Shown here: positions 1 to 64,000 of the stretch, piece by piece
Layout of the letters: each line of letters starts with the position of its first letter
Position numbering within the stretch: position 1 is the first letter of the stretch
Source of the DNA: Bacteroidota bacterium
GTDB taxonomy: Bacteria > Bacteroidota > Bacteroidia > CAILMK01
Assembly: GCA_036846145.1 (NCBI GenBank)
Contig: DAIUCM010000003.1
Location: 7,022 to 71,021, forward strand
Reading direction: 5' to 3'
DNA length: 64,000 nucleotides
The notes under the pieces: generated by a model
Seen by the model: only the letters and a program-made list of their open reading frames with translations
Databases searched by the model: none
What the model was told of the DNA's origin: nothing
Program-made: the position numbers and the translations under genes

Positions 1-1803
1 GGTGGACAGTTTGAAAACCTGAAAGCTGCCAACCAGCGCCTTATGGTAGCTTTGCCAATCGCACTTTTACTTATTTTCATGCTGCTGTATTTTACTTTCG
101 GCTCTATTATAGAGTCTGTGCTTATTTTTACAGCCATCCCATTATCTGCCATTGGTGGTATTTTTGCACTCATACTGCGTGATATGCCCTTCTCTATCTC
201 TGCTGGAGTAGGCTTTATTGCTTTGTTCGGTGTAGCAGTACTTAACGGTATTGTACTCATCGGATATTTTAACCAGCTTAAAAAAGAGGGTATAACCGAT
301 ATAAACCAACGTGTTATTACTGGCACAAAGGTCAGGTTAAGGCCTGTAATCATGACCGCTGCGGTGGCATCGCTTGGTTTTCTACCTATGGCTCTTTCAA
401 AATCTGCCGGTGCGGAAGTACAGAAACCTTTAGCAACAGTTGTTATAGGCGGTTTGATTACTTCTACGTTGCTTACACTTATTGTCTTACCAGTACTGTA
501 TAGCTGGGTAGAAAAATACCTTGAAAAACGTAAACTTCATATTAATGGTAGCGGTAAAGTTCTTTCAATTCTGTTTGCTATTTTAATATTGTCTGGAACA
601 CAAAGAAGCTTTGCACAAACGCAGCCCCAAACACTGAATTTACAGGATGCTATAAAGATTGGGTTACAGAATAACCCGGGAATTGGAGCAGCATCGCTTG
701 AAGTTGATCAACAGAAAATATTGCGGAAAACAGCATATGATTTTAGCCAGACCAATGTTGGCTTTGAATACGGGCAGATAAACAGCGCTGCTATTGACAA
801 CGCATTTTCCCTAACGCAAGATTTTTCTTTACCTAATGTTTATCTGCAAAATGCAAACCTCGCCCGGCAGCAAATTATTCAATCAGAATTCAGGCTCGCA
901 TTAAGCAAAGCAGAACTTCAACGCAATATAAAGTTGGCCTACTTCCAGGTGCTGTATGCCCAGGAAAAACTAAAGCTGTACAGATACCAGGATAGTTTGT
1001 ACAGCTTTTTTAAGAACGCTGCTGATGTTAGCTACCAGGTTGGTGAGGGTACTTATCTTGAAAAAACTTCCGCAGAAGCCAGGGAGCTTGAAGTTAAAAA
1101 CCAGCTTTTCCAAGCCGAATCTGACATGCGTGTTTATAAAACCCAACTTCAAAGATTATTGTATATCAGCCAGGATTTTAAAGTGGTACAAGATTCTTCG
1201 TTTTTTATGTTGAAAATGAATGTTGATACAAGTAAAGCTGAAAATGCGCCTTATTTAACCTTTCTGAAGCAGCAGATCGCAGTGAACATAGCCCAGACCA
1301 AAGTGGAAAGGTCTAAACTTCTGCCGGAGCTTTCATTCGGGGTACGAAGCCAAACGATCCGTGGTTACCAAAACACGGAAGGTAAAGAAGTATTTTATGG
1401 TCCTGGCAACAGGTTTAACATGATTCAGGGCGGCATAGGTATTCCATTGTTCTTCGGTTCTCAAAACGCAAGAATCAGGGCTTCAAAAATTGGTGAGGAA
1501 ATAGCGCAGAAAAATTATCAATTAAATACAATTCAAGTCGAAAGCGAACTCAAAAGGCTTACCGAAGAATGGCTGAAGTACCAGAATACCTTAGTATATT
1601 ACCAGACCAGTGGTATACCTCAAGCTGATTTAATAATTGATTTTGCAACAAAATCATATAAGCTGGGCGAGATAGGATATTTCGATTACATCCAGTATTT
1701 GTCGCAAGCTCTTCAGTACAAAATTTCCTACCTGGAAAATTTTAACCTTTATAATCAAACTATTATTCAACTCGAATATTTAGCGGGAGATCAGAAACAA
1801 TGA
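1..1803 (+). CDS. czcA: CusA/CzcA-family heavy-metal RND permease (C-terminal part) fused to a TolC-like outer-membrane factor domain; 5-prime truncated by window edge
   Basis: Frame open from base 1 (GGQFENL...RLMV); RND C-terminal motifs GFIALFGVAVLNG, RLRPVIMTA, QKPLATVVIGGL; followed by about 400 aa of OEP/TolC-like helical repeats. Confidence 0.9.
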   Translation, partial: GGQFENLKAANQRLMVALPIALLLIFMLLYFTFGSIIESVLIFTAIPLSAIGGIFALILRDMPFSISAGVGFIALFGVAVLNGIVLIGYFNQLKKEGITDINQRVITGTKVRLRPVIMTAAVASLGFLPMALSKSAGAEVQKPLATVVIGGLITSTLLTLIVLPVLYSWVEKYLEKRKLHINGSGKVLSILFAILILSGTQRSFAQTQPQTLNLQDAIKIGLQNNPGIGAASLEVDQQKILRKTAYDFSQTNVGFEYGQINSAAIDNAFSLTQDFSLPNVYLQNANLARQQIIQSEFRLALSKAELQRNIKLAYFQVLYAQEKLKLYRYQDSLYSFFKNAADVSYQVGEGTYLEKTSAEARELEVKNQLFQAESDMRVYKTQLQRLLYISQDFKVVQDSSFFMLKMNVDTSKAENAPYLTFLKQQIAVNIAQTKVERSKLLPELSFGVRSQTIRGYQNTEGKEVFYGPGNRFNMIQGGIGIPLFFGSQNARIRASKIGEEIAQKNYQLNTIQVESELKRLTEEWLKYQNTLVYYQTSGIPQADLIIDFATKSYKLGEIGYFDYIQYLSQALQYKISYLENFNLYNQTIIQLEYLAGDQKQ

Positions 1804-3122
1804 AAATCTACAAAATAAATATATTAAAACTATTATTGGCCGTTTGTATATATGCGGCAACAGCTTGTACAGGGAATAAACCAGATAAAGAAACCGGTTC
1901 CGATGAACATGGTCATAATGAAGCTACTGAATCAGCGGTTACTGATATAGTAAACCTTACTGAAATCCAGTATAATAATATCGGTATTGAATTGGGCGCT
2001 CTTCAACAGCGAAACCTTAAAAATATCGTTAGAGCTAATGGTGTGCTTGATTTACCACCGCAAAAAAGGGCAAGTGTTTCCAGTTATATCGGCGGCATCA
2101 TCAAAAACATATTTGTTATTCAGGGTGACTATGTAAAAAAAGGCCAACGCCTTGCAAGCTTGGAACATCCGGATATAATTGAAACACAGGAAGAATATTT
2201 ACGGGCCAAAAGCAGTTTCATCCTGGCAGAGAAAGAGTATCGCCGCCAGAAACAGCTATTTGAAGAAAAGATCATTGCTTCAAAGAAGTTACAACAGGCG
2301 GAAGCAGAATATCAGGAACAACGAGCCATATTATCATCGTATGAAAGTAAGTTAAGATTGATGCATATATCGCCATCAAGCGTGTCAACCAGAAATATCA
2401 TTACTTCAATTACTATAACTGCGCCCATAAGTGGTTATGTCAATCATGTTGATGTCAACATTGGTAGCGTGGTTGATCCATCGAAAGAGATTTTTGATAT
2501 CGTTGATAACAGCCATGTACATGTAGACCTACAGGTTTTCGAAAATGATCTTAGCGAGATAAAAGTGGGGCAAAAGGTACATTTTACCCTATCCAATTAT
2601 CCAGGCCAGGAATTTATTGCTACCATTTTCGCTGTGGGAAAAGCCTTCGATAATGAAAATAAATCTGTTGAAGTACATGCAGACATGGAAGGTAATAAAG
2701 ACAAAAATCTTATGCCTGGAATGTATGTAAACGGAAGAATCGAAGTAGGCGCCGGAACGGTTTCTACCATTCCAAACGATGCCATCATTTCTGAAGGTGA
2801 ATTGAAATACGTTTTTATAAAATTAGATGAGCATACTGACGGCGATAAACATGCTCACAGCGATGAAGTAAACCATGATCATGGTAAAGAAAGCCATAAA
2901 CATGCTGAGGCCAAAGAAGACGATCATGAAGAACCAGAAATGTATGCTGCTTTTAAACGTATCGAAATAAAGACCGGCGTAAGCGATATGGGCTTTACAG
3001 AAATTATCTCTCTTGGAGAGATGCCAAAGGATGCTCAGATTGTGACGAAAGGCGCATATTACTTATCTGCCCAATTACGTAAAGGGCAAAGTTCCGGTGG
3101 TGAAGATGAACATGGGCATTAA
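1800..3122 (+). CDS. czcB: Efflux RND periplasmic adaptor (CzcB/CusB-like) lipoprotein with His-rich segments
   Basis: Lipobox ATAC, biotinyl-lipoyl-like halves flanking a coiled hairpin, His-rich insert and C-terminal DEHGH; 4-bp overlap with czcA. Confidence 0.88.
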   Translation: MKIYKINILKLLLAVCIYAATACTGNKPDKETGSDEHGHNEATESAVTDIVNLTEIQYNNIGIELGALQQRNLKNIVRANGVLDLPPQKRASVSSYIGGIIKNIFVIQGDYVKKGQRLASLEHPDIIETQEEYLRAKSSFILAEKEYRRQKQLFEEKIIASKKLQQAEAEYQEQRAILSSYESKLRLMHISPSSVSTRNIITSITITAPISGYVNHVDVNIGSVVDPSKEIFDIVDNSHVHVDLQVFENDLSEIKVGQKVHFTLSNYPGQEFIATIFAVGKAFDNENKSVEVHADMEGNKDKNLMPGMYVNGRIEVGAGTVSTIPNDAIISEGELKYVFIKLDEHTDGDKHAHSDEVNHDHGKESHKHAEAKEDDHEEPEMYAAFKRIEIKTGVSDMGFTEIISLGEMPKDAQIVTKGAYYLSAQLRKGQSSGGEDEHGH

Positions 3123-3143
3123 TAACTATATAATTATTGAATC

Positions 3144-4370
3144 ATGATTATTTACTTTAGATACTTGATTATTTACATTCTATTATTAGTTTTTTGTTGC
3201 ACACAGCTATTTGCCCAAAACCCTGAAATCCAAAAACTATTAACGCAAATTAACCAGGACTCACTTGTTCAATTTGGAAACGAATTGACTGGCAAGAAAG
3301 CAATCTTAATAGATGGTGATACTACAATAATTTCATCACGTAATGCGAATAGCGCCGGGAATATTATTGCTAAAAAATATCTAATCAATAAGCTCAAACA
3401 ATATGGCCTTAAACCTATAGAGCAAAAATTTGAATTTACGGGTAACAATGTGTATGCTTTACAGAAAGGTACAAAAGAACCGGAAAAGTATTGGATTATT
3501 TGTGCTCATTATGATGACAAGAGCCTTGAAAATAAACCTGCCGGTGCTGATGACAACGCGAGCGGAACAGCAGCAGTACTTGAAATCAGCCGGGTTTTAT
3601 CTAACACTACTTTTCCGTATTCAATTGTATATGCTCTCTGGGACAATGAAGAAGAAAATTTAAATGGAAGCCGATATTTTGTTGAAAATAACCCCTTTGA
3701 ATTTGATCATATTCAGGGTGTTATAAACCTTGATATGATCGGTTATGACAGCGATAGCGATGATGTTTTTGATATTCATGTTAGGGATATTGTTAATAGT
3801 ATCGGCATTGGTCAAAAAATCATTAAAGTAAATGAGATTTATAATATTGGGCTTGTACCTAATATAGAATTACCTGGTGACGGAAACAGCGATCAAGCTT
3901 CCTTCTGGATAGGTAGAATATCGGCTGTAGCTTTTTATGAAGATGACGCAGACTTTAATCCGCGATATCACAGATCAAGCGATTCCATCTACTACCTGAA
4001 TAAAACTTATTGGTTGAAAATGACTAAGCTTGCTGGTGCTGCTATAAGCGAATTAGCACAAGGTGACGCGCCATTGTCAGTTTACAATACCAATGATGAG
4101 CAGGTCGAAATTTCTGCCGGCCCAAACCCATTTGGTGGAACGATCACCTTACGTATTTATTTAACCGGAAATTATTACGGTAGTATAGAGCTTTATGATT
4201 CTCATGGAAGAAAAGTTAAACACCAAAGTATTGATACCTTTAGTGGACTTAAAGATACAAATGTTCCTACTGAGAATTTACCAAGAGGACTTTATTTCTT
4301 GAGGGTGAGCTTAAAAGATAAAAGCAACCAGAGTATTTTTAAATCTTTTAAATTAGTACATGTGCTATGA
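3144..4370 (+). CDS. M28-family metallopeptidase with T9SS type-A C-terminal sorting domain
   Basis: CAHYD, GADDNASG, EE, NLDMIG, YH..SD zinc-ligand motifs; C-terminal PNP...GLYFLRV...K. Confidence 0.85.
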   Translation: MIIYFRYLIIYILLLVFCCTQLFAQNPEIQKLLTQINQDSLVQFGNELTGKKAILIDGDTTIISSRNANSAGNIIAKKYLINKLKQYGLKPIEQKFEFTGNNVYALQKGTKEPEKYWIICAHYDDKSLENKPAGADDNASGTAAVLEISRVLSNTTFPYSIVYALWDNEEENLNGSRYFVENNPFEFDHIQGVINLDMIGYDSDSDDVFDIHVRDIVNSIGIGQKIIKVNEIYNIGLVPNIELPGDGNSDQASFWIGRISAVAFYEDDADFNPRYHRSSDSIYYLNKTYWLKMTKLAGAAISELAQGDAPLSVYNTNDEQVEISAGPNPFGGTITLRIYLTGNYYGSIELYDSHGRKVKHQSIDTFSGLKDTNVPTENLPRGLYFLRVSLKDKSNQSIFKSFKLVHVL

Positions 4371-4990
4371 TCCAGCTATTTATAGGTAGTTTATTGCTTA
4401 GCATTATACATGCGGCCATTCCCAATCACTGGATTCCACTTGTTTTTATTTCCAGGACTGAAGGTTGGAAATTACGTGAAACTGTGTGGTATACTGCTCT
4501 TGTTGGTCTGGCGCACACCTTCAGTACGATACTACTGGGCGTTATTATTGGTGTAATAGGCTTAAAGCTTGCTGCAAATTACAAGCACATTACAGAGGTT
4601 ATCGCTCCGTTAGTACTTGTTTTCATGGGATTGGTATATTTAAGTACCAATACCAGCCATAGCCATCATGAGCATATTCCAGATGAAAAAAACTTACCCA
4701 AGCGGTCAAAAAAAGCCATATTGATTACATTATTTGCTGCTATGTTTTTCTCCCCTTGCCTTGAAATTGAAACCTATTATTTTACTGCCGGTACTTTTGG
4801 CTGGCCAGGCATACTTACTGTGTCAGCAACTTATATGTTTGTTACAGTAGGCTTGATGGTGTTACTGGTTACACTGGGCTGCAAAGGCGTTGAAAAATTT
4901 AAATGGGAATTCCTTGAGCATCATGAAAAGAAAATCACTGGCTCTATTTTAATTCTATTAGGATTGATTTCCTTTTTCCTACATCATTAA
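4367..4990 (+). CDS. Ni/Co-transporter-like (RcnA/UreH-like) membrane protein
   Basis: HAAIPNHW motif, His-rich loop SHSHHEH, SPC motif, about 6 TM helices. Confidence 0.65.
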   Translation: MIQLFIGSLLLSIIHAAIPNHWIPLVFISRTEGWKLRETVWYTALVGLAHTFSTILLGVIIGVIGLKLAANYKHITEVIAPLVLVFMGLVYLSTNTSHSHHEHIPDEKNLPKRSKKAILITLFAAMFFSPCLEIETYYFTAGTFGWPGILTVSATYMFVTVGLMVLLVTLGCKGVEKFKWEFLEHHEKKITGSILILLGLISFFLHH

Positions 4991-5000
4991 ATTTAAATAA

Positions 5001-6938
5001 ATGGATCAACATATAGATGAAGGTTGTTGCAAGCCGCAACCAATTAAAACTAAATCCGTAGACCATGATGGTCGTGAACATAACGAAAATAAATATCTCT
5101 ATTTACCAGCCGTTCTCTGCTTTGTGTTATTAATAGGTGGTATATTGTATGAGAAATTTGTGAATATGCCCAATGGGTATTTAACGCTTGCAGTATATGG
5201 GGCAGCTTATTTAATCGTTGGATGGAAAACACTCTGGGGTGCAATAAATAACATTCTGCACGGAGAATTTTTCGATGAGAAATTCCTCATGAGCATCGCA
5301 ACTATTGGTGCTTTTGCTATTGGTGAATACGAAGAAGGCGTAGCCGTAATGTTATTTTATGAGGTTGGTGAATTATTCCAACATGCTGCTGTAAATAGAG
5401 CAAAGCGGTCTATCCGTGCTCTCCTGGATATTAGACCAGACTCTGCTACAGTGATCCGTAATGGTCAGCCACAAGAAGTCCACCCACGGGAAATTGAGGT
5501 TGGAGAAACAATTCAAATGAAACCAGGTGAAAAAGTATCACTGGATGGTGTGTTATTATCACAAGCTGGTTCATTCAATACAGCCGCTTTGACAGGTGAA
5601 TCAGTACCTCAAACTAAAGAGAAAGGCCAGCCAGTATTAGCCGGCATGATTAATTTAAATACAGTATCTGAAGTAATTGTAAATACACCTTACCAGGACA
5701 GTAAATTATCTAAGATATTACAGATGGTTCAAAACGCTGCTCTCCGTAAAGCGAAGACACAGCTATTCATCTCAAAGTTTGCAAAAATATATACCCCGAT
5801 CGTAGTTTTATTAGCAGTTTCTATTGCTCTGTTACCCTATTTTTTTGTAGAAAATTATGTTTTTAGCGACTGGCTATACCGATCATTAGTGTTCTTAGTT
5901 GTTTCCTGTCCATGCGGACTGGTTATATCCATTCCACTTGGATACTTTGGTGGCATTGGTGCCGGCTCCAAGAACGGAATTCTATTTAAAGGTTCAAACT
6001 TTCTTGACCTTATGGCCAATATAAACACGATTGTAATGGATAAAACCGGAACTCTTACAAAGGGCGTATTTCGTGTACAAGAAGTTAATACTAATGACAT
6101 AGATAAAAATCAATTTATTTCTATTATTGGTGCTCTCGAAAGTCATTCGACTCATCCGATCGCGAGAGCCGTAACCGAATATGCTGGTGAACTTATTAAA
6201 AACGCTGAAGTAAAAGACATAGAAGAAATTTCTGGTCATGGCTTAAAAGGCGTCGTTAATGGTTATAAGGTTATCGCCGGTAATTTAAAACTACTAAAAA
6301 AGTTTAACATACCGTACCCTTCCGGAATAGAAAGAATTGAAGACACAATCGTTGTAAGCGCTTTTGACGAAAGATATGCCGGCTACATAACCATTGCAGA
6401 CGAAATTAAAGAAGACGCAGCAGAAGCGATTAAAATGCTCCATAACATGAAGGTAAAAACTATTATGTTATCGGGAGATAAATCCAGTGTTGTTAATCGT
6501 GTAGCACAAAAGCTTTCAATTGATCAAGCATACGGCGACCTGTTACCTGAAGATAAAGTGAAGCACGTAGAAGCAATAAAAAATAAAAACAATTCTATTG
6601 CTTTCGTTGGTGATGGTGTAAATGATGCTCCAGTAATAGCTCTCGCAGATGTCGGCATTGCCATGGGTGGTTTGGGTTCCGATGCTACTATTGAAACGGC
6701 AGATGTGGTGATTCAGAATGATCAACCTTCAAAACTTCCGGTAGCTGTTAAGATCGGTAAAGCAACTAAACGCATAGTATGGCAGAATATTACCCTGGCA
6801 TTAGGTATAAAAATTATTGTATTGATACTTGGAGCCGGTGGCCTGGCGACATTATGGGAAGCAGTATTTGCAGATGTTGGTGTAGCTTTGCTGGCAATTC
6901 TCAACGCAATAAGAATTCAGCGAATGACGTTCCGATAA
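5001..6938 (+). CDS. cadA: Heavy-metal P1B-2 ATPase (Zn/Cd/Pb; CadA/ZntA type)
   Basis: TGES, CPC, DKTGTLT, GDGVND, TM7 Lys and TM8 DVG. Confidence 0.88.
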   Translation: MDQHIDEGCCKPQPIKTKSVDHDGREHNENKYLYLPAVLCFVLLIGGILYEKFVNMPNGYLTLAVYGAAYLIVGWKTLWGAINNILHGEFFDEKFLMSIATIGAFAIGEYEEGVAVMLFYEVGELFQHAAVNRAKRSIRALLDIRPDSATVIRNGQPQEVHPREIEVGETIQMKPGEKVSLDGVLLSQAGSFNTAALTGESVPQTKEKGQPVLAGMINLNTVSEVIVNTPYQDSKLSKILQMVQNAALRKAKTQLFISKFAKIYTPIVVLLAVSIALLPYFFVENYVFSDWLYRSLVFLVVSCPCGLVISIPLGYFGGIGAGSKNGILFKGSNFLDLMANINTIVMDKTGTLTKGVFRVQEVNTNDIDKNQFISIIGALESHSTHPIARAVTEYAGELIKNAEVKDIEEISGHGLKGVVNGYKVIAGNLKLLKKFNIPYPSGIERIEDTIVVSAFDERYAGYITIADEIKEDAAEAIKMLHNMKVKTIMLSGDKSSVVNRVAQKLSIDQAYGDLLPEDKVKHVEAIKNKNNSIAFVGDGVNDAPVIALADVGIAMGGLGSDATIETADVVIQNDQPSKLPVAVKIGKATKRIVWQNITLALGIKIIVLILGAGGLATLWEAVFADVGVALLAILNAIRIQRMTFR

Positions 6939-6969
6939 AATAAGAATTTTAAATTATAATTTAAAGATT

Positions 6970-7326
6970 ATGAAAGCTTTTTGTATGATCATGTTAGCTC
7001 TGATTCTGAGTTTCGGCGCTAACGCACAAAAGAAAAAAACAGAAACAATAGTAATAAAAACCAAAATATACTGCGATCACTGTTTGGAATGTGAAAGCTG
7101 TGGTGACAATATCACAAATTCTCTTGGTCTGTCCAAGGGTATTAAAGATGTAAAAATCAATCCTGAAGATAATACTATTACTGTAAAATATAATCCTAAG
7201 TTGACAAATCCGGAAGCTATCAGAAGAACAATAAATAACGCTGGGTTTGATGCAGATAATCAGAAAGCACCAAGTACTGCTGTAAATAAGCTTGACGGTT
7301 GCTGCAAAGCAAAAGAAACGAACTGA
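6970..7326 (+). CDS. Exported heavy-metal-associated (HMA) domain protein
   Basis: Signal peptide; HMA fold pattern with CDHCLECESC loop; C-terminal CC. Confidence 0.75.
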   Translation: MKAFCMIMLALILSFGANAQKKKTETIVIKTKIYCDHCLECESCGDNITNSLGLSKGIKDVKINPEDNTITVKYNPKLTNPEAIRRTINNAGFDADNQKAPSTAVNKLDGCCKAKETN

Positions 7327-7352
7327 TCATTTATTTATAATAACCTACAGTA

Positions 7353-7943
7353 ATGTTTTTAAAAATATTCTTACTGGGATATTTCATCCTATATTTTGGA
7401 ATAGCTTTCGTAGCAAAATCTTTAATTGTTGCTAAACGGATCGGTAAGAACCCATTGGTAATACCAAAAGATGAAAGCGCATATGGCTTAATAGGTCAAT
7501 ATTTTAAATTTACACTTATAGGCATATTCGTTTATGTTGTTTTATTTACTTTTCTGGATGCAGAGAATTTCAAATCATTTGAATTTCTTCAGAATAAGTA
7601 TGTGTTTTATTCAGGTATAATAATTATGCTGATTGCTTTAATATGGACAATTATTGCACAAAATGATATGCGTAATTCATGGCGAATTGGAATTGATCAT
7701 GAAATAAAAACAGAACTTATCACTACTGGGCTTTTTAGGTACTCACGTAACCCTATATTCTTTGGAATGATACTGAGCCTGATAGGTTTATTCTTTACAA
7801 CACCGAATGTGCTTACATTACTATTTTTAATAGTTGGTTATGTGCTAATTGAGATACAGATCAGGCTGGAAGAAGAATTTCTTTGGAAGCAGCATGGTGA
7901 AAAGTATATCGAATACAAGAAAACAACACGGCGCTTACTATGA
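7353..7943 (+). CDS. Isoprenylcysteine carboxylmethyltransferase (ICMT/PEMT) family membrane protein
   Basis: WRIGID...LITTGLFRYSRNPIFFG...EEEFL motif. Confidence 0.85.
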   Translation: MFLKIFLLGYFILYFGIAFVAKSLIVAKRIGKNPLVIPKDESAYGLIGQYFKFTLIGIFVYVVLFTFLDAENFKSFEFLQNKYVFYSGIIIMLIALIWTIIAQNDMRNSWRIGIDHEIKTELITTGLFRYSRNPIFFGMILSLIGLFFTTPNVLTLLFLIVGYVLIEIQIRLEEEFLWKQHGEKYIEYKKTTRRLL

Positions 7944-8085
7944 TTTTAATTTAGATTAAATAAACTTGATTATTGTCCAAATTGTGTACTACTTGACAAT
8001 AAACTCCCTACGTCATTAAATTTTTAAAATATATTAATAATTTTCTAAAAATAAACCTGTTACTACACTCATTGACATCGTTCCC

Positions 8086-8476
8086 CGCTTTACAGATTTT
8101 GCTGATCCGGTTACACCATACATGTACCATTGTCACCTGCTTCATCACGAGGATGATGGGATGATGGGCAGTTTCACAGTGATTGATACTACTGCAACAG
8201 GCATTTCAGAAACAAATATTGATGAGCCTGACTTTAAATTTTACCCGAACCCTGTTTCAGGCACCATCAATATCAAAATCCCAGAAAATGTAAGCAGTAC
8301 TGATATTAAGATAATTAACACTTTGGGCCAGACATTTACATATATAGCTAACCCAAAAAATGCTTTGACTACAGTAGATGTTTCAGGCCTGAAAAATGGC
8401 TTATATTTTACAAATTACCACTATTTCGGTAGGTTCGGTTCAGCAAATCCTGACAAAAAAATTCATCAAACAATGA
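8086..8476 (+). pseudogene. 3-prime remnant of a T9SS-secreted multicopper oxidase (5-prime deleted, frameshift in CTD)
   Basis: RFTDFADPVTPYMYHCHLLHHEDDGMM copper signature with no upstream domains; CTD tail QITTISVGSVQQILTKKFIKQ* lies in another frame after the T4 run at 8406-8409. Confidence 0.8.
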
Positions 8477-9927
8477 GATATTTCCTACTGATTATTTTAG
8501 TATTTACTGGATTTTACGTACACGGTCAATCTCAAGTGATATGGAATAATACAATTGATATTGCCGATGCAAGCTACCATAATTTGCACCCTCGGATGTG
8601 CTTGGACAGGAAAGGAAATCCCCTTGTGATTTGGGGAAGTATGGATGAGGCTGTAATGTTTACTCGCTGGACCGGAACATCTTTTACTACACCTGTAAAA
8701 CTGAACTCAGAAAACTTGACTGTAGCAACAGCAAGCTGGATGGGGCCCGATATTGCTTCCAATGGCGATACGGTTTATGTAGTTTTACGTCAAACGCCTG
8801 AAACCACAGATACAAGCAAACATATATTTATTTTGACTTCATTTAACGGTGGGCAAACATTCTCAAAACCAGTGCAGGTAGATTTTATTGGCGACAGCCT
8901 ATCGCGATTCCCAACTGTTACTGTTGATGAAAAAGGTAACCCCATTGTTGCTTTCATGAAATTTAACAAATCTTTTTTGCAGTCGAAATTGGTGGTTGCG
9001 CGGTCTAATGATTTTTGAAAAACATTTTCTATAGATGTGAAGGCAAGTGGCTATAGCGGCCAGGAAGCCGAGGTTTGCGATTGCTGCCCTGGCGCATTGG
9101 TTTCTTCCGGCAACACAACAGCAATCCTGTATCGAGATAATTTGAAAAACATCCGTGATATATGGACGGGCATTTCTACTAATAACAACAGTACATTTCC
9201 GACTGGATATAACGTAGATAAGAATAAATGGATAATTATGTCTTGTCCTTCAAGCGGGCCTGATGCCGTAATTGTTGGCGAAAGTTTATATTCAGTTTTT
9301 TTAAGCGGCGGAAGCGGAAGATATCGCACTTATATGAGTAAGGCGACTTTAAAAGATGTTTCAAAAAGTAGTGTTACCAGATTTACCAACGAAATGACTG
9401 GACTCGGTCAGCAGAATTACCCTCGGATTTCTTCTTATGGAAAAGCCTCAGCCATTGTATGGCGACAAAATATTAGCGGCGTTGCCCAATTGCCAATCCT
9501 TTTCACTAAAGACATAACAAAAGGTTTTCCGGCAGCCTATGAAATGGTAGATGTTGCTGATGTTACTAACACAGATGTTGCCGTTAGTAAAGAAAACATA
9601 TACGTTGTTTGGCAGGATGACAAAGTCGGTACTGTGAAATTCCGCAGCGGTAACTATACATCGTCACAAACCAGTATCGCGGAAAACACTAAACCGGAAT
9701 TATTTTCTGTATATCCTAACCCAGCAAAAAATGCTTTTACTATTAACTTAATCAAACGCAATTCTGAGATATTGGTTACCGACATTTTGGGCAGAACGGT
9801 TTATACATTACAAGACACTACAGAGGAAAAACTCGAAATAAACACCGCAAACTGGGAAAAGGGTTTGTACATAATTACCGTTAAAACCGGTGCTAATCTT
9901 TCAGCACAAAATCTTATAATACAGTAA
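8473..9927 (+). pseudogene. Secreted Asp-box/BNR beta-propeller protein with T9SS type-A CTD, interrupted by one in-frame TGA (9016-9018)
   Basis: Signal peptide MRYFLL; SFNGGQTF and SNDF*KTF Asp-boxes; both ORF halves are in the same frame; YPNP...GLYII CTD. Confidence 0.75.
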
Positions 9928-10054
9928 CTTAAAAATTGCATATAAGATATTTGGCAAAAATGCTTTTTTAGTAGGAAATATTTGTTTTAAGATACATTTG
10001 AGATTCCGCACAAATTGCGGTAATGCTTTTTTTTAAGTAGAAAATTTTATCTAC

Positions 10055-11743
10055 ATGTTGAAGCAAATTAAATTTCATGTATTACTATTAATATCATTTG
10101 TTTCCTGTTCAACTTTAGATACAACTAAACGAGGCTTTGTAACCAGCAATGCCATGGTAGTTTCGGCACATCCGCTGGCTTCCAAAACAGGTTCAGATAT
10201 TTTATTGCGGGGCGGAAACGCTATCGATGCTGCAATAGCCGTTCAGTTCGCCTTGGCTGTTGTATATCCAGATGCGGGCAATATTGGTGGTGGCGGGTTT
10301 ATGGTGCTGCGTTTAAATGATGGCAGGACCGATGCATTAGATTTCAGGGAAACTGCGCCGCTCAATGCCAGCCGCGATATGTTCCTTGATAAAGACAGCA
10401 ATGTGATAAAAAATCTCAGCGAGTACGGGCATTTATCAGCAGGTGTACCGGGAACTGTTGATGGCATGGTGAAGGCACATAAAAAATATGGTTCCATGCC
10501 CTGGAACGAACTCATTCAGCCAGCAATTGATCTTGCTTATAATGGATTTCCCTTAACAGAAAAAGAGGCAAAAAAGCTGAATAAATACAAGAATGATTTT
10601 ATTAGAAATAGTACTGTTAAACCGGACTTTATAATTAAAGAACGTTGGAAGCAAGGAGATACGCTGCGCTTACCTGAGCTTGCAAATACGTTGGAAATGA
10701 TTCGCGACTCCGGCAGAGCCGGTTTTTACGAAGGGTCGATAGCTAAAAATATAGTTGATGAGATGCAGCGAGGCGGCGGCTTAATCAGTTTCGATGATCT
10801 TAAAAAATATGAATCAATCTGGCGAACGCCGCTAACCGGAAAATACAAAGAATACAATATTATCTCCATGCCGCCGCCTTCAAGTGGTGGAATAGCCTTG
10901 ATACAACTTCTTACCATTGCCAAAGACTATCCATTAAAAAAATGGAAATGGAACTCAGCGAATACAATACATCTGATGGCTGAAGCTGAGAAGCGGGTAT
11001 ATGCGGACAGGGCTAAACATCTTGGCGATCCCGTATATTATGATGTACCGGTTAATGGTTTGTTGGATACAGGATACATCAAACAAAGAATGGCAGATTT
11101 TTTAATTAGCAACGCAACTCCCTCGAAAAAAATAAATGCCGGTAACCCACCCAAGCCAGAAAGTAAAGAAACAACGCATTATTCTATTATAGACCAGTTT
11201 GGCAACGCGGTTTCCTGCACAACTACGCTAAATGGTTCTTTTGGCTCCAAGGTTTTTGTTGCCGGTTCAGGCTTCCTGTTAAATAATGAAATGGATGATT
11301 TCAGCATAAAACCTGATCACCCGAATAAATACGGCCTTGTTGGCGGCGAAGCCAATGCCATTGCGCCGGATAAACGTATGCTAAGCTCTATGACACCAAC
11401 AATCCTTGAAAAAAACGGGAAGTTATTTATGGTAGTTGGAAGCCCCGGCGGATCGACAATCATTACTTCAGTGTTTCAAACAATATTAAACGTTACGGAA
11501 CATGATTTTTCTATGCAGGCAGCGGTAAATGCAAAACGCTTTCACCACCAATGGAAACCCGCCTGGATACAAACGGAATGGGCCACCATAAATTTCAGCA
11601 CCGGCATGAAACTAATTTTTAAAGGCCACAAAATAATACCTATTGGCGATATTGGCAGGGTGGACGCTGTTCTTGTATTGCCAGATGGCAGGCTTGAAGG
11701 CGGGGCCGACTTGCGTGGAGATGATTACGCTGCTGGATTTTAG
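10055..11743 (+). CDS. ggt: Gamma-glutamyltransferase (lipoprotein signal)
   Basis: GGNAIDAA, DFRETAP, autocleavage E-TTHYS, LNNEMDDFS, LSSMTPT, GSPGG. Confidence 0.95.
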   Translation: MLKQIKFHVLLLISFVSCSTLDTTKRGFVTSNAMVVSAHPLASKTGSDILLRGGNAIDAAIAVQFALAVVYPDAGNIGGGGFMVLRLNDGRTDALDFRETAPLNASRDMFLDKDSNVIKNLSEYGHLSAGVPGTVDGMVKAHKKYGSMPWNELIQPAIDLAYNGFPLTEKEAKKLNKYKNDFIRNSTVKPDFIIKERWKQGDTLRLPELANTLEMIRDSGRAGFYEGSIAKNIVDEMQRGGGLISFDDLKKYESIWRTPLTGKYKEYNIISMPPPSSGGIALIQLLTIAKDYPLKKWKWNSANTIHLMAEAEKRVYADRAKHLGDPVYYDVPVNGLLDTGYIKQRMADFLISNATPSKKINAGNPPKPESKETTHYSIIDQFGNAVSCTTTLNGSFGSKVFVAGSGFLLNNEMDDFSIKPDHPNKYGLVGGEANAIAPDKRMLSSMTPTILEKNGKLFMVVGSPGGSTIITSVFQTILNVTEHDFSMQAAVNAKRFHHQWKPAWIQTEWATINFSTGMKLIFKGHKIIPIGDIGRVDAVLVLPDGRLEGGADLRGDDYAAGF

Positions 11744-11776
11744 TTTAAATATTATTTAAAAAATTTATTCTTATTT

Positions 11777-12904
11777 CTACTTCGGATCAATACGTATAAC
11801 CTGATTAGTCTTCTCGTTCACAAACCATAGTTTCCCATCAGGTCCTAACCTCAAACCAAGTATACCAGGATTTCCTGTATTAATACGACCGATTTCTTTT
11901 TTTTCATTTACGTTATAGGCAATTATTTCACCAGTTGCGTGGTCACTTACAAATAATCTTCCATCAATTATCTCAATACCTGATGGCTCAGTTAAGCCCG
12001 CATCGATAAAGACTTCCCATTTTGCCTCTTCCATCTCCCAGTGTTCGGCAAGTTCTTCATTTATTAGTTGCAGGTCTATCTTTTTCTTTCCTGCTTTAGT
12101 GTCCATACGTAGAATCCGCTTGTTTCCAGCATCACATATGTAAAGCCAATTTGTTTTTTTATCAAGCACAATATGGCTTGGTACTTTTGTACTCCGTTTC
12201 ACTTTTACCTCAGTATAACGGTGAATTCTGCCATCAGAATGATCATCATTTCCAGGACCATGATCATGTGCAAAGTCATAATAAACTATGTGATTATTAT
12301 AGCCGTCATAAACCCAGAATGAATTATTCATTTCGCTTGCGATTCCCATAGAAAAAGGACTACCGTGTAGCATATCTAAATGGCTACCATTTCCGCCAGA
12401 TGGCTTAGCATAGATTTCAAGATCGGAAGACCAAAGTGCTGGACCAGCAAATGTTCCGCCAATATGATTTGCATCTTTCACTCCAGAGCTTGTTGCAAAA
12501 TTTCCATTTTCACTAAACGAAATACCTGTTGGCAAGGACATAAAATGCCAAGAATTTTCATCTTTTCTGTACTCTGTTGTTTGATTATCCTTACCGGCGT
12601 TAAAAATTAAAACTGTGCTGCCACCAGTTGCTTCCGTTCCTTTATTTATAATCCAAAGTTCATTCAAACGTGTAGGATTGAAATCCAAATCTTGGGGAAT
12701 AGCAATTTTATCTGTTGATGATGCGACTAACTTATATTCCGGTATGGACTTTCCATATTCCGCTTCTAAAGCTGCATTAAAAAACTCCGGTATCGTATTA
12801 ATCTTTTCCTGTGAAGTAGGCGTATCTTCAACTGGATTATCTTTTTTACAAGAGAAGACAAGTATACATATTAAATTAAGCAGCAGCAAAAGGCGAATTT
12901 TCAT
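11777..12904 (-). CDS. Uncharacterised beta-propeller lipoprotein with His/Met/Asp motifs
   Basis: Lipobox VFSC; repeated blade-like units (PQDLDF, PTGISF, SMGIA, PSHIVL, PSGIEI); HLDMLH and DHGPGNDDHSDG. Confidence 0.7.
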   Translation of the reverse strand: MKIRLLLLLNLICILVFSCKKDNPVEDTPTSQEKINTIPEFFNAALEAEYGKSIPEYKLVASSTDKIAIPQDLDFNPTRLNELWIINKGTEATGGSTVLIFNAGKDNQTTEYRKDENSWHFMSLPTGISFSENGNFATSSGVKDANHIGGTFAGPALWSSDLEIYAKPSGGNGSHLDMLHGSPFSMGIASEMNNSFWVYDGYNNHIVYYDFAHDHGPGNDDHSDGRIHRYTEVKVKRSTKVPSHIVLDKKTNWLYICDAGNKRILRMDTKAGKKKIDLQLINEELAEHWEMEEAKWEVFIDAGLTEPSGIEIIDGRLFVSDHATGEIIAYNVNEKKEIGRINTGNPGILGLRLGPDGKLWFVNEKTNQVIRIDPK

Positions 12905-13053
12905 TTTTTGAAATTTTAGTGCTTCAAATTACAAAATATATTTTGTAATTGAGTCAATTTTAACGAAATATATGGTCCATAGTTTCGTGGTCAACGAGTA
13001 CTTTGAACAATGCGTGACTTAAAGTTTTATCATTTCAGACAAATTTCATAGGT

Positions 13054-13452
13054 TTGTATTCCATGCCAAGATTAATTAGTATAGTGCTATTGTTTTTGTA
13101 TACGTTTAGCGTATCGGGCATCACTATATCTAATCATTATTGCGGCGGAAAGCTAAGAGCTATCCATATTATGAAGCATGATGGAGATTTTCACTCCAAA
13201 AATTGCTGTAAAAAAGGTAAAATGGACGATGGTTGCTGTGAAGATAAAAACTTCCAGCTTGAAAATAAAAAGCATTATACTGGTTCAGATAAAAATTTCA
13301 AAGTAGAAACTTCCCATAGTCTTATATTCCAACCTGAATTTTGTATCATTCCATTTAGTTCCGACAGGGCTGATAATTTCCAAGCAAATTATCATAGCCC
13401 ACCTATACACTCTCCGCCGGTTTATTTGCTTAACTGTATTTTCCTTATTTGA
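13054..13452 (+). CDS. HYC_CC_PP family protein
   Basis: HYCGG, CC, CC and HSPP motifs typical of this Bacteroidota family found ahead of metal operons. Confidence 0.85.
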   Translation: MYSMPRLISIVLLFLYTFSVSGITISNHYCGGKLRAIHIMKHDGDFHSKNCCKKGKMDDGCCEDKNFQLENKKHYTGSDKNFKVETSHSLIFQPEFCIIPFSSDRADNFQANYHSPPIHSPPVYLLNCIFLI

Positions 13453-13466
13453 TTCAACGACATTTT

Positions 13467-13529
13467 TAACCTGCTAAATCTTTCTGATTTTGCAGGTTAC
13501 TTTACATTGATGCGCCCTTAAGGGTGCAT
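13467..13529 (+). promoter_or_regulatory. Two consecutive stem-loops in the HYC_CC_PP-csp intergenic region
   Basis: TAACCTGC.AAATC/GATTT.GCAGGTTA (13467-13499) and ATGCGCCCT/AGGGTGCAT (13510-13529). Confidence 0.5.
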
Positions 13530-13566
13530 TATATTTCTATTTCTAACCCACTAAATTTTATTTATT

Positions 13567-13902
13567 ATGCATCAACAAAATCAGGAACTTATCCAGACAT
13601 TGCTTGATTGCGCCATCGAATGTAACCATTGTTTTGACGCCTGCTTGCAGGAAGAAAATGTAAAGATGATGGCTCGCTGTATTAAGCTCGACAGAGATTG
13701 CGCTGATCATTGTATGCAAGCAGCTTCTATGTTGTCCAGCAATTCGGAATTGGTTAAAATAATGTTAAAAATGTGCGCCGACTGCTGTGATATGTGTGCC
13801 GAAGAATGTGAAAAGCACGAGCACGATCATTGTAAACGCTGCGCTGAAGCTTGCAGAAAATGCGCAGAGGCTTGCAGGAATTTTAATCCTCTAAGAGCAT
13901 AA
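13567..13902 (+). CDS. Four-helix-bundle copper storage protein (Csp3/DUF326-like), cytosolic
   Basis: 17 Cys in CxxxC/CxxC spacing, no signal peptide. Confidence 0.88.
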   Translation: MHQQNQELIQTLLDCAIECNHCFDACLQEENVKMMARCIKLDRDCADHCMQAASMLSSNSELVKIMLKMCADCCDMCAEECEKHEHDHCKRCAEACRKCAEACRNFNPLRA

Positions 13903-13926
13903 TGTTCTCAGGCTAAATTTATTATA

Positions 13927-14145
13927 ATGAACAAAACAATAACAGGTTACTCACTTCTCATTTTCTTCCTCAATTCATGCACTATAGAGATAAAGCAGGA
14001 TAAAAGTGCTGGCGAAGATGGCACAAAATCTCCAAACAGTGGATTTATTTGCCCTATGGACTGCGAGAATGGAAAAATTTATAACGAAAAAGTAAATTGT
14101 CCAATATGTGGGATGGAACTTGAAATTTATAAAAATAGCAAATAA
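13927..14145 (+). CDS. Small lipoprotein with heavy-metal-binding (CPM..C..CGM) domain
   Basis: Lipobox LNSC; ICPMDC...CPICGMEL. Confidence 0.75.
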   Translation: MNKTITGYSLLIFFLNSCTIEIKQDKSAGEDGTKSPNSGFICPMDCENGKIYNEKVNCPICGMELEIYKNSK

Positions 14146-14177
14146 AGATTTACTTAAAACCTTAAACACTTTGTAAT

Positions 14178-14816
14178 ATGATCTTAAATAAAATAATTTT
14201 TACCTTAATTACTGCTGCTGGAATCTCATTTACAGCTTGTGATAATGACAATAACAACCCTGATAACAAACCTTCAGGCCACCAACATCCGGCTGCTCAG
14301 CCACATGATCAGAATATAATGATGACGATCATGCATAATTCAATGAATATGGATTCGATGAAACACAGTGGCGATCCTGATCATGATTTTGCGATAATGA
14401 TGAAAGATCACCATATGGGTGCAATAAAAATGGCGGAAGAAGAATTGAAAACCGGTGACGATGCCAAAATGCGTGAGATGGCGACCATGATGAAAGAAAT
14501 GCAGGAAAAAGAGATCTTGGAGCTTGATAGCTTCTTGAAGGCACATCAACCAACTGGAATGAATATGGACTTCACGTCTGAAGCTAAAGCTGCAATGCAT
14601 AAAATGGAAACAGATGCCGATAAACAACTATTAACAGGCGATACAGACCATGATTTTGCATCCTTGATGATCCCTCATCATGTCAGCGCAACGGATATGG
14701 CTACATCTTATTTAAAATATGGAAAAGATGGAAAACTTAGGGCTATGGCCGAGAAAATGGTGTCAGATCAGAAAAAGGAAATTACTGAATTACAAACTTG
14801 GCTAAAATACAATTAA
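14178..14816 (+). CDS. DUF305 (CopM-like) Met/His-rich lipoprotein
   Basis: Lipobox FTAC; two D.DFA..M..HH..A..MA repeats. Confidence 0.85.
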   Translation: MILNKIIFTLITAAGISFTACDNDNNNPDNKPSGHQHPAAQPHDQNIMMTIMHNSMNMDSMKHSGDPDHDFAIMMKDHHMGAIKMAEEELKTGDDAKMREMATMMKEMQEKEILELDSFLKAHQPTGMNMDFTSEAKAAMHKMETDADKQLLTGDTDHDFASLMIPHHVSATDMATSYLKYGKDGKLRAMAEKMVSDQKKEITELQTWLKYN

Positions 14817-14835
14817 TTTTTAACAATCAGATTTT

Positions 14836-15438
14836 ATGAAAGCTATCCACTTATCAATGGTTATGATGATTGCAGGTTTTTTATTTTCCTGCAACAATGA
14901 AGGAAATTCTACCGAAAATAAAAATGTAGAGAAAGAAGGCACAACAGTATCAACACGACAAACAAGCAATGAAACTGCTACCACTACTAATGCCGATAAC
15001 TCCAATAACCCTATCAATAATATTTTAAGTACTTATCTTGATATAAAAAATGCTTTGGCAGCAGACAACAGTCAAGATGCGGCAAATGCCGGTAAAGCTA
15101 TGCACGAGGCGTTACAAAATGTTGACAAATCTGCCATGGATGCAAAGCAAAAAGCTGCTTTTGAAGAAGTTGAAGAGGATGTTAATGAACACGCTGAGCA
15201 TATTAACGAAAACAAAAATAACATAAAACACCAGAGAGAACATTTCGACCTGCTGAGCCAGGATATGTATGACCTGGTAAAAGCGTTTGGTGCCGGGCGT
15301 ACACTGTATCAGGCCAATTGTTCTATGTACAACAATAACAAAGGCGCTTCCTGGCTGAGTGAGAGCAAAGACATTAAAAATCCTTATTATGGTGATGAAA
15401 TGTTAACGTGCGGGACAATTGAGGAAGAAATCAAGTAA
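14836..15438 (+). CDS. DUF3347 domain lipoprotein
   Basis: Lipobox LFSC; YLDIKNALAAD, HQREHF, CSM...GA.WLS...IKNPYYG..ML.CG. Confidence 0.85.
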   Translation: MKAIHLSMVMMIAGFLFSCNNEGNSTENKNVEKEGTTVSTRQTSNETATTTNADNSNNPINNILSTYLDIKNALAADNSQDAANAGKAMHEALQNVDKSAMDAKQKAAFEEVEEDVNEHAEHINENKNNIKHQREHFDLLSQDMYDLVKAFGAGRTLYQANCSMYNNNKGASWLSESKDIKNPYYGDEMLTCGTIEEEIK

Positions 15439-15444
15439 TACAAA

Positions 15445-15912
15445 ATGAGCCGCAAGAAGAAATTTCTACTGGTTATTTTTATTTTGCTGCTGACAATTCA
15501 AGTTGTACAGCCGGCAAAAAATAAGAATAACCAGGTTTCTGCGGCGGATATTTCCAAAACTCTCCAAGTACCTGCTGAGATACAAAAAACACTTGAGAAT
15601 TCCTGTTATGATTGTCATAGCAATAACACCCGATATCCATGGTATACATATATTCAGCCATTTGGCTGGTTTTTGAATTCACATATCACTGAAGGTAAAA
15701 AAGATTTAAATTTTAGTGAATTCTCCAGCTACAGTAGGCGCCGGCAGATAAGCAAATTTAGAGCAATGCTCAGCCAGATCAATGATGATGAAATGCCATT
15801 GCAATCATACATTTTAATTCATACTGACGCCAAACTGAATACGCGGGAGAAAACGCAACTTACTCAATGGATCAATAAAACTATAGACAGCCTATCGGTC
15901 AATAAAAAATAA
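15445..15912 (+). CDS. Haem-binding domain (c-type cytochrome, Haem_bd) protein
   Basis: CYDCH haem motif, YPWY, LNFSE, MP...Y. Confidence 0.85.
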   Translation: MSRKKKFLLVIFILLLTIQVVQPAKNKNNQVSAADISKTLQVPAEIQKTLENSCYDCHSNNTRYPWYTYIQPFGWFLNSHITEGKKDLNFSEFSSYSRRRQISKFRAMLSQINDDEMPLQSYILIHTDAKLNTREKTQLTQWINKTIDSLSVNKK

Positions 15913-15949
15913 TTTACAAAAAAATGTAATAGAAATATAAATTATTCGG

Positions 15950-18061
15950 ATGAAAGAAAATACAAACCACCAGCATCTACAGCACCACAATCATCATATG
16001 CATAAAACTCATATGCAGTCAAAGGAAAAAATGCCTGGGCAAGTTATGGAAAATAATCATCCACATGCGCATCACGGTGCCAAGCAAGATGCCCATAGTG
16101 ATCATGGCGGTCATAGCGGCCACGAAGGTATGATTGATGATTTCCGCAAAAGGTTCTGGGTTTCGACTATTCTTTCCATACCAGTCGTAGTTTTATCGCC
16201 AATGGTGCAGCACCTATTGGGTTTTACAGTTACAGTTCCCGGACAAAAGTATATTGTAGCCATACTTGCCAGTATAATATTCTTTTATGGTGGCTGGCCG
16301 TTTCTACAAGGTCTATATAATGAGTTGCGAAGAAATGCTTTGGGCATGATGACGCTCATTGGCCTGGCAATAACGGTTGCTTATGTGTATAGTACAGCGG
16401 TTGTATTTGGCTTAGAAGGAATGGATTTCTACTGGGAGCTTGCTACACTGATCGATATTATGCTTATAGGTCACTGGATGGAGATGAAAAGCATTATGGG
16501 TGCATCTCGCGCTTTGGAACTTCTGGTGAGTATGATGCCATCTGAAGCTCATCTTATCAGAAATGGTGAAGTAGTAAATGTTAAACTGGAAGAACTTCAA
16601 CCCGGCGATAGTATTATGGTAAAGCCTGGAGAGAAAATACCTGCTGACGGATTAGTTGTAGAAGGCGAAAGTGAAATAAATGAATCGATGCTGACCGGTG
16701 AATCAAAACCGATAAAAAAAATAGAAGGTTCAGAAGTTATAGGTGGCTCTGTAAACGGCAACGGATCTTTAAAAATTGAAGTAAAAAACACCGGAAAAAA
16801 TTCATATCTGAATAAAGTAATCACACTTGTTCAACAGGCACAGAATTCTAAATCAAATACGCAGCACCTGGCCGATAGGGCTGCAAAATGGCTTGCTATA
16901 ATTGCGCTCACAGTGGGTATTCTAACTCTTGGGGTATGGCTCATACTGGGTTCCCCGTTTGATTACGCCTTAGAGCGGATGGTTACTGTAATGGTGATAT
17001 CCTGTCCTCATGCTTTAGGATTGGCTGTTCCACTTGTTGTTGCTATTTCAACAGCTATTTCTGCCAGGAAGGGTTTGCTGATTCGTAACCGTACTGCTTT
17101 CGAAAACTCAAGGAAAATAAGCCTTATCGTATTTGATAAAACGGGTACATTAACAAAAGGCTCGCATGAAGTTGCACGTGTAATTTCGATTGATCCATTA
17201 ATTTCTGAATCAGAACTAATACGTTTAGCTTCTGGTCTGGAACAACATTCAGAACACCATATTTCAAAAGGCATCCTGAAATACGCGAAAGAAACAAATA
17301 TTCCTTTCTCTAATTCATCGCAGTTTAATTATTTGCCAGGCTTAGGTGTGGAAGGAATTGTCGAAGGAAAAAATTTAAAGGTTGTTGGCCCTAACTATCT
17401 TAAAGAAAATAATATATATCTACCGGCAGAATTGCAAGCTGATGAAGCTGTGGAAACGGTAGTATATATATGGATTGATGGAAAAATAGTTGGTCTTGTA
17501 GCTATGGCTGACCAGATTCGTGAAGAATCTCTGGAAGCTATAAAAATCCTTCAAGAGCATGGAATTAAAAATCTTTTACTGACAGGTGATAATGAACGTG
17601 TGGCAAATAAGGTCAACCAGCAGCTTGGTATGGATGGTTTTCTTGCAAATGTGCTACCCCACCAAAAACAGGAAAAGATAAAAGAATTACAGCAAAAGGG
17701 AGATTTTGTAGCCATGACCGGGGATGGTGTTAATGATGCACCTGCCCTCGCCCAGTCAGACGTTGGTATTGCTGTTGGATCAGGAACTGACGTAGCCGCA
17801 GAAACTGCTGATATAATATTGGTAAACAGCAATCCGAAAGATATCGCAAACCTGATATTATTCGGTCGGGCAACATACCGAAAAATGATGCAAAACCTAT
17901 TCTGGGCAACGGGTTATAACATAATTGCAATCCCGTTGGCAGCGGGTGTTTTATCTCCATGGGGTATAGTATTAAGCCCGGCATTAGGTGCTGTCCTGAT
18001 GAGTCTCAGCACCATAATTGTGGCGATAAACGCGCAGTTACTTCGCAGAAGTATGAATTGA
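15950..18061 (+). CDS. copB: Copper-translocating P1B-3 ATPase with His-rich N-terminus
   Basis: CPH, DKTGTLT, YN, MSLST; His-rich N-terminal tail. Confidence 0.9.
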   Translation: MKENTNHQHLQHHNHHMHKTHMQSKEKMPGQVMENNHPHAHHGAKQDAHSDHGGHSGHEGMIDDFRKRFWVSTILSIPVVVLSPMVQHLLGFTVTVPGQKYIVAILASIIFFYGGWPFLQGLYNELRRNALGMMTLIGLAITVAYVYSTAVVFGLEGMDFYWELATLIDIMLIGHWMEMKSIMGASRALELLVSMMPSEAHLIRNGEVVNVKLEELQPGDSIMVKPGEKIPADGLVVEGESEINESMLTGESKPIKKIEGSEVIGGSVNGNGSLKIEVKNTGKNSYLNKVITLVQQAQNSKSNTQHLADRAAKWLAIIALTVGILTLGVWLILGSPFDYALERMVTVMVISCPHALGLAVPLVVAISTAISARKGLLIRNRTAFENSRKISLIVFDKTGTLTKGSHEVARVISIDPLISESELIRLASGLEQHSEHHISKGILKYAKETNIPFSNSSQFNYLPGLGVEGIVEGKNLKVVGPNYLKENNIYLPAELQADEAVETVVYIWIDGKIVGLVAMADQIREESLEAIKILQEHGIKNLLLTGDNERVANKVNQQLGMDGFLANVLPHQKQEKIKELQQKGDFVAMTGDGVNDAPALAQSDVGIAVGSGTDVAAETADIILVNSNPKDIANLILFGRATYRKMMQNLFWATGYNIIAIPLAAGVLSPWGIVLSPALGAVLMSLSTIIVAINAQLLRRSMN

Positions 18062-18113
18062 AGAAACTGAAATTATGTAAAATTTAATCAGAATTATGCA
18101 ACACTAACGGCAC

Positions 18114-18134
18114 ACTACATGCAAACCATGTAGT
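18114..18134. promoter_or_regulatory. Perfect 8-bp inverted repeat upstream of the copZ-like gene (candidate operator or RNA stem)
   Basis: ACTACATG-CAAAC-CATGTAGT. Confidence 0.35.
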
Positions 18135-18147
18135 AAATTCTTAAAAA

Positions 18148-18363
18148 ATGAAAACATTAAAATTCAAAACAAACATCAATTGTAGCGGCTGTGTAGCCAA
18201 TGTAACTCCATACCTCAACGGCAGTGAAAAAATTGAAAAGTGGGATGTAGACACTAATAATCCTGAGAAAATACTTACGGTTGAAGGTAAAGAAATTAAG
18301 AAAGAAGAAATTATCAACCTCGTTCAGAAAGCTGGATATAAAATCGAAGAAAAAAACCAATAA
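18148..18363 (+). CDS. HMA-domain copper chaperone (CopZ-like)
   Basis: INCSGC motif, AGY terminus, 71 aa. Confidence 0.88.
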   Translation: MKTLKFKTNINCSGCVANVTPYLNGSEKIEKWDVDTNNPEKILTVEGKEIKKEEIINLVQKAGYKIEEKNQ

Positions 18364-18385
18364 ACCAATAAACCAATATAAAATT

Positions 18386-18658
18386 ATGAAAAAGATTCTA
18401 CTGCTTTCAACCATCTTAACAATTTTCTTCATTGCGTGTGAAAATCAAAGCGGAAACACCGGTAATACGGAAAATCATGATCAACATGGTACTACCGGAA
18501 CGGAAACAACCACAACACCGGATAACTCTACAGTTACTGCTGGCCAGGTTTACACATGTCCAATGCATCCGGAAGTAACAAGTGATAAACCAGGTAAATG
18601 CCCAAAATGTAAGATGGACCTTGTACTTCAAGAAGACGCGCAAGATACAGCAGAATAA
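18386..18658 (+). CDS. Lipoprotein with heavy-metal-binding domain
   Basis: Start reassigned to ATG 18386 (MKKILLL..FIAC lipobox); YTCPMHPEV...CPKCKMDL. Confidence 0.8.
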   Translation: MKKILLLSTILTIFFIACENQSGNTGNTENHDQHGTTGTETTTTPDNSTVTAGQVYTCPMHPEVTSDKPGKCPKCKMDLVLQEDAQDTAE

Positions 18659-18670
18659 AATAATATTTTC

Positions 18671-19948
18671 ATGATAGAAAAGCTCATTTCATGGTCCATT
18701 CATAACCGGTTTTTTGTATGGCTGGGGATTTTATTTATCATTATTGGTGGTATTTATTCTGTAAGCACTACCAATGTAGATGCCATCCCTGACCTTTCAG
18801 AGAACCAGGTAATTATATATACCGAATGGATGGGCCGTAACCCGCAGATCATGGAAGACCAGGTAACTTATCCACTGGTTTCCAATTTGCAGGGCATACC
18901 AAATATCAAAGCTATAAGAGCAAATTCCATGTTTGGCATGAGTTTTATCTTCGTTATTTTCCAGGATGATGTGGATATTTACTGGGCGCGTACGCGTGTA
19001 TTGGAACGGCTGAATTACGCACAGAGAGCTTTACCGGAAGGCATATCACCAACTCTTGGCCCTGACGGAACCGGCGTAGGTCATATTTTCTGGTACACAT
19101 TAGATGCAAAAGGTTATGATCTGGGTGAGCTACGTGCCTTGCAGGATTGGTATGTAAAATTCGCTTTGCAGAAAGTGGAAGGTGTAAGTGAAGTGGCATC
19201 ATTCGGTGGATTTCAGAAACAGTACCAGGTTGCGCTCGATCCGCATAAATTGGTGTATTATGGCATTTCCGTTATGCAGGTCGCCGATGTTCTTCGTGCA
19301 AGCAACCGTGAAGTCGGCGGTAGTTTGCTGGAAGTGAATGATGTGGGTCTGATGATACGCGGCCTTGGTTACATCAAAAGCATTGATGACATTAAGAACA
19401 TCTCGCTTGGGGAATACAAATCCATTCCGGTTACGCTGAAAGATGTTGCTTCTGTACAGATGAGCAGTGACATCAGGCTGGGAATTACGGAAGAAAATGG
19501 TAATGGTGAAGTTGTTGGCGGCATCATTGTAATGAGATACGGTGAAAACGCTAAAGAAGTCATTGACCGTGTAAAAGAGCGTATGAAAGATGTTCAGCGC
19601 GGTTTACCTGCTGGCGTTAAATTTAAAGTAGCTTATGATCGGAGCAACCTGATTGAAGCGGCCATTGCAACGCTGCGCGAAGCGCTGATCGAGGAGATTA
19701 TTGTCGTATCGCTGGTTGTTCTTGTTTTTCTTTTCCATGTGCGGAGCGCTATTGTAGCCATCGTAACCATACCTTTAGCGGTATTAATCGGATTTATTCT
19801 TATACGGTTATTTGATATTGATCTGAATATTATGACATTGGGTGGCATTGCGCTGGCTATTGGTGATTTGGTTGATGCAGGAATTGTAATGGTAGAAAAT
19901 ACATATCGCCAGCTTACGGATGCGGTGATTGAAAAAGAAGAGGTGTAA
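18671..19948 (+). CDS. cusA: CusA-family RND permease, N-terminal part (TM1, periplasmic domain 1, TM2-4)
   Basis: DAIPDLSENQVI, GPDGTGVG, SFGGF, IGDLVDAG.VMVEN. Confidence 0.88.
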   Translation: MIEKLISWSIHNRFFVWLGILFIIIGGIYSVSTTNVDAIPDLSENQVIIYTEWMGRNPQIMEDQVTYPLVSNLQGIPNIKAIRANSMFGMSFIFVIFQDDVDIYWARTRVLERLNYAQRALPEGISPTLGPDGTGVGHIFWYTLDAKGYDLGELRALQDWYVKFALQKVEGVSEVASFGGFQKQYQVALDPHKLVYYGISVMQVADVLRASNREVGGSLLEVNDVGLMIRGLGYIKSIDDIKNISLGEYKSIPVTLKDVASVQMSSDIRLGITEENGNGEVVGGIIVMRYGENAKEVIDRVKERMKDVQRGLPAGVKFKVAYDRSNLIEAAIATLREALIEEIIVVSLVVLVFLFHVRSAIVAIVTIPLAVLIGFILIRLFDIDLNIMTLGGIALAIGDLVDAGIVMVENTYRQLTDAVIEKEEV

Positions 19949-19949
19949 T

Positions 19950-21869
19950 ATGGCAAAAATAACAACCAAAACCCTCACCGAAACGGAACGCATAGAAATC
20001 ATTGAAAAATCCGCTCGAACTGTAGGTCGTGCCGTGTTTTTTTCCATATTAGTTACACTTGTTTCTTTCGCGCCCATTCTATTCCTGGAAGGCCAGGAAA
20101 AAAAGCTGTTCAGCCCGCTGGTCATAACCAAAACATTTACCATGATCGGTTCCGCATTGGTAGCTATACTTATTGTACCTATGCTGATGCGGACTTTCAT
20201 TAAAGGCAAGTTAATCCCCGAAAGTAAAAATCCTATTTCGCGCTTTTTTATCAGAATTTACAGCCCCATATTGCGCTGGTGTTTACATTTTAAAATGTTC
20301 ACCTTGGCCATCGCGCTGCTCATCTTCCTGGGAAGTATTCCGCTGTTGTTGAGGTTAGGCTCAGAGTTTATGCCGCCGCTGGATGAAGGAAGCCTTTTGT
20401 TTATGCCGGTTACTTTGCCTGATGTTTCCAATTCTGAAGCAAAAAGAATTCTCCAGGTGCAGGATAAAATCATAAAATCGGTACCTGAAGTGGAAAATGT
20501 TTTGGGCAAAGCCGGAAGAGCTTATACAGCTACAGATAATGCGCCTATGAGCATGATAGAAAGTATCATATTGCTAAAGCCAAGAGATCAATGGCGGCCA
20601 GGTTTGAGTAAGGAAGATTTAATCGCAGAACTGAACCAGAAAGTACAGATTCCCGGTGTAACCAATGGCTGGACGCAGCCTATCATCAACCGTATTAATA
20701 TGCTTTCTACCGGTATCCGTACCGATGTTGGAATAAAAGTTTATGGACAAAATTTAGATACGATTTATAACATATCCAGGGAAATTGAAAAAGCGCTTGA
20801 TGGGGTTTCCGGACTTGCAGATTTGTATGTCGAACAACTTACAGGCGGGAAATACCTGGACCTGCAACTTGACCGGGCAAAAATGCAGCGTTACGGGCTT
20901 ACAATAGATGATGTAAACATGGTTATAGAATCTGCCATAGGCGGAATGGTGGTTTCGCAAACAGTGGAAGGCAGGGAACGATTCAGTGTAAGTTTGCGCA
21001 TGGCGCAGGAATACAGAAATGATATTGATGCGCTGAAACGCATACCCGTACAAACACAAAACTTCGGCGCTGTGCCTTTATCAAGTATTGTTGATTTGAA
21101 AATCACAGAAGGCCCGCCAATGATAAGTTCCGAAGATGCCATGCTGCGAGGAACGGTACTTTTTAATGTGCGTGGCAGAGATATGGGCAGCGTGGTGAAT
21201 GACGCAAAAAAACGCATCGAAGACCATTTTAAACAATTGCCGCAGGGATATTATATCAACTGGAGCGGCCAATGGGAAAACCAGGTTCGCGCTACGCAAA
21301 GGTTAAAAATCATTATTCCTATCGTTCTGGTAATCATCGCTTTTATTCTGTATTTCACATTCAAATCGGCTACCGAAATGGCTATTGTATTGAGCAGCTT
21401 ACCCATTGCATTGATAGGTGGTGTATATTCACTCTATTTTTACGATGTGAACCTATCAGTTGCTGTTGCGGTAGGTTTTATCGCACTGTTTGGCGTGGCT
21501 GTAGAAACCGGTGTTCTGATGATTGTTTACATGAATGAATCCATCGGCAAACTCGCTGAGAATAAAGGAAATAACAGCCATAATATCCATAATGAAGATA
21601 TAAAACAGGCTGTTTTTGATGGCGCGGTATTAAGGGTTCGGCCAAAACTTATGACGGTAATGGCTGATATGTTTGGCTTGCTGCCTGTTTTGTTCGCGGT
21701 TGGCGTGGGCAGCGATGTTATGAAACCGATTACCATCCCATTCGTTTTTGGCCTTATTTCATCTACACTTTATGTATTGATTGTATTACCGGTAATTTAC
21801 CAGTATGTTAAAGAATATGAACTCCGTAAACATGGCAAGTTGCATTACCTCAAGGACTTAAATGATTAA
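19950..21869 (+). CDS. cusA: CusA-family RND permease, C-terminal part (TM5-12)
   Basis: ATG one base after the upstream TAA; EFMPPLDEGSLL, NGWTQPI..RI.MLSTG, RVRPKLMT. Confidence 0.88.
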   Translation: MAKITTKTLTETERIEIIEKSARTVGRAVFFSILVTLVSFAPILFLEGQEKKLFSPLVITKTFTMIGSALVAILIVPMLMRTFIKGKLIPESKNPISRFFIRIYSPILRWCLHFKMFTLAIALLIFLGSIPLLLRLGSEFMPPLDEGSLLFMPVTLPDVSNSEAKRILQVQDKIIKSVPEVENVLGKAGRAYTATDNAPMSMIESIILLKPRDQWRPGLSKEDLIAELNQKVQIPGVTNGWTQPIINRINMLSTGIRTDVGIKVYGQNLDTIYNISREIEKALDGVSGLADLYVEQLTGGKYLDLQLDRAKMQRYGLTIDDVNMVIESAIGGMVVSQTVEGRERFSVSLRMAQEYRNDIDALKRIPVQTQNFGAVPLSSIVDLKITEGPPMISSEDAMLRGTVLFNVRGRDMGSVVNDAKKRIEDHFKQLPQGYYINWSGQWENQVRATQRLKIIIPIVLVIIAFILYFTFKSATEMAIVLSSLPIALIGGVYSLYFYDVNLSVAVAVGFIALFGVAVETGVLMIVYMNESIGKLAENKGNNSHNIHNEDIKQAVFDGAVLRVRPKLMTVMADMFGLLPVLFAVGVGSDVMKPITIPFVFGLISSTLYVLIVLPVIYQYVKEYELRKHGKLHYLKDLND

Positions 21870-21872
21870 CCC

Positions 21873-23114
21873 ATGAAGTATTTTTTGAGCATAATATATA
21901 TGGGATTTGTGCTTCTATCGCTGCCGGTAAAAGCGCAGGATTCTGTACAAACACTCCGGGATATTTTAAGCAAAATAGAAACTGAATACCCGCAAGTATT
22001 GCAATATAACTCAAAAGTGGAAGCGCTGAAATACAGGGCGAAGGGATCAAAAAGCTGGATGCCACCAACGGTATCTTTTGGCGTGGACAGGTTTCCGTAT
22101 AATCCTATGATGCTGAGCGAGGAATCGCCGATGAACCAGGCGGGATTGATGTTTTCCGTTGAACAAATGTTTCCAATTCCATCGAAACAAAACGCAAAAA
22201 GCAGCTATTACAACGCGCTAACCAAAGTGGAAGAAAGCAACCAGGCCTGGACAAAAAATACGCTTCGTTTACAGGCGCGGTTATTTTATTACAACCAATA
22301 TGTTACACTCAGGAAACTTCAAATTCTAAATGAAAATGAATCGGTTATAAAGCTTTTTATAGAATCTGCCGAAGTGCGTTATGTGCATAACCAGGCGGAA
22401 TTGGGATCGGTTTTTAAAGCGAAAGCGCGGCTGGCTGAATTGCAAAACATGAAAACCATGCTTTATATGGCATTGGCTGAAAACCGTATCGGCATGAATA
22501 TTCTGCTGGGTAACCCAAGCGCAGATACATTAAAAATAGATACCTCGCAATATTCGGTTTCACTGATGCAATTTTCTGATACAAGTCTGGCTAACCGGAG
22601 CGATATTCAATCCATGACGAACATGATAAAAGCCATGGAAGAAGAGCGTAAATTGATGTCGCTGGGAAGAAAACCAGAATTTGGTGTTCGTTTCAATCAC
22701 ATGCAGATGTTTGGTATGCCCAACCAATATTCTGTAATGGGAATGATGACGATACCTATTGTGCCTTGGTCATCTGGAATGTACAAAAATGACGTTCTGG
22801 CCATGAATTCAGAAATAAAATCTACAGAATTTGAGCGTGAAAGTATGCAGCGCATGGCAACGCGCATGAGCCAGGAAAAAACCGCCATGCATTTCTACCA
22901 GAAGCAACAATTTCAGAATTATAACCAAAGCATAATTCCCGCTTACCGCAAAAACCTGGAAGCGAACCTGATTGCCTGGAAACAGAATACCGCCACCTTT
23001 TTTGTGCTGCTGGATAGTTGGGAAATGCTGCTGATGAAACAACTGGAAGCGGAAGACAAATTGCAGGAACTCTATAAATTACAGGCAGAGGTATTGTATG
23101 AACTGGAGAAATAA
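21873..23114 (+). CDS. TolC-family outer-membrane efflux protein, Met-rich
   Basis: Signal peptide, OEP helical repeats, position in cus operon. Confidence 0.8.
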   Translation: MKYFLSIIYMGFVLLSLPVKAQDSVQTLRDILSKIETEYPQVLQYNSKVEALKYRAKGSKSWMPPTVSFGVDRFPYNPMMLSEESPMNQAGLMFSVEQMFPIPSKQNAKSSYYNALTKVEESNQAWTKNTLRLQARLFYYNQYVTLRKLQILNENESVIKLFIESAEVRYVHNQAELGSVFKAKARLAELQNMKTMLYMALAENRIGMNILLGNPSADTLKIDTSQYSVSLMQFSDTSLANRSDIQSMTNMIKAMEEERKLMSLGRKPEFGVRFNHMQMFGMPNQYSVMGMMTIPIVPWSSGMYKNDVLAMNSEIKSTEFERESMQRMATRMSQEKTAMHFYQKQQFQNYNQSIIPAYRKNLEANLIAWKQNTATFFVLLDSWEMLLMKQLEAEDKLQELYKLQAEVLYELEK

Positions 23115-24333
23115 AATACCAATATACTTCCGGAAACACAAAGCATTTTTTACGCTTTGCATATATGGAATATTGCTTTTTACTGCCTGTAAAGAGCGCG
23201 ATGAACATGAAGGCCATTATACAGATTTAACGAAAAAAGAAAACCTTGATTCTCTGCTGGGAGAATTGAATGAAAATCCTAACCACACCGTAATTTCCTC
23301 GCAGCCCACAGTAAAAGTAACTGAAGGTGGCGGAAATACTTCAATAGCGCTAAATGGTATTATTGGCTTTGATGAGCGCCGCACAAACGTTGTTCCTGCG
23401 CGAATTGGCGGCAGAATTGAAGAAATTTATGTGCGGTATAATTACCAGTTCGTAACAAAAGGCCAGCCTGTTTTATCGGTTTACAGTCCAGAACTTAACA
23501 CTTACCTGGAACAGTATATCAATCTGTTTAAAGATGGCAATGACCAAAGGATGCTGAAATTAACTTTCGATAAATTGATCCTGCTTGGCTTAACAGAAGG
23601 TCAAATTCGGCAAATGGAAAAATCAGGAAAATTGCCGCGTAAAGTTGTTTTCTACTCACCGTACGCTGGTTATGTACGTTTGGAAAATAGCGCAACAGCA
23701 TCAATGAATAATCCATCATCATCTTCATCGTCAGATGAAATGGCTGGCATGGAAGCGCCTGGTGATCAAACTGATCAAAATTCAACAACAGGAAATATTC
23801 CTTTGCAGCCGGGCGTATATATACAAGAAGGGCAAACGCTTTTCTCTGTGAACGATATATCCCAGGTTTGGGCTATTTTGTCTGTTCCTGCTGAGTCGGT
23901 TTCCGCCTTAAAAATTGGATATCCGGTAACTTTACAGGTGGAAGGTTTCCGTGAAAAAATTCAGGGCAAAATAGATTTTATTGAACCTTTATTTTCCGTA
24001 AAAAGCCGGTTTAGCGGCGTACGTGTTTACCTTGATAATCCTGGAAAAAATCTGAAAATCAACAGCCTGGTAAGTGCGGAAATCAAAGCATTTTCAGCGG
24101 ATGGCATTTATGTACCTGCATCTGCCGTTTATAGTTTGGGGCGTGAAAAAATAGTCTGGCTAAAAACCGGCACACAGCATAACCAAAATATTTTTGGAGT
24201 GCGGAAAGTTAAAACCGGCGCAGAAGCGAATGGTAAAATACAAATAAAATCCGGCCTAAAACAAGGTGATGAAATTGCTGAGAACGCAGCGTATTTAATT
24301 GATAGTGAAGGCTTGATAAAACTTGAGCGATGA
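23098..24333 (+). CDS. CusB-like periplasmic adaptor 1 (lipoprotein)
   Basis: GRIEEIYV...V.KGQP...YSPEL; VPASAV; GL..GD.I...A.YLIDSE. Confidence 0.85.
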   Translation: MNWRNKIPIYFRKHKAFFTLCIYGILLFTACKERDEHEGHYTDLTKKENLDSLLGELNENPNHTVISSQPTVKVTEGGGNTSIALNGIIGFDERRTNVVPARIGGRIEEIYVRYNYQFVTKGQPVLSVYSPELNTYLEQYINLFKDGNDQRMLKLTFDKLILLGLTEGQIRQMEKSGKLPRKVVFYSPYAGYVRLENSATASMNNPSSSSSSDEMAGMEAPGDQTDQNSTTGNIPLQPGVYIQEGQTLFSVNDISQVWAILSVPAESVSALKIGYPVTLQVEGFREKIQGKIDFIEPLFSVKSRFSGVRVYLDNPGKNLKINSLVSAEIKAFSADGIYVPASAVYSLGREKIVWLKTGTQHNQNIFGVRKVKTGAEANGKIQIKSGLKQGDEIAENAAYLIDSEGLIKLER

Positions 24334-25541
24334 AAATCACAATTTACATATTGTTTATATTTATCATAACTGTTGTTCTTGCCAGCACTTATGGTTGTAA
24401 TTCTTCGAATGAACATGCAAATCACCAGTCTGAGGAAGTTTATACCTGCCCCATGCACCCCAGCGTAAGATCAGACAGGCCGGCGGCATGTCCTATTTGC
24501 GGAATGGACCTGGTAAAAATTACCGAGATGCCATCTGCCGATACACCCGGTGCTGAAAACGTTGTTTTCCTGATGCCGCGGCAGCAAATTCTTGCCAATA
24601 TCAAAACCGAAAAAGTGCAATACAGGGAAATTGGCGAGCATAATCTTTTACTTGGAACGGTGGCCGTTGATCCGCGCACAAGTACGGCAATTACAGCAAA
24701 AGTGCCGGGACGAATAGAAAAATTATACGTGAGAAATCCGCTGCAAAAAGTATTTTCCGGGCAACCTATATATGACATTTACAGCGAGGAATTATTGGTA
24801 GATCAGAAGGAATTTTTGCTAAGTTACGCGAAATGGAGATCAAATACTGATAATGAAACGCTGAAGCTGATGTACGAGGCTTCGAAAAACAAATTGCTGC
24901 TTTGGGGAATGAACCAGCCGCAAATCAACAACCTGGCAAATACGGGTAAAGCTGCCGCTACAACAACTTTTTATAGCCCTGAAAATGGCGTTTTACAAAG
25001 TAGTGAAATTAAAGAAGGGCAATATGTGCAGGCCGGCTCAACTATTGCCAGCATTACAAAACTTAGCAATATATGGGTGGAAGCGCAGGTTTACGCCGAA
25101 GAATTTTCGCTGTTGCAAAAAAATCCTGAAGTATTTATTGAAGCCGAAGCGCTCAACGAACCTATAAAAGGAAAACTGGTATTTGAAAATCCTTCTATTG
25201 AGGAAACTACCAGGCTTAACATTGCCAGGTTCCAGGTAGAAAACCCTGGTGGAAAATTACAGCCCAGCATGATGGTTTATGTCCGTTTGCAAAGTGCGGG
25301 TAAAAGAGGTTTGGTTATTCCAAAATCTGCACTTTTACCTGAAAAAATGCCAACGGTTTGGGTAAAAATTGGTGATGATGCCTTTGAACGGCGCATGGTA
25401 AAAACAGGAACTGGAAACCGCAGTTTTGTTGAGATTATTGAAGGCGTAAAAGAGAAAGAAAAAATAGTTGTTTCCGGTGCATATCTGATTAATAGTGAAT
25501 TCGTTCTGAAAAAAGGTGGGGCACAAAAACATAATCATTAA
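24330..25541 (+). CDS. CusB-like periplasmic adaptor 2 with N-terminal heavy-metal-binding domain
   Basis: YTCPMHP...CPICGMDL followed by adaptor core. Confidence 0.88.
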   Translation: MKITIYILFIFIITVVLASTYGCNSSNEHANHQSEEVYTCPMHPSVRSDRPAACPICGMDLVKITEMPSADTPGAENVVFLMPRQQILANIKTEKVQYREIGEHNLLLGTVAVDPRTSTAITAKVPGRIEKLYVRNPLQKVFSGQPIYDIYSEELLVDQKEFLLSYAKWRSNTDNETLKLMYEASKNKLLLWGMNQPQINNLANTGKAAATTTFYSPENGVLQSSEIKEGQYVQAGSTIASITKLSNIWVEAQVYAEEFSLLQKNPEVFIEAEALNEPIKGKLVFENPSIEETTRLNIARFQVENPGGKLQPSMMVYVRLQSAGKRGLVIPKSALLPEKMPTVWVKIGDDAFERRMVKTGTGNRSFVEIIEGVKEKEKIVVSGAYLINSEFVLKKGGAQKHNH

Positions 25542-25567
25542 TATTTCATCAAAATAAAATATATAGC

Positions 25568-25601
25568 TGACAAAAGTCATCACTTTAATTGACTATCATC
25601 A
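25568..25601. promoter_or_regulatory. Tandem FNR/CRP-like boxes (TGAY-N4-RTCA), 22 bp apart
   Basis: TGACAAAAGTCA 25568-25579; TGACTATCATCA 25590-25601. Confidence 0.55.
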
Positions 25602-25649
25602 GGTTAATTCTACGCAATTTGTTAGAAGTTGCAATGAATTTCAAACCTG

Positions 25650-26519
25650 ATGAAACATTTCAAAAATAATATTTCCGTTACAAAAGCTTCCGGCAGATCA
25701 GAGCCTTTCGATATTGAAAAATTAATTCGCTCCCTTTCAAAATCCGGCGCTAATAAAGATGAAATAAATGCCGTTATCAAGGAAATTGAGCCATTTTTAC
25801 ATCCCGGAATAAAAACAAAAAAAATATACAAACTCGCTTATAAAATACTTCGCAATATTGCTAAACCCGTTGCCGGAAAATATAAACTTAAAGCTGCCAT
25901 CATGGAGCTTGGGCCTTCCGGTTATCCATTTGAACGTTTTGTTGCAGCTATTTTAAATCACCAGGGCTTTGTAACCCAAACCGGCGTTATTGTACAGGGG
26001 AAATGTGTAAAACATGAGATCGATGTTATCGCTGAAAAAGATGATAAACATTTCATGATAGAATGTAAATATCATAACCAGCTTGGCACGGTAAGCGATG
26101 TAAAAATTCCTTTATATATCAATTCACGCTTTAAAGATGTGGAAGCAAGCTGGGTGAAATTACCAGGGCATGATGTAAAACTGCACCAGGGCTGGGTTGT
26201 AACAAACACAAAATTCAGTTCCGATGCTATACAATACGGCAATTGTGCAGGCTTGCATTTGGTAGGCTGGGATTATCCGCATAAGAATAGTTTGAATGTG
26301 CAAATTGAACGTTTAGGCTTATACCCAATTACATGCCTCACAACCTTAACCAAAAGCGAAAAACACAGGCTGCTGGAAAATAAAATTGTATTGTGCAGCG
26401 AAATCTGCGCAAATCCAATATTCCTGAAAGATGCCGGCGTCAGCGATCAGCGAATGAATAGCGTTCTAAATGAAGGAAAGTCACTTTGCCAGTCGAACTC
26501 AAACCATTTCCACAGCTAA
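25650..26519 (+). CDS. ATP-cone domain fused to an Mrr-like PD-(D/E)XK nuclease domain
   Basis: N-terminal V.K.SG..E.FD.EKL..SL ATP-cone; FE...HEIDVIA...IECKYH nuclease motif. Confidence 0.82.
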   Translation: MKHFKNNISVTKASGRSEPFDIEKLIRSLSKSGANKDEINAVIKEIEPFLHPGIKTKKIYKLAYKILRNIAKPVAGKYKLKAAIMELGPSGYPFERFVAAILNHQGFVTQTGVIVQGKCVKHEIDVIAEKDDKHFMIECKYHNQLGTVSDVKIPLYINSRFKDVEASWVKLPGHDVKLHQGWVVTNTKFSSDAIQYGNCAGLHLVGWDYPHKNSLNVQIERLGLYPITCLTTLTKSEKHRLLENKIVLCSEICANPIFLKDAGVSDQRMNSVLNEGKSLCQSNSNHFHS

Positions 26520-26525
26520 GCTTAT

Positions 26526-29150
26526 ATGTACCACTCCATTACAATAGAGCAGGCCGCGCAAAAGTTAAATGCTGATTTAGAAAAAGGTTTAACCCATAAA
26601 GAAGCGGCGCAAAGGCTGGAAAAATATGGCTCTAATTTAATTACCCAAGGTTCTATTCGCAGCGCCTGGCAAATTTTGCTAAGCCAGTTTAAAAGCCCTA
26701 TTGTTTATTTACTGCTTTTTGCAACGGCGGTTTCATTCTGGTTCCAGGAATGGCTCGATGCTTCTGCCATTTTGGTTGTGTTGTTTGTTAATTCCATTAT
26801 TGGTTTTTACATGGAATACAGGGCGCAAAAATCCATGCTCTCGCTCAGGCGCCTGTCTTCTGTTTTAGTAAAAGCATTTCGCGACGGTAAAATATATGAG
26901 ATAAACTCTGATGATATTGTGCCCGGCGATGTTGTGTTTGTAGAAGCCGGCGATGTAATTCCGGCAGATACCAGGATTATACGATCTGCGCAGCTATTAA
27001 TAGATGAATCTGCATTAACAGGCGAATCCGTTCCCGTAGAAAAATCACAAGGCATATTAAATGAAAATACAATACTTGCGGAACGCACAAACAGCGCTTA
27101 CAAAGGAACGCATGTATCCAAAGGCAACGCTTACTTGCTTGTACATTCTACAGGTATGAATACTGAATTAGGCGCCATTGCAAACCTTGTCCAATCATCA
27201 GAACAGGCCGCCACGCCGCTCGAAAAAAAACTGGAAGACTTCAGTAAAAAACTTATAAAGATTACTGTCGCGCTTGTTGTCATAATATTGATAGCAGGAT
27301 TTATAAACGGCCAGAATTTCCTGGAAATGCTGGAAACTTCCATCGCTTTGGCGGTTGCTGCCATTCCTGAAGGCTTACCTATTGTAGCCACTTTAGCGCT
27401 TGCCCAAGGCATGTTAAAAATGGCGCAGTATAATGTGATCGTTAAAAAGCTTTCAGCGGTGGAAACACTTGGCGGAACAAACATAATATGTACCGACAAA
27501 ACAGGAACACTAACCCAGAATAAAATGGAAGTGGTTTTTATAGCCATGCCCGGTGAAAACTATTGGAAGAAAGAAGAAGAATTTACAGGTAATAAAGAAA
27601 TCATAGATGAAGTAATAAACTGTTCCGCGCTATGTAATACGGCGCAGGTTTATAAAGAAGAAAACCAGCTTAAAGAATCCGGCGATCCTCTTGAAATTGC
27701 TTTACTGCGTTGGGTAATTGACCAAAAACACGATATAGCTGAAATCCGTAATAACTTCCCAAAAAAGGATGAAGAGCCATTCAACAGTGAAACCAGAATT
27801 ATGGCAACGCTTCATCAAAAACAGGACAAATATTATGTTTATGCAAAAGGTGCGGCGGAAGAACTTTTGCTGAAATGTACCCATATATGGCATAACGAAA
27901 AAATGCTTTTAGATGAAGCTGCGAGAGAAAAATGGCTGATGAAAGCGCAGGAATATGCAGCTTCCGGACAGCGCCTTGTTGCTTTGGCTTATAGTGAAAA
28001 TGAAACGGAACCGAATGTATTAACTGAAAATCTGACCTTCCTGGGACTTGTTGGTATGATTGATCCGCCGAGGCCGGAAGTATTACAAGCCATAGCTGAT
28101 TGTAAAACCGCTGGAATAAAGGTGGTTATGATAACCGGCGATCATCCTTCTACCGCACAATATATCGGTAACCATTTAGGTATTTCAAAAGCTGAGGAGA
28201 AACCCATTACCGGTAAGGGTATGAAAGAATATGCTTCGTTAAACGATGAAGATAAAAAGCTGTGGCTCAGCACTTCTGTTTTTGCCCGTGTAAATCCCAA
28301 ACATAAACTCGACCTTGTTAGTGTTTTCCAGGAAAAAGGTTTTATTGTAGCCATGACCGGTGACGGAGTTAACGATGCGCCGGCACTCAAAAAGGCAGAT
28401 ATAGGTATAGCTATGGGGCAAAAAGGCACCCAGGTTGCACAGGAAGTAGCTGATATGGTTTTACAGGATGATTCTTTTTCTTCCATAGCTGTAGCTATCC
28501 GCCAGGGCAGAATTATTTTTGACAATATTAAAAAGTTCGTAACATTTCTTCTTTCGTGCAATTTAAGTGAACTGCTTGTGGTTGCGGCAGCGGCGGTATT
28601 AAACCTTCATTTCCAGCTAATTCCATTACAGATTTTATTCATAAACCTTATTACTGATGTTCTTCCCGCGCTTGCATTAAGCCTTACAAAAGGCAACAGC
28701 AACATCATGCAACAAAAACCAAGAAACACGGCGGAACCAATCATCAATTCCAGGCGATGGAAAATTATCTTCTTCTATGCTTTCGTTATTGCTTCAGCCA
28801 GTATTGCAGCAGTATTTTTCAATCATTATGTATATCATAAAAATAATGCCTGGGATGTTACGATGTGCAATAATATATTGTTTTTCACACTTATTTTCAG
28901 CCAGTTATTCCACGTGTTCAATATGGGCGATGGGCCATTTTATAACAATGAAGTAATAAAGAACAGCTACGTGTGGTACGCAACAACGGCTAATATTTTA
29001 ATTCTGATTATAGTGTTGAAAATTCCATTTGCACGGCAGACATTGGGCATAATTCTTATGACATGGGCTGAGTGGAAAATAATACTTACTGCTTCATTCG
29101 GATCAGTCTTTATCATCCAGTTGATCAAATCACTAAAAATCCTGAAATAA
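26526..29150 (+). CDS. Cation-translocating P2A-type (Ca2+-like) P-type ATPase
   Basis: TGES, IPEGLP, CTDKTGTLT, KGAAE, TGDGVNDAPAL, NLITD.LPALAL. Confidence 0.9.
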   Translation: MYHSITIEQAAQKLNADLEKGLTHKEAAQRLEKYGSNLITQGSIRSAWQILLSQFKSPIVYLLLFATAVSFWFQEWLDASAILVVLFVNSIIGFYMEYRAQKSMLSLRRLSSVLVKAFRDGKIYEINSDDIVPGDVVFVEAGDVIPADTRIIRSAQLLIDESALTGESVPVEKSQGILNENTILAERTNSAYKGTHVSKGNAYLLVHSTGMNTELGAIANLVQSSEQAATPLEKKLEDFSKKLIKITVALVVIILIAGFINGQNFLEMLETSIALAVAAIPEGLPIVATLALAQGMLKMAQYNVIVKKLSAVETLGGTNIICTDKTGTLTQNKMEVVFIAMPGENYWKKEEEFTGNKEIIDEVINCSALCNTAQVYKEENQLKESGDPLEIALLRWVIDQKHDIAEIRNNFPKKDEEPFNSETRIMATLHQKQDKYYVYAKGAAEELLLKCTHIWHNEKMLLDEAAREKWLMKAQEYAASGQRLVALAYSENETEPNVLTENLTFLGLVGMIDPPRPEVLQAIADCKTAGIKVVMITGDHPSTAQYIGNHLGISKAEEKPITGKGMKEYASLNDEDKKLWLSTSVFARVNPKHKLDLVSVFQEKGFIVAMTGDGVNDAPALKKADIGIAMGQKGTQVAQEVADMVLQDDSFSSIAVAIRQGRIIFDNIKKFVTFLLSCNLSELLVVAAAAVLNLHFQLIPLQILFINLITDVLPALALSLTKGNSNIMQQKPRNTAEPIINSRRWKIIFFYAFVIASASIAAVFFNHYVYHKNNAWDVTMCNNILFFTLIFSQLFHVFNMGDGPFYNNEVIKNSYVWYATTANILILIIVLKIPFARQTLGIILMTWAEWKIILTASFGSVFIIQLIKSLKILK

Positions 29151-30578
29151 ATGGCAACCACACAAACCAGTCTGCAATTTCTCGGCGCTGCGGGTACAGT
29201 AACTGGGTCTAAATACCTTTTGTCAATTGACGGATATAACATACTTATTGATTGCGGCCTCTTCCAGGGCGAAGATGAAAAACAGCACAATGAAAATGCC
29301 CTACGATCTCTCCCGCAAAATGTAGATTGCGTGTTGCTGACACATGCGCATCTGGACCATACCGGATTTTTACCCATGCTGATAAAAAAAGGCTTTACAG
29401 GAAAAGTTTACGGTACGAAGCCAACGCTTGAAATAACAGAAATTATTTTAAATGACAGCGCAAAAATTGCTGAAGAGGAATTAAAGCTATCCAGAAAGCA
29501 TCATAACAAGAAGCATAATAAACCGCTGCCGGATGATGAACCCTGGAAGTACGATCGTGAATTAGTGGATGCTACAGTCAAGTTGTTTTCCCCGGTAGAT
29601 ATAAACGAATGGATTTCAATTACTGATCATATTAAAGTTCGTTTCAGGTACAATGGCCATATTATAGGTGCTACTTTCATTGAAATAAATATTGATGGTA
29701 AAACAATTGTTTTTTCCGGAGACATTGGACGGCAAAACGATTTCCTTCTTTTTCCGCCGCAACAGCCTGAAAAGGCCGATATATTGATAATAGAATCTAC
29801 TTATGGCGACCGCAATCATCCAGATGATGTGGAAGGCCAGATTGAAAACCTGCTCATAGAGGCTTCAAAGCGAAATGGAACTATCATAATACCCAGTTTT
29901 GCGGTTGAACGTATGCAAATGCTGATGTATGTTTTATGGCAGATGCGTACGAAGGATAAAATCCCGAATATTCCTATTTACATGGATAGCCCGATGGGGA
30001 AAAATGTGCTTGAAATCTTCCATCATAATAATACCTGGCATAAGCTGCAACCAGAACTATGCACCCAAATGTGCGAGAATATAAAACTTGTAAGAACCGT
30101 ACAGGAAACTTATGAACTGGTAGATGACAAACGGCCTAAAATAATAATTGCAGGAAGCGGAATGGTTACCGGCGGCAGGGTTTTGACCTATTTGCAGTAT
30201 TATATACAGGACCCTTCCACAACTATTTTGCTGGCCGGATTCCAGGCGGAAGGCACTAATGGCAGGTTGTTACAGGAAGGCGTAAAAGAATTGCAGATAC
30301 GGGATAAATTATGTGCTGTAAACGCCACTGTTCACAGTATAGAAGGATTATCCGGCCACGCAGGTCAGGATGAACTGATAAATTGGATGAACAAGCTCGA
30401 AAAAATGCCAGAGAAAATATTTATCACGCATGGTGAAACCCCATCGAGAATGGGGCTGAAAGATAAGATTTTTGAAGTGTATGGCACAAACAGTGAAATA
30501 CCGCAAATAAACGAATGCGTTGAATTATTTAACCATGCGCATATAAAGGTTGATGAAAAAATGCTTACTGATCACTAA
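29151..30578 (+). CDS. MBL-fold beta-CASP nuclease (Ysh1/TTHA0252-like)
   Basis: LGAAGTVTGS, DCG, THAHLDH, GHIIGA, SGD, ESTYG, AGSGM..GGR, SGHA, HGE. Confidence 0.9.
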   Translation: MATTQTSLQFLGAAGTVTGSKYLLSIDGYNILIDCGLFQGEDEKQHNENALRSLPQNVDCVLLTHAHLDHTGFLPMLIKKGFTGKVYGTKPTLEITEIILNDSAKIAEEELKLSRKHHNKKHNKPLPDDEPWKYDRELVDATVKLFSPVDINEWISITDHIKVRFRYNGHIIGATFIEINIDGKTIVFSGDIGRQNDFLLFPPQQPEKADILIIESTYGDRNHPDDVEGQIENLLIEASKRNGTIIIPSFAVERMQMLMYVLWQMRTKDKIPNIPIYMDSPMGKNVLEIFHHNNTWHKLQPELCTQMCENIKLVRTVQETYELVDDKRPKIIIAGSGMVTGGRVLTYLQYYIQDPSTTILLAGFQAEGTNGRLLQEGVKELQIRDKLCAVNATVHSIEGLSGHAGQDELINWMNKLEKMPEKIFITHGETPSRMGLKDKIFEVYGTNSEIPQINECVELFNHAHIKVDEKMLTDH

Positions 30579-30589
30579 ATAATAATAAT

Positions 30590-31346
30590 ATGGAAAAAAT
30601 TTATGAAGGAAAAGTAGCCATTGTAACCGGTGGGTCTTTTGGTATTGGAAGGGCAACTGCTGTTGCATTTGCAAAGCGCGGTGCAAAGGTTGTAGTGGCC
30701 GATTATGTTGATGGCAGCGAAACCATGCAGCTATTAAGCGATATAAAAGCTGAAAGCATTTTTGTCCATTGTGATATATCGAAAGAAGGGGATGAAAAAA
30801 AATATGGTGTCACAGACTATTGAAAAATTTGGACGCTTAGATTTTGCTTTTAATAATGCAGGGGTTGAAGGTATTTCCGGCAGCACACACATATGCACTG
30901 AAGAAAACTGGGATCGTACAATGAATGTAAATCTGAAAGGCAACTGGCTCTGTATGAAGTATGAAATACCTGAAATATTAAAACAGGGAAAGGGCGCAAT
31001 TGTAAACAATGCTTCCATTGCAGGTTTAGTTGGTTTCCAGGGGGTACCGGCCTACGTGGCAAGTAAACATGGGTTGGTAGGCTTAACAAAAACTGCCGCA
31101 CTTGAATACGCAAAGCAAAATATCCGTATAAATGCCATTTGCCCAGGCGTAATAAAAACCCCAATGATAGACCGGGCCACAGGGAAAGTTAAAGAAGTGG
31201 AGAAAGCCTTTGAGAATATGGAACCTATTGGCAGAATGGGGCAACCGGAAGAAGTTGCAGAGCTTGCAATATTTTTATGTTCTGATGCTTCATCTTTTAT
31301 TACAGGCGGAGCCATACCAGTGGATGGCGGCTGGGTTGCGCAATAA
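30590..31346 (+). pseudogene. Classical SDR oxidoreductase, frameshifted at an A8 run (30795-30802)
   Basis: TGGSFGIG in ORF 30590-30823; NNAG, YVASK, NAICPG, PVDGG in ORF 30762-31346; removing one A fuses them. Confidence 0.85.
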
Positions 31347-31351
31347 AAGCA

Positions 31352-31385
31352 TAATCACAATCATGATTTTGTATGATCCGCATCA
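31352..31385. promoter_or_regulatory. FNR/CRP-like box plus a degenerate partner 22 bp upstream
   Basis: TGATCCGCATCA 31374-31385; TAATCACAATCA 31352-31363. Confidence 0.5.
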
Positions 31386-31482
31386 TAGTTTAAAGTTTAT
31401 AATTTAATGACATTTGAGATAACAGTACGGTGATCAATATCTGTATATCTTTCAAATTCAAAAACATATAAATTTTAAACAA

Positions 31483-32589
31483 ATGAAAAAGAATGGCAGA
31501 GTTACAAATTTCTGTAACGCGTGGTTTGGCAAGGCATTACTTATCATAATCCTTGCAGGTTTTACATGGGCCTGTCAAAAAGATGCTCCAGCCGATGATC
31601 CTAAGACAACAGCACTTAAAAAAGTAGTTTATGTTGCTGATGAAGATGACGGTACAATCACGGTTATCAACGCTGAAAGTAAAGCCAAGATAAAAATAAT
31701 TGATTTGTCTTATAATGGTGAAATGTACATGCCTCATAATGTACAGGTGGCGCCGAATGGCAAAACGGTTTGGGTTACCTGCGTACCAATGCAGGAAGGC
31801 TCAGATGAATTTGTAGCAGTAATTGATGCGGTTCAAAACACTGTTATAAAGCATATTAATGTTGGAAAAGAGCAGCATATTGCGCATGTTGTATTAGATG
31901 ATGAGTCGAAATTCGCTTATGTAACCGGAAATGAAAGTAACCAGGTTATTAAACTTGACGCGGATTCGCTGAAAGAAGTAAGGCGCTTTGAAATTGGTGA
32001 CAACCATAAACCGCACGGTATGCGCTACTATAACCATCAACTATTTATTGCGAATATGGATGGCAAAAGCATGAGCATACTGGATATTAACACAGGACAA
32101 ATAAATGAGATACAATTAGGTGGAGTTGCAGTACAAACTGCCATAACACCCAATGGCGCTTATGCTTTCGCATCTTTATATGATACACGGGAAGTTGCAG
32201 TGTATAACATCCAAACCCAAAACCTCACTAAAGTAAAACTGCCAGAAGGGTCACAAGGGCCAATTCAATTATATCCTACTCCTGACAATAAAATGGTTTA
32301 TGTGTGCGACCAGGGTGTGCTTGAAAATCGTTCGGCATCCAACAAAGTTTATGTGCTTGATATTGAAATGGGCATGATAGATAAAACAATTACGGTTGGT
32401 AACGGCGCGCATGGCATTGTGATCTGCAACCAGGGCACACAAGCCTATGTAACTAACAGTAAGGATAATACAATCTCAATTATTGACCTACAGACAAATT
32501 CTGTTACACAAACTTTGCCCGTGGGTAAAGCGCCAAATGGTATCAGCTTCTGGTTTTCTTCAAACGGAAATATTGGCGGCATGAAGTAA
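31483..32589 (+). CDS. YncE/YVTN-type beta-propeller lipoprotein
   Basis: Lipobox TWAC; seven blades with YV.N/D...TI..ID and VG..P.G motifs. Confidence 0.85.
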   Translation: MKKNGRVTNFCNAWFGKALLIIILAGFTWACQKDAPADDPKTTALKKVVYVADEDDGTITVINAESKAKIKIIDLSYNGEMYMPHNVQVAPNGKTVWVTCVPMQEGSDEFVAVIDAVQNTVIKHINVGKEQHIAHVVLDDESKFAYVTGNESNQVIKLDADSLKEVRRFEIGDNHKPHGMRYYNHQLFIANMDGKSMSILDINTGQINEIQLGGVAVQTAITPNGAYAFASLYDTREVAVYNIQTQNLTKVKLPEGSQGPIQLYPTPDNKMVYVCDQGVLENRSASNKVYVLDIEMGMIDKTITVGNGAHGIVICNQGTQAYVTNSKDNTISIIDLQTNSVTQTLPVGKAPNGISFWFSSNGNIGGMK

Positions 32590-32610
32590 TTTCCGGCTTA
32601 TGTATATATG

Positions 32611-32633
32611 GGGCAGCTTCGGCTGCCCTTTTT
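32611..32633 (+). terminator. Rho-independent terminator
   Basis: GGGCAGC-TTCG-GCTGCCC followed by a T-tract. Confidence 0.9.
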
Positions 32634-32676
32634 GTTTTTTTTAACTGTAAAAATCATTATAAACTATTGGTAATAA

Positions 32677-32719
32677 TGATTTTAATCAGGCAGCTATTTT
32701 TATTTTCAGAATACTTTTG
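32677..32719 (+). promoter_or_regulatory. FNR/CRP-like box and Bacteroidota -7 promoter element
   Basis: TGATTTTAATCA 32677-32688; TACTTTTG 32712-32719. Confidence 0.6.
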
Positions 32720-32729
32720 AAGAAAAAAC

Positions 32730-33158
32730 ATGAAGTGGTATTTTTTATTGGCATTCATTATAATGCAATACCAAAAACCTGCCGACAAAATACTTGGCAG
32801 ATGGTATACTGCTAATAATGAAGCGGTGGTTGAAGTTTACTTTTCCGGGAATGGCTACAATGCAAAAATTATCAGTTTGAAAAAGCCGAATGATGCAAAT
32901 GGCAAACCAAGGAAAGACTCAAAAAACCCTGACAAAAATTTACGGAGCCGAAATCTTACAGGTGTATTGGTGTTTTCTAATTTGAAATATAGCACAAAAA
33001 ACAACCGTTGGGAAGGCGGAAGAGTATATAACCCGGAAATGGGGCACGAAGCCGATTGTATTGTGTACCTGATTGATGAAAACACATTAAAAGTGAAAGG
33101 TTACATAGGCGCTGAATTTATAGGCAAATCCGAAACCTGGAAAAGGAAAAATAACTAA
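32730..33158 (+). CDS. DUF2147 domain protein
   Basis: G.W......A.V; D.KNPD..LR.R.L.G; W.GG..Y.P..G; L.V.GYIG....G.S.TW. Confidence 0.88.
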   Translation: MKWYFLLAFIIMQYQKPADKILGRWYTANNEAVVEVYFSGNGYNAKIISLKKPNDANGKPRKDSKNPDKNLRSRNLTGVLVFSNLKYSTKNNRWEGGRVYNPEMGHEADCIVYLIDENTLKVKGYIGAEFIGKSETWKRKNN

Positions 33159-33180
33159 GCATTTTTTTCAACATAGATAT

Positions 33181-34524
33181 ATGAACCTGTTAAACATTAT
33201 AAAAATTTTCATTGAGCGCGGCAGGCTTAGTGGTTCGGAGAAAAAAACCTACGGACAAATACTTGCAGGCCAGCAAAAAGCATTTTCTGAGCTAAGGGCA
33301 TATGCGTACGCCAATTCTGAATTTTATAAGAAATTCCACAAAGGCTTATTTGATAAACCGCTGAATGAATTACCTGTGCTGACCAAGAAAATGCTGATGG
33401 AAAACTTCGATAGGATAGTTACAGATAAGTCGGTAAAGGTAAGGGAACTGGAAGAGTTTGTTAAAAACATGTCGCTGAATGATAAATATAAAAACAAGTA
33501 TATTGTAAATGCAACAGGCGGCACCACAGGTTTGAGAGGTTTATTTATATACGATAAAAATGAGTGGGTAAAAATAATAGCGTCTTATTCCAGGGCAAAT
33601 GACTGGGGCGGCATGAAAGTTAACATTTTTACCCGGCTGAAAATAGCTGTTGTTAGCTCAAAAGTACCATGGCATCAGTCTTCGCAAGTTGGAAATACTT
33701 TGAAGTCGCCATTTATAAAAACACTAAGAATAGATTCAACCGAAACAATTCCCGAAATTGTATGGAAGCTGAATAAATTCAGGCCAAAAATATTGGTTGG
33801 TTATCCTTCTATGGCATTCGCACTGGCGAAAGAACAACTGGCAGGAAGGTTGAAAATAAATCCGCAGATTAGTTTCTGCGCCGCTGAAATCCTTACGCCA
33901 AATATAAAAAACACTGTAGAGCAAGCTTGGCAAATAACGCCATTCAACGTATATGCGGCAACGGAAACCGCTGGTATAGCATCGGAGTGTACCATGCACA
34001 ATGGTATGCACTTGTATGAAGACCTGGTGATTATAGAGAATGTTGATGATAATTATAAACCTGTAGCGCCAGGAAACTTCGGCACAAGGTTACTCGCAAC
34101 AGTACTTTTTTCAAGGACAATTCCCTTGATAAGATATGAAATTACCGACAGTGTAAAAATAGCGGAAAAAACATGCAGTTGCGGGCTTCCATTTAAGCTT
34201 ATTGATGAAATACAGGGCCGTACCGAAGATACTATTACTCTTGAAGAAAATGGCAGCAAAATAAGCGTTCACCCAAATGTTTTTCATAAAGTTCTGGAAG
34301 ATACTGTAGCCATGGAATGGCAAGTAATTCAAACCGGTAATAATGCCATTGAACTCAGGTTCCAGGACAAAATAAGCAAAACAAAAAAAGAGGAAATCCT
34401 CCAAAAGCTTTATGCTGCGTTGGATTCATTCCGGGCCAAACCAATGCTCACATTACAAGACAATACTGAATTTATGAGAACTGCAATAGGCAAAAAAATA
34501 CTTATCAAAGCGCTAAAAAGATGA
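33181..34524 (+). CDS. Phenylacetate-CoA ligase / CapK / F390-like adenylate-forming enzyme
   Basis: LP.LTK..LM..FD, TGGTTG loop, GYPS, YAATE, PLIRYE.TD, GR..D. Confidence 0.8.
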   Translation: MNLLNIIKIFIERGRLSGSEKKTYGQILAGQQKAFSELRAYAYANSEFYKKFHKGLFDKPLNELPVLTKKMLMENFDRIVTDKSVKVRELEEFVKNMSLNDKYKNKYIVNATGGTTGLRGLFIYDKNEWVKIIASYSRANDWGGMKVNIFTRLKIAVVSSKVPWHQSSQVGNTLKSPFIKTLRIDSTETIPEIVWKLNKFRPKILVGYPSMAFALAKEQLAGRLKINPQISFCAAEILTPNIKNTVEQAWQITPFNVYAATETAGIASECTMHNGMHLYEDLVIIENVDDNYKPVAPGNFGTRLLATVLFSRTIPLIRYEITDSVKIAEKTCSCGLPFKLIDEIQGRTEDTITLEENGSKISVHPNVFHKVLEDTVAMEWQVIQTGNNAIELRFQDKISKTKKEEILQKLYAALDSFRAKPMLTLQDNTEFMRTAIGKKILIKALKR

Positions 34525-36011
34525 TAGATAAACATAGCGGCAATATTTTAAAAGTAAAATCTCTTGGAATAGATTCTTATCGCGAGAACATTATTTTCAT
34601 GCGGGCTGATTGCCATATTTGCACTTCAGAAGGTTTTAAAGCACTAACCAGGGTTGTTGTAAAATCTGCCAGCAACAGTATAATAGCTACTTTAAATGTA
34701 GTGTATTCCGATATTCTTGCAGAAAATGAAGCAGGACTTTCACTGGAAGCGCTAAAACGTTTAGGGGTGAATGATGGCGATGAAATAGAAATCACGCATT
34801 TAAATCCTGTAAAATCTTTCCAGTACGTTCGCGGAAGGATGTTTGGCAAAGCATTTTCCGAGCAGCAGTTATATGACATTATACATGATATAGTGAATGG
34901 CCGATATTCCAATATTGAACTGGCAGCTTTTATCACAGTATGTTCAAACGGAAACCTTTCGGTAAATGAAATTATATATTTAACCAAAGCCATGCTCTCC
35001 GCCGGTCGCCGATTGAAATGGAACGCGCCGTTTGTGCTTGATAAACATTCCATTGGCGGCTTGCCGGGAAACCGAACCACACCCATTGTAGTCAGCATTA
35101 TTGCCGCAGCCGGTTATCTTATTCCAAAAACATCTTCCAGGGCCATAACTTCACCTGCCGGTACTGCTGATACCGTAGAAGTAATCACGAATGTTACTAT
35201 GGATTTAGAGCAGATCGAGCACACGGTGCTGCTGGAAAACGGCTGCCTTGCCTGGGGCGGCGCCATAAAATTAAGTCCTGCCGATGATATAATTATCTCT
35301 GTAGAAAAAGCGCTGGATATTGACAGTGAAGGGCAAATGGTTGCCTCGGTTTTATCCAAAAAGGCCGCCGCCGGTTCCACGCATGTAGTTATTGATATTC
35401 CCATTGGTGAAACAGCAAAAGCCAGGACGCAACCCGATGCAGAAAGGCTCGCCGCTTTATTTGAAAAAGTAGGCAAAGAAATAGGTTTACATGTAAAAGT
35501 TGTATTTACAAATGGAACACAGCCGGTTGGGATTGGAATTGGCCCTGTGTTAGAAGCGATGGATGTACTTTCGGTTTTACAGAATTCAGCAAATGCGCCG
35601 CAAGATCTGAAAATTAAATCTGTTAAGCTCGCACAGGATTTATTGGATCTGGTAGGATCAGATAAAAGAGCGCTTGAAATACTTGAAAATGGCGAGGCTT
35701 ACAAAAAATTCAAAGCCATTTGTTTAGCGCAAGGCGAATGGAAAATACCTCAATTTGCCAAATATTCCAAAGAAATTAAAGCCACGAAGAGTGGACATGT
35801 AAAAAGTGTAAATAACCGGCAAATTGCCAAGCTTGCTAAACTTGCAGGTGCGCCGGTTTCCCCGGCAGCAGGAATACAATATTTTTCGTCAATAGGTAAA
35901 AAAATAAACAAAGGCGATACGCTCTTTACTATCTGGGCGGAAATACCCGGAGAATTAGCTTATGCGCTGGATTATCTTACTTCTGTACCTGATATTATTA
36001 AAATTAATTAG
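34521..36011 (+). CDS. Archaeal-type thymidine/AMP phosphorylase family protein with N-terminal extension
   Basis: N-terminal GIDSYRENIIFMR.DC..C domain; DKHSIGGLPGNRTT, KTSSRAITSPAGTAD, SVLSKK.AAG. Confidence 0.88.
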   Translation: MIDKHSGNILKVKSLGIDSYRENIIFMRADCHICTSEGFKALTRVVVKSASNSIIATLNVVYSDILAENEAGLSLEALKRLGVNDGDEIEITHLNPVKSFQYVRGRMFGKAFSEQQLYDIIHDIVNGRYSNIELAAFITVCSNGNLSVNEIIYLTKAMLSAGRRLKWNAPFVLDKHSIGGLPGNRTTPIVVSIIAAAGYLIPKTSSRAITSPAGTADTVEVITNVTMDLEQIEHTVLLENGCLAWGGAIKLSPADDIIISVEKALDIDSEGQMVASVLSKKAAAGSTHVVIDIPIGETAKARTQPDAERLAALFEKVGKEIGLHVKVVFTNGTQPVGIGIGPVLEAMDVLSVLQNSANAPQDLKIKSVKLAQDLLDLVGSDKRALEILENGEAYKKFKAICLAQGEWKIPQFAKYSKEIKATKSGHVKSVNNRQIAKLAKLAGAPVSPAAGIQYFSSIGKKINKGDTLFTIWAEIPGELAYALDYLTSVPDIIKIN

Positions 36012-36884
36012 ATGAAAACAATAATTTTTGGTATGCCGGGCAACGAAACCATGGCACAAAAAATAGCAGCGAATATAAATGCCGAATTAGCTGAGTTTAC
36101 TTTAAGGCGATTTCCCGATGGAGAAACTTATTTGCGTATTACATCCGATTTATTAGGTAAAAATTGTGTTTTTGTATGCAGTTTAAACCAGCCCGATGAC
36201 AAAATTTTAGCGCTTTATTATTTATCGAAACTATGCCGCGAACTTGGAGCAGATAAGGTCACACTCATATCGCCATATTTATCTTATATGCGCCAGGATA
36301 CTCGTTTTCATGAAGGTGAAGCCATCACATCAGAATATTTTGCGCAGTTGCTTTCAAAATGGTTTGATGAATTAATAACTGTTGATCCGCATTTGCACCG
36401 AAAGCACAATATGAGTGAATTATATTCAATACCTTGTAAGGTTTTACACTCGCCGCCTGTTATAGCTGATTGGATAAAAAATAATATTAAAAATCCTTTG
36501 CTGATTGGCCCGGATAGCGAAAGTGAACAATGGGTATCGGATACGGCAAGGTATATTGATGCTCCATATATCATACTTGAAAAAAATAGGTTGGGTGATA
36601 AATCTGTAGAAATATCTGTGCCGAATGTATCGAAGTTTGTGGGCCGAACGCCTGTGCTGGTGGATGATATTATTTCCACTGCCAGGACAATGATAGAAAC
36701 GGTTTACCATTTAATCAAAGCACAGATGCAGCCGCCGGTAATAATTGGCGTTCATGCAGTTTTTTCCGGCGATGCGTTTCAAAATTTGAAGGATTCAGGA
36801 GTTTCTGAAATTATAACCTGCAATACAATTCCCCACATCACAAATCGAATTGATTTCAGCAAAGAAATTAGTAAGAATTTATAA
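36012..36884 (+). CDS. Ribose-phosphate pyrophosphokinase (Prs) homologue
   Basis: FPDGETY, PYLSYMRQD, VDPH, PD, K.R, VDDIISTARTM, H.VFSG. Confidence 0.85.
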   Translation: MKTIIFGMPGNETMAQKIAANINAELAEFTLRRFPDGETYLRITSDLLGKNCVFVCSLNQPDDKILALYYLSKLCRELGADKVTLISPYLSYMRQDTRFHEGEAITSEYFAQLLSKWFDELITVDPHLHRKHNMSELYSIPCKVLHSPPVIADWIKNNIKNPLLIGPDSESEQWVSDTARYIDAPYIILEKNRLGDKSVEISVPNVSKFVGRTPVLVDDIISTARTMIETVYHLIKAQMQPPVIIGVHAVFSGDAFQNLKDSGVSEIITCNTIPHITNRIDFSKEISKNL

Positions 36885-37499
36885 TTTGGCAAGCCTGTGG
36901 TTCTGTCAGAAAATATCTTTTACTTCTTGATACCAGGTTTTGAAATGTATGCTATACTTATGCAGCTATCATTATATTTATAAACCTACAGAACCAGTAT
37001 TGCGTAAAAAATTTAATATATTTTTAAAATAATTTTAATGTTTTTTGACTTACTACTAATGAAATGGCTTAAAACGGTAATTATAACAGAACTTGTATAC
37101 ACACCCTGTAATAATTTTATCCTTGTATCATCATTAAAAACAGGGTTAAAGGCAGAACTTATCAAATGAATGCTTGTCGTTTGTTAACGCTGATTATAAG
37201 ATATAAAATTTTTGGTAGGTGACACAGGGATTTATAAACAGAATAATAAGCCTGAAATATTTTGAAAAATGAGTGGGAACGATGGAGCATAATATCCAAT
37301 AAAATTCAACTGTGAACCAAGTATTAATACTGCAACATCAGACATTCAAACTACTGATTTTGAGTGAAGATAAATTATTAAAAATAAAATTTTATTTAAA
37401 AATATTTTATGGATGAAAAGCAAAATGCCAATCTTAGATAGTAAAATTGGCATTTCGTTAACCATATTAATTATTAATAATTTTGAGATGACATTTACA

Positions 37500-38039
37500 T
37501 TATAAGGCTCCCCATTTTCTAATGGCATCCTTTTTTGCTGATAATTTACCTCTAAATACATAAGACGGGTTGAGAAATATTTCACCATTCTTGTTTTTCA
37601 GAATATTATGTTGTCCCAAATATAGAAGCGTGTTACTGAATGAATTAATGGGTATGTTCAAGGTTTTTGCGGCATCTATTCGAGCCTGGGTAGTTAAATG
37701 GAAAATATTGGTGTCAATTTCGGCCAATATAGCTAAATAAATAAAAACCCTCAATCCGTTCGCCGATGTTAATTCCATCAACTTACTTGCACCGTCAATA
37801 CATATCATAGCAAAATGATCCGTATCTACAGGTATGCCGTATTTTTTGCTTTCTATGACCGGCTCATCTATACCATTATTTCGGAGTGTAACATTTTCAA
37901 GTATTTTTTTTCTTGTTCTTCCTCCACGGTCTAAACGGTTAATTTTTTCTTTTAGAACATTTGTTCCTGGTTCGTCATCATGAATTGGCTTACTAAGCAA
38001 GCCGTCAAAATTACAATTGGGTGATGTGTTGCTTTCCAA
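37500..38039 (-). CDS. RepL-like replication/maintenance wHTH protein (start uncertain)
   Basis: LRVFIYL...wHTH...G..FLNPSYVFRG C-terminal motif typical of RepL; only a TTG start in frame. Confidence 0.6.
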   Translation of the reverse strand: MESNTSPNCNFDGLLSKPIHDDEPGTNVLKEKINRLDRGGRTRKKILENVTLRNNGIDEPVIESKKYGIPVDTDHFAMICIDGASKLMELTSANGLRVFIYLAILAEIDTNIFHLTTQARIDAAKTLNIPINSFSNTLLYLGQHNILKNKNGEIFLNPSYVFRGKLSAKKDAIRKWGAL

Positions 38040-38406
38040 GTGTTTCTCATTGTTTTAAACTTAAATTATTAGTATGGATATACTGTACGACGCACAGTAT
38101 TTTTTAAATCCATGAAAAATATATCGAAAAAAAACTAAAATTCCAAATTCATCTAATGAATAAGGCCGAAGAAACTCTAACTACACTATAAGGAAAAAAA
38201 ATGATATACACATGAATATCAATGCTTTAACATTGTGCAGATATTATGTCTGATAATTTTAAAATTATCAATAACCATAATAATATTATTATTGAGGCAT
38301 ATTCGCCAGTATAAACCGATGTTAAAGCTAATATTTTGGACTGCTTCATCTGTTACAACCACATTCTACAACAGGTTTTTATTATCTTGCGGCAAAATAA
38401 TTCGAT

Positions 38407-40809
38407 ATGGGTGATAAAAGACACCTATCAGAACGCGATATCTGCACTAAATATATAACACCAGCCATACAGGCTGCTGGCTGGGATATTGATTCACAAA
38501 TACTTGAAGAAGTAAGTTTTACTGACGGTAAAATTTATGTTCGCGGTAAGCTAACAGCAAGGGGCAAACGCAAGCGAGCAGATTATATTCTTTATTACAA
38601 ATCAAATATACCCGTAGCTATTATTGAGGCCAAAGATAATACGCATACTATAAAAGATGGATTGCAACAGGCGCTTGATTATGCGCAGATATTAGATATT
38701 CCCTGTGTTTTCAGTTCGAATGGCGATGGATTTTATTTCCATGACAGAACGGTTAGTGATGGAGATATTGAAACTGAATTAACGTTGGACAGTTTTCCGT
38801 CTCCGGATGAATTATGGAATAAATATAAAACGTATAAAGGTATTTTTACTCCGGAGCAGGAGAAAATATCTACCCAAGAATACTACAAAGATGGATCAGG
38901 TAAAACACCGCGTTACTACCAGCAAATTGCCATCAACCGCACTATAGAAGCTATTTCTAAGGGTCAGCCAAGAATTATGCTTACCATGGCTACAGGCACT
39001 GGGAAAACGTTTGTTGCTTTTCAAATTATGTATAGATTATGGAAAGCCAGAACAAAAAAGCGGATACTTTTCCTGGCCGATAGAAATATATTATTGAACC
39101 AGGCTTATAATAAGGATTTTAAGCCATTTAAAGGCGCTATGACGATCGTTAAGCATCGTATGGTAGATAAGAGCTATGAAATATATTTAGCGCTTTACCA
39201 GGGCCTTTCCGGCAACGATGAAGCGGCTAATATATACCAACAATTTTCTCCAGATTTTTTTGACCTGGTCATTATTGATGAGTGTCACCGTGGATCGGCG
39301 AAAGATGATAGCGCCTGGCGTGAAATATTGAAATATTTTGACAAAGCCACTCACATTGGGCTTACCGCTACGCCTAAAGAAACCAAGGATACATCCAATA
39401 CAGAATATTTCGGCGATCCTGTATATACATATTCGCTAAGACAAGGTATAGAAGATGGGTTTCTTGCACCATTCCGGGTAGTTCGTATTGGTTTGGATAT
39501 CGATCTTGAAGGTTGGCGCCCACCTGCCGGTTTTCTCGATAAGAATGGCAACCTGGTGGAAGACCGGATTTATAACCGAACTGATTTTGATAAAAATATA
39601 GTTGTTGAGGAACGAAGAAAACTTGTAGCCCATAAGGTAACGGAATTCTTAAAGGGTACCGATGAAATGGCTAAAACCATAGTATTCTGCGTTGATATTG
39701 AACATGCACAAGGTATGCGAGCCGCATTGGCCAACGCAAATCCAGATCAGGCCAGGAAGAACTATAAATACGTAATGCAGATTACTGGTGATAATGAAGA
39801 GGGTAAACGCGAGCTTGATAATTTTATCAATCCTGAAGAAACCTATCCTGTTATAGCTACAACTTCTAAATTAATGACCACAGGTGTGGATTCTCAAACC
39901 TGTAAGGTCATTGTACTTGATTCAAATATCGGCTCACCTACCGAATTCAAACAAATTATTGGCCGTGGAACCCGAATCAATGAAGACCATGGTAAAATGT
40001 ATTTTACGATTCTGGATTTTCGTAGTGCTACAGACCATTTTGCCGATCCTGATTTTGATGGGCCGCCAATCAGAATAAAAGAAGCTGGTGAAGCCACTGA
40101 TATTAGTGGAACAGAAGATGAAGAAATAATAGATGGTGTACCTGTTCCTGATCCTGAAGAAGGTGGGGAAGATGATAAGCCAATAGGTGATGTTTTTCCA
40201 CCAGATGTAAGAAAACCTGGTGACTTTACACCAACGGACAAACGTGATAAAATATTTGTCGATGGAATAGACGTAACTGTACTTGTTTCTCGCGAATTAT
40301 ATTTTGACAATAACGGAAAACCCATAACTACGAGCTTGAAGGACCATACCCGTGATTCTATATTAAATAATTATGCAAGCCTGGAAGAATTCCTCAATAA
40401 ATGGAACGCTGCTGACCGTAAAGAAGCGATTATAAAAGAACTTGAAGAACAGGGTGTGTTGGTAGAAGCATTGCAAAAAGCTGTAAATAAAGACCTGGAT
40501 TTATTCGACCTGATATGTCATGTTGCTTTTGACCAGAAGCCGCTTACCCGTAAAGAAAGGGCCAATAATGTACGTAAACGAAATGCCTTTGCGAAGTATG
40601 GCGACAAAGCCAGAAAAGTTTTAGACGCGCTTCTTGACAAATATATGGATGAAGGCATTGAGAACTTGGAAAACATTGAAGTATTGAAACTTGAAAAATT
40701 CAGACCGTTTGGCGTACCGGTAGAAATAATTAAAGCTTTTGGCGGAAAAGAAGAATACAAGTTAGCGATCAAGGAACTGGAGAAAGAATTGTACAGACGC
40801 GCAAGCTAA
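38407..40809 (+). CDS. hsdR: Type I restriction subunit R (EcoAI/EcoEI-like)
   Basis: RADY.L...IIEAK, MATGTGKT, DECHRG, QIIGRGTR, EcoEI-type C-terminus. Confidence 0.93.
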   Translation: MGDKRHLSERDICTKYITPAIQAAGWDIDSQILEEVSFTDGKIYVRGKLTARGKRKRADYILYYKSNIPVAIIEAKDNTHTIKDGLQQALDYAQILDIPCVFSSNGDGFYFHDRTVSDGDIETELTLDSFPSPDELWNKYKTYKGIFTPEQEKISTQEYYKDGSGKTPRYYQQIAINRTIEAISKGQPRIMLTMATGTGKTFVAFQIMYRLWKARTKKRILFLADRNILLNQAYNKDFKPFKGAMTIVKHRMVDKSYEIYLALYQGLSGNDEAANIYQQFSPDFFDLVIIDECHRGSAKDDSAWREILKYFDKATHIGLTATPKETKDTSNTEYFGDPVYTYSLRQGIEDGFLAPFRVVRIGLDIDLEGWRPPAGFLDKNGNLVEDRIYNRTDFDKNIVVEERRKLVAHKVTEFLKGTDEMAKTIVFCVDIEHAQGMRAALANANPDQARKNYKYVMQITGDNEEGKRELDNFINPEETYPVIATTSKLMTTGVDSQTCKVIVLDSNIGSPTEFKQIIGRGTRINEDHGKMYFTILDFRSATDHFADPDFDGPPIRIKEAGEATDISGTEDEEIIDGVPVPDPEEGGEDDKPIGDVFPPDVRKPGDFTPTDKRDKIFVDGIDVTVLVSRELYFDNNGKPITTSLKDHTRDSILNNYASLEEFLNKWNAADRKEAIIKELEEQGVLVEALQKAVNKDLDLFDLICHVAFDQKPLTRKERANNVRKRNAFAKYGDKARKVLDALLDKYMDEGIENLENIEVLKLEKFRPFGVPVEIIKAFGGKEEYKLAIKELEKELYRRAS

Positions 40810-40912
40810 AGCCCATGCTTTACAAAATAAAAGCATTTTTTGACCAAAGCACATATGAAAGCCCAATGGTCAAATTCTTTTAAACATTAATAAAAATTAT
40901 TAAAAATTTATA

Positions 40913-42331
40913 ATGACTAACCTTTCAGGCGTAGTAAAGAGTATTAGAGATATCATGCGGCAAGACCGCGGATTGAGCGGTGACGGACAAAGAATAGAAC
41001 AACTGGCCTGGATGCTTTTCCTGAAGATTTTGGACGATAAAGACCAGGAAATGGAGATGATGGTTGATGATTACAAATCACCAATACCTACAGAATTACA
41101 ATGGAGAAACTGGGCAGCGAACGATGAAGGAATTACCGGAGAAGAATTATTAAAATTTGTTGACCAGGAACTGTTTCCGAAACTACGCAACCTAAGCGTG
41201 AAAGATCCTCGCAGCTTTATGGTGCGTGAGATTTTTGAAGGCAATAACAATTACATGAAGAGCGGCACATATATCCGCCAGGTTATTAACAAACTGAATG
41301 AAATCGATTTTAACGTAGCTACAGAGCGCCATCTCTTCGGTGACATATATGAGACCATCCTGAAAGAATTACAGAGCGCTGGAGCGTATGGAGAGTTTTA
41401 TACACCACGTGCACTAACCGGGTTTATGACAGAAATGTTAAACCCGAAACTTGGCGAAACTATTCTGGACCCTGCAATGGGCACAGCAGGATTCTTAACC
41501 GCCGTGGTAGAACATTTAAAAGCCCAGGCTAAAAATGTTGACGAACACAAAAGCATACAACAAAACGTGCGAGGATGGGAATGGAAGCCCCTACCCTTCG
41601 TTCTGGCCACCACAAACCTTATTTTGCATGATATTGAGGTACCAAATGTACTACATCGCGACTCGCTGGATAAGCCGTTAACAGACTATAAACCTAAAGA
41701 TAAAGTTGATATAATTATAGCCAATCCACCATTTGGCGGAACGGTTTCTAATAGCAACGAAACAAATTTCCCACAGACGTACCGTACCAGGGAAAGTGCC
41801 GATCTTTTCCTTATCCTGATGGTTCATTTATTAAAACCTAATGGAAGGGCGGCGATTATTTTACCGGACGGATCGTTAACAGGTGAAGGCGTGAAACAGC
41901 GCGTTAGACAGAAATTACTGGAAGACTGTAACCTGCATACCATCATCCGTTTACCTAATAGCGTTTTCCAGCCGTATGCTACAGTGGCTACCAATATTCT
42001 GTTTTTTGATAAAGGCGAACGCACAAAAGAAGTTTGGTACTATGAGCACAGGTTACCGGAAGGACAGAAATCGTACAGTAAAACCAAGGTTATACAGCAG
42101 CAGGAGTTCGAGCCTATAAAACAGTGGTGGAATAACAGGAAAGAAAGCGAAATATGCTGGAAAGTTAATGTACAAACCATCATTGACCGCAACTATGACC
42201 TGGATATTAAAAATCCGTCAAAACAGGAAAATGTACAGGAATATTCCAGTATTGAACTGATGGATATGCTGGAGCACAGCTTCGCTAAAAGTAATTCATT
42301 GTTAAACCAATTAAAAGTGGCTATACAATGA
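40913..42331 (+). CDS. hsdM: Type I N6-adenine methyltransferase subunit M
   Basis: GEFYTPR, DPAMGTAGFL, NPPF. Confidence 0.93.
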   Translation: MTNLSGVVKSIRDIMRQDRGLSGDGQRIEQLAWMLFLKILDDKDQEMEMMVDDYKSPIPTELQWRNWAANDEGITGEELLKFVDQELFPKLRNLSVKDPRSFMVREIFEGNNNYMKSGTYIRQVINKLNEIDFNVATERHLFGDIYETILKELQSAGAYGEFYTPRALTGFMTEMLNPKLGETILDPAMGTAGFLTAVVEHLKAQAKNVDEHKSIQQNVRGWEWKPLPFVLATTNLILHDIEVPNVLHRDSLDKPLTDYKPKDKVDIIIANPPFGGTVSNSNETNFPQTYRTRESADLFLILMVHLLKPNGRAAIILPDGSLTGEGVKQRVRQKLLEDCNLHTIIRLPNSVFQPYATVATNILFFDKGERTKEVWYYEHRLPEGQKSYSKTKVIQQQEFEPIKQWWNNRKESEICWKVNVQTIIDRNYDLDIKNPSKQENVQEYSSIELMDMLEHSFAKSNSLLNQLKVAIQ

Positions 42332-43665
42332 AACTGGGCGAAGTAATTAAACAGCGTAAGGGCTTTATTACAATTGACGATGATAAAGACTATAAGCTAT
42401 GCCGTGTACAAGTTCACCGAAAAGGGGTTGTACTTAGAGGAATTGTAAAGGGAAAAGATATTAAAACCAAGAAACAACAGGTTTGCAAAGCCGGAGACTT
42501 TTTAGTTGCCGAAATGGATGCCAAGGTTGGCGGATATGGTTTTGTACCTGAAGAACTGGATGGCGCCATAGTGAGCAGCCATTATTTTCTGTTTGAGCTC
42601 GATGAAAGTAAAATAAGGCCAGCATACCTGGAGATTATATCCAAGCTACAGATTTTGCAGGATCAGATTAAAGCCGTTGGTTCAACGAATTATGCTGCGA
42701 TAAGACCGGTAAATGTATTGAACTGGAAAATACCTTATTCAAGCATTGATAACCAGGTTAAAATTGAGAAGCTATATAAGCACACAGAGAAAAATAGTTT
42801 GGCCCTAAAAGATGAAATAAACCACCAGCAAGCTTTACTGAAACAACTTCGCCAGGCTTTTTTGCGCGAAGCGATGATGGGAAAATTGATACCCCAAAAT
42901 ACAGATGACGAACCTGCAACAGAGCTACTGAAGAAAATTAAAGCTGAGAAAAAACAGTTAATCAAAGATAAAAAACTAAAAAAAGAAAAACCTTTACCGC
43001 CAATCAAATCAGATGAAATTCCTTATGAAATACCGGAAAACTGGGCTTGGTGTAGATTAGGCCATGTTATAGATTTAATTTCAGGGCAACACATAGATTC
43101 TCATGAATATAATTTAGATGGCAAAGGGTTTCCCTATATGACAGGGCCTTCTGATTTTGGAAAAACCTTTCCTATACCAACACGTTGGACTACAAAACCA
43201 AGAGTTTTTTCTAAAACAGACGATATTCTTATAACAGTAAAGGGTTCGGGAGTAGGAAAACTTAATATATGCAACCTTCCTAAAATCGTTATTGGAAGAC
43301 AGTTAATGGCGGTGCGACCTATTCTGTTATCGAGAGATTTTATATACAACTTCATAAGAATCTCATTTGACCTTCTACAATCAAAAATGAAAGGTACTGG
43401 TATACCAGGAATAAGCAGAGAAAATATTCTTAATTTAATGTTCCCTCTACCACCTTTAGCAGAGCAAAACCGTATTGTAAAAAAGCTGGAAGAATTGGTG
43501 AATATGTGTGCTGTGTTGGAATCAAGTATTAATACAAGCCGGCAACAAAACGAAGCCTTGTTGCAGCAAGTTCTACGAGAAGCATTACAACCCACACCCA
43601 AAGCATTTTCCGACGAAACTATATATGCAGGTCAGGATGTAGAAACTGTTTTGCAGGAAGCCTGA
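42328..43665 (+). CDS. hsdS: Type I specificity subunit S (two TRDs)
   Basis: TRD-coiled coil-IPENWAWCRLG-TRD-PLPPLAEQ.RIV. Confidence 0.9.
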   Translation: MKLGEVIKQRKGFITIDDDKDYKLCRVQVHRKGVVLRGIVKGKDIKTKKQQVCKAGDFLVAEMDAKVGGYGFVPEELDGAIVSSHYFLFELDESKIRPAYLEIISKLQILQDQIKAVGSTNYAAIRPVNVLNWKIPYSSIDNQVKIEKLYKHTEKNSLALKDEINHQQALLKQLRQAFLREAMMGKLIPQNTDDEPATELLKKIKAEKKQLIKDKKLKKEKPLPPIKSDEIPYEIPENWAWCRLGHVIDLISGQHIDSHEYNLDGKGFPYMTGPSDFGKTFPIPTRWTTKPRVFSKTDDILITVKGSGVGKLNICNLPKIVIGRQLMAVRPILLSRDFIYNFIRISFDLLQSKMKGTGIPGISRENILNLMFPLPPLAEQNRIVKKLEELVNMCAVLESSINTSRQQNEALLQQVLREALQPTPKAFSDETIYAGQDVETVLQEA

Positions 43666-43730
43666 TGTTGAAATATTCTTCACGCATATTCTATATGTAC
43701 AATGGTTTTTAATTAAAAACTACGCCAATT

Positions 43731-44363
43731 ATGATTATGAACCCAACAGCCCGCAAGTTTGCTCTTACCGCTCACATTACTTTCTCAGTGGGTTGGCTTG
43801 GTGCTGTTGCCGGTTTTCTGGTTCTGGCTCTTGCAGGTTTATATAGCCAGGATAATCAAATGGTTCGTTCTGCTTATATAACTATGGATTTAATCGCCTG
43901 GTATGTAATTGTACCTGCAAGTTTACTTGCGCTGTTAACCGGCCTTATACAATCTTTAGGTACTAAGTGGGGTTTGTTCCGCCACTACTGGATCATTGTT
44001 AAATTATTCTTAACAGTTGGTTCAACCATACTGCTACTGCTGCACATGCAGCTTATCACTAAAATGGCTGAAGTAGCATCACACAAAATACTTAGCAGTA
44101 CCGATCTCCGTGGTTTGCGAATACAGCTTACTGCTGATGCCGCTGCTGCAATATTTGTATTATTAATTACAATTGCTCTGTCTGTATACAAACCCTGGGG
44201 CCAAACCGGGTATGGGCGTAAAAACAAACTACAGCATGAAAAATCAGCGAATAACCCAGGTAATCTGAAAGCCAGCAAAACATATATTATTATTATAGGC
44301 CTTATCGCGCTGCTCATGCTGTTTATTATCATGCATCTTGCTGGCGGTGGCCTACATCATTAA
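43731..44363 (+). CDS. DUF2269-like integral membrane protein
   Basis: RKFALTAHI..SVGWLGA, LTG..QSLGT.WGLFRHYWI..KL, YKPWG. Confidence 0.7.
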   Translation: MIMNPTARKFALTAHITFSVGWLGAVAGFLVLALAGLYSQDNQMVRSAYITMDLIAWYVIVPASLLALLTGLIQSLGTKWGLFRHYWIIVKLFLTVGSTILLLLHMQLITKMAEVASHKILSSTDLRGLRIQLTADAAAAIFVLLITIALSVYKPWGQTGYGRKNKLQHEKSANNPGNLKASKTYIIIIGLIALLMLFIIMHLAGGGLHH

Positions 44364-44686
44364 TATTAAATACATTATCCCAATTACAATATACAAAAGC
44401 ATTTTCTGACGAGCTCATATATACAATTCAGTTTTTTAGAAACGATTTTTACAAAGCTTGGAATTGGAGAAACCTAATATTTATAAAATTTAATTATCAG
44501 GAACATTTTATTAATTGAAAATAAATTTGATATTTGACTAAAAATCCGAGATTTGTCGGAGAATTTCATATTTCAGTAATAAACTGTAACTTTGCAGGAA
44601 AATTCAGGTTTACGGCTCAATATTTGATTTTTAAACAATAAACTCGGATTTTCCTTGTTATAAGTAATTAATTAACCCTTATAGCC

Positions 44687-44968
44687 GTGTCATCATACAT
44701 AGTATATTTCTTCGATGGCTTTGTTAAAGCCTTTGATCTTTGCGGCGCACTCGCTATTCGCCCAAGGACAAATAGACATAGGGTTTACCATGAATATCGT
44801 TTAAGGATCATGCAGAACAAGGGCGGATTGCAAGCCGATAAAATGAATATTCGTGCAGATAGCGTATTGGTTGGTATGGATTTTCGGAGAGGAATAGATA
44901 AATTTGCAATTAACTATTCTTCAGACCATAATGGCCAAACAGCAACTGAAACATACACAAAAAGGTAG
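44687..44968 (+). CDS. Small hypothetical protein upstream of DUF2335 (GTG start)
   Basis: FFDGF..AFDL...D..NIRAD...VG.DFRR pattern; TAACTTTG -7 element at 44587-44594. Confidence 0.5.
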   Translation: MSSYIVYFFDGFVKAFDLCGALAIRPRTNRHRVYHEYRLRIMQNKGGLQADKMNIRADSVLVGMDFRRGIDKFAINYSSDHNGQTATETYTKR

Positions 44969-45330
44969 TCAGCACGAGCAAACTACTGAGCTCACTCATA
45001 TAGATAACCCTTTACCTGATTCCGAAGAACTCGAAAAAGTATAATGCGTTAATTCCGCAAGGTGCTGAACGTATTATGCAGATGGTAGAGAAAGAGCAAA
45101 ATTTCAGACATGCATTTCTGCAAAAAGATCAAAAAAGAAGTTTTAACATCCATTCTAAAGGCCAGTGGTTTGCTTTCTTTATTATGATGGCTGGCCTGGC
45201 CTTCTCATATTTTCTGTTAGAAAAAGGTCATGAAATAATGGGCTCAATATTTAGTGGCTCTCTGATACTGGTAGGCGCTGGAATGTTTATTGGTAGAAAA
45301 TTAGCACACAAAGAAGAAGTTCAGAAATAA
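44931..45330 (+). pseudogene. DUF2335 membrane protein, frameshifted at an A5 run (45034-45038)
   Basis: Removing one A gives PLPDSEELEKYNALIPQGAERIMQMVEKEQNFRH followed by two TM helices. Confidence 0.75.
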
Positions 45331-45493
45331 TATAGTTTCAGGTTCCAATTTTATTGCACTTTGCTTCAATTATGCGATATCCGCATTTGACACTCATCGC
45401 CATCGCGCCGCTCTGGATGTTAATCCTATATTTTATATAAATACCTGTATTATAAATTATTTAGCATCCTAATCAAGCTTTCTGTTTGGGATG

Positions 45494-45742
45494 CTAAGCT
45501 CCATTTATCCTGAATTTTTCGTTGAGAGCTTCCATAAGGAATTCATATATATTATTTTTAGGTGGATTTTCTTCGCCCAGAAAATATCTTAATTGATAAA
45601 AGAATTTATCGTCATCTGCATGACGTCCGGTAGCATGATGTCTGCTTTGCAAAGCTTCTACAGCTTCATTATATTTTTCGCGTCCATACTTTTCTTCGAG
45701 GTAGGCTACTAAAGCGTTTTTTACAGCTTGGTGAAATTCCAT
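45494..45742 (-). CDS. Hypothetical helical protein (82 aa from ATG 45742)
   Basis: Open frame, protein-like composition; same strand and downstream of the Macro-like gene. Confidence 0.5.
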   Translation of the reverse strand: MEFHQAVKNALVAYLEEKYGREKYNEAVEALQSRHHATGRHADDDKFFYQLRYFLGEENPPKNNIYEFLMEALNEKFRINGA

Positions 45743-45900
45743 ATTTTTATATATTTTAAAATTAACTGGTATCCCTGGCAGAAGTATCCCAGTCTCTATG
45801 TATCCCGGCTTATAGACCGCCAGGGGAATCAAAATATTGGCTAACAATATGTTGCAAAAATTTTTTCTGAAAATTTTTCTGAAAAAGTGACTTTTACTGG

Positions 45901-46470
45901 TTAAATATTTATTGGTGCTAATATCGATCTGGTAAAAACATCGTTCCTTGAGATTAAATGTATTTTTAAGTTATTCGGCGACTGACCATTATAACTATAC
46001 AACAAATCCAGAATAAGATCAACCCGCTCCCTGTAAGCCTTATCGTTGTGTGTTTTTTTTCGGTTTTTAATTTCTAACTTATCGTCAGGTAACCCCGGTA
46101 AATAGTTTGTTGGCCTTGCGCCAGTAAAGCCTATAGATTTACAACCAATTAACTGTAGTGTTTTAATAGCCGCAGTAAGTTGTAACACCAGGCGGCTATC
46201 CGAAATACAATCTTCGTTTTGCTCGTTTCGTAAAAAGTAAACATACTTTTTTTCACTGTTTATGTTTACTATAATCGGAATGGAATGATGGCTTTTATAA
46301 GACGAACCAATTCTGGTAAATTCATCCTCATTGACAGAAATTTTTTTTAGGAAAATTTTCCAGTCCGTTTCCATACATGTATATCCATATTTAGCAAATA
46401 CAATAACCGCATCACAGGTATTCTCCAGCAAAAGGTCAAATACATTACCAATGTTTGGAACGATTAACAT
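45901..46470 (-). CDS. Divergent Macro-domain-like protein
   Basis: GNVFD....DAVIV at N-terminus; AAIKTLQLIGCKSIGF; terminal IHLI strand. Confidence 0.45.
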   Translation of the reverse strand: MLIVPNIGNVFDLLLENTCDAVIVFAKYGYTCMETDWKIFLKKISVNEDEFTRIGSSYKSHHSIPIIVNINSEKKYVYFLRNEQNEDCISDSRLVLQLTAAIKTLQLIGCKSIGFTGARPTNYLPGLPDDKLEIKNRKKTHNDKAYRERVDLILDLLYSYNGQSPNNLKIHLISRNDVFTRSILAPINI

Positions 46471-46650
46471 ATGCGATTTATGTACTTTAAAGGGCTTTTA
46501 TTGGCTATATTCTACAGGTAATAATATACACCTTGGCAAGCAAAAAATTTAAACACCTATAGATAAACAAGTTACAAATATAATAAACCAGACCGACATG
46601 TAAGCGAATCGACTACCATTTATTAAAATATTTCCTTACATTTTTGAAAT

Positions 46651-46860
46651 GTGGTAGCCAATAACGATTTAGTAGCTTTTGGTAAAAAACTTAAAGAAAA
46701 GCGTACAGCTAAAAAATTAAGTTTGCAAAAACTGGCTGATGAAGCTGATTTGGCAAAATCAACCGTGCACCGCATCGAAAGGGGTGATCTCAACTTTTCA
46801 TACAAAATACTAATATCCTTAGCCAAAGCGCTGAATATTTCTCCGGCAGAGTTTTTTTAA
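46651..46860 (+). CDS. XRE-family HTH regulator
   Basis: FG..LK..R....LS...LA..A.L..S....IERG..N. Confidence 0.88.
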   Translation: MVANNDLVAFGKKLKEKRTAKKLSLQKLADEADLAKSTVHRIERGDLNFSYKILISLAKALNISPAEFF

Positions 46861-46998
46861 TTAATACGTGGGGAAAAGGGCCCATCGCTCCGCTCCGCTG
46901 CTAAATTATTCCTAATCACAAGTATTCTATTTTTGATGAATATCCGGCGTCCGTGAATCTTCTAAAAAATCGATTATTTTTTATTACGTAATATTTTT

Positions 46999-47028
46999 TA
47001 TCCATTTTGGATATTTTATTTATATTTG
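46999..47028 (+). promoter_or_regulatory. Palindromic operator candidate adjacent to a -7 element
   Basis: TATCCA-TTT-TGGATA 46999-47013; TATATTTG 47021-47028. Confidence 0.4.
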
Positions 47029-47045
47029 AAAAATAAATATTCTGT

Positions 47046-47819
47046 ATGGAAGACTTAGAAAGGTTAAAAGAAATTATTGACAATCTGAAGCACGAAAAAA
47101 AAATAAAGAATCTATCAGACCTGGGCCGCTTAATAGATTACAGCCCACAAACGCTGACAAATATTCTAAATGGCCGAAAACAAATTTCAAAAGGCCTGAT
47201 AAAAGCTTTAAAGGATAAATTCCCATTTATAGATTTAAATTATGTACAAACAGGCGAAAAATCTATTCAAGATATAATTGGAATACCGTATTTGCCACGC
47301 GATGAATTTGGTGCGTTTGGCATGAAATATATGGACCGGGAATACCTTCAGCGGTTAACTATTAAAGGTGTACCCGAAATTACAAGACCTGCCGACATGT
47401 GGATGGATATCCCGGTTGATCATCCTGATTACGTTTTTCTTAAAGACGATTTGGCTTATGCTATAAAAGTAGAAAACGCTGAAATCCGTAGTTATTATTT
47501 TATAATTACAAAGAAGAAAGAATTACTTTTTGGGCAATGCAAATCATTTGAAGGTGAATATTTCATAGCAAGTAAAAATTTCCATAGCGAAACTAATATT
47601 CCACTAAAAGATGTGTTGGAATTTTGGAAAGTTTCCGGGATTTATTTTAATAGAATTACACCAGAAGATAGGTATAGAAATAGCATTACCCCAAAAGACC
47701 TTCAGCTTGATAACCGAGAACTTAGAAAGAAAAATAAACAACAGGATGAAAAAATTAAAATGCTGGAAGCACAATTAAAAAAGCTGCAAGCAAATACAAC
47801 CAACACAAGTAAAAAATAG
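47046..47819 (+). CDS. CI-like repressor (XRE HTH, degenerate S24-like domain, C-terminal coiled coil)
   Basis: N-terminal HTH (YSPQTLTNILNGRK); no recognisable catalytic GDSM motif. Confidence 0.6.
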   Translation: MEDLERLKEIIDNLKHEKKIKNLSDLGRLIDYSPQTLTNILNGRKQISKGLIKALKDKFPFIDLNYVQTGEKSIQDIIGIPYLPRDEFGAFGMKYMDREYLQRLTIKGVPEITRPADMWMDIPVDHPDYVFLKDDLAYAIKVENAEIRSYYFIITKKKELLFGQCKSFEGEYFIASKNFHSETNIPLKDVLEFWKVSGIYFNRITPEDRYRNSITPKDLQLDNRELRKKNKQQDEKIKMLEAQLKKLQANTTNTSKK

Positions 47820-47825
47820 TCTGAG

Positions 47826-48170
47826 ATGGAAAGGGTTATTAGTGCTTTGAATGTTTTTTTAACAGAAATAATTATTTATGCCACAGAGGTTGGTGTTAAT
47901 ACTGCTATAGAAAAGTTTAAAAAAGAAAATTTACTTCCATCATATTCAGTACCAGAAAAGGAATACGATCTCAAAGAGGTTTTATCTTTATATTTAAAGG
48001 ATGATCGCTTTAAGAAGATTTCTCCAGGCGCACTAAAGCTGTGGGAAGACAGAGGTATAATTACAAACTATGGTACACCTCGTCATAAGAAATATAAAGA
48101 GACAGAGCTTGTCGAAGCCATGAAAAACAAAGGTAAACGCCGGTTAGCTCAAGTCCATTACACCACCTAA
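47826..48170 (+). CDS. Excisionase/MerR-like HTH DNA-binding protein
   Basis: ISPGALKLWEDRGII....T....KY..TEL; converges on the integrase. Confidence 0.6.
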   Translation: MERVISALNVFLTEIIIYATEVGVNTAIEKFKKENLLPSYSVPEKEYDLKEVLSLYLKDDRFKKISPGALKLWEDRGIITNYGTPRHKKYKETELVEAMKNKGKRRLAQVHYTT

Positions 48171-49376
48171 GTCTTCGCGGACCTTTTTTCCTAATGCTTC
48201 CAAATCAACTACCTGGTAAGCTTCCAACTCGACATTGTTCCCGATTATTTTCCTGATATCGGCTTCATTGAACCCGGCGGCGGTTAAAAGTGAAACAAGG
48301 CTCTTTCTACCAATCTTGCTGGAAACGCGCTTCCATTTTGGCACAAAGCTTTCAACAACTTTTCCATTTATTACTTTCTCTGATGGAACGAGCGAATCTA
48401 TTCCTGCTTTTTCACAGAATTTTTTAACATATTTATTAAAGTGTTTTATTGACATTACAGGCTTTGGTTTGTCAAGTACTTCAATAAGATAACGATTCAG
48501 CGGTATATAAGAAATATTCTGATTTTTGTGATTACGTTTTGGAATGAATTGGCCTTGCTGTAAAAATTGAATATCCTGGTCACTCCACCTCACACCGGAA
48601 GCAATAAACCTGAAAAGTAAATCTTTGATAGGTTGATATACTTCTGGCTGATCCGGTTCATATATATACATTTTCCTGATTTCTTCCACAGTAAATGCTA
48701 CACCTTGTTTTTTAACAATTTTCAATGGTATGCTGGGTTTCCATTCAGCGCGAATCTCAGCATGTTTATAATAACAACAGCATTTACGAATAATTGAAAT
48801 ATGTTTTTTAATGGTAGCCGGGTCCCTTTGGTTGGCCAGCATTGATTTTATCCATTTATTCAAAAGTTGGCCAGTTACCTGTAATATAGATAATTGTTCG
48901 CTTCCAGAGCTTGTTAAATATTCTAAGAAAACATTGCGTGTTGAGGTATAATTATAAATAGTCTTTTCATCCGCAGCTTCTTCATCTTGTCTGTATTTCA
49001 TCCATTTATTAAACTGTGAAAGCCATGATTCCTGTTTCTCTTCTTCAATTTCTTTCCATGTTATTTTCTGTAAGCAATCACGTTTTATGTCATCAACAGT
49101 AAATGAACTGGGGTTAATGTATATAAATTTCTCAAGAATACTGGTACACAAAAATTCAAGCTTACTAAGTCTTTCATTAATACTACCATATAATTTTACT
49201 ATATTAGTTACCCGCAACTTCTTAGTTAAAAATTTATCCTTATCAAGATGATCTGGATTAATCTTTTCGGGCGTACTTACTAAAGCTACTTTTCCTTTAT
49301 GTGAAAATTTAATATACACCCTTTTCCTATCAAAAGAGTCAACATCATCGTGTAAAATTAATTTCCCGGTCGCCAT
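48144..49376 (-). CDS. Tyrosine recombinase/integrase (Bacteroidota arm-binding, SAM-like and catalytic domains)
   Basis: SGVRWSD (catalytic R), S.K.FN...K..C..AGI, SSKIGRKS, C-terminal Tyr (EAY). Confidence 0.85.
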   Translation of the reverse strand: MATGKLILHDDVDSFDRKRVYIKFSHKGKVALVSTPEKINPDHLDKDKFLTKKLRVTNIVKLYGSINERLSKLEFLCTSILEKFIYINPSSFTVDDIKRDCLQKITWKEIEEEKQESWLSQFNKWMKYRQDEEAADEKTIYNYTSTRNVFLEYLTSSGSEQLSILQVTGQLLNKWIKSMLANQRDPATIKKHISIIRKCCCYYKHAEIRAEWKPSIPLKIVKKQGVAFTVEEIRKMYIYEPDQPEVYQPIKDLLFRFIASGVRWSDQDIQFLQQGQFIPKRNHKNQNISYIPLNRYLIEVLDKPKPVMSIKHFNKYVKKFCEKAGIDSLVPSEKVINGKVVESFVPKWKRVSSKIGRKSLVSLLTAAGFNEADIRKIIGNNVELEAYQVVDLEALGKKVREDLGGVMDLS

Positions 49377-49547
49377 ATAATTACATTTAAAAATACTGAA
49401 CTCTTGGAATCACTCTCGGAAAATTTTATTACTTCCGAAACATTCCACTGTAGACTCATCAAAATAAAATGCAGCTACAAAGATAAAATATTTATTAGAA
49501 AAGAATAAATTTTATTCTTTAGTAAAGAAGTATTAATTTGGCGCCCT

Positions 49548-49560
49548 CCGCCCGGGGTAC
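49548..49560 (+). other. Putative att site: 3-prime fragment resembling tRNA-Leu
   Basis: CCGC-CCGGGGT-A-C fits T-stem, acceptor strand and discriminator of Bacteroidota tRNA-Leu; GC-rich patch in AT-rich DNA 170 bp from the integrase start. Confidence 0.5.
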
Positions 49561-49674
49561 TTTTAAGTTTCCTTTTTCAAATCTCAGCATTTTATTCGAA
49601 ATCATCTGTTGATTAATCCGTTATGTATATTTAATGGACGATTATAAATCTTAAATACTAATTTTGCACCTGTT

Positions 49675-49956
49675 ATGGTGCTCATCTACTTTAAATTACT
49701 GAACCCGCAAAATCGTATCGAAGATAATGCAACATTCAGGGGTAGCCAGGTTTTCCGCACCAAAATCTCAAATGCAGTCGCCCTGCTGGAATGCCCGAAA
49801 CACAGGAACATAGATTCTGAGGTTACTATTTTTTACCAGTCAATATCAGAAAATTTTACTTTGGCGGAAGCGCAAATAGAACCCTGCTGTGAAAGTTTTG
49901 AGAACCAGATTCTGGAGAAGCTTGGGCTGAATTTAGACGGCAGCATAAAATCCTGA
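49675..49956 (+). CDS. Small hypothetical protein with CPKH and CC motifs
   Basis: Open frame; TAATTTTG -7 element at 49659-49666. Confidence 0.55.
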   Translation: MVLIYFKLLNPQNRIEDNATFRGSQVFRTKISNAVALLECPKHRNIDSEVTIFYQSISENFTLAEAQIEPCCESFENQILEKLGLNLDGSIKS

Positions 49957-49998
49957 AAATAAAGCCGCACCCCATATATACAATATTAAAAAAATGCT

Positions 49999-52900
49999 TT
50001 AGCGAAGCAGCATCAGCGTTCCTTCATGCCATGTTTTTTCGCCGTTAAAGCTTTCAATTTCTATACGGTACAGGTAAATGCCAACCGTACAAGGTTTGCC
50101 ACGGTAATTTCCATCCCAGCCCCTGGCTTTGTTATTCTCATATACCAGCTGGCCCCAGCGGTTATAAATCAGCATTTTGTAATTTTTTATGTACAGGCCG
50201 CCAGGTGCAAATAAATCGTTAATGCCATCTTTTTCACCCGGCGAAAAAGCATTCGGAATATAAACTACGGGCTGCTGCTGCAGGCAGGTAACGGTTGAAA
50301 ACGAAACCTCGCCTGTACCCATTTCTACCGCTTCTACCTTGTAACAAAATTGTGCTATTGTTGTATCTGCAAAAGCACGATCGGTGTATTTAATATTGCT
50401 GATGGTATTGATTTTTCGCCAGCCGGATGAATCGTCGTTTCGGTAGATGTTATAATGCTGAGTATTGTTTTTCCAGGCCTCGTAAGGGTTCCATGCGAGG
50501 TGGTTTTCCCCGGATTTTGCATCACCAAAAAGAATAATCAGGCAGCCTTTGTTGCTCCAGGCACCGGTATTGCCGCAATAATCATAAGGCTCTATATAAT
50601 AACAATGAGAAGCAGTTATTGGCCCAGCTTTATCTGTAAATGTTGTATTGCCGGTACTGTCCACAAATTCGTAAAAACCTGTATTGCCGTTTCTGCGGTA
50701 GATGTTATAGCCTTTTACATCTTTACTAACAGATGGTTCCCATACAAGCTGCACTTCACTGTTCGGCTGGCTCACGGTTGCAGTCTTCAAATAAACACTT
50801 TGCGGCTTGTTATAATCGTATGGCTTCGCGGTATCTGCATTGCTGGCAGAAAACAATGTATCTTCACCATATTTCAACGCTAAAACCTGGTATTCGTAAG
50901 TGTTGATGCAGATTACAGCTGTGTCTGTATAGGTTAAGGCATTTCCGGGTAAAGTTGTTAGCAGCAAGCCATCGCGGTAAACCCTGTAGGCATCGGGCGC
51001 CCAGCCCAGGTAAGCGTTCCAGTTTACATCCACTTTTTCGTTGCCGGCGTTAGCGCGCAGCTTAATGGTGCCATGTGGTTCAGAATAGTTTGCTGCAATG
51101 TTCCCGCACTTATCTTCTGTTAAAATCTTGTATTGGTAAACCGTACCGAAGGTATTTTTTCCATTATCGTTATATGCGGTACCTGTAAGTCCATAGGCTA
51201 TTTCTTCCCAGGTTTTTCCCATATCATTGCTCCTGTACAGGTGATAATAAGCAGCATCTTTTGATGATGAAGCATTCCAGCTTATATGTATTGTTCCCGG
51301 GGCAGAAACCGTAACATATTTTATTTCTGCAGCAACCGGCAAGTCGGTTTCAAAAGCGGTATCGCCCGGTACATTAGAGTAAGAAACAGCGCCAGTTTTA
51401 TCTTCTGCAGATACAATGCGGTACATGTAGAATTGCTTACATTCCACAAGGCTGTCACGCAGTGAAAAAACATCTTGCGGCAAAGTGGAAATTGTGGTCC
51501 AGCTTATATTATCTTTAGATCGCTCTACCTTATAGCTGTAGGTGTTGCGGAAACCGATGTATGGCGACCAGCTAAGCTGCATATACCCGCTATAGGCTTT
51601 GGCGCTTAAATAAACCGTAGTGTGCGTATCGCTTGGCATTGAAATATTCCCGCAGGAATCCAGCGCAGCCACAAAACAGGTAAACGGCACTTTGGAGCTG
51701 CTGATGGGGAATTCCTTCCAGGCCACGGTATCGGCTTTGGTATGGAAATAATCATCGAATGGCACAAAGCTGCCGTTTAAGGCTTTGGAAAATATGCGGT
51801 AGCCTGAGCGGTTCGGCTCTTTATTGCCTTTGAACTTCAAAGATATTTCACCAAAACGGGCATGCGATTTATCTACCGACAGCACCAGCAAATCTGGTTT
51901 TTGTGGTGGAATGGTATCGAAGCTTGTAACGGTTTCAACATCAGATAATGAAATTTTTCCGTTGCTTAAATGAGCAAAAACCTGGTAACTGTATTGCTGT
52001 TTGCAAAGCACTGTTGTATCCAGGTATGCGCTGTCTCCTGCTGATAGTGTGGCTATTTTTTTATAACCTTCTTTGTTTTTGTTTCGATGAATCTCATAAT
52101 ACAGCACAGCTTCGCCACGGTATTTGTTCCAGCTTAGCGCTGATGCCAAATTCCGGTTTTCCACGGCAAGGTTTACCGGTTGATGCAACCTGCTGGCGGG
52201 CCCGTTCACATAGCAGCTGTTATACACTGTAACATAGTAAAAATGTGCGCTGTCTGAAGTATTTTTCCCGGCATCTATATATGCAGTATCGTAAAAATTG
52301 TTGGTGGTATAAATAAGCTTGTATGGCCCTGCTGCAACGGTGCTCCTGTAAAGCCTGTAACCGCGGGCAAATGTATCGGCAGTAAAGTTATACCTGTGCC
52401 AGTTTACCAGTATTTCTCCGTTTGTTTTGCCTGTTTTGCGTATGCTTGTATAGGCTATCTGGTTGCTATCTGCCAGCGGAAATATCCATGGCACGGCCAC
52501 TGCAGTATCCGAAAACGAGCTGTAACCGCTTTCAGAATCCACTGCTTTTATTTTATACTGATAAGCCACATCGGCCAGTACCAGGGTATCTGTAAAATAG
52601 CGGGTGTTTGCATTCGTTTCTGCTATTTTGCTGAATGTACCGCCATCGGTTGCACGGTAAATCTCATAAATATCTGTCAGCTGCGGCAATTCGGTATAGG
52701 CGCTCCAGCTTAGTTTCACAAATGGTTTGCAGCCACCGGTGTGGAGCTGTACGTTCATAATCTGGTCGGTATCTGAAGGCGCAGAGCGGTTGAGGCTGTT
52801 ACAGGAATCTACCGAAACAATATAATACCTGTAAGCTGAACTGCCCGGCTGTACCTGCGTATCTACAAACTGCGAATCGTACACCACGTTTGCAATTTTA

Positions 52901-55900
52901 CGGAAGCTTTCCTGGCCTTTGCTGCGCCATACCTCGAAATACTTTACATCTGTATTCCTGTTCCACTGCCAGGCAATTTCAATGCTGCGATCTGGCAGAA
53001 CACCGGCATATTTTAGCGTTGTGGCAGCCGGTTTAATGGTATCGAAAGGCGTGAGCACAATACTATCGGAATAGCTGAGGAACTGGCCACCTGCATCCAG
53101 CGCACCAATCTTATACGTAACCGGCACATTGCAAGGCAGGTTGGTATGGGTGTATTGGATCTCACTGCCGTTTACAGAATCCGCCTTCAACCATTTTTTA
53201 TCGTACACATATATGTAATATTTGGCTACGCTGAAGCCTTTGTACGAGCTCCAGCTGAGGTGGCTGGCTAAATTACCGGATTTACCGTTGAGCTGCACAG
53301 GGCAATGCGCAACGCTGTACGCGCTTTTATTTTCCGCGCAGGAATCTATGGCTGCAATGCGGAAGCAGTAATTGCCGCCGGCTGTATTCAAGCCATTTAT
53401 TGTGGTTTCCAATAGCCCGCTGATGGTATCTTTCACCTTCCAGCCTTTGCCGTCATCTGCCCAGATTTCATACAACTTTACATCGGGAACGCTTTTTTTC
53501 CAGTACAGCGCTATACTGCCATTGCGCAAAACGGTGGCAAAATGTATGGTTGGCGCAGGGGGTTTTATGGTATCGAACGGCGTAACCGAAACCGAATCTG
53601 AAAATGAAATAAACTTACCATTATTTTCCAGAGCGCTTACCTTATAAATGAATGGTACGTTGCACTGTAAACCGGTATCCAGGTAACCCAGTGTATTTCC
53701 GTTAACGGTATCAATTGGCATAAAAGCAGCATTCTGCCAGCGGTACACCACATAATTTTTCACATCAAAGCCTTCATAAGCATTCCATTGCAAAGCGCTG
53801 GCAAGGTTTTTCGGTGTACCTTTTAGTTGAATAGTTTTGTGCGCCGTTGCTGGAACAGAACGGTTATCGGCACATGAATCAATGGCCACCACGCGGAAGA
53901 AATAAGCGGAATCTAAAGTATTTTTTGCCGTTACTATATATGTGGTTTTACGGTCCAGCGTATCTTCTACCTGCCAGCTGCCGTTTTCTGATCGTACCTG
54001 CAACTCGTACAGCTTCACATCTTTATCTGCACTCAGCTGCCATTGCGTACGGAAACTTTGCTTATCCAGCACAGATATAAAATCAATCACCGGCGCTTGC
54101 GGTTTAATAGTATCAAATGGTACAAGTGTAACCGAATCGGATAAGGTAAGGTAACCGCCATGCTGTACGCCTGCAATCCTGTAGCTTACCGGTACATTAC
54201 ACGGCAGCGGCGAGTGGTAATATGCTGTATCATTGCCTTTTACAGAAGCCAGCGTATCCCAGTTATTATTTATTAAATGCTGCACGTAATAGGTATCAAT
54301 ATTATAACCTTTAAATGGCAGCCAGTACACCTGGTTGGCCAGGTTCTGCTCCTTACCGCCGAGCTGTATGGTACAGAAAGTATCGGATGCTGCAGCATTT
54401 AAACAGGAATCTAATGTAATAATGGTATAGCAGAGCTGGTTCTGCCATGTATTTATTTTATCTATAAAAATATGATTATCAGCAGGCTGCGTAAAGAGCA
54501 CCTGGCCTGCAGTTGTCCAGCCAGATCCGTTACTCCGCTGTATGGCATACGCATAAATATCCAGCGAATCTGCACCGGTGAAATCTACCTGCACACTTTT
54601 ACCATTGAGTACGCTTACATTTTTGAGGGTTGTGGCATTTGGCGGAATGGAATCTATAGCACGGCCACCCATGGTATCGGAGTAGCTGGTTTGCCCTTTT
54701 GGCCCGATGGACTTAATGCGGTAAAAAATATCGGTGTTGCAAGGCGCGGGGAATTTACGCAGCGAAGTATCGTTTCCAGGTATGGTGTCCAGGTCGTAAA
54801 ATTTTGCCCCGTTCCATTTCTGCACTACATAAGTATTTTTTGGCCATCCGCTATATGGGCTCCAGTGAAGTGTATGCACAAGCTGGCCGATTTTTACAGT
54901 AATGTCTACCGGTGTATGGATTACAGATGAGTCTGAAACGTTGCCGCAGGAATCTATCATCTGCAGGAGATAATCGTGGTAACCTGCGCGTGTATTTAAC
55001 CCTGTGTGCAGGAAAGTATCCTGTTTTAGCGGCAGATTATCGGCAAGTAAAGTATAGCTGCCGGTGCGGGAATTCCGGTAAAACAATTTCCGGTAGGCGG
55101 CATATATGGATGGATTTTTTACTTCCCATTTCACCAGTATGCGGCCGGAATCTGCAGAAGTGTTTTGCTTGGTGGCGAACAGAATTTCCGGCGTACCTGG
55201 GTTTGCCGTTTGTATATTTATGGTATTGGAAGAAGATTTTGCATTTATTTTCTTTTCCACGGCTTCCACCCTGTAAGTATATATATTGCGGAAATCAATG
55301 GCTGTGTCTTTCCAGCTGGTGGCAGTGGTACTGTCCAGCAAAATTTCTGCTGTGTTTGCTTTGCTTCGGTAAACGAGGTAATGTTGTACCCCGTTTTTCC
55401 AGTTGATGTAAGGGTTCCAGCTAAGGTATGCCGCCTGTTCGCAGCCATTTACTTTGGCCTTTAATAAAATGGTATTGTGCAGCTGAGAACTATTGCTTTC
55501 ATTAAATGCGCAGCTGTCCAGCGCGCTGATGGCATATTGCCAGATGCTGTCTTGCAACGCATTGGGCTTATCTGTATAATTACTGGTATTGCCTGCAGTA
55601 TCTATAGCTTGCCAATTGGCAGAATTGCTGCCACTGCGATAAATTACATAATTCTTTACATCTGGATCTGCCACTTTTTGCCAGCTCAGCGTAACGCCGG
55701 TGTTGGGATTTACCGTTACATAATTTAATTGCGGCACTGCCGGTTTCACTGTATCGAAAGGTGTAACTATTATACTGTCAGAAAACGATGCCAGTGAGGA
55801 ATCTGTACCAACTGTTTTTATCCTGTATATCCTGGCGATGTTGCAAGGCAGGGGCGCATCTGTAAACTGTGTGTCTGTTGCGGAAAAAGTGTAGATGTTT

Positions 55901-58900
55901 TTCCATGCGCCGTTGTGGTAAAGCTGTAATTCCTGCCTTTTTATAGCAAAACCTTTATATGGCTTCCATTGCAGGCTTGCCTGGTAATTGCCTGCCGCGC
56001 CCGTTAAAAGCACCGGTGTATGGGCAGTGGTATAGCCGGAAATATTGCCACAGGTATCTTCTACGCTTATCTTGTAAGTGTAGAAATTTTTCTGTGCGTA
56101 AACATTTGCATCGGTATAGGTAAACAATTTCCCCTTGCCTTGCACGTTGACCATAAAAGTAAAATTGCCCTTGTTTTCGGCCCGGTATATTTTATACTTT
56201 TTTACATCGGCAGAATCACTTGCATCAAACTGCAGGCTGATCTTATTCCAGCTATCTGCCGTAGCCAGCAGCAGCTTGTTCACCGCCGGCGGGGTTGTGT
56301 CTTTCAGCTCGAAAACTGGTGTGGCATTGCTGTAAATTGTGCAGCCGCTGTTGAGTACAAATTTTATCCGGTAATTTGCTTTAAGCCGGCATGCCTGCAG
56401 CCTGTAATTTGTTTTTGTGGTGGAATCGTATGCTTTGAACCCACTGCCGGTATTGTATTCCAAAGTATATTTCAGCGTACCTTTATATGGCGCATTCCAG
56501 CTCAGGTTCAGGATTTTATCGCCGGCCTGCGTGCCTTTCAGTATTATGGTGCCCAGGTTTTCGCTGCTTTTGCCTTCCACATGGCATTTGTTTACCGTGC
56601 TTATAAAATAGCTGTACGGCTGGCTGAAAGCATCATTAGCAACAGAATCAGTAAAAGTTAACGTACCGCGATTGGTAATGCTGGCTACCAAAACGGCGTT
56701 CCCTGCGCCCTTTTTCCTGTAAATTTTATAGTTTTTAAATTCAATATTTGCGGGTATGCTGTCCCAGTTCAGCTGAATCCGTGCCGAGTCGAGCACCAGC
56801 GCGCATTTTATTTCGGGTGCAGCGAGTGCTTTGCGCGAGCGAACAAAAATATGTATCGTATCTTTCGATACGCAGCCTTTTGCATCTGTGGCAGTTAACA
56901 CAAACGAAGTATTTTTGGCCGGATATATATATGGATTTAATACAGTGGAATCTTTCATCAACCTGCCCGGAGACCAGCTGTATTTATAACTGGCTTTTGC
57001 AGTTGCGCCCAGTTTTAAAGTATCAGTTTCGCAGATGGTATCGTTTTTACCTGCCTCTATTATTGGCAGCGCATTTACGGTAATTTTAACGCTATCGAAA
57101 CTAAAGCAGCCTTTTGTATCGGTTACTTTTACCTTATATGTAGTTGTAGCTGAAGGAAATACTCTGGGGTTTGCCGCTGTTTTGGAAGAAATGTGTTTAT
57201 CGGGCATCCAAAGATAAGTGTAAGTTCCGGTGCCGCCGCTGGCTGTCGGGCTTCCGCCAATGGCAACTGTATCTCCACAGCAGATTTCACGGTTTTTACC
57301 GGCCGCTGCCACCGGCAAGCTATTAACCGTTATTTTCACGGAAGCACTGTTAGTGCAGCCTTTTGCATCGGTAACCGTTAGCGTGTATGTTGTTGTTGTT
57401 AATGGTTTTGCATAAGGGTTGGCTGCTGTGCTGTCGTTTAAGCCTTTAGATGGCTGCCATATATAGGTGTATGGAGAAATACCTCCGCTGGCAGCTTTAG
57501 ATCCACCTATTTTTATGCTATCCCCCGCGCAAATGTTCGCATCTTTTCCTGCATCGGCAACCGGATTTTTATTCACTGTAACGGTAACAGTATCATAGCC
57601 TTTGCAGCCGTTTGCATCGGTAACGGTTAATATATAAGATGTTGTACTGCCGGGATATGCATTTGGATTGGTGGCAGTTGTAGCTGACAAACCGGTTGAT
57701 GGGCTCCAGGCATAATTATAAGGGCTTCTACCGCTGCTTGCCACAACCGTTCCGCCGAGTTTTACTGTATCGCCCTGGCAAATGTTTTTGTCATTTCCCG
57801 CATCTGCAACCGGTATATCCAGCACCTCAACCATTACAGAATCTGTTTTGGCACAGCCATTCTGTACAACCGTTAGCTTATACCAGGTGGTTTGTTTGGG
57901 CGATGCTTTGGGGTTGGCAATGTTATCGGCATTTAAACCATTTTTCGGCTGCCATATATATGTAACGCCTGCTGTACTGCCGCCGCTGAACGTTGGAGAG
58001 CCGCCAATATTGGCCGTACCACCGTAACATATTGTTTTTTCATACCCGGGATCTATCTTAAAGTCGGGATAAGATTTCACAACAATTGTATCGCGCACGG
58101 TACAGTTGCCCGGGCGGGTGGTGATGAGTACAAGCCTGTGGATTTGCGTATTGCTGCCGGTGTTTTTTCCTGTAAAAGTTGTTAGGCTTTTGGTAGAATC
58201 TGCCACCAGGCTGCCTGGCCACCAGCGGTATTGATAACCTTTAATAGAATCCTGCCCGAGGGTTATGGCCTGCCCGAAACAGGCAGCCGTATCTGTACCC
58301 GCATTTCGTAACGGGATAGAACCGAGATAAGCCTGCGCAGGTGTACAGCTGCAGTTGGTGCCTGTAGAATCCCAATAAGCCACAAGCGCACAATTTTTAC
58401 CGGCTGCTATATTAAAGGTTTTGGTAAGACTTATGCTGCTGTTTGGCTTTAAAGCAGATGTAATGGTATCTGCGCCAATTTCTTTATCCCCCGAAGAAAA
58501 TTTCCTGTTTCCATCTGTATCCAGGTAAAACCTTACTAATTGCCCTTTGCCTGGCTTTAATGTATCTCCTGTGTTTTTAATGTTGATTTTTATAGTGATA
58601 GCTTCGCCGCCCGATGCATTATTTTTCGCAAAAGCGCTGAAACCACTCAGTACAATCTGTGGTTTTTTTATCTCTATGGTTTGCAGCAGTCGACCTGTTT
58701 CGATACGCGAATAACAGGTTGAATTATCGCTGATACAGGTTAACGCCTTGCGGGTAGTGGACTGTAAAAACAATTGCGGGTTGGAACATGCCGTGCTGCT
58801 ATCTGCCTTTAGCCACACGCTGAAAACAACAGAATCGCCACTTACAACACCAACTGGCAATTTCCATGATATGCGTTTCTGGTTATTTATTATCAACTCT

Positions 58901-61900
58901 TCACGTGTACTGTCTGCCGGTGTATTTTTAATTTTTTTGTAAAAACTGTTATCTAAAGATAAGCCTTTGGGCAATAACAGGAAAATATTATCAGCCGTAT
59001 CGGTACTGCCATTGCCCATGTTCAGCATTTTTACAGTTAGCTGTGTACCGGGGCCACAGGCGTTGATGCTACCTGTACGAATACTTATACGTGACAAATA
59101 AGGCGCTACCGCACCGCGCAGGTACAATGGCGGTGAAACGGTGCTGCTTGCGTTTACCTGCTGGCTGCAAAGGTTATAACTGTTGGCTGCAAACTCCAGG
59201 TTACTGCCTGAAATAAATTCACAATCAGTAACTATGCTCGTATAAATTTTAAAAGTATTCAGCAAGGTATCTGTAGAGCCGGAGAAGCCAAAGGAGTCTA
59301 TTTTGCTGCTCATTTTACGGGCGCTAAAGCGGAACAGAAAAGGATTCAATGAATCAGGGTCTGAAATTTTAACGGGCTTGCTGCCTACAGGGTACTCCAG
59401 GTAGCTGGTGCCCTTTACAAGCTTTACGCCCGGCTTCAGCAACAAATCTACCTGAGACTCGCTTGCAAAACCTGTTTTTGTATTCGCCACTTCCACCACG
59501 TACTTTGCGGTATCGCACAAGTACATCGAATCCGGTGCTGAAACCATTCTTACCTGTACGCCTGGCTGTTTGGGATCGGCATAAAGTACCAGGGTATCTG
59601 CCTTGCATTTGTATTGCTTTGCGCTGTCAGGATAATCATCGCAATTCCAGCCCATTACAAGTTTTATGCTATCGCGCTCACAGGTTTTTATTCGGGCATG
59701 CAGTTTTAATATTTTTGTTTCGCCGCCTTTTAGCGTGGCAAGTTTGTAAACGCCGTTGTCTTGCGGATATTTAATACCGGTACTTAGCTTTACAGAGTCT
59801 ATTTCAATTTTTTTATTCTCCGAGTAAAAAGCAAGCCATGCTTTGTCAATATCGGCACTCGCGTGGTTATTAGATAAATACACTGTCCAGCTAAATGTAT
59901 CTGTAACCGTATTTACGGTTTTTAATGCCGGTTGCAGGGCAATGTTGGGCGGTTGCCACATTACGGTTGTATAGTTCTGAAAAGTTAAATCGCTGCCGGA
60001 GAGCTTACTATCATGCTCATACGTTTGGTATTGTATTACAGGGTGGTAAACACCTGGTATTGTGTTGCATGTGGCACGGGCGTTTACAACCATGGTACCG
60101 GCATAGCCATCATCGCTGTAATACCAGCTACCGCCACCGGGCGTGTACAAGCTGTCGATATCAAAAAACAGGGTATCGCCAACCTTTTCCCGTAGCCATA
60201 CACTGCTGTAATATGTGCCATATTTGCCCGTGCCCTCTGTAGGGTAGTAATAAACACCTGCATTTACATATTCGTAGCCGGGAGGAAGCACGGTTTTAAA
60301 CTTTTTTGCATGAGACCAGTACCTGTACTCGTACGGGAAAAGATTACCACCGGAATAGTTGGCGCAGCACGGCCCAATGCTAAGGTAATAGCTCTGCATT
60401 AGGCTTATGGTATTGCAGCCCGTGTGCTGCCCCGGTGTGTATGCATAGTAAGTATGGTAATAGCCCGCAACGTTTATATAACCTGGGAAATTATCTATAT
60501 AATAATAATCGCGCAGGCGGGTAGGATTTGGGTTGGCGCCAAAAAAGAACATGTTGTTTACGGCTACTTTTTTCATGCCGTAGTTATTGGTTGTAACCCT
60601 GTAAAAAATCCTGATCTGTACGGAATCGCCACTGCGGTACCGGTAGCCGCTTGCAAGTGTAGTGCTGCAGCCTTTGGTTTTCAACGAATCGTAATGAAAA
60701 AAGAAACGGTAATTTGCCCCGTTACGCTCGTACGTTGGCATTTTATCGCAGGTATAAACTTTGTTGTTGGCAGAATCTACAATACGCACTTCAAATCCAA
60801 CGGGTTCAAAATAATCATCACTAAACTTTATATCTGCAATACCATGGTGAAAAATAGTTGGCGTGCCTTTAACACGAACAATTCCTTTAAAATCAATCTT
60901 AAAAGTATCGCCATACATTACCCTGTCCGTTGCAATCTTAGAAAAGTTAAGGCTTCCGGTGGCATCGGGTTTTCCGTCATCGTTATTATCGGGCAGGCCA
61001 AAGCTGGTGCGCGCAACATTAACAGAGAGGTTCTGCATGCCTACTCTTTTGGGGTTACCGCAGTTGAATTTCACCGTAAAGGTATCTAACAACAGGTTTT
61101 GGGTGCAACTGGCACATGTATCATCTGCAGTGTATCTTACACGTAATGATATTTTTTTTACATCGCCGCAGCTGCCTTTACCGGAACTGGTATCTGCTGC
61201 CATGCCCATTTCCAGGTATGAGTTACTGAGGTCGAAACCTGTTGGCGGCGGATAAGCAAAAGTTAGCGTAAGCCGGGAGCCCGATGTTACCGTAGAAGAT
61301 GGGCGCCAGCCCGGTGAACCTGTGTAATGATTGAGCCGTATACCGCTTGTTCTTACATTTACTCCAGAAGGCAAAGTAAGCTCGTACACCAGCCGTGCCT
61401 TGCTGCCCTGCGGGAAAAGCTCGTTGTACCCGGTGCTTATAATGGAATAATTAACGGTATCGTTTACAATCAAATCTGTAGTACTGGCAACATTATCTGT
61501 ATAGGCCTGGTAGATCCTGTAATTTGCACCTTGCAGCCCGGTGGTATAATTCTTGGCTTTGCACTGCTCTGTATAATCTACTTTATAGCCCCAGGTATTT
61601 ATATAGCCCTGCGCGGCACAGCAGCTGTAAACATCCCATGTAAGTTCTACGGTTTCGCCGGCTTTTATTACTGGAATAATTTTTATGAAACGGCCAATGG
61701 CGCCACTGTAATTGAGGCATGGCTTTGAAGTAGTTTTAAAAAGGGAATCGGCTTTGGTTTTACTGGCCGTACCGCTGCCATATTTTATTTTTATGGAGTT
61801 CTCATCAATACGAGATTGTACCGTATCGTAATAGCCGCCGGGGTAGTAAATGGTCTGGAAAATATCTACCACTACGTTGTAAGCCGGTCCGTTGCCGCTG

Positions 61901-62835
61901 TTTTTTAGGGTAAGCTTCTGGTTGTTCTCCAGTGTGCGGTTAAGGCATGTGCTCTGGTAATGAGTTGGCGTAACTTTCAGGTCGGGGTAAATCTGGCTGA
62001 TGACAACGCCGGCAGTTGTGTTATAGGTTTCGCATATTTTGTTGTTGCAGCCCCAGGTAGTCATAAATTTTTCATCGAGCTTGGAGCAGGCTTTCACCGT
62101 AAGATATTCCTGCAACAAAATGGTTTCGCTTTTATCCAGGTAGCCATCTTTATTACCAATATTCTTAAAATCTGTACTGTTGAAAATTAACTTAAGCGTA
62201 TCGTTGCTTTGTGTATATTTTTTACCTTTCAGCGAATCTATTTTTACATCTTTTGCCTGAACAATATAAAAGGTAAACCCTGCAATTTTTCCATTTCCTG
62301 TATTGGTGAAAACTATGCGCCTCGAAAACGTATCGCCAGGTGAACCTACATAACTCTGGTTGCTGATTTTGCTGATGCTGAGTGTTGGAACATTTACAGC
62401 ATAAGTAGATGAAAAAGCAGAATCTTTACCACCGGTGTAAGTAAGCAGTGCCAGGTTGCGTATGGTACCGCTGTTGTTGATATAACCAATTACATCACAA
62501 TCTGCAACGGCCTTCAGCGTAAACTTGGCAGAATCTCCGGGTTTTAAAGTGGGAACAGAAAAAACAGGTGCAGAAAGGTTGCTGATGTTGCTTTCAGAAA
62601 CGCTGGTGCCGCTTACAGAGCTTTTAACGTACCTGAACCCCGGGGGCATTTTATAGGTAACTTTTGCAGAGCTGAAAGTATCTTTTGTACCGGAATTGGT
62701 AACTTTCAGCTGGAAAACAGCCGTATCTGTACAAACGCTAAGGCTGGTGGGCAGCCTGAAAGTAAATGCAGCCTGTGCCCATGCTGCAGATTGCAGAAAA
62801 CATAAAAATACAACCAGGAGCGCAGTTTTCCTCAT
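49999..62835 (-). CDS. Giant T9SS type-B (gliding-motility-associated C-terminal domain) surface protein: Ig/DUF11-like N-terminal region, six AG.D..IC repeats, twelve FN3-like domain pairs
   Basis: Signal peptide MRKTALL...AWA from ATG 62835; C-terminal YIPNAFSP...DG.ND.F...IYNRWG...WDG.Y.G...G.Y.Y. Confidence 0.92.
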   Translation of the reverse strand: MRKTALLVVFLCFLQSAAWAQAAFTFRLPTSLSVCTDTAVFQLKVTNSGTKDTFSSAKVTYKMPPGFRYVKSSVSGTSVSESNISNLSAPVFSVPTLKPGDSAKFTLKAVADCDVIGYINNSGTIRNLALLTYTGGKDSAFSSTYAVNVPTLSISKISNQSYVGSPGDTFSRRIVFTNTGNGKIAGFTFYIVQAKDVKIDSLKGKKYTQSNDTLKLIFNSTDFKNIGNKDGYLDKSETILLQEYLTVKACSKLDEKFMTTWGCNNKICETYNTTAGVVISQIYPDLKVTPTHYQSTCLNRTLENNQKLTLKNSGNGPAYNVVVDIFQTIYYPGGYYDTVQSRIDENSIKIKYGSGTASKTKADSLFKTTSKPCLNYSGAIGRFIKIIPVIKAGETVELTWDVYSCCAAQGYINTWGYKVDYTEQCKAKNYTTGLQGANYRIYQAYTDNVASTTDLIVNDTVNYSIISTGYNELFPQGSKARLVYELTLPSGVNVRTSGIRLNHYTGSPGWRPSSTVTSGSRLTLTFAYPPPTGFDLSNSYLEMGMAADTSSGKGSCGDVKKISLRVRYTADDTCASCTQNLLLDTFTVKFNCGNPKRVGMQNLSVNVARTSFGLPDNNDDGKPDATGSLNFSKIATDRVMYGDTFKIDFKGIVRVKGTPTIFHHGIADIKFSDDYFEPVGFEVRIVDSANNKVYTCDKMPTYERNGANYRFFFHYDSLKTKGCSTTLASGYRYRSGDSVQIRIFYRVTTNNYGMKKVAVNNMFFFGANPNPTRLRDYYYIDNFPGYINVAGYYHTYYAYTPGQHTGCNTISLMQSYYLSIGPCCANYSGGNLFPYEYRYWSHAKKFKTVLPPGYEYVNAGVYYYPTEGTGKYGTYYSSVWLREKVGDTLFFDIDSLYTPGGGSWYYSDDGYAGTMVVNARATCNTIPGVYHPVIQYQTYEHDSKLSGSDLTFQNYTTVMWQPPNIALQPALKTVNTVTDTFSWTVYLSNNHASADIDKAWLAFYSENKKIEIDSVKLSTGIKYPQDNGVYKLATLKGGETKILKLHARIKTCERDSIKLVMGWNCDDYPDSAKQYKCKADTLVLYADPKQPGVQVRMVSAPDSMYLCDTAKYVVEVANTKTGFASESQVDLLLKPGVKLVKGTSYLEYPVGSKPVKISDPDSLNPFLFRFSARKMSSKIDSFGFSGSTDTLLNTFKIYTSIVTDCEFISGSNLEFAANSYNLCSQQVNASSTVSPPLYLRGAVAPYLSRISIRTGSINACGPGTQLTVKMLNMGNGSTDTADNIFLLLPKGLSLDNSFYKKIKNTPADSTREELIINNQKRISWKLPVGVVSGDSVVFSVWLKADSSTACSNPQLFLQSTTRKALTCISDNSTCYSRIETGRLLQTIEIKKPQIVLSGFSAFAKNNASGGEAITIKINIKNTGDTLKPGKGQLVRFYLDTDGNRKFSSGDKEIGADTITSALKPNSSISLTKTFNIAAGKNCALVAYWDSTGTNCSCTPAQAYLGSIPLRNAGTDTAACFGQAITLGQDSIKGYQYRWWPGSLVADSTKSLTTFTGKNTGSNTQIHRLVLITTRPGNCTVRDTIVVKSYPDFKIDPGYEKTICYGGTANIGGSPTFSGGSTAGVTYIWQPKNGLNADNIANPKASPKQTTWYKLTVVQNGCAKTDSVMVEVLDIPVADAGNDKNICQGDTVKLGGTVVASSGRSPYNYAWSPSTGLSATTATNPNAYPGSTTSYILTVTDANGCKGYDTVTVTVNKNPVADAGKDANICAGDSIKIGGSKAASGGISPYTYIWQPSKGLNDSTAANPYAKPLTTTTYTLTVTDAKGCTNSASVKITVNSLPVAAAGKNREICCGDTVAIGGSPTASGGTGTYTYLWMPDKHISSKTAANPRVFPSATTTYKVKVTDTKGCFSFDSVKITVNALPIIEAGKNDTICETDTLKLGATAKASYKYSWSPGRLMKDSTVLNPYIYPAKNTSFVLTATDAKGCVSKDTIHIFVRSRKALAAPEIKCALVLDSARIQLNWDSIPANIEFKNYKIYRKKGAGNAVLVASITNRGTLTFTDSVANDAFSQPYSYFISTVNKCHVEGKSSENLGTIILKGTQAGDKILNLSWNAPYKGTLKYTLEYNTGSGFKAYDSTTKTNYRLQACRLKANYRIKFVLNSGCTIYSNATPVFELKDTTPPAVNKLLLATADSWNKISLQFDASDSADVKKYKIYRAENKGNFTFMVNVQGKGKLFTYTDANVYAQKNFYTYKISVEDTCGNISGYTTAHTPVLLTGAAGNYQASLQWKPYKGFAIKRQELQLYHNGAWKNIYTFSATDTQFTDAPLPCNIARIYRIKTVGTDSSLASFSDSIIVTPFDTVKPAVPQLNYVTVNPNTGVTLSWQKVADPDVKNYVIYRSGSNSANWQAIDTAGNTSNYTDKPNALQDSIWQYAISALDSCAFNESNSSQLHNTILLKAKVNGCEQAAYLSWNPYINWKNGVQHYLVYRSKANTAEILLDSTTATSWKDTAIDFRNIYTYRVEAVEKKINAKSSSNTINIQTANPGTPEILFATKQNTSADSGRILVKWEVKNPSIYAAYRKLFYRNSRTGSYTLLADNLPLKQDTFLHTGLNTRAGYHDYLLQMIDSCGNVSDSSVIHTPVDITVKIGQLVHTLHWSPYSGWPKNTYVVQKWNGAKFYDLDTIPGNDTSLRKFPAPCNTDIFYRIKSIGPKGQTSYSDTMGGRAIDSIPPNATTLKNVSVLNGKSVQVDFTGADSLDIYAYAIQRSNGSGWTTAGQVLFTQPADNHIFIDKINTWQNQLCYTIITLDSCLNAAASDTFCTIQLGGKEQNLANQVYWLPFKGYNIDTYYVQHLINNNWDTLASVKGNDTAYYHSPLPCNVPVSYRIAGVQHGGYLTLSDSVTLVPFDTIKPQAPVIDFISVLDKQSFRTQWQLSADKDVKLYELQVRSENGSWQVEDTLDRKTTYIVTAKNTLDSAYFFRVVAIDSCADNRSVPATAHKTIQLKGTPKNLASALQWNAYEGFDVKNYVVYRWQNAAFMPIDTVNGNTLGYLDTGLQCNVPFIYKVSALENNGKFISFSDSVSVTPFDTIKPPAPTIHFATVLRNGSIALYWKKSVPDVKLYEIWADDGKGWKVKDTISGLLETTINGLNTAGGNYCFRIAAIDSCAENKSAYSVAHCPVQLNGKSGNLASHLSWSSYKGFSVAKYYIYVYDKKWLKADSVNGSEIQYTHTNLPCNVPVTYKIGALDAGGQFLSYSDSIVLTPFDTIKPAATTLKYAGVLPDRSIEIAWQWNRNTDVKYFEVWRSKGQESFRKIANVVYDSQFVDTQVQPGSSAYRYYIVSVDSCNSLNRSAPSDTDQIMNVQLHTGGCKPFVKLSWSAYTELPQLTDIYEIYRATDGGTFSKIAETNANTRYFTDTLVLADVAYQYKIKAVDSESGYSSFSDTAVAVPWIFPLADSNQIAYTSIRKTGKTNGEILVNWHRYNFTADTFARGYRLYRSTVAAGPYKLIYTTNNFYDTAYIDAGKNTSDSAHFYYVTVYNSCYVNGPASRLHQPVNLAVENRNLASALSWNKYRGEAVLYYEIHRNKNKEGYKKIATLSAGDSAYLDTTVLCKQQYSYQVFAHLSNGKISLSDVETVTSFDTIPPQKPDLLVLSVDKSHARFGEISLKFKGNKEPNRSGYRIFSKALNGSFVPFDDYFHTKADTVAWKEFPISSSKVPFTCFVAALDSCGNISMPSDTHTTVYLSAKAYSGYMQLSWSPYIGFRNTYSYKVERSKDNISWTTISTLPQDVFSLRDSLVECKQFYMYRIVSAEDKTGAVSYSNVPGDTAFETDLPVAAEIKYVTVSAPGTIHISWNASSSKDAAYYHLYRSNDMGKTWEEIAYGLTGTAYNDNGKNTFGTVYQYKILTEDKCGNIAANYSEPHGTIKLRANAGNEKVDVNWNAYLGWAPDAYRVYRDGLLLTTLPGNALTYTDTAVICINTYEYQVLALKYGEDTLFSASNADTAKPYDYNKPQSVYLKTATVSQPNSEVQLVWEPSVSKDVKGYNIYRRNGNTGFYEFVDSTGNTTFTDKAGPITASHCYYIEPYDYCGNTGAWSNKGCLIILFGDAKSGENHLAWNPYEAWKNNTQHYNIYRNDDSSGWRKINTISNIKYTDRAFADTTIAQFCYKVEAVEMGTGEVSFSTVTCLQQQPVVYIPNAFSPGEKDGINDLFAPGGLYIKNYKMLIYNRWGQLVYENNKARGWDGNYRGKPCTVGIYLYRIEIESFNGEKTWHEGTLMLLR

Positions 62836-63087
62836 TTTCAATGGGTGACGATACAACAAAGAAATAAAAAATGCAGCAAAACACCAAGCTTTTAACGGCT
62901 TATAAATTATTCGTTTTCAATAACTGCCATACTAAAATACCAATATAAGGAGTTTACATAACTAATGCTGCAGGCTCCATATATTACTAAGTCCAAAAAT
63001 GCTTTGGCATACACTATGTGGATATCTTGGGCATTTTATGGTTTTCGCTGTGTAAAAATTTGGTTCACATTCCACCATTGCTTAGCC

Positions 63088-63106
63088 TATATTTGATTTA
63101 ATTTTG
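63088..63106 (+). promoter_or_regulatory. Bacteroidota sigma-ABfr -7 elements upstream of ftsK
   Basis: TATATTTG 63088-63095 and TAATTTTG 63099-63106. Confidence 0.5.
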
Positions 63107-63137
63107 AAAGTTCTGTCAAGAAAAGCACCCTCCATAT

Positions 63138-64000
63138 ATGGCACCACGTGAAAATACTTTTAAGAACGAGTTTAAAACACCGGAGCAGCCGGGCAAGAAA
63201 AAGGCTGCGGTAAAAGTAAAAGAGAAGGAAACCGCCGGGCGCAAAGGCCAGGTAAGAAAAGTTAGCGGCCTGGTACTGCTTAGCTTTTCAGTGTTTATGC
63301 TGCTGGCCATGGTTTCTTTTATGAGTTCCTGGCAAACAGACCAAAGCCTTATTGCGCAGCTGGACTGGGAAACCATAAAAAAAGCCAACCCCGAAATGAC
63401 CGAGAACCACATGGGTATTTTTGGCGCATGGCTTTCGCACCTGCTTATTTACCGCTGGTTTGGGCTGGCCTCTTTTATTTTCGTACCGCTGGTTTTCCTC
63501 ACCGGCTTCAGGCTGCTTTTTGATGCAAAAAACGTAAAACTTGCCAAAATGTATACACTTTCCAGCATCAGCATATTTTTCTTTTCGCTGCTGTTTGGCT
63601 ATGTAAGCAACCAGTTTACCGGTATTTTTGGTCAAAATATAGATTTTTTTGGCGGCGCGCTGGGCTACCAGCTGCAGTTATGGCTCAGCGGGGTGTTAGG
63701 CGCTATTGGTGTTGCGTTGCTGCTTACCATTTCGGCCATGAGCTTTTTTACCGTAATGTTCGATATCAATTTCACCTTGCCAACATTCCGCAAAAGAGAA
63801 GAACCCCTGCTATATAACGATCCTTTAGAAAATGCTTCAGCACAGGCAGTTGGTAATTTTGCGCAAAGCAAAGCCGCAGATTCCAAAAGCCCGGAAAGCG
63901 TATTAGATGAAATTGAGGAACAAGATGAGGATGAGTTTAAGCTGATTGTATTGCCGGAAAAAGGTGTAGCAGTTGCACCACCGGAACCTGTAGCAACGCC
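63138..64000 (+). CDS. ftsK: DNA translocase FtsK, N-terminal 4TM domain and start of linker (runs off the window; absent from the ORF track)
   Basis: Translated by hand: MAPRENTF...SFMSSWQTDQS...ENHMGIFGAWLSHLL..RWFGLASF...GGALG, then an acidic linker. Confidence 0.8.
   Translation, partial: MAPRENTFKNEFKTPEQPGKKKAAVKVKEKETAGRKGQVRKVSGLVLLSFSVFMLLAMVSFMSSWQTDQSLIAQLDWETIKKANPEMTENHMGIFGAWLSHLLIYRWFGLASFIFVPLVFLTGFRLLFDAKNVKLAKMYTLSSISIFFFSLLFGYVSNQFTGIFGQNIDFFGGALGYQLQLWLSGVLGAIGVALLLTISAMSFFTVMFDINFTLPTFRKREEPLLYNDPLENASAQAVGNFAQSKAADSKSPESVLDEIEEQDEDEFKLIVLPEKGVAVAPPEPVAT

Follow-up and report, generated by a model that had tools for sequence, protein, structure and literature searches.

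A mobile phosphorylase-Prs module in a Bacteroidota copper island and its probable role in RNA and nucleotide recycling

We found that the nucleotide-handling genes at positions 25650-36884 of a 64-kb stretch of Bacteroidota DNA (this whole stretch is called the window below) belong to a gene module that is real and widespread in bacteria and that, from what its sequences suggest, probably recycles RNA and nucleotides at times of oxygen or energy shortage. For the block itself, we see an even chance that it is a local copy of this horizontally mobile stress module, operating at low oxygen or under energy stress along a route from RNA to NMPs and on to ribose-bisphosphate or PRPP. The conserved core is an AMP-phosphorylase-like enzyme and a second, class-III-like Prs, translationally coupled and usually preceded by a TTHA0252-type RNase gene. 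An initial sequence-only reading had presented the system as a candidate undescribed one. This stands in so far as the literature searched contained no functional study of the module and did not characterise its function, but the trio itself already carries annotations in hundreds of genomes and appears among the listed FixK2 targets.

All gene calls in the block are on the plus strand and were confirmed, as were its three stop/start junctions (29150/29151 and 36011/36012, which directly abut, and 34521/34524, a 4-bp overlap), which lie where they had been claimed. Pfam and NCBIfam profiles also bore out the identities of the four nucleotide-handling families. Besides these four, the block holds five more genes, encoding a P-type ATPase, a frameshifted SDR oxidoreductase, a propeller protein, a DUF2147 protein and an adenylate-forming enzyme. 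The block is not one operon, because it is interrupted by a strong intrinsic terminator (32610-32629, plus strand; 8-bp stem with 6 G-C pairs and a T-run). It consists of three units, each preceded by a regulatory box and separated by the five other genes and the terminator. The four-gene block proposed earlier thus keeps its single strand but not its status as a single unit, its core being the phosphorylase-Prs pair, with or without the beta-CASP gene. The window copy lies within a copper-resistance island of a Bacteroidota element, and in Bacteroidota the module is accompanied by copper efflux genes, in agreement with the proposal that it rides on metal islands.

The phosphorylase (34521-36011, plus strand, 496 aa) was identified by profiles and motifs as an AMP-phosphorylase-like nucleotide/nucleoside phosphorylase, with a complete NP-II architecture (Glycos_trans_3N, Glycos_transf_3 and PYNP_C, each above its Pfam cut-off) and an extra N-terminal domain: its Pfam NP-II domains begin at residue 109, the AMP_phos profile aligns from residue 10 and the alignment with the T. 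kodakarensis AMP phosphorylase (Tk-AMPpase) runs from residue 59 (Tk residue 47). In the Tk-AMPpase structure, the extra N-terminal domain reportedly spans about 85-100 residues and is essential. The window protein passes PRK04350 (621 bits vs 434) and TIGR02645, 'putative thymidine phosphorylase' (537.6 vs 434.6), and fails the curated AMP phosphorylase equivalog TIGR03327 (453.2 bits vs 535). Its closest solved structure is Tk-AMPpase (4GA4-6), at 310 bits vs ~110 for PyNP. Its motifs GGlPGNRT and KTSSRAITSpAGTAD are of the Tk-AMPpase type and keep the AMPpase forms GGxPGN(K/R)T and KTSSRAITSxAGTAD, whereas PyNP has GGV-GDTT and KMSGRGLGHTGGTID; and at the position of the Arg in the PyNP ALRD motif, the phosphorylase clade and Tk-AMPpase both carry a Glu. 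At the motif level, the enzyme is AMP-phosphorylase-like rather than thymidine-phosphorylase-like, as had been anticipated.

The gene that abuts it (36012-36884, plus strand, 290 aa) encodes, by profiles and motifs, a PRK07199-type ribose-phosphate diphosphokinase (class III-like Prs). The protein has Pribosyltran_N and Pribosyltran domains and scores above the cut-offs of both PRK07199 (390 bits vs 322) and TIGR01251 (198 vs 113). When motifs were compared with the pattern FxDxE, RQD, DxH, KxR and a ribose-5-P loop DDxxxTxxT, the forms FPDxE, RQD, DPH, the KxR flexible loop and DDxxSxxT were kept in at least 90% of 59 clade members. They align with the M. jannaschii Prs (1U9Y), and the R5P loop of the window protein reads DDIISTARTM. 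Relatives are carried on 126 plasmids, 49 of these conjugative, so this Prs is probably an accessory second copy.

The third member of the trio is a beta-CASP metallo-beta-lactamase ribonuclease (29151-30578, plus strand, 475 aa; Pfam Lactamase_B, Beta-Casp and RMMBL) that keeps all MBL and beta-CASP motifs (HAHLDH, ESTYGD, SGHAG and ITHGE). Its closest solved relative is the T. thermophilus RNase TTHA0252 (247 bits), which is, however, of the housekeeping type and for which we know of no described link to a phosphorylase. Its best NCBIfam profile is type VII CRISPR Cas14; this identity was rejected, since the score (392 bits vs a cut-off of 800) is too low, the alignment is partial (profile positions 3-446 of 612) and no CRISPR-like repeat arrays were found.

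Upstream, the block opens with a nuclease gene (25650-26519, plus strand, 289 aa) in which Pfam recognises an ATP-cone, a PD-(D/E)xK (Mrr_cat) and an AF1548-like C-terminal domain. The putatively nucleotide-binding ATP-cone passes its gathering score (30.8 bits vs 25.8), and its residues K12 and G15 are invariant among relatives. Across 14 relatives from 4 phyla, six Cys are conserved and E95, D125 and E138-x-K140 do not vary, with D125 and E138-x-K140 forming the predicted PD-(D/E)xK active site. The nuclease core matches PDB 1Y88 (AF1548; E 1e-47), its closest solved relative, and the aligned part of the 199-residue chain starts after the ATP-cone region; AF1548 has, to our knowledge, no known function. 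The next gene (26526-29150, plus strand, 874 aa) encodes a type II (PMR1/SERCA-like) cation P-type ATPase according to Pfam and NCBIfam profiles, the best of which, TIGR01522 (651 bits), scores under its equivalog cut-off.

Relatives were found in at least 596 species, and the best 80 loci, from 80 species, span at least 8 phyla. The neighbourhood check upheld the earlier expectation: the module families co-occur across phyla far above chance. The invariant core, an AMP-phosphorylase-like gene followed by a Prs-like gene, is present in 67/79 loci; the median spacing is 2 bp, and in 44/62 the two genes are no more than 10 bp apart, many of them overlapping by 4 bp or 1 bp. The beta-CASP RNase adjoins the phosphorylase in 44/79 loci (median gap 8 bp) and is absent from 35/79, and looser partners are the type II P-type ATPase (28/79) and the ATP-cone nuclease (18/79, absent from 61/79). 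Both of these join the core in Bacteroidota, Chlamydiota and some Legionella and Acidobacteriota. Phosphoketolase (8/80 loci), acetate kinase (6), Usp (9) and Crp/Fnr (5) recur nearby, as do PFK, PPK2, 2-hydroxyacid dehydrogenase and MgtC. On a Criblamydia plasmid, one same-strand row comprises P-ATPase, phosphoketolase, GlgP, an ATP-cone protein, MBL, TP, Prs and acetate kinase. The non-core immediate neighbours are heterogeneous, no family being present in more than 3 of 102.

The shared upstream boxes of the sequence-only reading proved to be real. The palindrome TGAYNNNNRTCA has 6 exact matches in the 64-kb window, of which four (at 25568, 25590, 31374 and 32677) fall within the three intergenic regions of the block (384 bp in total), where the window-wide rate predicts ~0.02 sites and the intergenic rate in related loci ~0.2. 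Two CRP/FNR-type palindromes, TGACAAAAGTCA (25568-25579) and TGACTATCATCA (25590-25601), are spaced by 22 bp and stand at -82 and -60 relative to the nuclease ATG, and a third, TGATCCGCATCA (31374-31385), lies at -109 from the propeller ATG. At 32650-32688, an 11-bp inverted repeat (arms 32650-32660 and 32673-32683) overlaps the CRP/FNR-type palindrome TGATTTTAATCA (32677-32688); this box region is at -53 from the DUF2147 ATG, a TAnnTTTG element (32712-32719) follows about 40 bp downstream, and the box centre precedes the likely transcription start of this third unit by ~40 bp. TTGA-N6-TCAA-type palindromes are thus present at promoter distance, with the core TGAY-N4-RTCA before all three units, which would therefore form one regulon. 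The 22-bp-spaced double box is also found upstream of the nuclease in one related locus (L005) and of the first gene in another (L017), and single boxes are found in L003 and L009. Several related Bacteroidota copies have no such boxes upstream, and the 64-kb window contains no Crp/Fnr gene. CRP/FNR-type palindromes respond to many signals besides oxygen, and since copper efflux genes accompany the Bacteroidota module, the true cue could be copper or general envelope stress.

The link to oxygen is drawn from one alphaproteobacterium, Bradyrhizobium. In B. diazoefficiens, bll3117-bll3116-bll3115 (TP-family, Prs and MBL) are predicted to form a single operon, which has a FixK2 box at -74; for two of the genes, bll3117 and bll3115, reduced expression in the tested fixK2 strains is listed (PMC9104804). 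All three proteins belong to the 62-protein core microoxic proteome (PMC6515984). As in the window, a TTGA-N6-TCAA-type box precedes genes annotated to these three families (thymidine phosphorylase family, ribose-phosphate pyrophosphokinase and MBL-fold hydrolase); unlike the window copy, the operon is ordered TP-Prs-MBL, is chromosomal, has neither ATP-cone nuclease nor ATPase and is known from omics tables only. Annotation names and gene order suggest that it belongs to the same clade as the window module. By analogy, the Bradyrhizobium data would independently tie the core to oxygen limitation.

The archaeal AMP metabolic (pentose bisphosphate) pathway of Thermococcus kodakarensis consists of the AMP phosphorylase DeoA, R15P isomerase and type III Rubisco. 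The window phosphorylase resembles the first of these in its three NP-II domains, its archaeal-type N-terminal domain and its active-site motifs. Unlike the archaeal pathway, however, the module sits in bacterial hosts, is mobile, has Prs as an obligate partner and often a beta-CASP RNase, carries CRP/FNR-type boxes as putative regulation in the window, and its phosphorylase scores under the equivalog cut-off. Neither R15P isomerase nor Rubisco accompanies the module in the window or at the 83 related loci, in line with the Rubisco-free system first proposed: no domain of either enzyme was found among the ORFs of at least 120 aa in the 64-kb window, a Rubisco motif had no match in 1323 ORFs across the 83 loci and window positions 15001-47000, and neither enzyme figures among the 25 Pfam families seen most often in the 102 immediate neighbours.

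Closer to the hypoxia theme, the Burkholderia cenocepacia lxa locus and the M. tuberculosis DosR regulon resemble the window in their metal-dependent RNase (BCAM0300) and cation P-type ATPase (BCAM0318, CtpF-like). These hypoxia/dormancy sets also hold Usp, phosphofructokinase and Anr/Crp-type regulators; the window-related loci share Usp, PFK and Crp/Fnr with them and also carry phosphoketolase and acetate kinase. Unlike these sets, the window copy lies in a copper island without a Usp gene. The lxa paper does not mention thymidine phosphorylase and uses 'phosphoribosyl' only where ribose phosphate feeds PRPP. Functional analogies can be found in E. coli, where AMP nucleosidase (Amn) converts AMP to free base and ribose phosphate and PhnN links R15P to PRPP. 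Neither has a sequence relationship to the module, neither gene is in the block, and Amn is hydrolytic, unlike the phosphorylase, whereas PhnN is a P-loop kinase, unlike Prs.

In the reading that we favour, a shortage of oxygen or energy would switch on the regulon. Dispensable RNA would be converted by the RNase, and possibly also by the ATP-cone nuclease when ATP leaves its cone, to 5'-NMPs, which the phosphorylase would cleave with phosphate to free base and ribose-1,5-bisphosphate (R15P). The coupled Prs would then tie the ribose to the R5P/PRPP pool, for nucleotide salvage at recovery or for ATP via phosphoketolase and acetate kinase. In this scheme we infer the substrates, the direction of flux, the route from R15P to R5P/PRPP and the sensor role of the ATP-cone. 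The R15P-to-PRPP/ATP step is wholly conjectural within the block, because Prs uses R5P and not R15P, and no known enzyme for converting R15P to R5P or PRPP is encoded there; the loop drawn in the sequence-only reading is not supported at this step. A bolder version, which we consider quite unlikely, is a two-enzyme route that regenerates ATP from RNA and bypasses respiration: the doubly phosphorylated ribose (R15P, or PRPP with pyrophosphate) would be used by Prs running in reverse (PRPP + AMP to R5P + ATP), R5P would pass to phosphoketolase and acetate kinase, and the ATP-cone nuclease would act as a low-ATP trigger. If true, the module would be a Rubisco-free bacterial counterpart of the archaeal AMP pathway, an anoxia-survival kit spread by plasmids and ICEs.

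Several other explanations were weighed against RNA and nucleotide recycling. AMP is both a product of Prs and the substrate of AMPpase, and the pair could serve as a buffer of the adenylate pool: as ATP declines, the phosphorylase would take AMP away (AMP + Pi to adenine + R15P), keeping up the energy charge as AMP nucleosidase does in E. coli, and on recovery PRPP from Prs would serve to rebuild AMP out of the adenine that had been saved, RNA not being the main substrate and the RNase and nuclease being loosely associated. The very tight phosphorylase-Prs coupling, the many cores that lack RNase or nuclease, and the recurrence nearby of MgtC and PPK2, which are tied to ATP and phosphate homeostasis, argue for such a buffer; yet the RNase is still the commonest third partner, closely spaced, and a forward run of both enzymes would consume ATP, and we hold this explanation to be fairly unlikely. 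It is distinctly improbable that the chemistry centres on PRPP, with an NP-II enzyme that is TrpD-like or uses pyrophosphate (NMP + PPi <-> base + PRPP) and a Prs that feeds an unusual nucleotide or runs backwards for ATP. PRPP is the one metabolite known for both Prs and the NP-II/TrpD fold, the TrpD profile matches the phosphorylase weakly, translational coupling that is almost obligate points to a labile intermediate which the two enzymes share, and the additional Prs on plasmids speaks for a flux dedicated to PRPP; but in its active site the phosphorylase has the motifs of AMPpase rather than TrpD, the nearby genes include no conserved acceptor-forming gene, and we know of no precedent for pyrophosphorolysis by the NP-II family.

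The composition of the block raises a different question, as the ATP-cone nuclease shows closer linkage with the P-type ATPase and copper islands than it does with the phosphorylase: in nuclease-first look-ups, the ATPase was next door in 4/5 cases and a copper island present in 4/5, with TP-Prs in only 2/5. Nuclease and ATPase may thus be a copper/metal-island cassette of their own, adjacent by chance to RNase-phosphorylase-Prs as common island cargo, which would also fit the nuclease's absence from most TP loci and its occurrence beside the metal-island adenylate-forming enzyme without TP-Prs. We regard this as rather doubtful, since the nuclease also lies beside TP-Prs in Bacteroidota, in Gammaproteobacteria (L056, L081), in Acidobacteriota (L077) and in Chlamydiota (L086), with the order of the genes varying, and the two cassettes share a rare palindrome in the window. 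The sequence-only reading had offered an anti-phage role as its alternative. In such a scheme an anti-phage or abortive-infection module would deplete nucleotides and degrade nucleic acids, with the ATP-cone nuclease and the beta-CASP enzyme as effectors. In its favour, the block is on a mobile island beside a type I R-M system and an integrase, the fold of the nuclease is that of restriction enzymes, Cas14 is the best profile for the beta-CASP enzyme, and there are weak PADLOC matches to the nuclease domains of CARF/Csx1, ZorD and LmuA. Against this, PADLOC-DB 2.0 returned nothing for the phosphorylase, Prs, the adenylate-forming enzyme or the ATPase and only domain-level matches for the nucleases, the Cas14 score is far below its cut-off and no CRISPR-like repeats accompany it, and the neighbours are metabolic or metal-efflux genes rather than defence genes. 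Moreover, a rhizobial chromosome carries the core, by annotation, as an operon under oxygen control, and in neither the window nor loci L001-L003 and L084-L092 does a methyltransferase adjoin the nuclease. We consider a defence role unlikely, and the effector scheme as a whole very improbable; the alternative gained no support.

The SDR oxidoreductase gene (30590-31346, plus strand) is broken by a 1-nt frameshift at an A8 run (about 30793-30800), reflecting either a pseudogene or a sequencing error. Profiles identify a YncE-like seven-bladed beta-propeller protein (31483-32589, plus strand) and Pfam a DUF2147 protein (32730-33158, plus strand), both window-specific passengers; no propeller was found next to the phosphorylase in the related loci elsewhere, and a similar one precedes the adenylate-forming enzyme in L095. 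That enzyme (33181-34524, plus strand, 447 aa), left unnamed earlier, is PaaK/CapK/F390-synthetase-related (TIGR02304, 135 bits, below cut-off). The stop of its gene overlaps the phosphorylase start; the gene is in none of the 83 related loci, and the enzyme's relatives are found in metal islands of unrelated phyla. Elsewhere in the 64-kb window, a type I R-M system, complete by itself, lies 12 kb off, and an integrase is also near the block.

The block at 25650-36884 was resolved by gene calls and domain profiles into nine genes, all on the plus strand. These encode a nuclease with ATP-cone, PD-(D/E)xK (Mrr_cat) and AF1548-like C-terminal domains (25650-26519), a type II PMR1/SERCA-like P-type ATPase (26526-29150), a beta-CASP metallo-beta-lactamase (MBL) RNase (29151-30578), an SDR (30590-31346), a YncE-like beta-propeller (31483-32589), a DUF2147 protein (32730-33158), a PaaK/CapK/F390-synthetase-related adenylate-forming enzyme (33181-34524), an NP-II phosphorylase (34521-36011) and a Prs (36012-36884). 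The tight stop/start junctions described in the sequence-only reading were exact on the re-called genes, and its single block held as regards the shared strand but not as one operon: because a strong intrinsic terminator lies 3' of the propeller gene (32610-32629), at least three transcription units are present. The SDR gene carries a 1-nt frameshift in an A8 run (~30793-30800), which could reflect a pseudogene, a sequencing error or a slippage site in the homopolymer; an intact SDR gene is found near the phosphorylase in L004 and L005 (L numbers denote related loci from other genomes carrying homologues of block genes). A riboswitch and sRNA search against Rfam gave no credible match in the block and none at gathering score in six related loci, and neither tRNAs nor CRISPR-like repeats were found in the window.

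The shared upstream boxes proposed for the block, palindromes of the CRP/FNR type, proved real. Of the six copies of the palindrome TGAYNNNNRTCA in the 64-kb window (3.45 ± 1.9 expected), four fall within the 384 bp of intergenic DNA preceding the three units: two lie 22 bp apart in front of the nuclease gene (25568 and 25590, at -82 and -60 from the ATG), one 5' of the propeller gene (31374) and one 5' of DUF2147 (32677). A Bacteroidota-type TAnnTTTG element (32712-32719) follows ~30-40 bp downstream of the DUF2147 box centre, a spacing that would match the classical class II CRP/FNR activator position. The double box with its 22-bp spacing is also found 5' of the nuclease gene in L005 and, in L017, 5' of the gene that opens the run; L003 (Daejeonella oryzae) and L009 have one box each in front of the nuclease gene. 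The motif is informative only in this looser form, with Y/R at the inner positions. The canonical FNR box (TTGATNNNNATCAA, up to 2 mismatches) was rejected as an enriched motif (64 found vs 66 expected), as was k-mer sharing among the upstream regions, which returned AT-rich noise only. The DUF2147 box also overlaps an 11-bp inverted repeat (AAAATCATTAT-N12-ATAATGATTTT), the two together spanning 32650-32688.

The phosphorylase scores 310 bits against the AMP phosphorylase of T. kodakarensis (4GA4-6), vs at most about 110 bits against pyrimidine and thymidine phosphorylases. It possesses the extra N-terminal domain and the AMPpase-type active-site loops, and has a Glu at the position of the Arg in the ALRD motif of PyNP, which we take to be a pyrimidine-binding residue. 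Its scores exceed the cut-offs of PRK04350 and TIGR02645; because these AMPpase features are present but the curated AMP-phosphorylase equivalog cut-off is missed (453 vs 535), the protein is classed from its sequence as AMP-phosphorylase-like rather than as AMP phosphorylase proper. The Prs passes PRK07199 and TIGR01251, is nearest to the class III enzyme of M. jannaschii and keeps all its catalytic motifs across 59 clade members. The RNase has the full set of MBL and beta-CASP motifs and is nearest to the T. thermophilus RNase TTHA0252; assignment as a type VII Cas14 was discarded, with a score well under the cut-off and no CRISPR array. In the ATP-cone nuclease, which is plausibly a nucleotide-gated effector, the D...ExK site is invariant and the core is that of AF1548 (PDB 1Y88). 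Six cysteines are conserved in this family (C119, C139, C199, C229, C249 and ~C280), one of them the middle residue of ExK, and may form a metal- or redox-sensing site. The nuclease travels with copper islands.

The sequence-only reading had joined nuclease, RNase, phosphorylase and Prs in one four-gene system. Partner counts around the phosphorylase in 79 loci (tblastn and ORF clustering) sustained this for the Prs, which lies immediately 3' on the same strand in 67 loci (median stop-to-start gap 2 bp; ≤10 bp in 44/62), and for the RNase (44/79, mostly immediately 5' with a median gap of 8 bp), but not for the nuclease, which is found in 18/79 (21/83 by tblastn) and is separable together with the P-type ATPase (28/79). 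When five loci were looked up from the nuclease, the ATPase adjoined it in four, a copper island was present in four, the RNase in three and the phosphorylase-Prs pair in two. These counts therefore define a hierarchy: a phosphorylase-Prs core, the RNase as its usual third member, and a nuclease-ATPase pair that is frequent yet separable. Nuclease-bearing loci are mostly from Bacteroidota, with a gammaproteobacterium (L056), Legionella drancourtii (L081) and an acidobacterium (L077) in addition. The propeller and the adenylate-forming gene occur in 0/79 phosphorylase loci and DUF2147 gave a single match around related phosphorylases, distant and on the opposite strand (L019); these three genes are a local insertion between RNase and phosphorylase. 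The F390-synthetase-like gene overlaps the phosphorylase start, yet it is absent from all 83 loci and was rejected as a conserved member; it is part of the metal-island gene pool.

A homologue of the phosphorylase is present in at least 596 species (alignment of relatives), among them Legionella, Leptospira, rhizobia and numerous environmental Bacteroidota. The best 80 loci come from Bacteroidota, Alpha-, Beta- and Gammaproteobacteria (including Legionella), Planctomycetota, Leptospira, Acidobacteriota and Gemmatimonadota. At least 126 plasmids carry the gene, 49 of them predicted to be conjugative. A Criblamydia sequanensis plasmid aligns on one strand a P-ATPase, phosphoketolase, glycogen phosphorylase, ATP-cone protein, MBL, phosphorylase, Prs and acetate kinase, and shorter versions reside on Pontibacter and L. 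pneumophila plasmids. Since the module is so often plasmid-borne, its Prs probably supplements a first copy as an accessory enzyme. A 786-aa reading frame in Planctomycetota (L027) that looked like a phosphorylase 'fusion' was a spurious high-GC upstream ORF extension and no Rosetta-stone fusion.

A physiological setting is provided by B. diazoefficiens, in which adjacent genes encode a thymidine phosphorylase family protein (bll3117), a ribose-phosphate pyrophosphokinase (bll3116) and an MBL-fold hydrolase (bll3115), all within the 62-protein core microoxic proteome and with transcripts induced 5- to 15-fold at 0.5% O2 (PMC6515984). The three genes are predicted to form a single operon preceded at -74 by a FixK2 box (ATGATCTGGGTCAA), and lower expression of bll3117 and bll3115 is listed in the fixK2 strains tested (PMC9104804). 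This trio is likened to the window's clade by annotation names and gene order. Neighbours recurring in the 80 loci include phosphoketolase (8), acetate kinase (6), Usp (9), Crp/Fnr regulators (5), 2-hydroxyacid dehydrogenase (7), MgtC (6), PPK2 (3) and PFK (2), as well as MerR and copper genes; Pfam counts over 102 immediate non-core neighbours yielded nothing recurrent (at most 3 members per family). The neighbours overlap in content with the Burkholderia lxa locus and the DosR regulon: metal-dependent RNase, cation ATPase, Usps and PFK (PMC3721108). No Rubisco motif was found in 1323 ORFs from 83 related loci and window positions 15001-47000, and no Rubisco or R15P (ribose-1,5-bisphosphate) isomerase domain in window ORFs of at least 120 aa, in agreement with the absence of both genes noted from the sequence.

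With gene identities, motifs, linkage, boxes and Bradyrhizobium expression data as the observations in hand, the best-supported reading of the block is a transferable oxygen- or energy-limitation module, to which we give about an even chance. Its presumed substrates and flux direction are as follows: the RNase would convert RNA to 5'-NMPs, the AMPpase-like enzyme would split these into base and R15P, and the coupled Prs would deliver the ribose to the ribose-5-phosphate (R5P)/PRPP pool, from which nucleotides could be resynthesized on recovery or ATP obtained via phosphoketolase and acetate kinase. Most conjectural is the passage from R15P to R5P/PRPP, and the loop from R15P to PRPP and ATP drawn in the sequence-only reading is not supported, the block having no known enzyme for R15P to R5P or PRPP. 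Removal of AMP as an energy-charge buffer is a second reading, which we think unlikely; that two unrelated island cassettes merely stand side by side is doubtful to the same degree. PRPP-centred chemistry, by TrpD-like transfer or by pyrophosphorolysis with Prs reversed, would be a rather improbable explanation. Anti-phage defence, also suggested earlier, is the weakest rival and in our estimate very improbable, because PADLOC has no match for the core, its neighbours are metabolic genes and a rhizobium carries it as a chromosomal operon under oxygen control.

The closest system known to compare with this limitation module is the archaeal AMP/pentose bisphosphate pathway. Both have the first enzyme type in common, whereas the module is devoid of that pathway's downstream enzymes and contains a dedicated Prs and RNase in addition. 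In the full-text literature searched, the coverage of which excludes most subscription journals, no study was found of what the bacterial pair does, and the pair appears only as rows of Bradyrhizobium omics tables. To our knowledge, nucleotide phosphorolysis routes have until now been known from archaea and a few candidate phyla alone. Should the chemistry be borne out, bacteria would have a Rubisco-independent route of this kind, tied to a dedicated PRPP synthase and RNase and, if our reading is true, switched on by oxygen or energy limitation. Given its presence in so many species and plasmids, the module may be a common, transferable aid to surviving hypoxia, for example in nodules, biofilms, host cells and sediments. 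It could likewise account for 'hypoxia' genes moving together with copper-resistance islands, and it offers the large ATP-cone/AF1548 nuclease family a first functional context. The window copy is one among hundreds of a module that is conserved, mobile, found in pathogens and symbionts, and directly testable.

Small conserved proteins are encoded immediately 3' of Prs or between ATPase and RNase in Bacteroidota copies of the module (~225 aa in L026, L030, L040 and L045; L087, 15238-16286; ~198 aa in L088/L089); the L026 protein (~225 aa) had no Pfam match, and those of L087-L089 had none in precomputed listings. One locus labelled as a Citrobacter freundii MAG (L004, QFQQ01000060.1) shows a Bacteroidota-like order (CusB, CusB, P-ATPase, nuclease, RNase, phosphorylase, SDR, Prs), with 53-59% identity to the window for nuclease, ATPase, RNase, phosphorylase and Prs and 73% for the SDR; the contig is likely mis-binned or a recent transfer. 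The adenylate-forming enzyme (PaaK/CapK/F390-synthetase-like) recurs in metal-resistance islands of very different lineages (L092/L093, L094, L095): immediately 3' of an ATP-cone nuclease in Cyclobacteriaceae, after a YncE-like propeller and a DOMON protein in Thermaceae, and among P-type ATPase, YHS and DUF305 genes on a third contig.

The block itself is surrounded by a Bacteroidota-type island with T9SS sorting domains, a split CusA and two copper/silver efflux clusters. A RepL-like gene and a complete type I R-M system (hsdR, hsdM, hsdS) occupy 37500-49376 with a tyrosine integrase on the minus strand (48144-49376), and GC content steps from 0.35 to 0.45 near 50 kb, at the start of a 4286-aa CHU_C/T9SS surface protein; this region probably marks the boundary of an integrative element. 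The CusA-type RND pump is divided between two overlapping ORFs (18671-19948, ~422 aa; 19929-21869, ~640 aa), an arrangement shared with several unrelated Bacteroidota loci (L001, L002, L006, L090), so that it resembles a conserved trait of the lineage more than a local pseudogene. ORF 43-1803 of the first efflux cluster joins, in one frame, the C-terminal 155 residues of an ACR_tran pump to a complete outer-membrane factor (OEP) domain, and is either a CusA-CusC fusion or a read-through.

Follow-up and report, generated by a model that had tools for sequence, protein, structure and literature searches.

Within the 64,000-nucleotide stretch of Bacteroidota DNA analyzed here (hereinafter the window), one gene codes for a protein in which an ATP-cone precedes a PD-(D/E)XK nuclease (hereinafter ACN, for ATP-cone nuclease, used for both gene and protein; Table 1). 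To our knowledge, experiments have shown ATP-cones only as the switch that controls ribonucleotide reductases and NrdR, the repressor of the reductase genes; the locus hence raises the question of whether such a cone might also control a nuclease, and in what biological setting. We find that the three-domain architecture of ACN is real and that its family is a conserved chromosomal one with a non-defence distribution. As to function, we tentatively read ACN, with confidence a little short of even, as a putative adenine-nucleotide-gated endonuclease, which would lie outside restriction-modification (R-M) and the known defence systems and would act in a stress and nucleotide-salvage program.

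Domain architecture of ACN

An earlier note on this DNA had described an N-terminal ATP-cone joined to a nuclease and a short C-terminal helical domain, and each of the three was recovered by Pfam above its gathering cut-off: ATP-cone (PF03477) over residues 9-71 at 30.8 bits (E 4e-7; cut-off 25.8), Mrr_cat over residues 90-144 at 31.9 bits (E 1.6e-7; cut-off 21) and AF1548-like_C over residues 225-278 at 30.9 bits (E 3e-7; cut-off 23.9); a search of NCBIfam with the same protein returned no model. The confident AlphaFold2 model (pLDDT 91.3, pTM 0.86), Foldseek and hhalign agree on an ATP-cone and an AF1548-type nuclease. In the model, the N-terminus displays, at pLDDT >90, the β-hairpin followed by a four-helix bundle characteristic of the ATP-cone fold (strands 9-11 and 17-19; helices 22-31, 36-49, 56-70 and 72-78). 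Foldseek matched this region to the ATP-cones of E. coli NrdA and NrdR (for NrdR, 9gex, rmsd 1.9 Å over 80 columns), and a profile of it aligned with residues 49-142 of E. coli NrdR in hhalign (probability 94%, E 1.2e-7). The boundary of the cone, at about residue 70, was set from the cone that ACN has in common with a glucoamylase fusion of Fodinibius (see below).

The remainder of the protein is closest to AF1548 of Archaeoglobus fulgidus (PDB 1Y88), a structural-genomics protein without an assigned function that comprises Pfam Mrr_cat and AF1548-like_C domains (ACN residues 96-279, E 1e-36, 38% identity; Foldseek with nuclease and tail, E 1.8e-16). The two share the nuclease core, the C-terminal helical domain and the predicted catalytic D, E and K, whereas the ATP-cone is absent from AF1548. 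The tail of ACN, modeled at pLDDT 83, drew weak but consistent Foldseek matches to BAF, the N-terminal domain of RadA/Rad51, the RNA polymerase α-CTD and domain 5 of Hel308; a Pfam search of it to an E of 10 gave AF1548-like_C alone and no HhH family. With 1Y88 presumably classed in SCOP as 'RuvA domain 2-like', the modeled tail is probably an (HhH)2-type module for non-specific DNA binding.

Table 1. Features of ACN and of its neighborhood in the window
Feature	Coordinates	Strand	Evidence and remarks
Heavy-metal RND efflux genes, co-directional, upstream of ACN	18671..25541	+	Pfam
108-nt spacer 5′ of ACN	25542..25649	.	No terminator predicted
ACN gene: ATP-cone, PD-(D/E)XK nuclease, AF1548-like C-terminal domain	25650..26519	+	289 aa, ATG to TAA
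ATP-cone domain, about residues 9-72 (V10, K12, G15, E18, F20, K24, T56)	25674..25865	+	Pfam, hhalign, Foldseek, conservation
Linker helix (Y78, L80, K81, G88-P89-x-G91) and PD-(D/E)XK core	25866..26279	+	
Codon of E95	25932-25934		
Codon of D125 (in H122-E123-x-D125)	26022-26024		
Codon of E138	26061-26063		
Codon of K140	26067-26069		
C-terminal helical domain, AF1548-like_C	26280..26492	+	Pfam, domain model, Foldseek
P2-type (Ca2+/Mg2+-like) cation P-type ATPase	26526..29150	+	Pfam, NCBIfam; starts 6 nt past the ACN stop
β-CASP metallo-β-lactamase ribonuclease (TTHA0252/CPSF type)	29151..30578	+	Pfam; PDB 2DKF, E 4e-72
Short-chain dehydrogenase, frameshift near 30760-30823	30590..31346	+	Not conserved with ACN
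β-propeller protein (31483-32589), then hairpin and T-run (32610-32629)	31483..32629	+	
F390-synthetase-related (PaaK-like) adenylate-forming enzyme	33181..34524	+	End overlaps the start of the following gene; at other loci not conserved with ACN
Archaeal-type nucleoside/nucleotide phosphorylase, AMP-phosphorylase-like	34521..36011	+	PDB, NCBIfam
Ribose-phosphate diphosphokinase (PRPP synthase)	36012..36884	+	Closest solved relative PDB 1U9Y

Conservation of catalytic and nucleotide-contact residues

We examined conservation in a sample of 144 diverse ACN homologues (36-57% identity to the window protein). The E...D...ECK motif (E95, D125, E138-C139-K140), previously noted as intact in the single protein, is kept nearly without exception, with E95, E138 and K140 found in 143/144 homologues and D125 in all 144; E123 is likewise retained in 143/144, and R160, D163 and N186 of the nuclease core are invariant too. 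Poor conservation of the catalytic residues had been named beforehand as an outcome that would tell against a nuclease; they are essentially invariant, and that objection therefore falls away. D125, E138 and K140 correspond to D38, E51 and K53, the predicted catalytic residues of AF1548 (PMC1821046; its residue numbers differ from the PDB chain index of the 1Y88 alignment by a constant 13). A survey of the PD-(D/E)XK superfamily places 1Y88 with Mrr_cat (PMC3424549), and ACN falls in this Mrr_cat/AF1548 group both by its above-threshold Mrr_cat score and by its closeness to this solved relative.

For the cone, NrdR provides the reference: mutation of its V48, K50, E56 or K62 impairs nucleotide binding, and F58 sits in the adenine-recognition loop (PMC9110341). 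The equivalents in ACN are V10, K12, E18, F20 and K24, of which four are well conserved among the 144 homologues (I/V10 in 139, K12 in 142, F/Y20 in 144, K24 in 140); E18, which corresponds to E56 of NrdR, is retained in just 95, which counts against gating. A nucleotide-switched nuclease would nonetheless be the most economical reading of ACN on these sequences, because all three domains are real and the residues of both the catalytic site and the cone are kept.

A large chromosomal family

The fusion had been taken for an unusual one; instead, it typifies a family of more than 1,200 clusters at 50% identity with one fixed architecture, whose members already bear labels such as 'ATP cone domain-containing protein', 'restriction endonuclease' and 'Holliday junction resolvase'. 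The ATP-cone/nuclease combination is thus already catalogued but functionally unstudied: our literature search found no functional study of ACN members, of AF1548 or of an ATP-cone with a restriction endonuclease, none tying an ATP-cone to a P-type ATPase or AMP phosphorylase, and no biochemical or genetic data for any member of the family. The labels 'restriction endonuclease' and 'Holliday junction resolvase' on ACN genes are without support.

The 120 closest homologues, mainly from Bacteroidota, are 60-67% identical and share a single length and architecture. In tblastn searches, ACN had no match in 50,697 phage records and two in 72,556 plasmids. In CPR bacteria it is core-like and lies within conserved housekeeping arrays (e.g., YceG, MnmA and ACN, followed by IF-1 and ribosomal protein genes). 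A candidate cone-less bacterial subfamily (P0246, 211 aa) was rejected as a mis-called start, because the protein most similar to it is full-length, has the cone and is 85% identical. The cone itself occurs in a second setting: Fodinibius salipaludis encodes a glucoamylase fused to a cone that is 56% identical over 68 residues (E 3e-25), its gene lying two genes downstream of an ACN homologue. Judged by sequence, the ACN-type cone is a portable module.

Gene neighborhoods of ACN

We next considered the genomic context. The hairpin with a T-run behind the β-propeller gene is the first terminator-like one in the ACN gene run (Table 1). The phosphorylase encoded further downstream is closer to archaeal enzymes (PDB 4GA5/4GA4, E 3e-91) than to pyrimidine nucleoside phosphorylases (about 1e-30), and scored 537.6 bits against TIGR02645, the broader model for phosphorylases of the archaeal type (cut-off 434.6), and 453 bits against the AMP_phos equivalog TIGR03327 (cut-off 535); we take 4GA5 to be the AMP phosphorylase of T. 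kodakarensis.

At 26 of 83 loci a β-CASP RNase gene directly follows ACN, at 14 a P2-ATPase gene and at 3 a P1B-ATPase gene, and overlaps of 4-41 nt are common. In Bacteroidota, translation of ACN is usually coupled to that of a P-type ATPase or β-CASP RNase gene, and genes for an AMP-phosphorylase-like enzyme and PRPP synthase often come next. Within 8 kb of ACN, β-CASP, AMP-phosphorylase-like and PRPP synthase genes were found at 45, 31 and 29 of 82 loci, respectively. The block of ACN, metallo-β-lactamase (MBL), phosphorylase and PRPP synthase recurs on a Pontibacter plasmid and in Criblamydia (Chlamydiota), where it adjoins genes for phosphoketolase, glycogen phosphorylase, acetate kinase and glucoamylase. 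In Bradyrhizobium, the trio of MBL, PRPP synthase and phosphorylase forms a FixK2-dependent operon induced by microoxia (PMC6515984, PMC9104804). This linkage is not obligate, the CPR homologues having no β-CASP, phosphorylase or PRPP synthase neighbors. Across phyla, the most recurrent neighbors of ACN belong to metal homeostasis (P1B/P2 ATPases, CusABC, CsoR, YHS and multicopper oxidase). The efflux set upstream of ACN in the window comprises a CusA-like pump split between two ORFs, one outer-membrane factor and a pair of CusB/HlyD adaptors, of which one carries an HMBD, and the order RND, OEP, MFP, MFP, ACN, P-type ATPase recurs in Terrimonas sp. R1 (L003) and at a further locus (L001).

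ACN had also been proposed to head a box-regulated unit, for which we obtained no support: we found no repeated or conserved box in the spacer 5′ of ACN by comparison within the window or with 74 orthologous upstream regions. The spacer holds a single FNR/FixK-like match at 7/8 positions (TTGACTATCATCAG, 25589-25602); the window holds no excess of TTGA-N6-TCAA (37 occurrences versus 47.6 expected), and the pattern, with at most one mismatch, is present in only 13 of the 74 orthologous regions. The palindrome TGAC-N4-GTCA was not above chance (1 match versus 0.4 expected), nor were any k-mers, exact or with two mismatches, common to the spacer and other intergenic regions. Enrichment analysis of k-mers and gapped palindromes across the 74 regions returned only A/T runs, and Rfam had no family matching anywhere in the window.

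Regulator, repair nuclease or restriction enzyme

The absence of a box bears on the first alternative, namely that ACN is an NrdR-like transcriptional regulator, with a cone that senses ATP/dATP or energy charge and nuclease-fold and HhH parts that only bind DNA, repressing or activating adjoining operons (P-type ATPases, nucleotide-salvage genes). NrdR sets a precedent, having an ATP-cone together with a DNA-binding domain, and the cones are homologous, with the K/E/F/K contact positions kept and a nucleic-acid-binding output in both. ACN is, moreover, typically the first gene, overlapping varied cargo (P2 ATPase, P1B ATPase, β-CASP or ABC-3 transporter), and a position at the head of an operon, in overlap with a P-type ATPase gene, is shared by metal-responsive repressors; CadC, CsoR and ArsR are local repressors at the head of metal operons. 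Unlike in NrdR, however, the cone is N-terminal rather than C-terminal, and it starts at residue 9, which leaves no room for the Zn-ribbon that carries the RRRR DNA-binding motif of NrdR; we found no nrd genes nearby, no NrdR boxes and no repeated box. The output module differs too, being a nuclease that is catalytically intact by its residues, with an HhH-like tail: the full E, D and ExK set persists in 143-144 of the 144 homologues, whereas nuclease folds that only bind usually lose it. With no conserved palindrome in the 74 upstream regions, with HhH modules contacting the backbone non-specifically, and with a Kaiserbacteria operon that is already headed by a CsoR-type repressor and has ACN in mid-operon, we regard a regulator as unlikely.

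Somewhat less probable still is a DNA repair or recombination nuclease (a structure-specific, Hjc/Mrr-like resolvase or nickase) that is tied to the dATP/ATP ratio and acts after oxidative, metal or hypoxic DNA damage. Its attraction lies in a weak Pfam likeness to Hjc, the archaeal resolvase of Holliday junctions (E 0.006), in the name 'Holliday junction resolvase' that several sources give to homologues, in an (HhH)2-like tail resembling the DNA-binding modules of RadA/Rad51 and Hel308, in the core-like status of ACN in reduced CPR genomes, and in SOD, AhpC and copper-resistance genes among its neighbors. The Hjc score is nevertheless under the Pfam cut-off, and RecA, Ruv, Uvr or ligase genes are not recurrent beside ACN at any inspected locus; its links are to transporter and nucleotide-metabolism genes.

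The gene had further been cast as a restriction-like nuclease short of its methylase. The missing methyltransferase is true locally, the nearest methylase being hsdM (40913-42331), 14 kb off and part of a complete type I system that lies 12 kb downstream of ACN; the implied link to restriction does not stand, the family behaving as a conserved chromosomal gene and not as a defence gene. No methyltransferase adjoins an ACN homologue at any annotated locus inspected, and those within about 4 kb of homologues are PEMT/ICMT and UbiE/SAM-type only, none being DNA methylases. ACN lacks an adjacent DNA methylase in its operon and at the inspected loci as well as a reader domain, Pfam revealing no Mrr_N or other modification reader, and it does not show the patchy, mobile, defence-island-associated and fast-evolving distribution of defence genes. 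In PADLOC-DB 2.0.0 there was no full-length match, only partial ones over residues 90-145 (E 6e-6 to 5e-3). An origin in defence or mobile elements was rejected on the phage and plasmid tblastn searches and PADLOC.

ACN does share with the Mrr-family type IV endonucleases an Mrr_cat-type core, a D...(E/Q)xK motif and independence from a cognate methylase, and differs from them in the lack of the Mrr_N winged-helix, in its metabolic/transport operon context and in its absence from phages and defence islands. A stand-alone type IV (modification-dependent, Mrr-like) restriction enzyme or anti-phage effector, its cone sensing a phage-induced change in dNTP/ATP, is very improbable: Mrr_cat as the top Pfam family for the core, the weak PADLOC matches to CARF-PD-DExK and the ZorD Mrr-like nuclease, the structural likeness to MspJI, Can2 and Cdn1 and the type I system in the window are outweighed by the 60-67% identity among the closest homologues, unlike that of fast-evolving defence genes, by the want of Mrr_N or any other specificity domain, by the phage and plasmid counts above, by neighbors that are metabolic, transport or housekeeping genes and not defence islands, and by the type I system being unlinked to ACN at other loci.

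A candidate adenylate-gated nuclease in nucleotide salvage

For the gated endonuclease that we favor, what the ligand is, which way the switch works, whether DNA or RNA is the substrate and what part the enzyme plays in a pathway are all inferred, along these lines. The N-terminal cone would bind ATP, dATP or other adenylates, as it does in ribonucleotide reductase and NrdR, and binding would alter the oligomeric state or domain packing, switching the Mg2+-dependent PD-(D/E)XK site (E95, D125, E138 and K140) on or off, while the (HhH)2-like tail would grip the nucleic-acid backbone irrespective of sequence. ACN would be part of a stress or energy-limitation program, co-expressed in Bacteroidota and Chlamydiota with the β-CASP RNase, the AMP-phosphorylase-like enzyme, PRPP synthase and, often, a P-type ATPase. 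Its initial endonucleolytic cuts may create 5′-phosphate ends from which the β-CASP exonuclease could release 5′-nucleotides, to be salvaged or catabolized by the phosphorylase and PRPP synthase; the cone would thereby tie nucleic-acid turnover to the adenylate or dATP pool. This model does not explain the recurrent metal-homeostasis neighbors, and the (HhH)2-type tail suggests duplex DNA, at odds with an RNase-like β-CASP partner.

Parts of this scheme have parallels in known systems. The cones of class I/III ribonucleotide reductases have the same fold by Foldseek and presumably the same logic of adenine-nucleotide switching via oligomerization; in ACN the attached enzyme is instead a nuclease, and its cone subfamily is also found on a glucoamylase. 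In Can2, Card1, Cdn1 and Cap4 of CRISPR type III and CBASS, too, a small-nucleotide sensor is fused to a PD-(D/E)XK nuclease, and these nuclease domains are structural neighbors that share the motif region with ACN (PADLOC CARF_PDDEXK, E 6e-6). ACN differs from them in having an ATP-cone and not CARF or SAVED as its sensor, in having no cyclase or CRISPR genes nearby and in its presumed ligand, a primary metabolite and not a second messenger.

A third parallel is the archaeal NMP-degradation (pentose bisphosphate) pathway, with its CPR version, in that the ACN-linked phosphorylase is closest to the AMP phosphorylase 4GA5. That pathway consists of AMP phosphorylase, R15P isomerase and type III RuBisCO, and we know of no nuclease gatekeeper described for it. 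Neither R15P isomerase nor RuBisCO was found in the window or at the inspected ACN loci. According to two reports, the pathway begins with nucleotides freed from nucleic acids (PMC9700705, PMC5113843). One may speculate, though we consider it doubtful, that the cone subfamily is a portable sensor of energy charge or dATP that gates hydrolases of polymer reserves. It would sit on the nuclease ACN and, in at least one genome, on a glucoamylase, both in a widespread low-oxygen/stress island, and ACN, β-CASP, phosphorylase and PRPP synthase would form an adenylate-switched pathway of four enzymes by which bacteria convert nucleic acid to pentose phosphate or nucleotides, analogous to the archaeal one.

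If gating is borne out, ACN would be the first enzyme other than those of ribonucleotide reduction to be controlled by an ATP-cone, and the switch would extend to a nuclease and, via the sister fusion, to a glycoside hydrolase, making the cone a general metabolite-sensing module for degradative enzymes. It could explain how nucleic-acid turnover is coupled to energy or dNTP status in hypoxia, starvation and metal stress, and would assign a function to the β-CASP/phosphorylase/PRPP synthase operon, known only as a FixK2/microoxia-induced unit. ACN lends itself readily to biochemistry and may repay the effort, because the family is large, is retained in minimal CPR genomes and has a close solved relative in AF1548 (1Y88). 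As a further observation, the structural neighbors of its nuclease domain include the ligand-gated effectors Cdn1 and Can2, which we count in favor of gating.

Domain architecture, fold, and conservation of the ATP-cone nuclease

Profile searches of the predicted ATP-cone nuclease (hereinafter ACN) against Pfam recovered three domains (table below). The archaeal protein AF1548 (PDB 1Y88; solved but uncharacterised) aligns to residues 96-279 (E 1e-36) and, unlike ACN, has no ATP-cone. An AlphaFold2 model of ACN, obtained with 119 homologues, is confident overall (pLDDT 91.3, pTM 0.86); in Foldseek searches the nuclease and tail matched 1Y88 (E 1.8e-16), the N-terminus matched the ATP-cones of E. 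coli NrdA and NrdR (NrdR 9gex: rmsd 1.9 Å over 80 columns), and the core resembled further PD-(D/E)XK nucleases, namely Cdn1, Can2, MspJI, and the R2 endonuclease. Likewise, an hhalign comparison aligned residues 49-142 of E. coli NrdR with the N-terminal profile of ACN (probability 94%, E 1.2e-7). The ATP-cone, the intact E...D...ECK nuclease, and the C-terminal helical domain that an earlier note had read from the sequence are thus borne out far beyond chance, also by the AlphaFold check of the domains that it had suggested. The motif corresponds to E95, D125, and E138-C139-K140, of which D125, E138, and K140 are the counterparts of AF1548 D38, E51, and K53, predicted to be catalytic (PMC1821046).

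When modeled alone (pLDDT 83), the tail again matched 1Y88 and gave weak, consistent matches (E 0.4-4, TM about 0.55) to BAF, the RadA/Rad51 N-terminal domain, the RNA polymerase alpha-CTD, and Hel308 domain 5. All of these are non-sequence-specific DNA-backbone binders of the helix-hairpin-helix (HhH) type. Pfam detects no HhH family in the tail by sequence; its modeled fold is probably that of an (HhH)2-like DNA-binding domain.

A word-indexed protein search with ACN returned at least 7,715 significant matches among 8,000 candidates, the best 120 being 60-67% identical and 281-363 aa long (only two fall outside 281-304). Among 50%-identity representatives, an exhaustive search counted 1,233 clusters with E <= 1e-3, of which 462 reached E <= 1e-30; almost all measure 270-300 aa and align over their full length. 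ACN is a typical member of a big, catalogued, and functionally unstudied family: RefSeq already names these proteins 'ATP cone domain-containing protein', other sources use 'restriction endonuclease', 'ATPase', or 'Holliday junction resolvase', and no label rests on experiment. The cone is essentially always present in bacterial members; a 211-aa homologue considered as a cone-less bacterial form was rejected as a mis-called start.

Residue conservation was counted in 144 representatives with 36-57% identity to the ACN of the window. The nuclease core is retained almost without exception (E95 143, H122 138, E123 143, D125 144, E138 143, K140 143, R160 144, D163 144, and N186 143 of 144), as are most cone residues (I/V10 139, K12 142, G15 141, E18 95, F/Y20 144, K24 140). 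In the NrdR alignment these six cone positions equate to Streptomyces NrdR V48, K50, G53, E56, F58, and K62. Nucleotide binding by that protein is impaired when V48, K50, E56, or K62 is mutated, and F58 belongs to the loop that recognizes adenine (PMC9110341). The earlier note had staked its reading on catalytic residues being conserved among homologues; since both these (E95, D125, E138, and K140 in 143-144 of 144) and most of the cone residues are conserved, the reading is not overturned on this count and nucleotide binding by the cone is plausible.

Six cysteines (C119, C139, C199, C229, C249, and C280; window 26004-26489) are invariant in an alignment of 21 close homologues, with C119 and C199 each kept in 135 of the 144 diverse members. 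They may point to a metal site or a redox switch, notable given the copper/zinc gene neighbors.

Gene context in the window

Features of ACN, its surroundings in the window, and related loci
Feature	Position	Remarks
ATP-cone	ACN residues 9-71	E 4e-7, above curated cut-off (Pfam)
Mrr_cat (PD-(D/E)XK nuclease family)	ACN residues 90-144	E 1.6e-7, above curated cut-off (Pfam)
AF1548-like_C	ACN residues 225-278	E 3e-7, above curated cut-off (Pfam)
Heavy-metal RND efflux cluster	18671-25541	Co-directional with ACN, upstream
ACN	25650-26519 (+)	ATG to TAA, 289 residues
P2-type cation ATPase	26526-29150	Starts 6 nt past ACN stop
beta-CASP RNase, TTHA0252/CPSF type	29151-30578	PDB 2DKF, E 4e-72
Short-chain dehydrogenase, frameshifted	30590-31346	After beta-CASP gene
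beta-propeller gene, then first terminator-like hairpin	hairpin 32610-32629	Downstream of short-chain dehydrogenase
F390-synthetase-related adenylate-forming enzyme	33181-34524	
Archaeal-type, AMP-phosphorylase-like phosphorylase	34521-36011	
PRPP synthase	36012-36884	Closest solved relative 1U9Y
Minor-neighbor genes	L093 9282-9617; L097 10961-11542; L092 8301-8972; L097 4596-5252; window 7353-7943	L-numbers are homologue loci
Bipartite motif, example copies	8339-8365(-), 21876-21902(+), 24748-24774(+), 43601-43627(+), 49973-49999(-), 52257-52283(+), 53916-53942(+), 56907-56933(+)	

The spacer between the RND cluster and ACN is 108 nt long and holds no predicted terminator. Farther downstream, the phosphorylase has 4GA5 as its best solved relative (E 3e-91, versus ~1e-30 for ordinary pyrimidine nucleoside phosphorylases) and scores above the TIGR02645 cut-off and below the AMP_phos equivalog cut-off. 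The short-chain dehydrogenase has its N-terminal 64 residues in 30590-30823 and the remainder in another frame at 30762-31346, and may be either a pseudogene or a sequencing error.

The rest of the window's first 25 kb forms an island of metal-homeostasis genes, which includes two P1B ATPases, DUF305, DUF3347, and a second RND system. In the RND cluster upstream of ACN, the CusA-type pump consists of two overlapping ORFs (18671-19948 and 19929-21869; about 425 and 646 aa) that cover model positions 2-415 and 417-1020; because the identical split recurs in unrelated genomes (loci L001 and L002), it is a genuine two-gene pump and not a frameshift. At the window edge, the C-terminal end of an RND pump (ACR_tran positions 866-1020) and an OEP outer-membrane efflux domain share a single ORF, 43-1803, which reflects a gene fusion or else a stop that was missed. 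A giant ORF (49999-62859, - strand; 4,286 aa) contains internal DNA repeats spaced about 250 and about 540 nt (families D5 and D12).

Gene neighborhoods across phyla

A genome scan provided 80 ACN loci, nearly all labelled Bacteroidota, and two other contigs brought these to 82. Within 8 kb of ACN, a beta-CASP gene occurs in 45 of them, an AMP-phosphorylase-like gene in 31, PRPP synthase in 29, and a P2-ATPase sharing at least 50% identity with that of the window in 18, always on the same strand as ACN. With plasmid, Chlamydiota, and Patescibacteria (CPR) loci added, 83 loci had enough downstream sequence to identify the next gene: it codes for a beta-CASP RNase in 26, a P2-ATPase in 14, and a P1B-ATPase in three. 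The ACN stop and the next start commonly overlap by 4-41 nt, indicating translational coupling.

ACN occurs in a block with the beta-CASP metallo-beta-lactamase RNase (MBL), phosphorylase, and PRPP synthase genes on a Pontibacter plasmid and on a plasmid of Criblamydia sequanensis (Chlamydiota; 49% identity), the latter block being flanked on one side by CusA, a P-type ATPase, phosphoketolase, and glycogen phosphorylase, and on the other by acetate kinase and glucoamylase. The three partners form a module conserved from Bacteroidota to Chlamydiota (window 29151-30578 and 34521-36884; L083, L084), whose biochemical role is apparently undescribed in the literature. In Bradyrhizobium diazoefficiens the operon bll3117-bll3116-bll3115 encodes the phosphorylase, PRPP synthase, and MBL; it is induced by microoxia at the transcript and protein levels and requires the CRP/FNR-type regulator FixK2, on which phosphoketolase-acetate kinase and RND efflux components also depend (PMC6515984; PMC9104804). 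Hence, in at least one well-studied bacterium the ACN partners belong to a low-oxygen/energy-limitation program; ACN itself was not found in B. diazoefficiens.

Much of the family's diversity lies in Patescibacteria (Paceibacteria, Nomurabacteria, Yonathbacteria, Kaiserbacteria, and Nealsonbacteria), in two settings. One is housekeeping, exemplified by the conserved array LeuRS, sigma factor, DUF8128, YceG, MnmA, a 154-aa protein, ACN, IF-1, S13, S11, S4, and RpoA. The other is metal/stress-related: CsoR, PEMT, DUF2933, AAA_28, ACN, an 83-aa protein, an HMBD-P1B ATPase, HPF, and multicopper oxidase, with further operons combining YHS, CzcB, MacB, ACN, and SOD, or CSD, ACN, a Zn/Mn-type ABC transporter, and HPF. 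In two further lineages ACN directly precedes or follows P-type ATPases and CusABC. P-type ATPases and metal-homeostasis genes are the most general ACN association across phyla, and the beta-CASP/phosphorylase/PRPP synthase link is restricted to Bacteroidota and Chlamydiota. Several minor neighbors also recur across phyla, namely the S30AE/HPF ribosome hibernation factor, a PEMT/ICMT-type membrane methyltransferase, an AAA_28 P-loop protein, MgtC, and DUF5676; they may point to a common island for stress or dormancy.

A second carrier of the cone: a putative glucoamylase

In Fodinibius salipaludis (Balneolota; NSKE01000005.1, L092 10194-11729), two genes downstream of ACN, we found a 511-aa protein fusing an ATP-cone (30.3 bits, above cut-off) to a putative glucoamylase (PF10091, E 4e-86). 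Its cone is 56% identical to that of the same genome's ACN over 68 residues (E 3e-25) and matches the ACN cone profile with a probability of 99.3%; the catalytic portion shares 61% identity with the cone-less ortholog in the Criblamydia island. The cone is therefore a self-contained module ending near residue 70. One predicted sensor would thus be attached to two different polymer-degrading hydrolases within one gene neighborhood, which is the best indirect evidence that the cone may serve as a regulatory input and not as a structural part of the nuclease.

Predicted function

ACN combines a cone bearing ligand-contact residues, an intact Mg2+-type PD-(D/E)XK site, and a probable backbone-binding tail, and shares operons with a beta-CASP enzyme of the 5'-exo/endo-RNase type and with enzymes for nucleotides and ribose phosphates. 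The nucleotide-switched nuclease at the core of the earlier note is a reasonable inference, and we tentatively favor a nucleotide-gated nuclease of a chromosomal stress/salvage program. Binding of an adenine nucleotide to the cone would change oligomerization or packing and so gate cleavage; endonucleolytic cuts by ACN would leave 5'-phosphate ends, which the beta-CASP enzyme might degrade to 5'-NMPs for salvage or catabolism by the phosphorylase and PRPP synthase. The route could be used according to ATP or dATP status, for example, in hypoxia, starvation, or CPR nucleotide scavenging. This full pathway is doubtful as a whole, and the model leaves the recurrent tie to P-type ATPase and copper/zinc genes unexplained. 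That tie, together with the first-in-operon position of ACN, keeps alive an NrdR-like regulator, on balance an unlikely alternative. A repair nuclease tuned by dATP/ATP is less likely than the regulator.

Least probable is a type IV or other defense enzyme: tblastn found no ACN homologues among 50,697 phage records and just two among 72,556 plasmids, PADLOC gave only partial matches over the nuclease motif, Pfam detected no Mrr_N or other specificity domain, and defense genes never adjoin ACN in the loci inspected. The earlier note was locally correct that a cognate methylase is missing: the nearest lies in a complete type I system (hsdR, hsdM, hsdS; 38407-43665), which begins 1.5 kb beyond the PRPP synthase gene and is unlinked to ACN in other genomes. 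Nevertheless, the uniform length and high identity of ACN across Bacteroidota are the opposite of the restriction-enzyme pattern, and the lack of phage matches and the non-defense neighbors speak against a restriction nuclease missing its methylase; nor is ACN, as a member of a big family, a one-off oddity. In the literature searched, no ATP-cone is described as controlling anything beyond ribonucleotide reduction, which makes ACN moderately to highly interesting.

Upstream region and a bipartite repeat

The earlier note had placed ACN in a 'box-regulated unit', a claim that found no backing. Matches between the 108-nt spacer and other intergenic regions do not exceed A/T-rich chance; TGAC-N4-GTCA is unique; a FixK-like TTGACTATCATCAG at 25589 (7/8) gains no support from enrichment or orthologues; 74 orthologous upstream regions share no common motif; and an Rfam scan of the window returned no family.

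The bipartite motif AAGYATTTT-N10-TATATATG is strongly over-represented in the window, with 36 copies at <= 3 mismatches, eight of them perfect (expectation 1.8; maximum 7 in 100 shuffles). Both strands carry copies, and these fall in genes as well as in non-coding DNA; inside genes most share one reading frame, and those within the giant ORF are mostly antisense to it. One copy with a T5 run (30754-30780) sits exactly at the short-chain dehydrogenase frameshift, and none lies in the spacer upstream of ACN. The exact motif is absent from 96 loci; with mismatches allowed, it stays at background level in 1.44 Mb of loci gathered ahead of a metagenome scan, mostly Bacteroidota (23 matches). It is dense in metagenome Ga0157371 (14 matches in 9.9 kb, on five unrelated, non-overlapping short contigs) and looks like a lineage-specific genomic signal, whose architecture and density, speculatively, recall DNA-uptake sequences.
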